A stretch of DNA of 51,380 nt, taken from assembly GCA_030141605.1 (NCBI GenBank), contig JAQGDQ010001261.1:1-51380 (forward strand). Reading direction: 5' to 3'. Shown here one piece after another: positions 1-51,380 of this stretch; the first letter of the stretch is position 1; the number at the start of each line of letters is the position of its first letter. This DNA is from Tubiluchus corallicola. Taxonomy: Eukaryota > Animalia > Priapulida. The notes under the pieces are model-generated. The model saw nothing but the letters and a program-made list of their open reading frames with translations. It had not been told where the DNA came from and ran no database searches. Both the position numbers and the translations under genes were made by a program.

Positions 1-187
1 GCTTTTCGTCAGCCAATGAACGATGCCACTAGTGGTTAATCGGCGTTCAAAATGGGAGGACCAAAGTGTAAATGATCGCGAGTTTAAAATGATTTTACTA
101 ATTATAGGAGGCACTAATTATTGCACTTTTATACTAAATCTTTCTGTCATTTTTTGGCCACACTGAAACGAAAGCTTGGCTTCTCCT
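1..187. mobile_element. 3' part of a non-autonomous DNA element (Kolobok-like, ends CCT|TTAA); related copy at 5149-5644
   Basis: 50-187 aligns by eye with ~5502-5644 (aaaatgg...aaatgatcg...actaatta...actaaatc.ttctg.cattttt...cttgg...cctt). Ends CCT followed by TTAA. Superfamily call is tentative. Confidence 0.45.
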
Positions 188-375
188 TTAATATGTGTTC
201 GTGTTATGCTTCCTATGTTAGTTTCAGTCTAAGTTTACATGCCACGTGGAATCTGTTTCTCTATTCGCTGTGTAACTTGAGTTCAGGGTATCAGTTGAAA
301 AGTGAGTGAACTATTGCTAATCTGGTAAATTAATTTCATTTATAATACTCATTTCAATTTTGAAATACTATCATT

Positions 376-908
376 CATGGGTTGCCAACCTTGGTGTCGC
401 AACCCCATTTGGGGTCGCAAAGCACTTCTAAGTGAGGTCGTGGGCTAATCTAAAAACTATTTTTAAAAAAATGTTGTTCTCATGAAAAGTGTGTAAGTAG
501 GTCTTGTTTCCTGTGTCTCTCATTACATATCTTGTTCTGGAAAGTGAAACAGGGTTTTCCCACTCTAAATGCTATGTACCAGTGCTTGATTTTCTGGGAA
601 AATGAAAATGCGCGTTGTTCTGTACAGTGTGCACCGCCCGAAAGCGAGTCACTGTTCATTTTATGTCGGATCTCCTTTGATACGTGTTGCATTGCAGTAC
701 TGGTCACTGGGAAACAGGTGCAACAATCACATTAATGAATTAAAGAAACAATCACTCATTGTTCAATAATTTCTTGAATAGTAAGTTAAAAAATGCGTAC
801 CAAAATGATGTGTAATAGTATAATATGTGATTATGTTCCTCGTGGGGTCGTTATATGGTGCAGGGTTCTGGAAAGGGGTCACTGTCAACAAAAGATTGGG
901 AACCACTG
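376..908. mobile_element. hAT (Charlie/MER5-type) MITE
   Basis: Right end TTGGGAACCACTG, degenerate left end CATGGGTTGCCAA, and subterminal GGGGTC/ACCCC motifs typical of Charlie-type MITEs. Confidence 0.6.
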
Positions 909-1179
909 CTTTAATTGATTCAAATGACTCAAACCATGTTGGAAAAACTGATTTCGGTAAAACAGATTGGGGCCATTAATAAATTATTGCAGATATTTAT
1001 TCCGTAACCTAATTTTAGAAGCTGATTAGCCATAGAAGATTTTCAGTATACATTTTCCAGGAAATTATCTATTTTGCAGGTTCCACATTAATTAAAAGAT
1101 TGAATTATTTTTTATCTGAAATATTCATTTATATTCTTATCTCCTTAAATGAATAGGTATCTTAGATATTTGATTACAG

Positions 1180-4100
1180 GTTACGAGAGCAAATGGTTGA
1201 AGAGATTTATAAACTTGCTACGGAGTTTAGAGTGGTTACCTTCCAACACTTGTCCCAAACCATCGAGAGAGCAATACTGGAAAACATTGCTCTACACAAT
1301 CAGCTGAGTAAGTTTCTTTATTAAATTTTCTGCTGTCTTGTGTTTAGATGATAACATTAACCTCATATATTTTCGTTTGGATGATTTCAAAGTGAAGTTG
1401 AACGCAAGTGTTTTAGGTACTTTTATTTTCTGACTAAAAGCGACTAATGTTCACTAATAATGTCAGTGTTAGGTAGATGTGCAATTAGAACGTCAGAGTT
1501 TCACTCATAATGTCAATGTTAGGTAGATGTGCAAATAGAACATCAGAGTTTCACTAATAATGTCAATGTTAGGTAGATGTGCATTTAGAACATCGAAGTT
1601 TCACTAATAATGTCAATGTTAGGTAGATGTACAATTAGAACATCAGAGTTTTGCTAATAATGTCAATGTTAGGTAGATGTGCAATTAGAACATCAGAGTT
1701 TCACTAATAATGTCAATGTTAGGTAGAGGTGCATTTCGAACATCAGAATTTCACTAATAATGTCAATGTTAGGTAGATGTACAATTAGAACATCAGAGTT
1801 TCACTAATAATGTCAATGTTAGGTACATGTGCAATTAGAACATCAGAGCATCACTAATAATATCAATGTTAGGTAGATGTGCATTTAGAACATCAGAGTT
1901 TTACTAATAATGTCATTGTTAGGTAGATGTGCATTTAGAACATCAGAGCTTCACTAATAATATCAATGTTAGGTAGATGTGCAATTAGAACATCAGAGTG
2001 TCACTAATAATATCAATGTTAGGTAGATGTACAATTAGAACATCAGCGTTTCGCTAATAATGTCAATGTTAGGTAGATGTGCAATTAGAACATCAGAGTT
2101 TCACTAATAATGTCAATGTTAGGTTGAGGTGCATTTAGAACATCAGAATGTCACTAATAATGTCAATGTTAGGTAGATGTGCAATTAGAACATCAGAGTT
2201 TCACTAATAATGTCAATGTTAGGTAGATGTGCAATTAGAACATCAGAGCGTCACTAATAATATCAATGTTAGGTAGAAGTGCATTTAGAACATCAGAGTT
2301 TCACTAATAATGTCATTGTTAGGTAGATGTGCATTTAGAACATCAGAGTTTCACTAATAATATCAATGTTAGGTAGATGTGCAATTAGAACACCAGAGCG
2401 TCACTAATAATATCAATGTTAGGTAGATGTACAATTACAACATCAGAGTTTCACTAATAATGTCATTGTTAGGTAGATGTGCATTTAGAACATCAGAGCT
2501 TCACTAATAATATCAATGTTAGGTAGATGTGCATTTAGAACATCAGAGTTTCACTAATAATGTCAATGTTAGGTAGATGTGCAATTAGAACATCAGAGTT
2601 TCACTAATAATGTCAATGTTAGGTAGATGTGCATTTAGAACATCAGAGCTTCACTAATAATGTCATTGTTAGGTAGAGGTGCATTTAGAACATCAGAGCT
2701 TCACCAATAATGTCAATGTTAGGTGAGGTGCATTTAGAACATCAGAGCTTCACTAATAATGTCAATGTTAGACGGATATGCAATTAGAACATCGGAGGGT
2801 TCTTCAGTTGAACATAGTATATTTCGCACAGTGCGTTATATTATAATTTACCAAGCTGTGTGTTTAGCGACTAGTTAAGCATCATTGAGCCTGGTCAGTA
2901 AATGTTGGCCAGGAAAATTGCTTTTGCGTATTATAACCTGAGCTGCTGCCCCAAATATTTGCCTGTTGAGGAAAAGATGAATGTGGGAAGGAAACTTCTG
3001 CTGGTTCAACTTGGAAGATTGGCCTTGAGAAGGAGCTACCTAGGTTCCATTCCTGCCACAAGCATCTACATTAAGTAAGCCTTGACTGAGTGTTTGATCT
3101 TAGTTTGCAGTGCAGGGCACTGAACCAAATTAAAAAATGTTAAAGATAATATTTTTCTGTAATTTTTCTGAAATTTTGAACAAATATTGCCTGTAATCCT
3201 AAAACCTTATAGTACACAAGTTAGCTATTTGTGCTTCATTTTTTTATTTTAGAGAATCCACTAAAGCACAAAAACATGTTAACGCAGCTCTAGGTTAATT
3301 TTTTCAAAGTATAAAAGCGTTTAATTTGAAAATGAAACGCATGACTTGGAATTTTATTTATGATCAATCAATTACTAGTCCATCATCAGTCCACTATCAG
3401 TTATAATTGATAATTTGTTCTTCCAGATTTTGTGTCAGAAACTGCGGAAGACTTACTTCGACAGAAAGACGACCTGAAAGAAAAGCAGAAAGAACATTTG
3501 AATCTTGTAGAAATTCTTGAGTCAAACGAACAAAATCTGACAACTAAAAACATGAGTCACACTAAGGTGCACAATGCTTTATTTTGTTAAAAATTCTCAT
3601 TATTTTGAAATTGATAGTGCATTGATGTATTGGTGCATCGTCATATCTTTTATTATGGTTTGTGTATCGTGTAAATGCACTCGTGTTGTGATAATCTGAG
3701 TCAACGATATTTTACCTAGCTAACATGCGCTTGACCGTATGCCGATAAAAACCATTTTAAGTCATTCAAGTTGTAGCTGTGGAGTGTACTGTAGATACCT
3801 CTCAATCAGCGCAGTGAGCCGTAGTTGACTTCACAGCCTTAGCTAGCAGCCAAAGTGGTTGAAAACACAAGGTGCTTAATCTGTAGTAGGTTAATTACAT
3901 TGTCTGCATATTAATTTGTGAATTATGGCAAACGTGAATCAGAAAATGCTCAAAACAATTTTTAAACCTAAGGTATTGACATGTTTTGCTTTTCTGGTGG
4001 CTTAGAATGCAAACAATGGCCTACATATTACTCAAGTAATAAATAAAAATCCAGCTTGTCCAGTTATCCTAAAAGTGTTGATTGATAAATATGTTTAGCA

Positions 4101-7100
4101 TTTATAGTCAACAGCTTCATCTGGTTTTTTATGATGCCTGCAAACATTAACTTACGCGTGTTTTGATGCATTTCGTGTCGTGAGGTTAGTATCGTGATAT
4201 GTATCGTATCGTGATTTAAGTATACAGGTAAGAGATGTTCCACTGTGTCCTAAGTAGCTGTGAGTTCAATTCTGTAACAGATGAAGCATATATAAAGACA
4301 TATGTGTAAATTGGAAAGAACATTTGTTCGTTGTTTTAGGTTATAAGCATTCTAGTAGAAAAGAACAAGGAACAGAAACGTGATATTGATCACTTGCTGA
4401 GAAAGGACAGCGAATTTGACAAGGTATTTAGCGAGAATTTTACACTGAAGAGCAAATTGTCCATCGCAAAAACTGAACGGGATGCCTTGGAGGAATGCAT
4501 TACTCGTGGTAAAATGAAAGAACTTCAGGATTCACTTCAAATAGCCATGAAAGAAAGAGATGAAATTGAGAAAATTTTGTTGTCTGCAGCTCATACTGTA
4601 AGAGATGCCGTGATGAATGAGGTAATTCTACTAAATTAATTCTACTTAATTAAAGATGCTCTTGGTCAGTACATTTAATAGGTGTTGACGCACATTTTTA
4701 TGCTTAGTAACATGTCTTTTCGCACACATGCCTCTATACAGTAATTACCGTTGATTGCTTAAGCAATCTGTGAGAACCTACATGAATCTGTGTGAAAGGT
4801 GCTGCTGATAATTTCTGGAGCTGTGAAAATTATGTGAAATTATCTGGAATTCTTTTAAGTTGTAATTGCCATAATTTTTTGTCCTGTAAGACTGGTTGAA
4901 GCCAATACACAATACGCAGCATGCTATCATGGTCTGCAGCATGGAATGATGTCTGATGATGCATAAAATTGCTGCTCTTTGTCTGGTGTAGCATTGTGTC
5001 TTGTTATTTGCTGTTCTATGAAATTTACATGGTATTGTATGCCGATGATGTCATGCGCAATGTTTCATGTTACCACTTGTTCCTTTGGTAAAGGAAAGAA
5101 CAAGTCAACCAGTATGTTGGGTTTATGTTACTGTTATCGCTTAAACTTAGGGAAATATAACAAAGAAATTTGCAAAAAAACGTTTATAAAGCATAAATTT
5201 AAAATATACCACCGCTGAATAGAAATTTTCAGGCATGATGGTTGTCGCCATTCACTTGAAAACTATGACGTAACTGGGAGACTTCGCGACTCTCCGAGAA
5301 GCACGTCGTGGCTTTCCGTAAGCACATGCTGCTTAAATTAATTCAAACTTCTACGGCTTACCTAATGTTCACGCCACGCGAAAATATTACAAAATCAGTC
5401 ATCTATTATTTTTGGTAAAAATTTATTATACTTTTGACGAAGATTAACAGTGCGCTACTTTTCTTCAGACGAATGACGTCTTTGGAAGAAGAATGAGCAT
5501 TGAAAATGGCAGCGTCCAAACATGAAATGATCGTGACTTTACTAATTACGCCGGGCACTTATCACATTTTTATTACTAAATCCTTCTGACATTTTTCGCG
5601 AACATTGAAATAAGCCGAACTTCCCAGAAGACTTGGACTTTCCTTTAGCCTTTCATGCCGCCACAGTTACTTGCAGTAGCTGTGGGAAATTCATGTATTG
5701 TCTCATGATGCACATTTTACTGATCAAGTCATTATGTAGTATCTTTATTAGCTACTTTTTAAAGCCAGGTTTTCAGTGTTACTAGCATACAGTTGCCATA
5801 GTGCAAGTAACAATGCCATAGATATGGTTTGTGTAGATCAAAGATCTCGGTGATTGCTTTGGCATGTTCTGCATTCTAGACTGTCTTGCGGCGCTATTAC
5901 ACTTTCGCACCGCCTAGCTTTTTATAGGTTATTACTCGTAAGTCATCATTCTATTATTCTTACGTCATCAGTGAATGTTTCCGCTAATCTAATTGTAATT
6001 TAATAATATATTTAGGTATAATTACCAATAATTACGCTGTATTCACAGTTCTACGCCTATACAGGGCGTATCGCCATCTTGTTTGTGTGTGTAGTCACGT
6101 GACAAATTTCGTACTAGTTTATGCATTATCAGGGCCTAGCTTAAAAGGCACGTGACACACTTTCATCTTCACCGCATTTACGAAATAAAGAAAAAACCTT
6201 TACTTTTTTTATAATCTAATAGTAATAATACTACAGTAATAAATAAAATTAATGATAAATAACTGTAGTGGTCCAAAATAATTTCCTGCGGTACGATACA
6301 AACTTCCGTAGCTGCAACCCTAATAATCATAAATTATGCGAAGAAACCAAAAATACAGGTTAAGGGCCACATACGTCATTGCGCGAGAGCGATTGCGCAT
6401 CAGTGATGTAAACACGGTTATTCACGTGCAGCTTTTAATGGCGGCTGTAGGTAAGTAATGCATGATTTTAATCTGGACTTATAAAGCGCAAGAAGCAATA
6501 ATATTATGGGAATATGGTGTATATTACTCCTGTTGGTCTGCTTTCTGGCCTGCAGGCGTGAAAACAACCAATAGGCCAGGAAAAGCTAGGCGGTGCGAAA
6601 GTGTAATAGCGCCCTGTCTTGCTGTTCTGATCTTCTTTGTTTAAGTTCCTAATTCATTTAATAAATACTACTTCATTATGCACGCATTCGTCTGGTTGCT
6701 AATATTATTGTAGCGTGTAACAGTGCACTGTTTGCATGCTACTGATTCTTGAACACATAGATTCATCAAACCTGCTTGAGATATCTGTTTTGTTATTATT
6801 TATGTTGTTGTCATCAAACTGCATTACATGTCTATTGTATGATGTAGGAAAGGCGACACGATTCCGAGGCTTCTATTGCGATGCTTCACGATGTATTTCG
6901 AATCTTAAATGATGCCGCTTGTGCATGTATTGGCTCAAGTGCTGCCACGGTACCAAAGTAAATGTTTGTTCAATTTGTGTATTTTTCCTAGGCCTTTTGA
7001 AACTAATAAGAGGTCACATTCCTGCTTCTCTTTTATTCTAAAGACTAATGAACATACTAAACTTATTAGCAAATCTGTAAACCAAAACTGTCCATAAGTC

Positions 7101-10100
7101 GGCATGGTTAAATCTACGTTATGATGTTTCAAAATTGAATGCACCTGGGGCGTATCAAGACACCCTAGGCTGATAGATCTGTCCCACCCATCTGTTTTGT
7201 GAATTGATTATATTGAGCTGAACAATTAAACAATTACTTGTGCTGTATATGATTAATCTAGTTTGTATATAGTACTTGTTAATTGCGTGTATATGAATCG
7301 CCTCTTATATATGAGCAGAATGGGCAACTGTTTGTTGTGTAGTACCTTGTACTCATTCATTATGTGGTACTTATATAGCAGCTAGTCTAAGTAACTGCTT
7401 GTGGTGTGTTATGAACGGATACACAATTTCCGAGGACAATAAGAATTTTTTTAAATTGAGCCCCTAAAATGTGGCGTCCCTCAAACTTTGGCACCCTAGG
7501 CTACAGCCTAGTTAGCCTGTTGGTTAATGTGCCCCAGAATGCGCCAAAAATTTTGACAATTGTCAATTTTTTGTTTTTTGAAAACAAATGCTAATAATGT
7601 CCGTCTTTATATTCTAGCGTCAAATTAGCTAGAAAATGTTCAAAAAATACTAATTCTATAACTTACCCACTTTCCTGGTTAGAAATTGGTATTGCAATTG
7701 TAAAAAAACTCCTATTTTTAAACTCTGGTAGTAGCTCGTGGAAGCAGTCATTTTGCTTTGGGTTTTTTCTGTTGCCAAGCCCAGATCTTCATCAGGAAGA
7801 CCCATCTACTGGTTTTAAATATGACTTCAGTCCGTTCTTTCAAATTCCGTAGCAGTTACTAAGTGTTTTGTGGAAACGCGACAAAAACAATGGCAAACTT
7901 TAACAGAGATTTTCTCAAGGTTATGTTTTTCAGTTCGCAGCGTGCACCGCAACTTCAACGTGGATTATCTCAGCTTAGAAATAACATAGAGCAATGAGCT
8001 TCTTATCAAAATGATCCTCATAAAATAGAGATTCAGGATATGTGAATAACTAAAAAAGTTTAATAGCCGACTTATGGACGATTTGGCTATGCAAGTACAC
8101 AAATTAATAAGTGAATAATATTAAATTTGTTTGTAGTGGAAATTATGTAACGATTTAATTGTTTCACAACAGAAAAGAACTTATTGCAGGCATGGTGTAA
8201 TTTTATAAGAACTCTAAAATTTGTACGAACTTTGTCAAGTTGTTTTGGATTACTTTCACCTATTTACCCATTTTAATATCTGGACGGAATTCACTTGAAA
8301 TTAATAAATAATTTTGCTAAGGTGATAAAAACTAGTTTTTAAATTGCTTTGATGAACGCATGTCAGCTTCTTTTCCCGCTGTGAGTGTCTTTCAAATAGT
8401 TTACTTTAGTTATCATCATTCAACATTAAATGTTTTAGGTTGTCATCTCATGAAAAACAAGCCGCTGTTTCCTCATACAGTTTTACACCCGAGATTTCAA
8501 TTACGACAAGCTGCGAAAGAACTACTGATGCCGAGAGCTCAGAATTTTTTATAGACGAAAGTACAGGAATGGAAAACTTGTTACCTCAAAAACCAAGTGA
8601 CGAATCAGATAGCAAACAAAGGGTAATTAAGTCTATAGTATGTGTGCATGATTAGGACATGATACTGTTACAATTGGAAGAAAGTAAATTCTTGTATAAT
8701 GATCAGTGGCGGCTCGCAGTTAAAATTAGTGGGGGCGCTGCTTCAGAAAATTTTTAGCCATTGCTTTAATACTGTGTAAAATGTAACAAACGAAACATAA
8801 TTTTAATGTTGTATTTTGTAATTGTAATTTTTAACAAACAAGCTTGCACAAATTCATACATAAACTTGATAAAATCTTAAACAAAAAAGATTTTGACTTG
8901 TAAATAGCCCAAATTGTCACAATTCAAGAATATGCTGGTACATGGTTTTTAAGCACGTGATAACTGACAACAAAAAGTGTGAGCGACAGTACTTTCTCTA
9001 CCTAGCAGCAGATGCTAGCAGTGCAACGTACAGCGTGTTATCTCAGACATATGCGCATGACCACATGCGCACAACAGCCAAACACCACTGTGCTGGGCTG
9101 TGAAGCAAATTGTACTACCCTCATGTGCTCTGGTTCCGTACAAATATAAAGAAAGAACTAAAGAAAAAAGACTTATTACATTGACTATTATCGATAATAT
9201 CGAGTGAAAATAGGGGGCGTTGCAGTCCCACAGTACCTATACATGAGCCCTCACTGATAATGACTCCATGTTCGATCTAGTGACTGTAATATTTTTTCTT
9301 AGTGACTAAAATTTCCAGTAAGCTTCAATGCCAATTTTTGGCATTCTTCCAACCATTAAAACACCGTTTACCAAGTCGGTTATGATAGGAGGAATACCCA
9401 AAAAGTAATTAAACAATTTCCCAGAAACTTTCTGGTTTGAGCATGGGATAAAAAGAAGCCAATAAATTTTGGTGTTGATCTGAAACACCCTAGAAAAACG
9501 GGAAATAAAATCCATTATGTTCGGACTTTTTGTAAAACTTCAAGATGGTCTTGGAGGAAGCTCTATTATATGCCACATTTTTTCACTCGGACACTTGTTT
9601 ATTTCCGTTTTTAAACAGTACTCAAATACACATGTTAAAAACTACTTAGTTGCTCAAACCTGTTCTAGATTATTAACCCTACAGAACCGCACTGCTAACT
9701 GACTATATTTAGTGGCTGAAACAGATGTGCTATGGCTGCAAGACATTTTTGTCATAAATCCAGTAGCTTTAACTAATTGTCTTACTTGTCCACAAAACTT
9801 GAAAGTTATCAGATTGCTTATACGCACAACACTTTTAGCCATTACGTAATTTGACGTGGCACTTTTGCCTTATATAAACTGAGTGAAGGAAAGACGAAGT
9901 TGTGCTGTAATTAGCAACACAAATATGCTTGGCTTATCAGCATTAGAATCATCGTAGGCTGTTGTGTTTTGTTTCCCTCGGATGGCTGGTAGAGAAAACC
10001 AGAAAACACGTTGTCAAATTGAACAGGTTTATTGTGTAAGAATTCTACAACACACAAGTATGAAGGAACGCGAAATATACACAGTCAAGTGATAAGAAAG

Positions 10101-11073
10101 TAGCATGCGATAATCTGAGAATACGAGAATATGAGAACAAACTTGAGCGGCCAACTCCGCCTTATGTATCAGTCCACATGAACAATCACCAGAACAATCT
10201 AGAAACAACTACGCGTATCACGTATAGAAAGTTCTAGATGCTTCTGCAAGGTAAGAAGATTGGCTCTACTATACTATAGAACATTCTAGTGGATCTCCAC
10301 AACATAGGCCCACTTCATGATTCTGCAAACCGAGTACGCGTACGAAATATTTTTTATTTTGCCTGGGATGAAATCAAGGGACAAACTCGTCAATGTGCCC
10401 TAAAAGTACTCAAAGTGCATATACCTGAAATCAAATAATTTACTGGTGATGGAAAAGTTCTTGGACAAAGTGCAGTTTCTCTGGACTCAGCCATTCTTTT
10501 TTTACAGCAAGGTGTATAGTGAAGTGGTCATGTTTATATTATGCTTTCCTGCATATACTTGCATAAGTTCTCACTTGTTTTAACTTGCCACCCTGATTCT
10601 GGTTTTTTACTTCTTTGAGGGCGGATGTACTACATCCAAATGCGTCGAAGCCACTTCTGCCAAGTCAATGCCTCCCCCTCAGAGGGATATCTGTGGTAAT
10701 AAACTAGGTGCCGATTCTGCCACGTACGATAATTTTGAGATGCTGCCATTGAATGCTGCATTCTTGTTTACAAATTGCACAGACAACCCTTATAGATACA
10801 GATATATAGGTTAATGGAGTATCTTCTAATGATGATTTGCCAGCTTGTCAGTAGATGGCATTATGTGAGCAAAACACAAACCAAAAGTAATTACAGTGTA
10901 TAAGTTGATGCAAAATGCTTATCATTTTCATTTCCTTTCAGGTGATTTTTAGTATGGCTCAGAAAAAGCCCACGGAAATGGAAAAACATGATTTTCCGAG
11001 CGTAGCTGTAGTGAAAGAACTAAAAACAGACAACAAGTTAGAACTGGTGCAATCAGTAACAAAGAAAACTTGA
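1180..11073 (+). CDS. CFAP157: CFAP157-like cilia/flagella coiled-coil protein, 3' part (exons 1180-1307, 3427-3566, 4340-4621, 6848-6957, 8439-8622, 10942-11073; 5' exons not seen, probably left of window)
   Basis: GT-AG exons join in matching phases (1,0,0,2,0) into one open frame: RLREQMVEEIYKLATEFRVVTFQHLSQTIERAILENIALHNQL-NFVSETAEDLLRQKDDLKEKQ...NMSHTK-VISILVEKNKEQ..., ending at TGA 11071-11073. This resembles the CFAP157 segment RLRKEIIQRVNLVANEF...TTKRAIKEN...QKIILML as I recall it. The last two exons are less certain. Confidence 0.75.
1451..2800. repeat. Intronic minisatellite, ~27 copies of a 50-bp unit
   Basis: Consensus TCACTAATAATGTCAATGTTAGGTAGATGTGCAATTAGAACATCAGAGTT repeats head-to-tail with few substitutions and one 1-bp deletion near 2725. 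Confidence 0.97.
5149..5644. mobile_element. Non-autonomous DNA element (Kolobok-like), related to 1-187
   Basis: Shares its 3' region with 50-187; termini roughly AGGG...CCT with TTA-type flanks. Left boundary approximate. Confidence 0.4.
5890..6613. mobile_element. Young MITE with perfect 33-bp TIRs and 9-bp TSD (MULE/Merlin-like)
   Basis: TIR GGCGCTATTACACTTTCGCACCGCCTAGCTTTT (5890-5922) is the exact reverse complement of 6581-6613. TSD CTGTCTTGC at 5881-5889 and 6614-6622. Confidence 0.9.
7075..8105. mobile_element. Non-autonomous DNA element of the same family as 37465-38133, interrupted by the MITE at 7145-7537
   Basis: Colinear similarity to 37480-38130 (aaccaaaactgtcc...tagctcgtggaa...gtggaaacgcgacaaaaacaa...gattttctcaaggttatg...atgcaag.acac) on both sides of the nested insertion. 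Confidence 0.75.
7145..7537. mobile_element. hAT-like MITE (family B), nested insertion
   Basis: Termini CTGGGGC...GCCCCAG, approximate TSD aatgcac/aatgcgc, colinear with 15357-15774. Confidence 0.75.
8704..9256. mobile_element. hAT MITE (family A)
   Basis: TIR CAGTGGCGGCTC...GAGCCCTCACTG; 8-bp TSD ataatgat/ataatgac; colinear with 22789-23397. Confidence 0.85.
9960..10304 (-). mobile_element. Solo LTR (345 bp; 5-bp TSD, BEL/Pao- or Copia-like)
   Basis: Termini TGTTGTG...CACAACA, perfect TSD TAGGC (9955-9959 and 10305-10309), AATAAA on the minus strand near 10028-10033. Confidence 0.8.
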
Positions 11074-11706
11074 TATTTTTTAACTCTTGTTCATTCTTTA
11101 CTATGTATTTTATTATTGCATTTTAAATACAAGTTGGATAAGTATCAATACACGTATTAATGAGTTAAAAAATACGGAATATCTATGCTGGTGACATCGA
11201 CGCAGTGGAACTTGGACATAAGGCAACTTTTGAATATGAACTACTGTCAACAAAATAATTTCCGAAGCTGGATTAAATGCAAATTGCGTTGTTTGAAGAT
11301 TAACTGTGGCCTCTCGGCCATAAACGCGCTTCTTACTGACGTGCTACAGTGGGCACAGAAGCTGTTTTCACAATGTTAGCTATTTTCTATTGGGTTAAGA
11401 TATTATGAAAGTGTCTTATCTCTGTGATTTGTGTAGCCTGTACGTGTATATAGGTCATTAATGTTAAGCAATCCATGGCTTCCAATAGATGGAACTGGAA
11501 TGTTATAACAGATTTGGTGTGAGAGTTTATATGCATCTTCAGTGTTCTTTATTCTTGCAAATAACAATCAATGATGACTTACACTTGTATCTATTTTTGT
11601 CTGATGTCTATTGAACCATCCGATCACCACAATTTTTCTTAGTTGATTAGCTTTTCAGTTTTTTCTTACGTGTAGTTCAGCATTGGATGGCCACTCTACT
11701 AAAGTA

Positions 11707-12172
11707 CAGTCAACCGCTGATATAAGAGACCGGAAAAAAACGTCCCTCATGTCCGTTATAGCCGGAGTTGAGTCAGACCGAGGGAGTATCTAGACCTGTA
11801 CTTTTACCCATGATTTTATGGATTATTGCTGCACATTCAGTGCAAACGGTATGTAGGAAGCTCCTTCAGTGATGCGAGATGTATCAGACCGCAGAAACCG
11901 ACCTGCCAGTTGCGAAAAATTGAGATTAAAAATCGATCAATTTCGCTTTGATGCATATAATGGTCCCTTATATGCAAGATAATTTACCTGGGTTTCTATT
12001 AAGCGGGACCTGAAGATATTGTCTCTTATAACCGAAAGTCCCTTATATCCGAGTACTTTATATACGAAGCTTTTTACAAGGAAAAATGTTACAAAAAATC
12101 GGGACCGGTGTTGGTGGTCCCTTATAAGCGAGTGTCCCTTGTAAGCGAGTACCTTATACCTGAAGTTGACTG
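11707..12172. mobile_element. pogo/Tigger-like MITE
   Basis: TA|CAGTCAAC...GTTGACTG|TA, repeated subterminal CCTTATA motifs, both ends shared with 34074-34671. Confidence 0.85.
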
Positions 12173-13848
12173 TAGACACTATCTGAAGTTTGGTTGCAAC
12201 AGAAAGTTATTTAGTTTCAATATAAGTAAGCAGACAATGCTAGAATATTCTTCTGTGTTGTGGACCATGATGCATTCGACTTGTTTCTGTTGCATTGGTA
12301 CCTTCATATTATAGAATTTAGAATTTATTTATTTGTGTATTGTGTACATGACTAGCAGGCTTACATTTAACAACACAAAAAAATATTATACAAGAGCTTA
12401 ACATACAGTGTTCCAAATGATTGTAATATAAGATATATGATTGCCAAACCATATGTAGTTTTACAACAAGAAACAAAATATAATTTCAATTCAAATGTAA
12501 TTCTTTACGTTGGCATTCTGTAGAAAAACATTATGATTAAATATTTAATCTTAAATTTTGTTAGTAATGCAGGGTGCGCACTCTGCAAAATCCAGATGTA
12601 GATTTTTACTAGTCTGCAGCTTCGATAAATTTGTGCCATTTTGTGAACTTCGTCGGACCAAGATGTTTTTTAAGTACTTTGTATCCGACAAAACTCGTCC
12701 TGCTGGCTGCTAGTTTGAGCAGCTCGGTGCAGCAATTTGCGACAGAAAAAATCAGATTAGACTAATCGATTAATTAGACTAATTAATAAAAACCAATGAT
12801 TTTGTCACATATCATCTGAGGAAGTTGATAATATACAGTGATAATATACATAATGTATGATACAGGTTGCTTTACACAAAAGCCGTAGAGTGCAGGAAAA
12901 TTTTTATGCAACATTTTGCATCTGACAATTTTGCAGACAGATTTTTTTTTACAGTATGCGACTAGCATAAGACACCTCAGGGACTAGTGACTGCAACTGT
13001 TCTATAGTTTACTGATTACTTGCAACTATACCACAGCATACAATAACATTTTCTTAACAGAAGAATTTGTTTCATTAAATTTTTATTAAAATTCTTGCAG
13101 ATTTAACTAATTCGTAATTAAGTGTAACCAAAGTTTGATATCTATAAAATTCTCAGACTAAACATAAATCGTAGACTCAGTCACCAACTCAGTTACCGAA
13201 TTGTTGTTTTGCTCGCGTTTTGTTTTAATCGTCAGAAATGTTTAATCATTTTCGAAAAATAATGAGGTTTTTGAAACCCAATTGTTCTTTGTGACCTGGC
13301 GGATGGTAGGTTCTTTCTAAAATGCGGTACAAATAAGATAGCCCAGATTGTGTACGTGGTTGCCATAGTTTCATTGCTTTGAAAGTTCGCGGTAAATGAA
13401 ATGCCTAGGACCATACCTATACATAATTTAATCAGAAAACTTCAGACCATATACGCAGTGTTGGGTTCGTTACTTTCGAAAAGTAATTTGCCATGATTAC
13501 TAATTACTTCCGAAAAATTGTAACCAAATTGCTTTTTGCAAGGGCTATCCCTTAGTGACTACTCAGACTACTTTTTTGTGATGCTACGTTGAGTGATACC
13601 TTGGGGAAAAGTGTGAATCTGCTTGCCTTTAGTGAAATCAGAGCATTGTTTCGGCAATACGTCTAAATTTGTCCCGATTAGCTTCATTAATTTACTCTGC
13701 AATCTTCCTGCAACATTTTCACTGACAAGTTAGAAAGTTCGTTGGGCCGACTGCTGCAGCTAGCTTAAAATCTCAGGTGTAGTGAAACAAATTATTGAAA
13801 TTTATAATGATGGGCAAAAACGATGTTATTGTAATATCTAATATATTC

Positions 13849-13964
13849 TAGTTAAAAACAACACAACTTTATTAAAACTGTCATCGGCAGCCTGTTGAAA
13901 TATTTGGCATGATTTTAATTTTTTAATGTCTAAAAGTTTTAATAAAGTTGTGTAGTTTTTAACT
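13849..13964. repeat. Short inverted repeat (~31-bp arms, ~55-bp spacer)
   Basis: TAGTTAAAAACAACACAACTTTATTAAAACT pairs with AGTTTTAATAAAGTTGTGTAGTTTTTAACTA with one mismatch. Confidence 0.7.
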
Positions 13965-14492
13965 ATGAGTGTTTTTAAGTGCCTGTAATAAAAGTTGACT
14001 AATATATTTTTTTATTTTTACTGAAACGTGTTAAATTTCAAGCATGTATTTGCCGAAGCATATTGACTTCCTGCTTGCTGGGCTGATAGTGAAGTCTGAT
14101 CTTTGCCAGTGGCATCCATTCCATGTTCAATTAAAACACGTACACACAAGAGTGTTCAGGGTTTACTGAGTTACTATCTTCTCAGCTCATGAGACAGAAA
14201 CAAATTTTTTTGTGGCTGGCCTGAGAAAGTAAGGATTCCTGGAAAAAAGATAAATATCTCGGTATCAGAGCAATCGTACAAAGATGGAAAATTTTAGCAC
14301 TGTTTGCTTATTCAGATCTCACAACAGCTTTTAAAAACAAAAATGTTTCTGTTCAAACTGAAGTTTGAACTTTTCTAACACTGCTGCGCTATGGATAATA
14401 TAAAAAACTGCTTCTATGATTTATGACTATGATGATTTTCTTCTAGAAAGAGTGCAACATCTATGTAGTTTCGGATTTAGTAATCGCACGAC

Positions 14493-17400
14493 ATGCCAGA
14501 TGTAACACATCATGTAACTTGTATTTGCATAATCTGCGGGACTCTGCTGTGTCTGAGTATGTGCTCAGAAAGACCAGCAGCTGTGACAAATAGGTATGAT
14601 CCCAGAATACTGACTGGCGCTGGGGCGTCGTTTCCAAATAAAGTGTATCAGACGTGGATGAAGCTTTATGAAGCAAAGAGAGAAAAGTGGCTGTACTTGG
14701 CTATGAAATACTTGGCGGTAGGAAGTGGTTTAGGAAAAAACTTGATCAAGAACAACCTCACCTTTATTGATTATGCAGGTAGTGATAGTCTGCTTACGGA
14801 TAGCGATTATGAAGAATACCCAGATTTGCAAATGTTTCCAAGTGTGATTGGGTAAGCACTTTCAATAAATTTAACTATTAGTTTTTTTATTTCATTAACT
14901 AATTATGACTGTGATTGCCTGAATTTTTTACAAACCATTGCGGTTTATTTTACCAATTATTTCCCATTGTGTGTAATGAGTTGGAGAAAGAAAACACTGG
15001 AAAATTGTGGACTAAATTTGAATCCGAGACCTGAGATTAGTACCTCCGCGCTCTACCACCTAAGCAACCAGCCCAGTGTGACAGAGCATGTCTAAGATTT
15101 CCTCCTTGCAGCTCACAATCCAACAGCGCCACCTGTACCCGTGACAGAAGGGGGATAACCTGGGAAAGTATTGATACCAACTTTCATCCGTGATCCGTAG
15201 TTTCGTCACTATAATACAAGTCGTAGTTACTGTGTAATGCTCCCAAAAATATTAACCCTGTTTTGTTACGTTTGGATAAATTTCCATCATTTTGATATTT
15301 TCACATTATCGGCACCATCATCCTCATTGTCGTTACACATCGTATAACACTGCCATCAGAGGCTAATCAAGACTTTACGACGCCCTAGGCTGATAGTTTC
15401 TGTCCTACCTATCTCTATTATGAATTTAATGTTGTTTAAGTAATGAGCAAATTAAACAATACTTGTGGTGTATTAGAAACATTAGTATTATACTTGTGGT
15501 ATATTGTTAACCTAGTTTCTAGTTGTTATCATAAATAACATGTATTTTTGCATAACGCTATATATGCAGGCTGCACAAATGCTTGTTGTCTATTTTTTTG
15601 CACCTGTTCGTTATGTGGCACTTAAAAGCTGTGCGCAGTAACTGCCTGTGGTGTGTTATAAAATGTGCCCTTTACATGAATATGAAAGTGTACCACATTT
15701 TCCACGGACATTAAGAACATTTTTCTAAAATGTGATGCCCTAGCCTAGTTAGCTTATTGGTTAATATGCCTCTGACTGTCATTATCATCAATATAATCTT
15801 TTGTAACTTGTAACAGTGGCACAGTAATCTGTTTGTAACACACTCAACTTGCATTTTTAAATCAGCAGACACAATCATAAGCATAATCCATTTTGAAGGT
15901 CTTACCACATTCTTGCTTTAATATCACAATTGTGGACTGTTTTTTACACATCGTTATTTTTATTGATTATACATGTGTTTCTGATTAGCTCCGATTTTTT
16001 TGTTTAGTGCCATTGATAAACATCCGGTATTGCCAGTTAGGCTTACTGTCCTGGATTTAGTAGGGGGGGGGGGTACTAAACCATGTGACACGGCCACCTT
16101 CTCTCTTTGCTGTTTCAGGAATGTATTGCCTCATTGCCATAAGCGCAGATTTTGCTTGCATACAGGTCTAATGATCTAACAACTTACGTCGTCACACACG
16201 TATTTACCCAGTTTTCGTAGTTTAATGCAAAGGAGTAAAGAGTTAGGTACGAATGATTACTTGCATACATTTGAAACTTGTTTGCAGGGCTGTTCAAATG
16301 GTTTTCAATCTGGGTACAAGCATTACAGCTCTGAATTTGACTCGCAACGGGTTGGTTGGCATATACAATGGTACAATCAAGAGTTGGGACCATCCTATAC
16401 TGCAAAATGCGAATCCCCAAGTAAAGTTGCCTACGGCAGTAATTAAGGTGTGCTTATGCATAATTTAAATTAGTAAGCTAATGTAGTGTTTGGTAATGAG
16501 TGAGTTTGAACTTGGATATCTGTGTGGAGTGCTGAAGAAAAGATTTCAGAATACAAGACATTGTGGATGTGTAGAGTGGGTGTGCATGTAAGTCGTTAGA
16601 AAGACAGTGGTTTAAACATAATTTATTGAAGATGTAACATATGCTAGGTTGAAACAGACAGTTTTACAACTGATATATGTTCTCATATATCTATATATGT
16701 TCTCCTTCTCTTGGTAAGATATTGTTTGTAGACAACGTATGAAACTAATCTGGCTCAGTAGCTGCAGTAAACATAATTAAAATCAGCGTGAAAATATTAA
16801 ATCTGTCTGTTCTAGGTAGTTGTTAGAAAAGACAAATCAGGAACAACAGAGATTTTCACTAGCGCTTTGAGCGCCTTCAGTCCGGAATGGAATAACGCAT
16901 ATGGAACTTTCAGTGCTGGTGTAAATGGAGACGGATCGATGATGTGGCCGGATTATACTGTTACATACACAGGAAAAAAAAGCATCGGAGTCACAGGACT
17001 AGTCTTATCTATTGAGGGTACTATAGCCTATGTCTCTCAAGCTGACGCTGTTGAGGTATCAGTCTTCTTGCCATAAAATGTAACCATAAACAACTCCTCT
17101 AGCTCAAAAATGCACATCTTGCTAGGCGAAATACAGTAAACTGTCTATAAATCGAACACCTCTGGACAGGAAAATTTGTTCGAGTTATGCAAAAGTTCGA
17201 CATACACTAGTAACACTACAGACTGTGAAAGGGATAAACTGAGCCTAGCGACAATTTTTAGGAATAATCAAAAAATAAGATGACTGGTCCACTTCTATTG
17301 TTGTCGGAGTAGCATGTTTAATAGAATTTGGCAATAATAAAATCATGTTCGTTAAACCATGCTGTGCGCAGCAGTCTGCTAAGGTAATACAAGAAATTTA

Positions 17401-20400
17401 GCATTTGTGCTGAAACTAACAGTTAAAATCGTAATTTGGTTTCATAGGATTTCTTGCTTGGGAGGTTGTTCGAGATAGGTAAGGTAATTTCTTAAGAACT
17501 GTACCGGGAATTTGGTGCGTGTTACGTGATAATCCGATCCAAGTTACAGATTTTGAGTTGCATGGTGTTTGTTAAAGAGAGGAATGAAAGGGATAATTCA
17601 TTCCATGATATCTGTTTGAAATATACAAGAATACGAGCTTTACCAGTTCCAGTTATACGTAGTTTACTGTATGTCACGATTGTGCTGCTGAACATAACTA
17701 TTAAAGCAGTAAAAGAAGCAGCTGTCTGCTTGGGCTTTTCCAATGTTAACTGACATTTGGCAACTGTTGAAGGCCAGGCCTGATTATCGTGTAGGTTAGT
17801 ATAGTTTGCAGCTTGTGGCTCCTCAAGCTTTGGGGGGCCAAGCTTGAGGAACCTGCTAAAGGATCTTAAATGCATTTTTTTTTAAGAATGAGTACTGTTT
17901 TAATATTTTGTATTGCCAAATAATTTATTTAAGTTAAAATAAAATTTCAATTTTAAAAAAGGTGGCCTGGGAATCTAAAAACCCAATTTCTGTTTGTGGT
18001 TCCTTATTTGAGATAAAGGTCCTCTGTTTGAGGCCTTTTATTTGAGATAAAGATCCTCTGTTTGAGGCCTTTTATTTGCGATAAAGGGCCTTTGTTTGAG
18101 GCCTTTTATTTGCGATAAAGGGCCTTTGTTTGAGGCCTTATATTTGAGATAAAGGTCCTCTGTTTGAGGCTTTTATTTGAGATAAAGGGCCCTTGTTTGA
18201 GGCCTTTTATTTGAGATAAAGGGCCTTTGTTGGAGCCCTTTTATTTGAGATAAAGGCTTTTGTTTGAGGCCCTTTCTTTGAAATAAGGGGCCAACGTTTA
18301 AAGCCCTTTATTTCAGATGAGGTGCCCCACTTTTGGGCCCTGGCTATAAATTATGAGGCCCCAATCCATGTTTGTTAGAGAATGGTTCTATCTGAGGGTC
18401 CCCATAATTTGATTAGCCTAGGGCCCCCAAAAGGTCATAAGGTCATTTCTGGCCCCCACAGATGGCGAGGGATAACTTGTGTGTGGTAACTCAGTGTGCA
18501 TCTCTGATGTCAAACTCATGGAAGAATGGGCCAGCAAGGCTGGGACAGTTCACTGTGGTACCACCATTTAGCAGCACTGTCTAAAATCTGTAAAGGGAGC
18601 TCCTTAGGAGAAAGGAAAACTTGGTGCAAGGCACCATGGGTCATCAGGACAAAAACTATAAAATAATGATGAATTCCCTTTTGCCTGACAGGTCATTGGT
18701 ATGACATTGATAGTTTTCTGCTGAGTTGCCTTGGGCCTTTGTCTATTATCATCCTTACACGAGTAAAGCTTGGTGGACACTACGTGGAGTGTACGTGTAC
18801 AGGGCCGGATTAAGATGTGTTGGTGGCCTGAGCACACCCAGCACCTGGCTCTCTCTTTCTCCCTTTGTAATCGTGTGCATGTTTCACGGTTCAAAACATG
18901 TGTACTATGTGATACGAAATATGCAACATTATATATAAAATGAGCTTCTTCGCTTTGCATAGAATTTATGCCACTTAAATTCTTTATTGACTTCAAAATG
19001 AAATTTCAGTTAAACAAATCCGCTACCCAAAAAGTGTGATGCTTGACAACAGCAAAATTGGTCATTTTCAGCACTAGAGGTCACTAGTTACAAAAATTGG
19101 TCATTTTCAGCACTAGAGGCAACCAGTTACAAAAAATTGGTCATTTTCAGCACTAGAGGCCACCAGTTACAAAAAATTGGTCATTTTCAGCACTAGAGGC
19201 CACTAGTTATTGGAATGACTTAACTAAGGAAAACAGTAAGGACAACTTAATAGCCTAACACTAAATAATGTAAAGATATCAGCAACGGTTTTCAATAACA
19301 CAATGGTTAATACTGTTGTCTACTTCATTTAATTTTTATCTGCTATAATTTTTTTGCCAGCTTGGTGCCCACTGAGCCTTGATGCCCTAATCACTTCCTT
19401 AGTCTCCCTATACGTTAATCTGACCCTACACGTGTATAAATGATTGTAATAATGATGTCAATGTTAGCTAAACTATGCGCAAAATGTTTTTGTGGGATGT
19501 TTGTAATAATTTTTTATTAATTTCCTAGAGTCATGTTCGAATAGCTTCAGTTGAGTCAAGAACAGGCAGAATGGTGTATCCGACTACAGAATCTGTGCAA
19601 CAAGCTGCATTAGATTTTAAAGATGCTTTCACAGGGAGATTTACAGCTAAAATTGTAGATCCACCAAGCAGTTATGCTTATCCTATCAGCGGTAAGATTA
19701 ATTGTGATAATAAATCACTTTGAGCAAGGTAAAAATCACGTCAAATGATCACGGTCTGCGCTATGCGGCTGAGTTAAGTCACTTCGAGGCTGGTCAGTGT
19801 GTTATGATATATGTGGGTTCAATACTATAGCTCTGTACGTTTCACTCTGATTCTGCAAGTTTTTCTCATTGGGGAAAGTTGTACATGCAGATGCTGTCCT
19901 GCAGGGTGTAATGTAACAATTTGCTACTCAGCAACATAAACAACTGAGTAACATAAGAAAACAATTTATTACATCAAAGTGCTGCTCAAACTTTAACACA
20001 TCTGCCATACTCTCACAATTTCACATAGAAGTCTCATATGTCTCACACGGCCAGGGCCTATTTCAGCCTAGGCGAGGCCCGGGGAAGTAGGGCGCGTGTG
20101 GCCCGATCGGGGGGGGGGGGCCGAAGCGCCGCGGGGCGGGCGCTACCATGGTTGGCGCCCAGAAAATTTTTGAACTGCTAGAACGCCGGAGAAGCATTTT
20201 CGAAGAGAAAATATGAAGTTATACAGTTGTTAAAGGAAAGAACAATTGAAAGAAAAACTGCTTTATTCTCAAGACCAGTCCTTAATACTTGTCAATACTG
20301 GCAAACGGCATGTGTGCAGCAAGAGAGAGAGAGGGAGAGAGGAAGCAGTATGTTCGCATAAAGCAAAAAAAAGTTACCTTGGTGCGAGGCCCCCCTAGAG

Positions 20401-21242
20401 GGTGAGGCCCCGGGGAGGTAGCCCCACTTCCCCCCTTGAAATACCCCCTGCACACGGCCAGCAGTCTTGAGGGTATGATTGGAGCAGCAAAGTATTCAAC
20501 ACTTTTGGTTAACACTGATCAATGGCATGTTTTCTCTAACCGTCATAGTGGCTAGTTTGCATTTTAGTATAGCCTGAATGTGTTTGGTAAAGTTGTGGTC
20601 AGGAGAATTTCCAATACATTCAGTTCAAAAAATTAATCTCATAGTTTGCAGATCGCTGCTCTGATCATAGTGTTCAAGACTATAGGCTGTGCGAGATGCA
20701 GTACAGCCTTAGAGCCATACAGCCATAGGGCAACCATAAAGCCGTGACTTTTGGAGGCATGATGGAAACTTTATTGTTTCAGCAGTGCTTTTTTTATGCA
20801 CCACCATGTATACCTGAATGGTTATGATGCCTGTATCAGTGGCTTCTATTAGGAGGTTATCTTTGAGAGCGACCCAGGTTCCTGGCTTCCACAAACGTCA
20901 GTGTTTGTAGGTCCTGTTTTGAGTCCTGGTTCGAGTTTGCAGTGTGTACAGTTGTATATACAACTGAGTGGTATGCCTATTTGCTTTTCTAAACTATTTG
21001 GTCATTTAGTTACAGCCTAACTTTGGTCTCAATTTTCAAACTCAAACCCAGTTCTTTGGGCAAAATTCTGCAAATATCCACATAATGTGTACAGTAATTT
21101 TTGGCATTTAAAATTAAAATACACGATTAGACACTATGATTATCTTGGATTTTAAGTATCAGTGCATTGGATCTAGTTTGGGATCTGTGCAATTACATTT
21201 GATGAATGAAAATAGAGAGGAGGTGAGTGAGAGAGAGTGAGT

Positions 21243-21305
<63 letters not shown>

Positions 21306-21882
21306 GCAGAGAGAGAGAGAGAGAGAGGGGGAATGAGAGAAAGAAGAGACAGATAAACAAAGGTCCAAAATTGAATTGTATTAATATAGTAGCAGCCCAA
21401 GACTGCTTAATTTTTCACTACGTAAATAACTATGTGGAAGCAGTGATGTAACAATAGGCAAGTTCAACATTTACTTTATCACAGGTTACACCTACATCAT
21501 AATCCGCATGGAAACTATGCATGACTGCAATGCTGCAAAAGAGCTGATCAGATACTGTGATTGGTTCTTGCGTGATACCTCAGCTAGAAGAACAGCAAAT
21601 CGGTTTGGACTTGTGCCGGTGGGAAGCGAGATCGCCAGCATGGTTGTTACCAATGTATTGAGCAAGGTGAAGTGCCGTGGGACAAACATTTGGGAAGCCG
21701 TGAAAGATGAGAAGGCATGGGAGAAAAAGTATGAACAAAAGTGGAGGCTTCCCGTGTTTATATTAATTCCAATTGTTGCCTTGGTTTTGTTGATTCTCTT
21801 CTTTCATTGTGCAAGCAACTCGCTAAAGGCAAAACGAGTCAAGAAATTGCAGGAGCAAACCAGGCGACGTAACACAATATAG
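14493..21882 (+). CDS. Membrane-anchored PstS-type phosphate-binding protein, ~439 aa (exons 14493-14851, 16288-16447, 16816-17055, 19529-19691, 21485-21882)
   Basis: Five GT-AG exons join in phase (2,0,0,1) to 1320 nt. Motifs GAGASFP, VGSG.G, DYAGSD, FPSVIG|AV, GIYNGTIKSWD, NP.VKLP, VVRKDKSGTT, GTIAYV and AYPISGYTYIII are colinear with bacterial PstS. Hydrophobic N-terminal signal; TM LPVFILIPIVALVLLILFF; stop TAG at 21880-21882. Confidence 0.92.
14995..15170 (-). mobile_element. tRNA-derived repeat fragment (SINE-like or tRNA-containing TRIM-like)
   Basis: Minus strand reads GGGCTGGTTGCTTAGGTGGTAGAGCG (A-box-like) ... GGATTCAAAT (B-box-like), preceded by ...GTACA-GG-TGGCGCTGT (PBS-like). 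No intact cloverleaf. Confidence 0.5.
15357..15774. mobile_element. hAT-like MITE (family B)
   Basis: CAGAGGC...GCCTCTG termini; 8-bp TSD actgccat/actgtcat; colinear with 7145-7537. Confidence 0.85.
17134..17669. mobile_element. pogo/Tigger-like MITE (second family)
   Basis: TA|CAGTAAACT...AGTTTACTG|TA with subterminal TTCGA repeats. Confidence 0.75.
18004..18335. repeat. Minisatellite, ~10 copies of a 34-bp unit, probably inside a decayed hAT-like MITE (~17775-18455)
   Basis: TTATTTGAGATAAAGGGCCTTTGTTTGAGGCCTT recurs with GATAAAG at 18012, 18046, 18080, 18114, 18148, 18181, 18215 and 18249. Flanks carry GGGGGCC and GCCTAGGGCCCCC motifs. Confidence 0.85.
18800..19428. mobile_element. hAT MITE with an internal ~40-bp tandem repeat (4 copies, ~19054-19210)
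   Basis: CAGGGCCGGATTAA...TTAATCTGACCCTA termini; 8-bp TSD tacgtgta/cacgtgta; internal unit AAAATTGGTCATTTTCAGCACTAGAGG.CAC.AGTTAC. Confidence 0.85.
20052..20450. mobile_element. GC-rich hAT MITE, recent insertion
   Basis: CAGGG..TATTTCA...TGAAATA..CCCTG termini; perfect 8-bp TSD CACACGGC; CpG-rich interior. Confidence 0.88.
21225..21350. repeat. (GA)n microsatellite
   Basis: Long, imperfect GA run in the last intron of the PstS-like gene. Confidence 0.95.
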
Positions 21883-22000
21883 ATACAGTGTACATGTGTA
21901 CTGTGTATATACATGATTTGTACACTACTTAAATAGGTATTTGTTATGCTACTAGCCCATTATACTTTGCACCGTGTTATCTGCTATTTATATGTCAGCT

Positions 22001-22006
22001 AATAAA
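22001..22006 (+). terminator. Candidate polyadenylation signal of the PstS-like gene
   Basis: AATAAA ~120 nt after the TAG stop. Confidence 0.5.
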
Positions 22007-22788
22007 CGTTTCGTATCAACTCATACTGTACCATTTTTGAACAGTTCGTCTCCAAAGTGTTCAAAGCACAAGAAAACACTCTTCATAAATGAAGCCTAAA
22101 ATATTCATTTTGAAATTTTATATCATCTATGTACTGTCTTAGTGCATAAAGAGCTTGCATTAGCAGCATATAAAAATTGTAAGTTTAAATTCCTATGATG
22201 ACAATTAGGTGTAACCACTTTAACGCTAGGTCTTTTGAAACGTGTTCGGATAGCTTTGCATAAAGATTGAAAAAATAATCAGAGCATTCGTAGCATACTC
22301 TTCACTAACTGAGCAAAACTTCAAATAACCTTAAGATCAATAATGTGTTTTTTTGTTGAGCCAGTTGTGCACAATGGGATGGCAATGCAGTGCTATTTTA
22401 CTATGTGGCATGAATATCAGGAATTTTCTTTTCCAATTACATAAGTTTTTCAAACAGGTAGACATAATATAAGTAATACAACTTTGTATGGAAAATTCTT
22501 TGGGATATGCTTTAAAATTCCCATTTCTTTGGAACCTTTAAAAGATATCGTGCATTTTATTTTAATAAATTAAAGCACCTTTCACAACAGTTTGTGTAAG
22601 AGGTGCCGTCACCACTAAAGTGTGAACAGCTGCTACCTTTAATAAAAACAATTATGTATTTCAGGTTTTATGAATTCATGTTTTTAAATTCGTATTCTGT
22701 AAACTGAAGAGCAGCAGCTGTAAACAATTGCATAATCATGACCATAGGTGCCACTGCAAGTCTTCAACCATGTGACCATACGTGTGAT

Positions 22789-23397
22789 CAATGGCGGCTC
22801 GTAGTTAAAATTACTGGGGCTGCTGCTTCAGAAAATTTTTAGCCATTGTTTTAATACTGTGTAAAAGGTAACAAACAAATTTTAATGTTGTAGTCGTATT
22901 TGAAGATCTGGTGTTGAACGGCCTCTTTTCTTACCTGCAACTTTCTCATGGAGAGACAAGTGTGAAAAATTAAGCAGTTGTAGTTCACTTACAGTTACAG
23001 AACCTATTTCTTGCGGATGCAAGGCATCCATTTTTCAATAATGTTTTAAGCACACACGCTAAGTTTAAATTTTATCACATCCAAGAAAATGATGGTACAC
23101 GGTAAGTACGTGGCACATGTTACTGTGATAGATACAGTACTTTTGTACCTAGCAGCAGATGCTAGCATACAGCGTGTTATCACAGACATGTGCGCATGGC
23201 CGCATGCGCACAACAGCTAAACACCACATTGCTTGGGCTGTGAAGCAAACAGTACTTCCCTCACGTGGTCGGGTTCCCATACAAGCATAGAGAAAGAATT
23301 AAAGAAAAACGACTTATTATACTGAATATTATCGATAATATTGAGCAAAAACAAGGGGTGCTGCAGTACCACAGTATCTGTGCACGAGCCGCCACTG
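22789..23397. mobile_element. hAT MITE (family A)
   Basis: CAATGGCGGCTCG...CGAGCCGCCACTG; TSD cgtgtgat/catgtgac; colinear with 8704-9256 but with extra internal sequence. Confidence 0.85.
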
Positions 23398-24051
23398 CAT
23401 GTGACGAGTCTTTTGATTTGTGGGTGTGTCAGTGATTATTGCATCATAACTTAGCTTTTCTCTCTCAGTGTGATGCTGGTCTTTGCTCTTATTGTGACTG
23501 CACAGAGAGTGTTTTTGGTGTTTTTAACAAAAATTAGTGATCTGATTTTTAAACGACTGATGAAGTTAGAAGAAGAAAGGAGTCGAAACAGTGCTAATTG
23601 GAAGCACCCAGAAAAAAACTGCTTCACCGTGGGAGTAAGTACACAGAAATACGGCAACAAGTCATGCCAGAAAACCATGTTAAATCTACAAAAATAATTT
23701 GTCATTGAAAAGGTAGCTTGTGTGTCAACAAATTAGTTATATGCAAAATTAATTATCTGCAAGCTGTCATATCAAAATTAAATCATCATTATTAACTGTT
23801 TATTTTTCTCATTATTTCTATAATTGTATTTGTATTTCCAAATAAATTTATATTAAAGCTTCCAAACAGATTTCTCAAAATAAAACATATTTTAAACTGT
23901 AGAACTGCAAGCACCTTTATCATACTTTTTACACTGTTTCACGTACAGTAATGAATGTAATCATTAATTCACAGTTCTAGGAATGACCCACTTTTGATAT
24001 TTATAAAAGTGCATCAAATTTTCATTACCACAAATCACATATTATAGATAC

Positions 24052-27033
24052 CTATCGAATACTATTTTCGTGAGCGATCTTAACATTTTCACATGATGGC
24101 TTCATGTGAATATTAAAATGAGTTTTTAAAGTACTTAGTCGTGCAAAATTTGCTCCACATTGGTCACACATGTAGGGTCTTTCCCCTGTGTGAATTCTCA
24201 AATGTTTTTTTAAACAACCTGACCGTATAAAAGCAGCATCACAATAGGTACATAAAAAAGGCTTCTCTTTTGTATGAATCCTATAATGAGATTTTAGATG
24301 GCCGGAGACGGAAAAAGCTGCCTGGCATTCACTGCATTTAAATGGCTTTTCACCTGTATGTGTACGATTGTGCTGCTTTAAAGAACTTGACTGCGCAAAC
24401 GCAGCATTACACTGAGTGCATTTATAAGGCTTTTCTCCAGTGTGAATTCTCTTATGCTTCTTCAAACCAGTTGAATCCAGAAAAGCAGCTTTGCATGTCT
24501 CACACTTATAAGGCTTTTCTCCTGTATGAGTCCTTAGATGACACTTGAAGCTAGTTGGATATGTAAATGTGGCAGAACACAGAGAGCACTTAAATGGCTT
24601 TTCTGCCAAGTGACTTCTAAGATGGCATTTTAGATTACTTGATGAAGCAAAAACAGCTCCACACTGAGAACACTGAAAAGGTTTTTCGCCTGTGTGAGTT
24701 CTGATATGACGCTTTAGCTGAGACGAAGACCCAAAAAATTTCCCACACTCATCGCATTTCAATGATTTTCTGAGATTGTGAGTCTTGACATGTGCTTTTA
24801 ACTTGTGCTTATGTGTAAAAGGCAGCTCACATTGAGGACATTTGTAGTTTTGCACATCAGGTTCTGAACGGTATCCAGAACAAGCACTTTGCTGGTTTTT
24901 TGTACAAATGTAAGATTTTGAATTCAGTTCATTCTGATTAAAGGCACTATCCGCGGAACTACTTGGCACTGTTGGTACTAACGGGTCATCACTTAGTTTA
25001 CAAATAAGTTCATCTGTATTTGTTCTTTCAGTGCCACTGTTAATGACCATTGCTGATGCGGAAGAGCTTTCTACATGAATCTTAAGATGACTCTTAAGAG
25101 TACCTGATCGGCCAAAACCGGCTTCGCATAGGTGACATTTAAAAGGCAGCTCCCTTGTGTGAATTTTTTCGTGCGCCTTTAAATGACTAGAGTGAGAAAA
25201 AGCTGCCTCACAACCGCTGCACTTATATGGTTTTTCTCCAGTATGAATTCTTACGTGGGTTTTTAATGCAGTGAGTACAGGAAAAGTAGCCTTGCATTCC
25301 TCACACTTATATGGTTTTTCACCTGTGTGGGTTTTAAGGTGATACTTGAAAGAGCTTGCCCATGAAAAAGCTGCATTGCATTCACTACACTTAAAGGGTT
25401 TTTCTCCAGTGTGAGTCCTAATATGATCTTTCAAATTGTTTGCTAAGGCAAAAGCAGCTTTACACTCACCGCATTTAAAAGGTTTTTCTCCAGTATGGAT
25501 TCGATAGTGGCGTTCAAAAATTGACAAACACTTGAAGGTCTTCTGGCATTCACTGCATTTAAATGGGTCTTTCCTCCGAGTATTTACTTTTAAATTTACT
25601 TTCGAAGGACGCTTTTTGGTAAATGACAAGTCACACTTGCTGCTGCTAAGCTGGTCTCCTTTCTTAGACACAGTTAACTGATCACTGCCGGTTGAAATAA
25701 GCAGACTATCCCGAAAATGTGGGCTAGAATTCTCTAGTGTGAGCTTGCTCTTATAAACAGGTAGTTCGACAGTTTGGCTCTCAATTACACCAGGTGTTGT
25801 TTCTATTTTTGGCTCAGTCTTAATAACTATTCCATTAACATCATCTTGAGTGCTTGTTCCCTTGCATATCCCAGGTATTACTTCAATGCTCGGTTCAGTC
25901 TTAATAACTGTTTCTTTACTTTTATCAACTAGCAAAAGTGTTTTGTCATGAAGCTTAAGGTGTTTTTTCAATGCAACAAGCCGAGAAAAAGCGGCCGTAC
26001 ATTGAGTGCAGTGAAACACGTCATTTGAATGTGTCTGATAATGAGACTTCAAATGACCTGAATGAATAAAAGCAGCTTGACATTTATCACACTTAAATGG
26101 TTTCACACCTGTGTGCATTAGTATATGACGTTTTGCATCACTTGATTGAGAAAAAGCAGCATCGCACTGAGTACATTTATAAGGCCGCTCTCCAGTGTGA
26201 ATTCTTAAGTGTATTTTCAGTTTAGTTGAATCAACAAAAGCAGCTGCGCATTCTCCGCACTTAAAAGGTTTAATTCCAGCATGTACTCTGAGATGATGTT
26301 TTAACGAACTTGACCATGTAAAAGCAGCACCACATTTGTCACATCTAAAAGGCTTGTCTCCTGTGTGAAGTCTTTGATGCTCTCTTAGATTGTTGGATGA
26401 AGCAAAAACTGATTCGCACTCAGTACATTTGAAGGGTTTTTCTCCTGTGTGAGTTCTGAAATGACCTTTTAGAGTCGATGCATATCTAAACACCTTATTA
26501 CATTCAATACATTGAAATGGTTTCTTTACTGAGTGCGTTCTTAAATGTGCCTTCAACTTGTGATAATCGCTAAATGGCAATTCACAATGATGGCTCTCGC
26601 CACTGAGATCTGTAAAAGTCATATCATTGCAACTGGCTGCATTCAACTGATTCTCATCAAACTTCATCTTAGGATTCATAAGAGCAACTTGACCGTCACA
26701 GCTAAGACTGGAAGACAGAATAAATGTGGATAATGACATGTCAGATTTTATTAAATTTTGATCATCTGCTGGTTCTGTAGACTTGCTGGCAGAAACATTA
26801 GTATAATGCGCATCATCATCTGACGAATCATGTGCATCTAATTGTCCTTGTCTGCTTCCTTCAGTTTCATGATTCAATAAACCCTTGTATTCACTTTTTA
26901 AAGCAGGCTCAATGTTAGCTGTCTTTTCGTCTGTTACACTTTCCACAAATTTGCGCAGTTTATCTAAAGCACAGTCTGTAGTGTCCAGGAATGACAAAGA
27001 TTTGTGATTGCGGGGGTTGCCAGTTTCCTCCAT
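24052..27033 (-). CDS. C2H2 zinc-finger protein, ~993 aa, 22 fingers plus 1 degenerate finger in three clusters
   Basis: Uninterrupted ORF with CxxC...HxxxH fingers and TGEKP linkers. First ATG at 27033 (MEETGN). Splice acceptor at 27089-27090; the frame is open up to it, so an upstream coding exon is possible. Confidence 0.95.
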   Translation of the reverse strand: MEETGNPRNHKSLSFLDTTDCALDKLRKFVESVTDEKTANIEPALKSEYKGLLNHETEGSRQGQLDAHDSSDDDAHYTNVSASKSTEPADDQNLIKSDMSLSTFILSSSLSCDGQVALMNPKMKFDENQLNAASCNDMTFTDLSGESHHCELPFSDYHKLKAHLRTHSVKKPFQCIECNKVFRYASTLKGHFRTHTGEKPFKCTECESVFASSNNLREHQRLHTGDKPFRCDKCGAAFTWSSSLKHHLRVHAGIKPFKCGECAAAFVDSTKLKIHLRIHTGERPYKCTQCDAAFSQSSDAKRHILMHTGVKPFKCDKCQAAFIHSGHLKSHYQTHSNDVFHCTQCTAAFSRLVALKKHLKLHDKTLLLVDKSKETVIKTEPSIEVIPGICKGTSTQDDVNGIVIKTEPKIETTPGVIESQTVELPVYKSKLTLENSSPHFRDSLLISTGSDQLTVSKKGDQLSSSKCDLSFTKKRPSKVNLKVNTRRKDPFKCSECQKTFKCLSIFERHYRIHTGEKPFKCGECKAAFALANNLKDHIRTHTGEKPFKCSECNAAFSWASSFKYHLKTHTGEKPYKCEECKATFPVLTALKTHVRIHTGEKPYKCSGCEAAFSHSSHLKAHEKIHTRELPFKCHLCEAGFGRSGTLKSHLKIHVESSSASAMVINSGTERTNTDELICKLSDDPLVPTVPSSSADSAFNQNELNSKSYICTKNQQSACSGYRSEPDVQNYKCPQCELPFTHKHKLKAHVKTHNLRKSLKCDECGKFFGSSSQLKRHIRTHTGEKPFQCSQCGAVFASSSNLKCHLRSHLAEKPFKCSLCSATFTYPTSFKCHLRTHTGEKPYKCETCKAAFLDSTGLKKHKRIHTGEKPYKCTQCNAAFAQSSSLKQHNRTHTGEKPFKCSECQAAFSVSGHLKSHYRIHTKEKPFLCTYCDAAFIRSGCLKKHLRIHTGERPYMCDQCGANFARLSTLKTHFNIHMKPSCENVKIAHENSIR

Positions 27034-27530
27034 TATAATAATCCACGTAATATTACCAGTGATGTAATAATACAGCAATGAATTAGGCCTGCAACAAAAA
27101 AATCAAATCAGTAATAAAATATCATATACAAAAGAAACCACAACTGTATAAGCTTTCAGGCATTAAAAGACTTTTATGAATCTAGGTTCTCAATTGAAAT
27201 GATCAACTTCACCAGAATTTTTACACCGTAGATACAAATCTTGATTCGTTAACACTGTGATCACTGAACTGATACAAATACAGTTGAAATTTTTATTACA
27301 GGATGTGAGCAAAAAACCAGGTTTTGCAATTATTCCCTCTTATTTTGTTATAACACAAATAAATGCTGTTCTAACTGCCTCTTTTGAGATTACATGCACA
27401 AAGCAAAATGCAGTGCCACCTAGTTGCAGTAGAAAGGAAGAATGGTGAACTATGAACTAGAAAAAAAATCACATAATACAGTTTATATTAACCCTTGGCG
27501 TGTGGCATGTGCACGTGTGGAGTGTGCACG

Positions 27531-28030
27531 TGCATGAGTGCATATGTGTGTGCATGTGTATAAATAAAACTAATATTCACTTTCACTACAGAAGGTGGCA
27601 CACTGCTGCCTATGTTTTCCTTGTAAAGGACGGAAGGCGGTAGAGTGCCGCCCGAGCTCAGCACTAAGCGCAGTTACCCAGGTCTGTCTATTTCACTGCT
27701 ACGGCCAAGCAAAAACATCGTACAAAAATTTAACAGCCGTGGGATTGTGGTTGCTTCCCAACAAGTAACATTAACCAGCCAATCAGCATCTGAAGCCAGG
27801 TGCATTCCATAATACTGCACTGTATAGTACGTTCTCATGCAAAATTGCTTGCTGATAGTTTGCTGACAGTGTTTAGTCACTTGTTCTGCATTGCATATTA
27901 TGGATTAGTAATATGACTTTTGTGTAAATTGGCTTCTGTATATAAGTATGTTCTTATTTGAATGGGTGTGCGCGTGCATGCATGCATGAGTGCATATGTG
28001 TGTGCATGTGTATAAATAAAACTAATATTC
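27531..28030. repeat. 48-bp perfect direct repeat pair (27531-27578 and 27983-28030)
   Basis: TGCATGAGTGCATATGTGTGTGCATGTGTATAAATAAAACTAATATTC occurs twice, 452 bp apart. Confidence 0.85.
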
Positions 28031-28819
28031 CATATTAGTGTTTAATTACAAATAGTTATTTGTTTATTTACAAGATTCTGTTTTAGTAACACACCACAAG
28101 AAGTTATTGTGAAATGTGCAAAAACCAGTGTGGCCCTGTTAAAAAGCGACTATGTAGTGTATGGGTTAATCACTAGCTAGAAACATTTCTACTTGTCTAA
28201 AATACTAGGTTTGTGGAAAAAAAATCTTAACAATTAATATAAATAATTGATGCCATTAGAAAAGAAACATGACATCAGCAATTCACGATCCGGTATGTAT
28301 CAGTAATTCAGAAAAATAATCAATATTTTTGAAAAATTTCAATATTTTTATTATTTTTATTTTTAAATCTGCAACCAACTAGATAGTCAGTATGGGAATT
28401 TAAATTTCTGCGTCTTTTGCCATGCTATACTTATCATGAACTATATGAACAACAGAATTTCACATAGAAGACATCTATCCTCTAGCATTTATAACACGAG
28501 AAAACTTAGCTCTCAAAAGTAAATCGCTCATGCATATAATATTGCTTATCAGAATGTCTCACAACTAATAACATTTTGTAGTAATTTTATTTAAATAATT
28601 TTAAATTATTAATATAAAATGAACAAAGAGCATGGACGCTGCCACTAAGGTAAACTCGGCTCAGTTTCTGACCAACCTGTATATCGGGTGCACTATTGGG
28701 GGCAGCCCAAATAGTGCACGATACATGGGCCGGACCAAGTACCGCATTGTGTAGTATATCCGCTGGTGCAGTAAACAGCTACATAGTGCCCAACATAAGT
28801 AAAGAAATAACAGTAAGAG

Positions 28820-29710
28820 AATCAATTCAATTCAAGCTTATTTTGCACAAATACAACCGGGAATCATGACAAAAACATTTTACAAAAAGACAAGTTGGTT
28901 TAAGTATTATACAGACAGAACAGTAAAACTGAAATACTAAAAACTAGGTAACAAATAGAAAACTGATTAAATCAAAACTACTAAGAACTAATAAAAACTT
29001 AATAATAACTAATAACAGATATAAAGTCTTAAATGTAAACTATTAGAACTAATTAAATAACACAAACTAAATTACATGATCATAAGAAAGGTGTTTATCA
29101 AAGCACTACAGATTACCACCAAGGTATAACTGCCTTACCTTATCACATTCATTTAAATATTTTCCAAAAAGAATCTGGATTTGTGTTTAGAAAAAGCTGC
29201 ATTACTGAGTTTACATTACCAAGTAACAAAAGACAGATTATATATTATGTTCATATTTTTGTCTCATATCTTTCTATACAGAGGACAGGTAAAAGGTAAT
29301 GTAGTTTATTTTCTATTAACTTTGAGCGATTCTTGTGACAAAGCAGCCTTGTTTTTTGTTTTTGTACCTACCATGTCCTATTTATAGGTCATGATCATTG
29401 ATACATAATTTTGCAATCTTTTGTCTTTGTTTCTTATTAGATATAATTTTTAAATAATCTTCTAATTCACAATTGATTTTTACATCTCTTAATTTGTTTT
29501 TGCCACCATTTTGTCTAGTATCGTTATGTAGCTCTGAGAAAAATGTTTTTTCATATCCCGAATTGAGATTATTATCGAATTCTTTTATTTTGCGACTCAG
29601 GTATATTTTATCAATTATTGTGTTTGCATTGTATGCTCGAAATCCTGGAAAATTTGCACATTTTGTACAAAGCCGTTTGATTTCTTCTGTAAACTATATA
29701 CATTTTTAAT
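28820..29710 (-). mobile_element. Decayed 3' end of a non-LTR retrotransposon (RTEX-like C-terminus)
   Basis: Minus strand translates ...NKLRDVKINCELEDYLKIISNKKQRQKIAKLCINDHDL*IGHGRYK... then ...HYLFTCPLY, resembling the Cys/His C-terminus of RTEX-type ORF2. (TTGAA)n-like tail at ~28820-28836. Confidence 0.6.
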
Positions 29711-32700
29711 TAGTGTATTTCTTAGTCTTATACGATGTACGCCACTAGAAATAGGACACTTCCACTAAAGCGCATGTGCTAAATTTGTAGAAAAGCAGTG
29801 TAGCGGAATGGGCAGCTTAGGTAGGTCACTGACGATTTCTGTCGAATATCGAGAGTTATGACATCGTTAAACATTAAATTAAATTTGTTTTAGAAAAAAG
29901 TAACTTTATAATAATGATTGATATTTCTTCACAATTTACAAATGTATTTTTTACAATAATATTATCATTATTATTAGCTCCACTAATATCATCATAACAT
30001 TTAAACTAAGTATCTAATGCTTTAAAGAGAGAAACTATGTAGGGCACATAATTCGCTAACCCGTTTACTAAGAAGAAAACAATTATTTGTCCAAGAGTTG
30101 GTGAAATGGATCACGTGTCAGTGTAGTGAGACAAAATAAAAAAATAATATACCTTAGGCAAATGTTGGAATCGCCTAAAAAGCGGACATTTTGCTTCAAA
30201 AAGATTAATATCGATGCCAAATTAAAACTTGGCCCCATTCTACTAGCTCAGAATAAGACTTTTATTGTATCAGATGTTGATAAATTATTCAATGTTTATT
30301 GATGTTTTCTTATTATTAAATAACAAGGACAATGGATGCTGCCAGTACGGTTAACGACTTAATTCTCTATTGCCCTACTTGGGCAGCCCATGTATGACTT
30401 GTCCTACCTGGGCTAGCCCATGATGCCAATTGTCCTATTTCGGTTAGTGTCCTAAACCGCTCCCAACATACGAATCATTTAGAAGATATTTGTAAACAAA
30501 TTCTGATGCTTTGATTAAGATTGAGTATATGTGTAAAGCAGCCCTATAGGCTAAATTGGAAGCACTTCCTCAGACACCTCAAACCCATTTTGAAACTCTG
30601 TTCTGAATGTACTCAAATAGAAAAGGTCCTACATATCTTTAAAAGTTTTTATTGTTGTTAATGTTTGCCTTATGTGGTTATTCAATAAAAGTTTTACATC
30701 AAATTTCAAAGCCATTAAATAATGCTGGTGAGACTAGACTGGTGTACGCTGAAAGCTATGTTGGAAACACATCAAAAGAGTAATGAAATGTTATTGATTT
30801 TAATTTAAATAATGTCCCAATGCTGTTTTTTTCATTGTGTCACTGTACTTTGTAAACGAGCCATGGTTTGTAAAATAAATGGCTTGTTATTTGATGTTTT
30901 TCTGTTTTTAGTAATGCACTGCCACAACAAAAGTGAATATTCAATGTTTTAGTTGATGCTTTAGCCTTTATTTCCAAACATAACTTTAGTTTGGTATGGT
31001 TAATTTGAAATAAGTTCTGTTCTGCATATAAATTGAGGTTGTTGATCTCACTTTGTAGCCGTCCTACAGAAAAGAACTAAGGCCTCAGCATATTGTAAGC
31101 ATTTAATTATAATGTCATGCAAAGTTTGTCAGGAAGAGTGCACCTTGCCTAACTAAAAATATTTTTCCATTGTAAGCTGATCGAATATTGTCAAAATGTT
31201 TGGGTCATCACAATTACCATCATCGTGTGCTCATTACGTCTATTGTAGAAATTAGATGGACAGGATTCTAAAATTTAAAAAAATCTGTTTTTTCTCTATA
31301 ACTTTCACTTTTCAGCAAACATTGAAAAACCAATACCGGAAACCAAGCATATTTTGAAAGTAAAATTTGGGGAAAAGTTCAAGTGATTTTAGCTTCTCTT
31401 GTGACTTTCACTTCGTTATAAACTTACAGAACAGAGCAAAAGCTGCTAAATTCAATAAAAAATGAAACTCACATTGCGTTTATTTTCATGTGCAACAGAT
31501 TTTAGACAAATTATGCAGAATTAATTATTAGTTATTACTGATTATTAATTGTTTGATATAAATATAACCGTTACAATATACAAGAACTGTTAACAGATAT
31601 GGAGAAAAGGAAAGTGAAAGGAAAGTTGGAAAATTATTAGTATGATGTTTGGTTACTGATGGTGTAATGCACAGCTAAATATTTATGCTCGATGATCGTA
31701 TTTGGAATATTAATCTTTTCTGTAGTTTTAAAGATAGAATTTTGTCTATTAGATTAACTAATGTTAGTCATAGTTAAATGTTAGCAATAATTGTAAACTA
31801 TTAAAATAGTTTTAATTAACTCTAGTGGGAACAATTATGCAAAACTCACCTGCCTACCAGCTGCCCGTGTCCGATTCAAGGCACAGTTGCTATTTTAGTA
31901 ACGATTGTAAGTGAACAGACCAACAAAATTTATACACAGTTAGAAAATTAGGAATTCTCTAAAATTTAATGCTATAATTATAAGTTTCTTTATTGGCTAT
32001 TTCCACAGATAAAAGAAATAAAAAAACTCACTTTTTGTATACATAATTGGTTATAATATGCAGTGACATGCCTGTATAATTATATTCTTTATTGAGTGCA
32101 TACGTGCATCTGGGCACGAGTATGAATTGCATGTGTGCCTGACCATGTGGCAAATGAATGGTGAAGATGTGAGATTGCAAGCTAGCATGCATGCACAATT
32201 GCACATGTGAATAAACTTTTACCTGCTATAGCTGACTGATACCTAGGCAGACACATATGCTGCGTAAATGTCAATGTAGTGTGGTTGATCTTTCAACAAT
32301 AATTTTAGTTTTTATTTATGCAGATTATTTACTGTAACGTTGCTGCTCTGTAGCATAAATTACTATGCAACATCAGGTTTTGAATATAAAATGGGTTTTT
32401 CCTAAGACATAATATGGAGAACATGTTCGTTTTTATGTGCAGCGAACCTACATATGTGTATTGCATAAAAAACTAACGTTTACTGTAATACTACGATAAA
32501 CTTCTGAATACATTTTTTTCGGAGATCAGTAAAGCTACTTTTGTTCTTGTTTACACACTCGCTATACTATGTGGTTAAGGCAATTAGTGCTAACAAACAT
32601 CGGCTCAGTAAGGTGCATTAACATCATACAATTATACGTTATGATGTACTTGCAGATGACATAATTGTATATTCAGTTAATGCATGGAACAAAAAAGTCA

Positions 32701-34073
32701 CATTAATGTTAAAAATTATGTGTGCTTGCTTAACGTAATTATACTGCTGTAGTAGTAGTTGTTGTTTTTGTTGTTATTGCTAATAGCTAAGCCATACGTA
32801 ATAATTAAATTTATAAATAATTTTGCTATAATCGTATACGTGTAAGCCTCCTTAATTTTATAGCATGTCCTGTTGGTATAAACTCAAATAAATTACCGAC
32901 TTTATGTATTCATTCGGTGCGCAGGTGTATGCTGATTTCAGTGATAATACAGTGAAGGGAAATGGAGTAACTGCTGCAGTTAGAACATTTCTGTTTCGTC
33001 GTGTTATAAATAATTGGGTGATTCCCACTACTGGCAGGGGATTTAGTGCAGTTCTTTTCCCTGCCGTTCCCTGCCCTGCCACGTACATAATTGTTGCAAA
33101 CTGCATTTGCTTCAAATAATACTGAAATAAATAACTGAGTGAGTAAGGGGTTATATTGTATTGATTTTCGTATTTTTTTTATAGATTTGGGACATCTTTG
33201 CTTGTAGTGGTAGGACACATTTTGCCAATTTTTAAGGAGTGACTGATACAGCCTTGCTGCAAGCGTAACGTAATGTGAAAATTGCTGTATCGTTGCTTCA
33301 AGAAACGTAAAAAGTAAGCCAAAATGTACTAACGGAAAATTGTTGATAATAAGTGACATGCTACTGCCTACCTGGTGCTTTGGTTGAATGGTAAACTCTA
33401 CTATAGCTCCCTTTTTCTACTGTTATTATTTAATTGTTCAATATAAAGAGCGTAGATGTCGTCAAAGTTTTGAGATAAACTTTAAACTATTGTAATTATT
33501 TTGCTGAAAAGCCAAGTAGTAGTCAAATATTGTTTATTTCATCAGGTACAGTGGCACACAGTTTTGTATTTTGAAACAAATACAGTGGAGTAGCATGGAG
33601 GCAGCATGAAAAAAATTCTTATTCTGTCTGGAAATCAGAAGGGTAAAATGCCTGATGCATTTGTTCCAATTGAATGTTCATTTTGCTATATTTATTTAAG
33701 TACAAAATTGTACAGAATAGTACAACTAAATTCATTTATATAAACATATTTATGAGGATTTACAAATATATAAATTTATTTTAGTAACAGGAGAAATAAC
33801 ACTTAAATTTCTGTAAGTTCTTACACATCTACAAATACATATAAAATAATCAATATTGAAACTGTATTTAGCTATTAGTTGGGAACTTTATGGTAAGGAC
33901 GATCAGAAAGTGTTTCCCGGCGAGTAAACAGCCATTGCGCTGTCTATTAAATCAATAAAATGCTTGAATATGTAGAATTTTGTTCAATATAAAATTCTAC
34001 TCTTAGTGTAAATAAATCCCTAGTTTTGCTCTATTGTTTAAGGTAATGATAGTTAAAAATAAAATTAAGTGTA

Positions 34074-34671
34074 CAATCAACCTCGGATATAAGGGATACC
34101 TCCGGACTGAAAAAAACCTTCCCTTGTATCTGATCCTTATAGCCAAAGTTGAGTCAGACCGAGGGTGTACTATACACACCTGCAAGCTCTATATACCTCA
34201 TCTGGTAGCTTAATGTGCAATGAACTGTCTGTCCCAATGTGTGTAATATACCAATTTAATAGAAACACATCCAATCATCTTGAACTGAACACAAAAATCG
34301 ATGTTTATTCAAACTCATCCCAATTACAAGCCATTCTTCTCTGATAGTAGAACTTGAGGTTCTTTATCACTCCACTGTCCATAGGCTGAGTATGTAAGGT
34401 AGTGTTCGCCCGCATGGCGTCTCGGCTTAGGCTTTTTAGGATGTAAAAAATATTTGATCATAGGGTCCATTATGTGAGGTAATTTACTTGGGTTTCTATT
34501 ACACGGGAGCTGAATATATCGTCCCTTATACCCGAAAGTCCTTTATATCCAACTACCTTATATACGAAGATTTTTATTAGGAAAAACATTACGAAAAATC
34601 TGGACTGGTGTTGGTGGTTCCTTATAAGCGAAGTCCCTTATAAGTGAGTACCTTATACCCGAGGTTTACTG
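34074..34671. mobile_element. pogo/Tigger-like MITE, same family as 11707-12172
   Basis: TA|CAATCAACCTCGGATATAAGG...CCTTATACCCGAGGTTTACTG|TA; ends colinear with 11707-12172, middle differs. Confidence 0.85.
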
Positions 34672-35542
34672 TAATTGTATTAGAATTACGTAAAATAAAT
34701 CACACTTTACTTAGTGGCATAACATACAAAAAATGAGTATTCAGAAAAACAAGATTTATTTTGTTATAAAATCATTCTCTTACAAAAAGCAACAAGCTCC
34801 ACTTCTAAACGCCAGTTAGAAAACCAAAATACAACAAGAAGCTGATTTAAATTCGATAACCGTCTCAGCTCCAACTTGATTTTGTATAGAATAAAACAAG
34901 ACACCAACTATCATCAAAGTACACAAACTAATTAACAAAACTAACAATTAACTACATGTTAACTACAATAATAAATTCAAGAATTTGTAAAAATGGACAT
35001 TTCAAAATAACAACACTGAAATAATGCAAATAAAATTGTAGATATGTTTTATTGGTAGTTTTAATTACAGTACAGTCAATTCTAGTTTGTTTGCATATAA
35101 AATTCATTGGTTTACATTAGATTCATATAGTTGAATTCAGTGTTAAAACTTCTGTTTTCTGATAGCAGCCATTTCTGTTGGTATCACATAACTTTTCAAC
35201 TTAAAAATTAAAATGTTCATAGAATCAAAAATATTTGTAGACTTAAAATATAAGTACTCAACTTCTATTAACTTTTGTTTACCTATAGCCTGTTATGATT
35301 TGGTAGGCATACTTCTAACATGAAGAAAATTGCTTTCCTGATGTAGGAGATTGCAGCACATATGAGAAACTGTTTAACTTTAAGGCTTTATAAATTATAG
35401 CCTTAAACTCTATAAGTTGTAGATCTTGGGGCTGTAATTTTTAAAGTTATAGAGTTTAGGGCTTCAATTTTTAAAGAGCCAATGCTATGAGGGTCATATT
35501 ATTAACATTTTTTTTTACAGATAGTCATTCCCTGTGAGTAAA

Positions 35543-37441
35543 ATGGACCAGTTAGAATTGTCGGCATCTATGATTATGAAGACTGAGCTAGATGATGATG
35601 TGGAACAAGTCAGTGATGGTGAAGCAGTAGACAAGTCAGTTCCTATACGGGGTATAAAGTCTGAATTTGATGTTTCAACTAGTAAGATTAGTAAATGCAA
35701 TATAGATACATCAATTACCAGGATGTATGTGATGTCTGAATATAACACAGCTGACGACAAGAATGACTGGAACAATGCCAAAGCATTCGATCAAGATATG
35801 CCAAGTATTGTTGATTGTATAAAACCTAAATCCAATTCTTGGAATGATGACCAAACATGCAATGAGAAAATTCATGATAACAGCGTAGAGTGTAACAGTT
35901 CAGACGATTTGAATGGACAGTGCAATTCCACATTTCAGGACTCCGAAGAAAAGTTAAATCGGATGTTTAATATTAATACATCTTTAAGAAAGAAACAGCA
36001 CAAATGTACTCACTGCGATGCTGTTTTCAATAAAGCGTGTGATTTGAAAACACACTTTAGAACTCACACGTCAGAAAAACCTTTTCGTTGTCTCTATTGC
36101 CATGCTGCTTTTACACAATCAGGTAGCTTAAATAGACATATGAGATGTCACACAGGAGAAAGACCATTTGAATGTGGCCAGTGCTCAGCTTCCTTTACCG
36201 AAGCTGGCAGTTTAAAAATTCATGTAAGAACTCATACTGGTGAAAAACCTTTTAAATGTGATCAATGCAATTCTGCCTTTGCTCAGTCGGGTGGTTTGAA
36301 ACAGCATGTTTTAAGTCATACAAAAGAAAAGCCTTTTAAGTGTAGCTTTTGCAATGCTGCTTTTACACAGTCAGGCCATTTCAATAGACATTTGAGATCT
36401 CATACTGGTGAAAAGCCTTTTCAATGTAAACAATGTGGTTCTGCTTTTGGTGAGCCTGGAACCTTAAAAGTTCATATGAGAACTCACACTGGAGAGAAAC
36501 CTTTCAAGTGTGACCTGTGCAATGCAGCTTTCACTCAGTCAGGTGGCTTAATACAACATATAAGAAGACATAAAGCAGAAAAGCCTTTCAAGTGCAGTTA
36601 TTGTGATGCTGCTTTTACTCAGTCAAGTCACCTCAATAGGCATTGTAGATCTCACACTGGAGAAAAGCCTTTTAAATGCGATCAGTGTCATGCTGCTTTT
36701 GCTGAGCTGGGAACATTAAAAGTACATTTAAGAACACATACAGGTGAGAAGCCTTTTAAGTGCAGTCATTGTGATGCTGCCTTTGCTCACTCTGGTGGTT
36801 TAAAGCATCATATGAGAGGTCATCATACTGGAGACAAGCCCTTTAAATGTGATTATTGTGGTGTTGCATTTACACAGTCAAGTCATTTAATTAGGCATTT
36901 GAGAACTCACACAGGAGAAAAACCATTCAAGTGCTTAAAATGTGATGCTGCTTTTGCTGAGCTGGGTGGTTTAAAAGTTCATCAGAGAACACATACTGGA
37001 GAAAAACCTTATAAATGTGACTTATGCAGTGCAGCTTTCATTCAGTCATGTGGTTTAAAGCAACATTACAGGTCGCATACCGGAGAGAAGCCTTTTAAGT
37101 GCAATGAATGTGCTGCTGGTTTTGTTCAATCCGGGGACTTGAAGCGGCACATCAGAATTCACACTGGAGAAAAGCCTTACAAATGCGATCACTGCGATTC
37201 TGCTTTTGCAGCTCCAGGGAATCTAAAACAACATCTAAGCACTCACAGTGGAGAAAAACCGCTTAAGTGTGATCGGTGTGATGCAACCTTTATTTATCAA
37301 AGCCTTTTAAAACGTCATCAAAGAACACACACAGGAGAGAAGCCATTTAGCTGTACTCTGTGCAAAACTTCTTTTACTCAGCTGAGTAATTTGAATACAC
37401 ATCTAAAAACTCATTCAAAACAAAAGTTTGCACCAAGCTGA
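35543..37441 (+). CDS. C2H2 zinc-finger protein, ~632 aa, 17 tandem fingers
   Basis: Uninterrupted ORF with an acidic N-terminus and 17 fingers with TGEKP-type linkers. Acceptor ttttttacag ends at 35520; first ATG at 35543. Confidence 0.95.
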   Translation: MDQLELSASMIMKTELDDDVEQVSDGEAVDKSVPIRGIKSEFDVSTSKISKCNIDTSITRMYVMSEYNTADDKNDWNNAKAFDQDMPSIVDCIKPKSNSWNDDQTCNEKIHDNSVECNSSDDLNGQCNSTFQDSEEKLNRMFNINTSLRKKQHKCTHCDAVFNKACDLKTHFRTHTSEKPFRCLYCHAAFTQSGSLNRHMRCHTGERPFECGQCSASFTEAGSLKIHVRTHTGEKPFKCDQCNSAFAQSGGLKQHVLSHTKEKPFKCSFCNAAFTQSGHFNRHLRSHTGEKPFQCKQCGSAFGEPGTLKVHMRTHTGEKPFKCDLCNAAFTQSGGLIQHIRRHKAEKPFKCSYCDAAFTQSSHLNRHCRSHTGEKPFKCDQCHAAFAELGTLKVHLRTHTGEKPFKCSHCDAAFAHSGGLKHHMRGHHTGDKPFKCDYCGVAFTQSSHLIRHLRTHTGEKPFKCLKCDAAFAELGGLKVHQRTHTGEKPYKCDLCSAAFIQSCGLKQHYRSHTGEKPFKCNECAAGFVQSGDLKRHIRIHTGEKPYKCDHCDSAFAAPGNLKQHLSTHSGEKPLKCDRCDATFIYQSLLKRHQRTHTGEKPFSCTLCKTSFTQLSNLNTHLKTHSKQKFAPS

Positions 37442-37464
37442 TCACGGCGAAATCCATTTCTTTT

Positions 37465-38133
37465 GATAATTATGTGCTTGCAAACCAAAACTGTCCATCA
37501 GTCATCATAGTTAAAACTAGATTATGATGCTTCAAAGTAGAATGACCCAAAAATTTGGTCAAATGTCAATTTTTCATATTTTGTAAAAACTAAAGTTAAA
37601 TATATTGGACTTTTATATTTCTGGCATAAAATTGTCAAGAAAGTGTTCAAAAAATACTAAAAATTTAATTTATTAACCCCTTACCTACTTTTCTGGCTGA
37701 AAACCAGCACTGCAATTGTAAAAAAACTAGTATGTTCAAACTCCGATTGTAGCTCGTGGAAACATTCATTTTGCTTTGGGTTTTTTCTGTTGACAAGACC
37801 AGATCTTCCTCAGAATGAGCCATCTACTGGATTTGAACATAACGTCAATGTGTTTTTGCAAAATCCGTAGCAACAACATTTGTACGGTTGCTGACTGTTT
37901 TGTGGAAACGCGACAAAAACAATTGCTAACTTTAACAGCGATTTTCTCAAGGTTATGTTTTTCAATGCATAGCCTGCACCTCAACTTCAACGTAGATTAT
38001 CTCAGCTTAGAAAAATAGAGCGATGAGCTTGGTATCAAAATTATCCTCATGAAATGGAGATTCAGGATACGTGAACAACTAGAAAAGCTCAATTGCCGAT
38101 TTACCGATTTTGCAATGCAAGCACACAATTATC
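37465..38133. mobile_element. Non-autonomous DNA element with 18-bp terminal inverted repeats, 24 nt after the zinc-finger stop codon
   Basis: GATAATTATGTGCTTGCA ... TGCAAGCACACAATTATC; second copy at ~7075-8105. Confidence 0.75.
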
Positions 38134-38665
38134 CCTTACAAAATCATAGAGCCTTTAAGCATTTTTACATCATAATCAGAAGAAGCCAAGCTGCATGTAG
38201 AGAATTTGTTACCTCAATGGATTTTGATGTTATTGTTGTCTTTGTTATCGCTTCTCTTTTTTCTTCTTTTAAAGATGTAAGTAGTCATAGAGTTGTATTT
38301 AAAACTTAATTTAATTTCTGTGCAAAATGTGCAATAAAGACTGACTTCACAAGAAAGATTGAGAAGAGAGAAACAGTTTCAGTTGACATGATTATTAGAA
38401 ATCATTTCAAGTTTATAATAAGCAAAAAAAACGGCTTCTAGTTTACGTGAAAAACTTTAAAGTTGAGAGGTTCAATGTTTTTTCTTGAAACTTGTATCAC
38501 ACAGTCTCAGACTTTCTAATCGCAGCTGTAAAACAAACATAAATTATAATGATTTTTTGGATTATACATTTTCCTAGTATCAAATTCTACCTTTTCTCTT
38601 TCCCTTAAGAATGTGAAAGAGCATAATAAAAACTAATCAACATGCTGCATGTATCGTGTACCTTA

Positions 38666-41600
38666 TTACAGTAGTGAAGACAACTTTAAGGATTTAGCAT
38701 ATTTTTCAATAAGTTCATTTATAGGAATAATAGCACCAAACATATATGGGTCATTATACTGATGCCATGCGTTTTCTACCATTTCAAATTTATGCAGAAC
38801 ATTAGTAATGCTCTGTCTTGTCACGGGAGGCCCTTGCACTGCTATAACAAATTGTATGTTATATTTTTCATGTGTTACAGCTGCTGAATAAATTTGAGCA
38901 ACAAGATGAGCAAAGACCAGGTCTTTGTCCTTTGTATAGACGTGTATATCATAACGCATGTTGTTTCCAGAAAGTACGTCAGTTGCAGAACCGAAACTGA
39001 TGCTGTTGTAGTTTTCATCTCTGCGTGTAGCACCAGCAAAAACCGTCAGATTTTCGCTGGTCATAATGTCCCTGATGTTTGCTGCTTTACATTTGTAAGG
39101 TACCCAGTTAATGATGACCATGTCTTCGTAAAACAGCGTCTGGTAAATATCTGGTGATAGTAAAAGTGAACGAGTTTGAGGTTTGTTTAGTTGAATCAGT
39201 CTGTTGAAGTCAGGATATGGCAATCGACCACGCTGGAAGGATCCTAATATGTCTGATCCTCTCCTGGATGTTGAAAAAGTGCAAAACTGCAAAACAAAAT
39301 TCATGAACATACTGAAGTTTTTGAAGTTTCATTATTATCACATTCAGAACAATATAGTGATGTGTAATACATGGTAACATCAATATTGTTATATATAATA
39401 CGTATAACAGTACTATAATAAATTATACCGTTTCATGTACTATCGTTATCATAAAAGATTAATTGTACTGCAGTGGACCAGTGAAGCAAAGGCTTGTATA
39501 AGCCCACTGTCATGTGAACCAGATAAATAAGGAATTGATGAGTGAACAAAAAAAAGAACAGAGAGAAATGTTAAATCACACAGGACAGGAAGAATGATGT
39601 GTTAGCGGAAATAGTAGGAAGAAAGACAGTAGATTGTGCAATGTTTACATCAGCTCTAAAGATTTATCAATGATGTCTTGTTTTGTATAATCTGTATCAC
39701 AGATTACATACCATAACAGACAGTATAGGCTACACATTTTGGTTTTATTCCGAGTACTTACTCTAAAGCAGAGGCTTCGTATTTCTTTTAATCTGTTACT
39801 ACTTATTTAGTTACTAATGAAGTGTGGAAAATGACGAATGTCACCTATTGCTCATGTTTCCCACTCGACATTGTAAGTATTTAAATATGTTAGCTAAAAC
39901 GCTATTGTCTAATTAAGGATAATTATATTAAAAAGTAAATAACAAAGATATTAGTAAACAGCCCTTTCTCTCTCTCTCTCTCTGTCTCTGTCTCTCACTC
40001 TCTCTCCCTCCCTCTCTCCCTCCTTCGCACCCCACACTCCCTCCCTCCCTCTCTCTCCATTTATCTGCCTATCTAACTGCTCATCAATTCGGTGCATCCA
40101 TGTTCATCTGTTTAAAGAATAATAATTAATTTTGATTTAACTAATTAAAAATAATTGCTGAATACACTGTATGATCTGTGAAAGCATAAAGAGCGTCTAT
40201 AATCACTTACAGTTTCACAAAATAGATGTTTCTTGTACTTCCTCATGACTGAATTGTTTTGTCTCTTGTCAAGGGCTGTGGTGCTTGCTCTGGCTTTTAC
40301 CCAGAAATTTTGCTTTGCTTTGAGTTCTTCAAGGAAATGCATTCGCATTAGTTCACCTACTCCCTTTCCTTGATGGTCCACGTCAACACGACCTCCTCGA
40401 CCCACAATCGTTTCTCCTCCATCGATAAGGGAATAAAAAGAGAAGGCAACCTAACAAGAAATAAAGATAAGGAACGATCAATACCTTTGTTTATTGCATG
40501 AACGAGCAAAATGAAAAATAAATTGACATGGAGTTAGACAGACAGAGATACACGAGGAGGCAAGACCATACAGATCGACACGTGTACAAAAGATAGACTG
40601 GTGAACAGTTCATATTTGGCAAATTTAATGCTTTGAACTTATAGAGGCTGTAGTCCAGCAAATACTATAATAGGTTCGAATAGGTCTATGCAAACTAGAC
40701 TCTCGGCTCTGTTATAGTTCGGAAAAGGAAAATCTGAATAAATGAAAAGAAAAGGTTTAAGTTAAAATTTATTTACATTTCAAAAGCGTACTATCCATGC
40801 ATTTGCAAGCTATAGAACTCTTTACAGTAATTACAATCAAACATACGCATTTACGAATTTATTTATTTATTTGGAAATGCGCATACACAAGTATAGGATC
40901 AATGAGAATATATACAGTTAATAATAATAATTTGAGTTTGAAAGGTTTTCGATCAAGTTTTCAAATCACCAGTAAAAAGTGATCTTACAAAGATCATGCA
41001 TAATTGCTCGATTTTGCTCTACAGTAAAACCATTGATAATAAAAAATTGAGTACAGAAGTCGTAGCTAAACGTATGCTAATTGTATGATGTTTCAAACGT
41101 TTTAATGATAATGTATGCATGTGGTTGAATTAGTCGAATCTATAATTTCATGTTCGAATCGAAATCGAACTGAAAAAACTAAAACCATACGTTTGATATT
41201 ATTTGTTACACCATAGACAACAATAAAGCATACTACAGGAAATCTTATTATAGGCATACGACATAGAAATCGATGTATGCCACGTCACAACAAACAAAAA
41301 AATATTGTTGACGGGTCAGGCGTAAGGTCCTCTGCAAACCCTACACCCAGCTTAGCAGTGACTCACCCCTTCTGTCTTGTTTGAACCTATACGTGGTGTG
41401 AGAAGCTTACCTGGAGACAAGAATCTCGGAACAGCAACTCGGACAACAAGAATGTTGGTATAAAAGCGTGTACAAGTCACTTATAAGCCTTGTTTCTGAC
41501 GCAGAGCAAATGCGAGGTACGTGACACCAAGAAAGTTTTTGATTGGCCAGAGAGTTTTTGTTCTAGTTTTTACAGACGACATGATGCAGTGTGTTCATTT

Positions 41601-42916
41601 TTTCTGTCTTTGCGATTATATGTGAATAATAAACAGTTGTTGCTTTTTTAAACCATCTGTTGAAGAGGAAATTATGTCAGTGTCATTCTTTTATGTTTAT
41701 TGTTGATATCGGGTCGTTTCCGATAGCTCTTCGGCCTAGTATCCCTCTACTGTTACCTCGGTTAATTTTTTGTGTATTTTGTTCCCCTTTTTATTGATAA
41801 ATGTGCTGATAATAGAACTTAGTGTAATTTTTGAATTGTTGGATGGATGACATTCTATGAGAGGTGTACGTACTTATTTGACCAGGCGGTTTAGTCTAGT
41901 GGTAATGCGTCTGCTTTCCGTCTGGGAGGTCGTTAGTTCGAACCAGTGGCCGGGTAATACCAAAGACCTTAAAAATGGCACCTGCTGTTGCCCTGCCTGA
42001 CCCGTGGTATTTAGGATAAAAGTGGGCTAATAATAGTCTCTGTTATGTAGGTGTAGGCTGTTATTTACAGTCGGCGATAATAGCTCTGAGCTAATGTTAA
42101 TTGTTGACCTAAAAAGCCGACTTTAAATAAAGATTATTATTATTTTATTTATTGAATGCTTCATTATTCATTAAGATATCTTTAATAATATTTGTAGTTA
42201 GGGGATAAAATTTTATTAGTTAAATAATTAATTACATTATGAAAGAACAACTACGCAAGATGGATCATCGCACTGCGGGATTAAAAAGCCGCCATTTTAC
42301 CCTGTAATTTGACCCACTGACTCGCAAGGTAAGTCGAAATCAATTCAATATTATAAGACTCCGTAAATCTTCTGTTGTGACAGGACCAGCTTCTAGCTAA
42401 TATTAAGCAAATTAAGCTTTTGAGATGAAACACTAAACTGCATTGCCGCTTAGGCCCCTTCACAGACACACCTTTGCGTAATATACGTAAATCAAATTAA
42501 GTTACAGTCTTAAATTATTATCTGTATTTGTTCGAATGTTTATATGTTGGAAAAATAAGATCTTGAACTCTTGATTTCTGCATTAAGGAGCGTTCACATC
42601 CTCCGTGAATGAGATAAACAGCTGGGAAAATTCCAGACGTATTTTCGTGGCTGGCACCCACCCATTTACCTACCAGGCTGGACATTTTTGCGTAATTTAA
42701 GCAATGTACACAATGTTTTTACTCAAGTGCAATACATTTTAGGCGTCTTGACCTGTTAGGCTACTTACAACTTTTCCTTTAAATTCACAAACAAAGGGAA
42801 ACGTATTCCAGCTGCGTATGAAACTGTCATACATTGAGGGAAGATAGTCGAAGCTGCCGCCATATACCAGCACGTTCATACCGAGCACTGCAGCTTTGTC
42901 AGCTAGTGTGGCGTAT
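38666..42916 (-). CDS. NAT16 / histidine N-acetyltransferase-like GNAT (exons 42916-42769, 40450-40211, 39286-38666; 5' exon not found)
   Basis: Spliced product YATLADKAAVLGMNVLVYGGSFDYLPSMY...KV|VAFSFYSLIDGGETIVGRGGRVDVDHQGKGVG...ET|FCTF... has the acetyl-CoA motif QGKGVG and the YGG.DYLP / IDGGET motifs of the NAT16/HisAT family. Both joins are phase 0. Confidence 0.82.
39962..40058. repeat. (CT)n / polypyrimidine microsatellite
   Basis: CT and CCCT runs. Confidence 0.9.
41204..42347 (+). mobile_element. Diverged solo LTR related to the Gypsy LTR at 43434, split by a SINE
   Basis: Starts TGTTACA. Shares gtcagg.gta.gg.cctct, agcag.gactcacccct, acgtggtgtgagaagc, gtataaaagcg.gta and ggatgaca with the LTR, and after the SINE atggatc...ccgccat...gaccc.ctg...gtcgaa.tca.t.ca. 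Approximate TSD ttatt/atatt. Confidence 0.75.
41880..42153 (+). mobile_element. tRNA-derived SINE (Meta-domain-like core)
   Basis: A-box TAGTCTAGTGG, B-box AGTTCGAACC, central ACCAAAGACCTTAAAAATGGCACCTGCTG resembling the MetaSINE core, AATAAA and (ATT)n tail. Confidence 0.75.
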
Positions 42917-43433
42917 CTAAAATTTAGAAACACTACATATTACACAAAATAATTAGTGAAAAATAATTAGTAAACTTGTCATTCTATTTCGCCACTGCAT
43001 GCGTGACCGTGAAAAGACAATCTCTCATCTGCGTTTATTCACCCCAGAGAAAAATTCTAAGATGCGTAAGTTTCCACAGCTAGGCCCGGGGCCGGATTTA
43101 CCCATATGCACAGTAGACCATTGGCTTAGGGCCCACGGGTATCTGTTGGCTCATTGAAGCTAATTTACTCCGCAGCAGCGTATGACCTTGTTCCAAGTGT
43201 TTGCTGGGTATTTGATTATGTACAGTGATATTATATATAATGACAATTTATTTTAAATACTAATCATTAAACCTTTCATTTAAATAACTAAAAGGAAGAT
43301 TTAATAATATTTGTTCTATTAGTAATTGTTTTGTTTGTCTGCAGTGTCACTATATTTCAAAATTGATGTCTTGGTTTTTTCTTGTATAGTATGTATTTTT
43401 GACACTAATAAATATACCAAATATATATAATAA

Positions 43434-43946
43434 TGTTACGGAGACACCTGTGTCGAGTCAGGTGTAGGGCCCTCTACACGCCCTGCTTCCACGTCAGCAG
43501 CGACTCACCCCTTTCTTGTAGGTCCAGACGTCTCGTTTGGGTCTACACGTGGTGTGAGAAGCCAGCTGACCTGGAATGCCAGTATAAAAGCGCGTAGAGG
43601 TCACTACAGCCTTGATTTCTGACACAGGTGCTCCTCGGGTGTAGTGCTGTTACTAGTGTAGAGTTAGTTATTTTTTTGTGCACGTGTATTTTTGTTACTT
43701 ATTTTTATTAGTGCTGTTAATAAACTCCGTACTGTGTAGTTTTTGTGTATTTTGCTTTATGAGAGTTGGATGACACGCTATAACAGGTGTAAGGTAATAA
43801 TTTGTAGACATTAATTTAGCTAATTAACATTAACATTTGTAATTAATTATTGGTTGCACAACGATTATAAATGGATCTTCATGATGCGAAATATCAGGAC
43901 CGCCATGCCATCTTGGAGTTCGACCCCCTGGGTCGAATTCAGTCCA
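43434..43946 (+). repeat. 5' LTR (513 bp)
   Basis: TG...CA; TATAAAA at 43583; AATAAA at 43719; matches 50876-51380. Confidence 0.95.
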
Positions 43947-43947
43947 C

Positions 43948-43965
43948 TGGTGTCAGAAGTGGGAT
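43948..43965 (+). promoter_or_regulatory. Primer-binding site, tRNA-Leu
   Basis: TGGTGTCAGAAGTGGGAT, 1 nt after the LTR, complementary to the 3' end of tRNA-Leu. Confidence 0.9.
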
Positions 43966-44013
43966 AAAGAACATTCTCAACCACCCCCTGCTCAAAGTTT
44001 TTTTGATGATGAT

Positions 44014-45382
44014 GTGGCTTCTCAGGCTTCTTCCTGGGTAAGCTCTTTAGAGCGTTGTTCTGCTGGCCCTGTTGTCAATTGTGTTCCCCCAAGCGTAATT
44101 TCACATCCTGATAATAAACTAGGTCAGACAAATTCATTTCTGTCTACTAATGCTAACCTTGATCGCGTACTTGGTCAACGCGAAGATTCAGGCTTTAACA
44201 CTGCCAGTCCCAGTAATCAAAATTTAGCTGTAGAATTGCAAAATTTGTCATCGCGTTGTGATTCCCAGTTTAAAGATTTGAGTTGTGCAGTGGCTGCGCT
44301 TTCTCAAGCGGTCACTAGCTTAGCAGATTGTTGTATCGCGGCCTGAACATAGGCCTACTTCGAGTAGAAAACCTGTTTTGAATTCTACTCCAGCTAGCGA
44401 ACTGTGCCAAACTGTCGAACCCGCTGTTTGTAAACTAAATAGTGAATCTCCTAAATCGTTAGTCCATTTCGCTGAAAATCATGGAAATAAGAAGTTTTCA
44501 GATTTGCCAATTCAATTTTGTACTCCCACTCATGCGCAGTCAGAAGTACCGGTTCCGAGTAGCACGTCTGTTTGTCAACATAGCTTACACACCACAAATA
44601 CTGTTAGCGCGCACGAAGTGAAAAACTTACCATTTTTTGATGGGGAAACGGTCCCATGGGAAAGTTATAAAGCGCAATTTCATTTGTTAGTTGAACTTAA
44701 CGGTTGGAATAATTATGAAGCCGGTTTACATTTAGCACTGAAACTTAAAGGGAAAGCTGTTGGGGTTCTTGAAACTTTGTCGCCTGCCCAACGCTCTGAT
44801 TATGCAATGCTATGCTCTGCTTTAAGCCGTCGATTCGGGTGTGACAATCGCGAAAGTGTATACCGCGCTCAATACAACAGCCGTTACCGTCAACCCGGCG
44901 AAGATTTGCGGCAATATGCAGATCATTTGCGTACCTTGTACCACCGTGCATACCCAGCAGTAGACTTAAATTCTGCAGAACATCAATTAGCGTTGAAGTT
45001 CATAGATGGTTTGTGTGATGTAGAACTAGCTATACACGTGCAGCAAAGCTTTCCCACGAATCTTGCTGATGCGTTGGCGTCTGCTTTGTCTATAGAATCT
45101 ATTCGTTTAACTGCAAAGCGCAGCGCTGAGCTTACGACTATTAAAACGCGCAGAACATTGACGCAGAATCAAGATACGGGATGGAATAAAGCTCCCACCA
45201 CAGCAGAAAATTTCGAGCGTAACACAAATAATCGCGCTAAGTCTGAACTGCCAGACAATCGTGTACCTACAAAAAGTATTCACGGAACAAATAATTTTGT
45301 TTGTTATTGCTGCAATGCGGTTGGTCATTTTGCAAGGAACTGTCCATTGCGTCGTAAGTCACAACAGTCTTACCCAACATGA
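44014..45382 (+). pseudogene. gag: gag (frameshifted at ~44324-44343); true start possibly ATG 43871 inside the LTR
   Basis: Capsid-like motifs FDG..PW..Y..QF...NGW, LKGKA, RFG and R.PGE, plus the CCHC knuckle CYCCNAVGHFARNC. Confidence 0.88.
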
Positions 45383-45675
45383 ACATTTGATAACTCATTA
45401 TTCCGCTTATCTCAAAACTCGCAGAGTAATTCGCGATTTTGCAGGCAGTCGAGAGCGAGTAAAAGTAATCGAAATTATGACAACCCTCGCGGTTATACTG
45501 TGCCAGTTTCGAACTCGCCGCGCAATTGTAGAAACTCGCGCAATTCCTGTCCTCCACCTTCGCGTTTTTAGTAGCGGGTGGACGGAAAAAGAGGCATCGT
45601 GCCACCCGCCAGACACAAAAGGCCTCCCACAGTCTAAGCGAAACACTCCCTTCGGGTCAACCTAAGGTTGGTACT

Positions 45676-48600
45676 GTGCTCAGTGAATTGAATCAGGCTG
45701 CTGGTCTTTATGCTGTCGGAGAAGATTGCATTTTGGGCTTAGACTGGCTTCGAGAAAATGAAGCCATAGTAGACACTGGCCTAAAACGCCTTATTCTTCC
45801 GGAGGGCCGGTTTGTTGAGCTCGTACTGCTACCTGGAGGTTGTACAGACGTGATAAACATTCGTCGTGTGACTATACCCGCGTTTTCGGAAGCCGTTATC
45901 GAAACTCAACCTGTTTTACCGTTACCGCACACATTAGGTATGGTTAGCCTTGGCAGCAAACCATTTCGGTCAGACGGTCTTTTAACTGGACGGATAACTT
46001 CGCCAGCTGGTGCTACTACAATTCGTGCCATAGTAGCAAACATAACCAACTATCCTGTTACACTCTCGGAAAAAGAACCTGTTGGTCAATGGGAAAGCGT
46101 TAATGAAATTGTTTGTCCTATTAAACTTTCTACAATGAAATGTTTTCAGTCTAAACCTAAAAATGCAAGCAAAAGAGCGCTTTCTGAACCGGTGCAAAAA
46201 CTTTTAAATGCTAGTAAAACTGCACTATCCAGTACGCAGTACAAGCAGTTGAAAAGCCTGTTAATCAAGTATAACGATTTATTTTCCTCTGGACCCTATG
46301 ACATTGGTCGTACAAATATTGTTCAACATCGCATTAATACAGGTACTCACCACCCTATTAAGACTCAAGCAAGGCGTCTTGGCCAGGCCCAACGCGAGGA
46401 ATTAAATGCAGCAATGGATGAAATGCAGAGACAGGGAGTAATTGAACCGTCTTGCAGCCCCTGGTCTTCTGCGGTGGTCCTTGTACGAAAAAAAGATGGA
46501 GGAACGCGCTGCTGTATGACTACAGGGCTCTCAATTCGGTTACAATCAAAGACAGCTATCCCCTGCCTCGCATTGATGATTCAATCGATGCTCTTTCCGG
46601 TGCTAAGTGGTTCTCCACTTTAGATTTAAAATCGGGGTACCACCAGGTAGAAATGGCACCGGAAGACAAAGAAAAGACCGCATTTGTAACACACAGAGGG
46701 TTGTGGCAGTTTAAAACTGTTCCTTTTGGTCTAGTTAATGCGCCTGCTACTTTTGAACGCTTAATGGAGCAGATTTTAACTGGCTTGCACTGGCAAACGG
46801 TGCTAATTTATTTAGATGACGTCATCGTTTTCGGGCGCACCTATGAGGAACACCTTGCTCGGTTGCAAGAAGTTTTTGAACGTTTTATGACGGCAGGCCT
46901 AAAACTCAATGCTAAAAAGTGTTTGCTAACGCAAAGAGAAGTCACGTATCTAGGACATGTTGTTAGCCATACCGGTGTACGTACCGATCCGGCAAAAATA
47001 GAAGCCGTTGTGAACTGGCCTGAACCTAATAACGTATCTGATCTTAGAAGCTTTTTAGGCCTGTGCACATACTACCGGCGTTTCATAAAAAACTTCGCGG
47101 ATATAGCTGCACCTCTGCATTTACTAACTCGCAAGCAGCAACCTTACGTTTGGCAGGCTAGCCAACAGAACGCTTTTAATTGTTTGAAAACTTTGCTTAC
47201 AAATGCGCCAGTTCTGGCCTACCCACAATTTGACACTGAATTTGTACTCGACACTGACGCGAGTAGTATAGCGATCGGCGGTGTTCTCTCACAAATTCAG
47301 GGCGGCCAAGAGCGCATGATAGCGTATTACAGCCAAATTTTATCTCCTGCAGAACGAAATTATTACGCTACACGCCGCGAACTTCTTGCAGTGGTTAAAG
47401 TTGTGAATCACTTTCACCACTATCTTTACGGACGGCAGTTTGTTATACGCACTGACCATGCTGCTCTTCGCTGGCTGATAACTTTGCGTAAACCAGAGGG
47501 TCAGTTAGCTCGCTGGCTTTGCAAATTAGACCAGTATGATTACACAATAGAACATCGTGCAGGCAAAAGCCACGGAAATGCGGACGCGCTTTCTCGTCGG
47601 CCCTGCGAAGCCAGTTGCAAACATTGCAGCAAACGAGAACCGAGTAACGTAATGCAACAAAATGCGAAAATTGATAAAATCGGCACAACATTAAGAGATG
47701 TAAATCTTGATTTTGCTGAAGGGCAGACCAAAGACAAAGACATAGCCCCAATATTGGGATTTTTGCAAACTTCAGCCCAAAAACCTGCATGGGAGCAAGT
47801 TTCTGCCCTAAGCCCTGAATCAAAAGCTATTTGGCACCAATGGGACGCGCTCAAAGTAGAAAACGGGGTAATGCAGCGTAAATGGGAATCTCCAGACGGG
47901 ACTGTAGTCCGTTACCAATGGCTAGTTCCTAGAGCCTTTCGTGAAAGTCTACTTACAGGGTTTCATAATAATCCTACTGCTGGTCACTTCGGCCAGAACA
48001 AAACTTTTGCCAGGCTGCGTGAGCGGTACTTCTGGCCAGGCATGCGGAAGGATATCCAGTTATGGATACGGTCATGTCATGAATGTTGTCGGAAAAAGGG
48101 GCCCCAGCGCAAACCAAGAGCACCTTTGCAACAGTACAGGGTAGGAGCTCCTATGGAGCGCATAGCAATAGATGTAGCTGGACCTTTCCCTAAATCAGAC
48201 TCGGGAAATAAGTATGTCCTGATCGCTGTAGATTATTTTACCAAATGGCCTGAAGGGTACGCCCTTCCTAACCAAGAAGCAGAAACTGTAGCCAAAGCCT
48301 TGGTAAATGAATTCTTTTGTCGGTTTGGTCTGCCTGGTGAAATTCATAGCGATCAGGGTAGAAACTTCGAGTCTCGCATTTTTCAGCAATGTTGCGAATT
48401 TTTAGACATTGTCAAGACGCGTACTACACCTTTAAGGCCTCAATCAAATGGCCTCGCAGAAAGGTACATTAAAACTATTTCCCGTCAATTGGCACAATTC
48501 GCAAGTTTACACCAGCGCGACTGGGATGTGAAAATGCCCTTATTTCTTTTAAGTTATCGATCAGCAGAACATGATGCTACAGGGTTTACTCCAGCCAAAG

Positions 48601-49906
48601 CCATGATGGGTCGGGAATGGCTCTCGACTTGCTAACGGGCCGACCTCCTGAATCTATCCGTCATAATGTAGTTGACCATGTGAAGTACTTAGAAGATAGT
48701 CTACATGATGTCCACCATTTTATTCGAAATAATTTGCGCTTCTCAGGCGAAACAATGCGTCGAAGGTACGACGTTAAAGCTAAACGTTCTCGTTTTAAAG
48801 AACATGATTTGGTATGGTTCTTCAACCCCCAACGTAAGGTTGGGCGTTCACCCAAACTGCAAATGGATTGGGATGGACCTTATACTGTAGTCAAACGATT
48901 ATCAGATGTGGTATACCGTATCAAACTTCCAGGCGCCAGAAATTGTAAAGTTGTGCATGCCGATAGGCTCTGGAAATACGCGCCACCCGCGGGCTTCTCT
49001 TGGAATGCACAAGACAATGCAACGCAAAATAATTCCACTCAAGCTAACGTAGACGCGCAAGCAACAATTATCTACGATGCTTCGGAAATCAGCACCGAAT
49101 CCAGTCAGGCTAATGAGTCTCTATCTCTTGGGTTACCTCCACCACCACCATACTCGCCAGAACAAGCTTCGGTCGGTAATAAAGAAGTTGATACTGCTTC
49201 GAGTTTTCCTGCCTTGATGCCCAGTACTTCCAGCCCTTCTTTTCCAGCCCTCTCGCCACAGCTTGACTCTCCCAGTCTCTTCAACCCTAGCGATCTTTCA
49301 CTGCCCAACCTCTCTCCAGTCCACCCACGTACTTCCACTCCGAATAAACAACTTAGCTCTATCCCAGTTACTGTAGATGGAAATGGAACTAATGATTCCA
49401 GAGAAGAAGTAAACTCATTGTCGGAAGAGATGGACGTGAGTCCACAAAAGTTGAAATCGACTTTGAGCAACGATGAAAGTAGTGAGACAATAATCTACGA
49501 CCAGTTGGATTTTGGGATAGAAAATGAAGAAAATCAGTCATTAACCCAGGTTACTGCCTCTCTTTCTCCTAACCCTGAGCGTGACGTTTTACCTTCCTCA
49601 CTTATTATTCCGGATCAAGATGACCTAATTCTAACACCACCTTGTATTACCCCTACGACATTTTATGGTATATCCTTGGAAGATCGCGAGCCTCCCTCAC
49701 CGCCTCTTCACACCTATCCGCATCGTAATCGCCTCCCTACCACGTTTTATGGAGATTACATTTTTACCGACCCAACTGCAACTCGAACTCGAGCACAGGA
49801 CTCAACCATACGCTCTTTACGAGGCCTACTACCTGCCAGCGTACACTGGGATGTAGATGCCAATAACGTTCTTTGCAGTGTGCGAACCCGGAAGCCAGCT
49901 GACTAA
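45676..49906 (+). pseudogene. pol: pol (partial protease, RT, RNase H, integrase with GPY/F motif and a long Ser/Pro-rich tail); frameshifts at ~46516 and ~48620
   Basis: ILGLDWL; SPWSS.VVLVRKKDG; DYRALN; LDLKSGY; PFGL.NAPATF; YLDD; TDAS, RELLA, TDH and ADALSR; HHCC; D-D-E core (DVAGP, SDQG, AER); WDGPY. Confidence 0.93.
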
Positions 49907-50862
49907 GTAGCACGAGGAGCAAAAGCATTAGACTGACAAGCCACTCTTGCGTAGTTATCAAGTAGTTGTCTTTCTCAGCAGCAACAACGTAGCAGTCTGT
50001 AAGACCAAAATGAAGCCCAGTACGTAAAGTAACACAACGAGAATACCACCTGATCCGATGTTCCAGTTGATTTCGCTAAACAGTCAAGATAAATTTTTGT
50101 TTGCATTAATTAGTAGTTAAAGCCAACCCTTGGATTGTTAAGTTTTTTTTTGCATTCTCCTGTGATGTAGCTAGAACGATTTTTTTTTACATTACTAAAG
50201 CCATTGAGAGATTTGTAACAGCACAAGCCCCGTGGTAAACCTTTTTTCTTTATAGCCGAGGAGACGTCAGAGATCCCGAAGCACTCGGCAGGCTCCTGTA
50301 ATCTCGTCAAAAGAGAGGTTAAAGTAGTCTGAATGATGATGATGGTGATAATTATGCCAGGAGTCTGCTCAGCGCCTCGTTTTAAGCATCGTTTCTTTAT
50401 TTTTTTTGTTAGACAACCATATAGAAGCGCATAATTTTATTGTAAAAATTTGAAGGAGTTATGATAATGATAAGTCGTATTTTTCTATGTGAAACGTGAT
50501 GCTTTAGGAAATTTATAAATTTGTTAGACGACGGTTACTTTGTTCAGTTTGTATCGTATAAGTGATTCCTAATGAAAATTTAGATTAACTCTCAAACAGA
50601 CAGCGTAAAACAGTTTACCTTTTGTTTGTTATATCGGAAATTACCTAATCGCTGTACCAAATAGGTTATCACTTGTGTAGCAATTGCGTATTGCCTTAAA
50701 ATAATGTCAACAAGAATGGAAATATATCGTGCTCATCTTTCATTATTGTAACTTAAAGAAACCTTTGCTTAAGGAATTTTTGTTGCCTTGTGCTAGGTGG
50801 CAGCACATGCCTGGTCACTGCCTAACTCCTAGTTCTGGAACTGTTTGAGGACAAACGGAACT

Positions 50863-50875
50863 GGGGAGGAGGCAA
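50863..50875 (+). promoter_or_regulatory. Polypurine tract
   Basis: GGGGAGGAGGCAA immediately before the 3' LTR. Confidence 0.85.
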
Positions 50876-51380
50876 TGTTACGGAGGCACCTGTGTCGAGT
50901 CAGGTGTAGGGCCCTCTACACGCCCTGCTTCCACGTCAGCAGCGACTCACCCCTTTCTTGTAGGTCCAGGCGTCTCGTTTGGGCCTACACGTGGTGTGAG
51001 AAGCCAGCTGACCTGGAATGCCAGTATAAAAGCGCGTAGAGGTCACTACAGCCTGGATTTCTGACACAGGTGCTCCTCGGGTGTAGTGCTGTTACTAGTG
51101 TAGAGTTAGTTAGTTATTTTTGTGCACATGTATTTTTTGGTTCCTTATTTTTAATAAACTCCGTACTGTGTAGTTTTTGTGTATTTTGTTTTATGAGAGT
51201 TGGATGACACGCTATAACAGGTGTAAGGTAATAATTTGTAGACATTAATTTAGCTAATTAACATTAACATTTGTAATTAATTATTGGTTGCACAACGATT
51301 ATAAATGGATCTTCATGATGCGAAATATCAGGACCGCCATGCCATCTTGGAGTTCGACCCCCTGGGTCGAATTCAGTCCA
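50876..51380 (+). repeat. 3' LTR (505 bp), ending at the last base of the window
   Basis: TGTTACG...AGTCCA; matches the 5' LTR. Confidence 0.95.

Follow-up and report, generated by a model that had tools for sequence, protein, structure and literature searches.

A truncated member of the PstS-ectodomain receptor guanylyl cyclase family predicted from the genome of the priapulid Tubiluchus corallicola

The window, by which is meant the whole 51,380-nt stretch of Tubiluchus corallicola DNA that was analysed, contains a gene with five coding exons, which are predicted to join via four GT..AG introns (1436, 368, 2473, and 1793 nt for introns 1–4, respectively) into a single frame of 439 amino acids, as the initial annotation had proposed (Table 1). 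With exon 3 spliced from an alternative donor 6 nt further downstream, at 17062, the protein would have 441 aa. M1 is taken as the first methionine because in-frame stop codons lie immediately upstream of the ATG. The hydropathy profile exhibits a strong hydrophobic segment at residues 396–414 and a weaker one at residues 4–22, which is likely a signal peptide. Of the last 22 residues eight are Lys or Arg and one is acidic, and the single membrane helix with a basic tail of about 22 residues, as described initially, is thus found again. The introns contain one terminal-inverted-repeat element and high-copy repeats. Neighbours in the window are zinc-finger genes, as had been noted before, an acetyltransferase gene, and a retrotransposon; two exons of an upstream coiled-coil gene, previously called CFAP157-like, gave no Pfam match. 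Some contigs of a second DNA set extend across the borders of introns and exons, with zero differences over the junction of intron 4 and exon 5, and one contig has two amino-acid-changing and three silent differences that are clustered in the stalk. The introns, the animal neighbours, and the second DNA set rule out bacterial contamination and mark the gene as truly animal, in agreement with the initial annotation. Run X1 has the properties of DNA, and the matches in run X2 are short repeats only, neither having a bearing on expression.

Table 1. Features of the gene and its surroundings (positions in the window; aa, amino acid residues of the 439-aa protein)
Feature	Positions	Strand	Evidence
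Pyrimidine-rich AG, possible acceptor of an upstream untranslated exon	14429..14446	+	sequence, 46 nt upstream of ATG; inferred
Coding exon 1, aa 1–120: likely signal peptide, start of PstS domain, contacts S46/F47/S78/D98	14493..14851	+	profile match, alignment, hydropathy
Coding exon 2, aa 120–173: PstS domain, sequons N136 and N147	16288..16447	+	profile match
Coding exon 3, aa 174–253: contacts R177, D179, S181, G182, T183	16816..17055	+	profile match, alignment
MITE-like element in intron 3, 30-nt terminal inverted repeats, 80% complementary	17128..17675		repeat analysis
Coding exon 4, aa 254–308: PstS domain	19529..19691	+	profile matches
Coding exon 5, aa 308–439 and stop: end of PstS domain with C322/C371 pair, stalk, helix, tail	21485..21882	+	family profile, alignment, model
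Family-specific helical stalk, aa 374–395 (bacterial PstS is without such a stalk)	21682..21747	+	alignment, profile, exon 5 model
Transmembrane segment, aa 396–414	21748..21804	+	Kyte-Doolittle 3.18; continuous helix in exon 5 single-sequence model
Basic, predicted cytoplasmic tail and TAG stop; Q432 in place of the relatives' Trp	21805..21882	+	alignment
AATAAA, candidate polyadenylation signal, about 120 nt past the stop	22001..22006	+	consensus match only

A profile search bears out the PstS-type domain that had been assigned initially. Exons 1–4 match the PstS profile TIGR00975 collinearly, at profile positions 1–77, 79–131, 133–197, and 204–255 with E values of 2.6e-9, 4.3e-10, 1.2e-10, and 8.6e-6, respectively; scanned exon by exon, they score 25–41 bits each, the cut-off of the profile being 205 bits. 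Five animal relatives score 197–213 bits, two of them above this cut-off. The identity to PstS from Escherichia coli is 30%. All nine positions of the phosphate site are kept, namely S46, F47, S78, D98, R177, D179, S181, G182, and T183, which align with Thr10, Phe11, Ser38, Asp56, Arg135, Asp137, Ser139, Gly140, and Thr141 of the E. coli protein. Eight of the nine are identical and the ninth, Ser for Thr10, is as in PstS1 from Synechocystis. The eight phosphate contacts listed for Synechocystis PstS1 in an excerpt of PMC13614923, with Ser at the first position, equal the set found here, and the same excerpt links the site Asp to discrimination against sulfate and arsenate. Among 22 named animal relatives the Asp56 position is occupied by Asp in 19 and by Glu in two, with a gap in one, and the Arg135 and Asp137 positions are conserved in all 22. 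Judged from the alignment, the site is an intact D-type PstS phosphate site, and the ectodomain probably binds phosphate.

The structural evidence comes from the model of an abalone relative with 38% identity to the query, which stands in for the spliced query protein. The model (pLDDT 92.9) comprises a PstS domain, a stalk, and a membrane helix, and matches PstS (PDB 1quk) with a Foldseek E value of 4e-33, an rmsd of 2.0 Å, and a TM score of 0.93. The superposition on E. coli PstS that was proposed with the initial annotation thus gives a good fit, which holds for this relative. A homodimer prediction for the relative's ectodomain plus helix yielded a score of 0.03, and matches to exon 5 in the ESM Atlas were weak (all ≤0.83).

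The closest relatives of the protein are not free-standing PstS proteins, as the initial annotation of a domesticated PstS would have it, but receptor guanylyl cyclases with the same ectodomain, stalk, and intron 1. For the joined protein, the best matches over the full length are P0036 (40% identity, E = 2e-103), P0009 (39%), and four more proteins from molluscs or annelids; the alignments extend through the stalk and, in four of five cases, through the membrane helix as well. The architecture PBP_like_2 plus kinase (kinase-homology) plus Guanylate_cyc is present in five of the top six. In Haliotis, Owenia, Mercenaria, and Argopecten the top matches carry automatic names such as ANP-receptor-like; "speract receptor" and "retinal GC-like" also occur in the family, and some abalone entries are already named "phosphate-binding protein PstS-like". 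A search with the Owenia ectodomain adds proteins from Gigantopelta, Ylistrum, Lineus, Patella, Liolophura, Paralvinella, and bivalves, with chiton, limpet, snail, nemertean, and vent worm represented; all named animal relatives found are spiralian. With exon 1 as query, HMMER found 287 clusters at E ≤ 0.001, 150 of them listed, and a word-indexed search confirmed none of 1429 candidates. Exon 5 matches the animal family profile with E = 5e-37. Neither a scan of prokaryote genomes with an animal protein (0 of 20 stretches confirmed) nor one of viral contigs (0 of 33) yielded a match. Full-text searches, mostly of non-subscription journals, found no description of animal PstS-domain proteins or PstS-ectodomain cyclases.

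Intron 1 is common to the relatives: among the matches listed, 57 of the 113 proteins shorter than 240 aa end their match exactly at residue 120, and in the metagenome locus L084 the acceptor of intron 1 is at the same codon and in the same phase as in the query. In L084, which has canonical cyclase motifs, intron 1 is followed by one 2.2-kb exon that extends from the PstS domain via helix and kinase region into the cyclase, with no intron between the membrane helix and the kinase domain; the query has three introns beyond intron 1 that L084 lacks. Scored by the six residues that we take to be required for cyclase catalysis, four of the 21 cyclase-bearing members keep all six, 15 keep two or fewer, and two are cut short. 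As far as can be read from these residues, the family tolerates loss of catalysis. By its predicted architecture the query is a truncated member of this family of PstS-ectodomain receptor guanylyl cyclases.

The stop codon is located 25 codons past the membrane helix, where the kinase-homology domain of the relatives begins. The Trp at the start of this domain is kept in all 20 relatives that reach it, and in the query it is replaced by Gln432. With five full-length cyclases as queries no significant kinase or cyclase coding sequence was found in the 51-kb window, and a cytoplasmic-domain profile run against its 2316 six-frame segments found nothing either (best E 0.43); the absence of kinase and cyclase exons holds within the window, whose end is 29.5 kb past the stop. 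GTs after the membrane helix score at most −2.1, the four real donors −0.1 to 3.9. In the second DNA set one contig reads across the stop, and of its 12 differences the seven that are listed all lie elsewhere. It is therefore very probable that the gene structure is a cyclase-less one, and the truncation looks fixed. Although its end branch measures 0.74 substitutions per site, the query has retained 61 of 66 positions that are highly conserved in the ectodomain, which argues that it is under constraint; the gene is real and probably functional. Short family members from abalone (436 and 444 aa), Nucella (498 aa), and Aplysia (545 aa) were considered as independent cyclase-less orthologues and rejected: they look like cut gene models because they keep the Trp and continue towards the kinase region, so that the cyclase-less form, which is a new element within the family, rests on one gene.

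The phylogeny proposed with the initial annotation, with bacterial, protist, and animal homologues, was obtained in three forms, namely a quick tree with 92 domains, one with bootstrap support for 60 domains, and one under a mixture model for 64 domains. In all three the query lies inside the animal clade (support 98, 100/99, and 99), with no firm placement within it; with an end branch of 0.74–0.94 across trees it is a fast-evolving member. The animal clade is nested with Chromosphaera, Calcarisporiella, Palpitomonas, Mucochytrium, and green algae. In the 60-domain tree, from which 32 of the 92 rows had been dropped (those with long branches or an odd composition, near-duplicates, and unnamed fragments), a single clade (100/99) takes in every named eukaryotic PstS domain that was sampled, be it animal, protist, or fungal. 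This clade lies among or beside PstS of the Anaerolineae type (Chloroflexota), and the C322/C371 pair is common to Anaerolineae bacteria and nearly all eukaryotic rows, unlike E. coli PstS, which is without it. Two rows of another kind fall inside the eukaryotic clade: P0134, a metagenome protein labelled bacterial and dropped from the 60-domain tree, in the 92-domain tree, and L132, a very long-branch, prokaryote-like row, in the 64-domain tree. It should be noted that the bacterial rows were gathered by similarity to animal proteins and that named archaea were left out; seven rows, possibly archaeal, branch far away. In AU tests a grouping of animals with the eight nearest bacterial (Anaerolineae-like) rows, a group chosen after the tree had been seen, was rejected (p-AU 0.006), and one of animals with Chromosphaera was not (p 0.19); a test of the query grouping with the catalytically intact members gave p 0.09. 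Horizontal gain by animals, as the initial annotation had suggested, is unsupported because the named PstS domains of animals, protists, and fungi group together in a single clade. The sampled sequences fit better with a single old acquisition from bacteria, after which the domain was inherited or spread from eukaryote to eukaryote, than with transfer into animals.

What could a receptor cyclase without cyclase do? The reading we prefer, with a probability of roughly 0.4 and by analogy, is that of a silent subunit, which would pair with full-length PstS-ectodomain cyclases and damp or tune their cGMP output. It is favoured because the ligand domain, the stalk, and the helix have been kept but the enzyme is absent. 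An ancestral gene for a receptor cyclase would have lost its 3' part; the predicted protein would be displayed at the cell surface, would bind extracellular phosphate with closure of the lobes, and would pair via the retained stalk and membrane helix. The mechanism needs a full-length PstS-ectodomain cyclase paralogue in the same genome, the query being known from one 51-kb window. Bacterial PstS binds at about micromolar phosphate; if a PstS-like affinity has been kept, the system is more likely to read the phosphate of seawater or gut than that of body fluid. Receptor cyclases act as dimers, and the natriuretic peptide receptor NPR-C, which is without cyclase, suppresses cGMP by forming heterodimers with NPR-A or NPR-B, as given in an excerpt of PMC10334801. 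A wider conjecture, which we consider rather doubtful, is that spiralians have a direct extracellular phosphate receptor system with active (Owenia, Lineus, Paralvinella), pseudo-cyclase, and silent NPR-C-like members, the query being one of the last kind, in which the silent member would set the gain of phosphate-triggered cGMP.

The protein could also be a surface phosphate sensor that stands alone, signalling via its basic tail or another membrane protein and not via a cyclase partner. This is unlikely, although the phosphate site is intact and constrained and the PstS domain is found in eukaryotes with a range of output modules (7tm_3, phosphodiesterase, PARP, TRP-like). Most relatives have degenerate cyclases and have still kept the site, and the family may therefore signal independently of cGMP. 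Yet the tail of about 25 residues has no motif beyond positive charge, which is common to any type I helix, and is found in no relative; PDZ and G-protein-activator motifs were considered and were unconvincing.

The initial annotation had proposed that phosphate is either sensed or concentrated. Sensing is plausible, and the second part finds no backing in the window, where two PstC-type queries gave no tblastn match to a transporter partner. A phosphate scavenger or buffer, which would hand phosphate to SLC20/SLC34 or internalise it, agrees with a high-affinity-type site on a predicted surface protein, and NPR-C, too, clears its ligand by endocytosis (PMC10334801, excerpt). It is nevertheless the weaker option and quite improbable, because the window is without a PstC-like gene and because a stoichiometric binder without an energised transporter cannot, by reasoning, concentrate phosphate; moreover, the context of the family is one of signalling. 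Just as improbable is a truncated duplicate that is decaying or has a ligand other than phosphate: the long end branch and the differences clustered in the stalk point in this direction, but the frame is open across five exons, and the conserved ectodomain positions, the nine site positions, and the Cys pair have been retained. About as improbable is a model that covers just the 5' end of a complete receptor cyclase gene, with other exons beyond the window or missing from the assembly, even though most full-length animal relatives have kinase and cyclase domains and one weak GT (21869) precedes the stop. This would require an intron of >29 kb enclosing several genes, one of them on the same strand (the other introns are 0.4–2.5 kb). 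Moreover, the query has already lost the conserved Trp, which would lie upstream of the weak GT, an AATAAA follows the stop, and L084 is intronless at this point.

How animals sense extracellular phosphate is an open question, for which the gene offers a handle; in mice the mechanism was called undefined, with PiT transporters as candidates (PMC6001877, excerpt). In this family there is a ligand-binding receptor of the conventional sort, for which the ligand can be predicted and site mutants can be defined; the catalytically intact members, which are better first test objects than the query gene, add a direct cGMP read-out. The query suggests that the family has also evolved a silent member, as the natriuretic peptide receptors did. 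Since the named relatives are all spiralian, vertebrates lie outside the present evidence. Many mollusc database entries named "ANP receptor-like" have an ectodomain of the phosphate type and not of the peptide type.

Compared with bacterial D-type PstS (E. coli, PDB 1ixh/1quk/2abh; TIGR00975; Pfam PF12849), the domain match is collinear with the nine site positions kept, and the model of the relative has the same fold; the query differs in being a spliced animal gene that adds N-glycan sequons, stalk, membrane helix, and tail. The nearest bacteria sampled are Chloroflexota (Anaerolineae). The PstS in a paper on a deep-sea mussel (PMC13401447, excerpt) was rejected as an animal PstS, for it belongs to the symbiont. 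DING proteins and the human phosphate-binding protein (PDB 2v3q, 4f1v) likewise have a phosphate-binding fold and come from eukaryotic samples, but they are soluble, unlike the query, and membership was rejected (TM about 0.66 and rmsd about 5 Å for the relative's model versus 0.93 and 2 Å for PstS). The PBP_like_2 plus 7tm_3 fusions of Plasmodiophora brassicae and Calcarisporiella are membrane proteins of eukaryotes, too, in which the outer domain resembles PstS, and the Calcarisporiella fusion belongs to the same eukaryote-wide clade as the query; unlike the query, they have the seven-helix chassis of class C GPCRs, and those of Plasmodiophora were reported as putative transporters (PMC4815078, excerpt). 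With the PstS-ectodomain cyclases of molluscs, annelids, and nemerteans (e.g., Owenia CAH1793096.1, Haliotis XP_067652446.1) the query shares the clade (100/99), 30–42% identity, the stalk, the membrane helix, the Cys pair, and intron 1, whereas the kinase-homology and cyclase domains are absent and the tail is remodelled. The ectodomain of NPR-C (NPR3) is of the ANF_receptor type and binds peptides, whereas that of the query is of the PstS type for a small anion, with no match of the ANF_receptor type. NPR-C inhibits its partners by heterodimer formation (PMC10334801, excerpt), and the likeness to the query is in this respect one of analogy only. In both, however, an ectodomain, one membrane helix, and a short tail make up a protein without cyclase that comes from a receptor-cyclase family.

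Among the prokaryotic proteins sampled, the nearest relatives of the eukaryotic clade, in which animal, protist and fungal PstS domains group together, are the Anaerolineae-type PstS proteins (L002–L049 and L085–L117), and a pair of cysteines is common to these proteins and the eukaryotic clade. PstS domains joined to other modules are found in six proteins from protists, one fungus and further contigs (P0001, P0057, P0098, P0132, P0145 and P0289), the modules across the set being TRP-like, Kelch, phosphodiesterase, 7tm_3 and PARP/WWE. In a further homologue, P0042 (807 aa, encoded on a 64-kb contig), the PstS domain occurs twice, alongside a membrane helix and the beginning of a kinase-like region. 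P0042 branches outside the animal clade in the tree, and this placement hints that the PstS-helix-kinase layout predates animals.

The other features of the window are listed below together with the homologous metagenome locus L084. For the gene upstream of the five-exon PstS gene, the name CFAP157, proposed in the initial annotation, could not be confirmed. The Ty3/Gypsy-type element, whose terminal repeats start near 43445 and 50887, has its gag, RT, RNase H and integrase sequences distributed over several separate ORFs.

Features of the window and of locus L084
Feature	Position	Strand	Basis or detail
Tandem array	window 1450–2797		50-nt unit
Coiled-coil-like gene	window 3429–11078	+	multi-exon
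Tandem array	window 18004–18318		34-nt unit
Tandem array	window 19054–19209		40-nt unit
C2H2 zinc-finger gene	window 24052–27102	−	long single ORF, 1016 aa stop to stop
C2H2 zinc-finger gene	window 35525–37441	+	long single ORF, 638 aa stop to stop
Histidine N-acetyltransferase-like gene	window 38666–40450	−	Pfam Hisat_C, E 8e-18
Ty3/Gypsy-type LTR retrotransposon	window 43445–51380		near-identical terminal repeats
PstS-ectodomain receptor guanylyl cyclase	L084:1631–5400		canonical cyclase motifs

Two abalone species have short "PstS-like" models of 436 and 444 aa (P0153 and P0296), whereas the counterpart from H. asinina (P0009) is a 975-aa receptor; the short models reflect either a split annotation or a separate truncation. 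The receptor guanylyl cyclase gene of L084, one exon of which is 2.2 kb long, shares intron 1 with the Tubiluchus gene but lacks the introns 2–4 of the latter.
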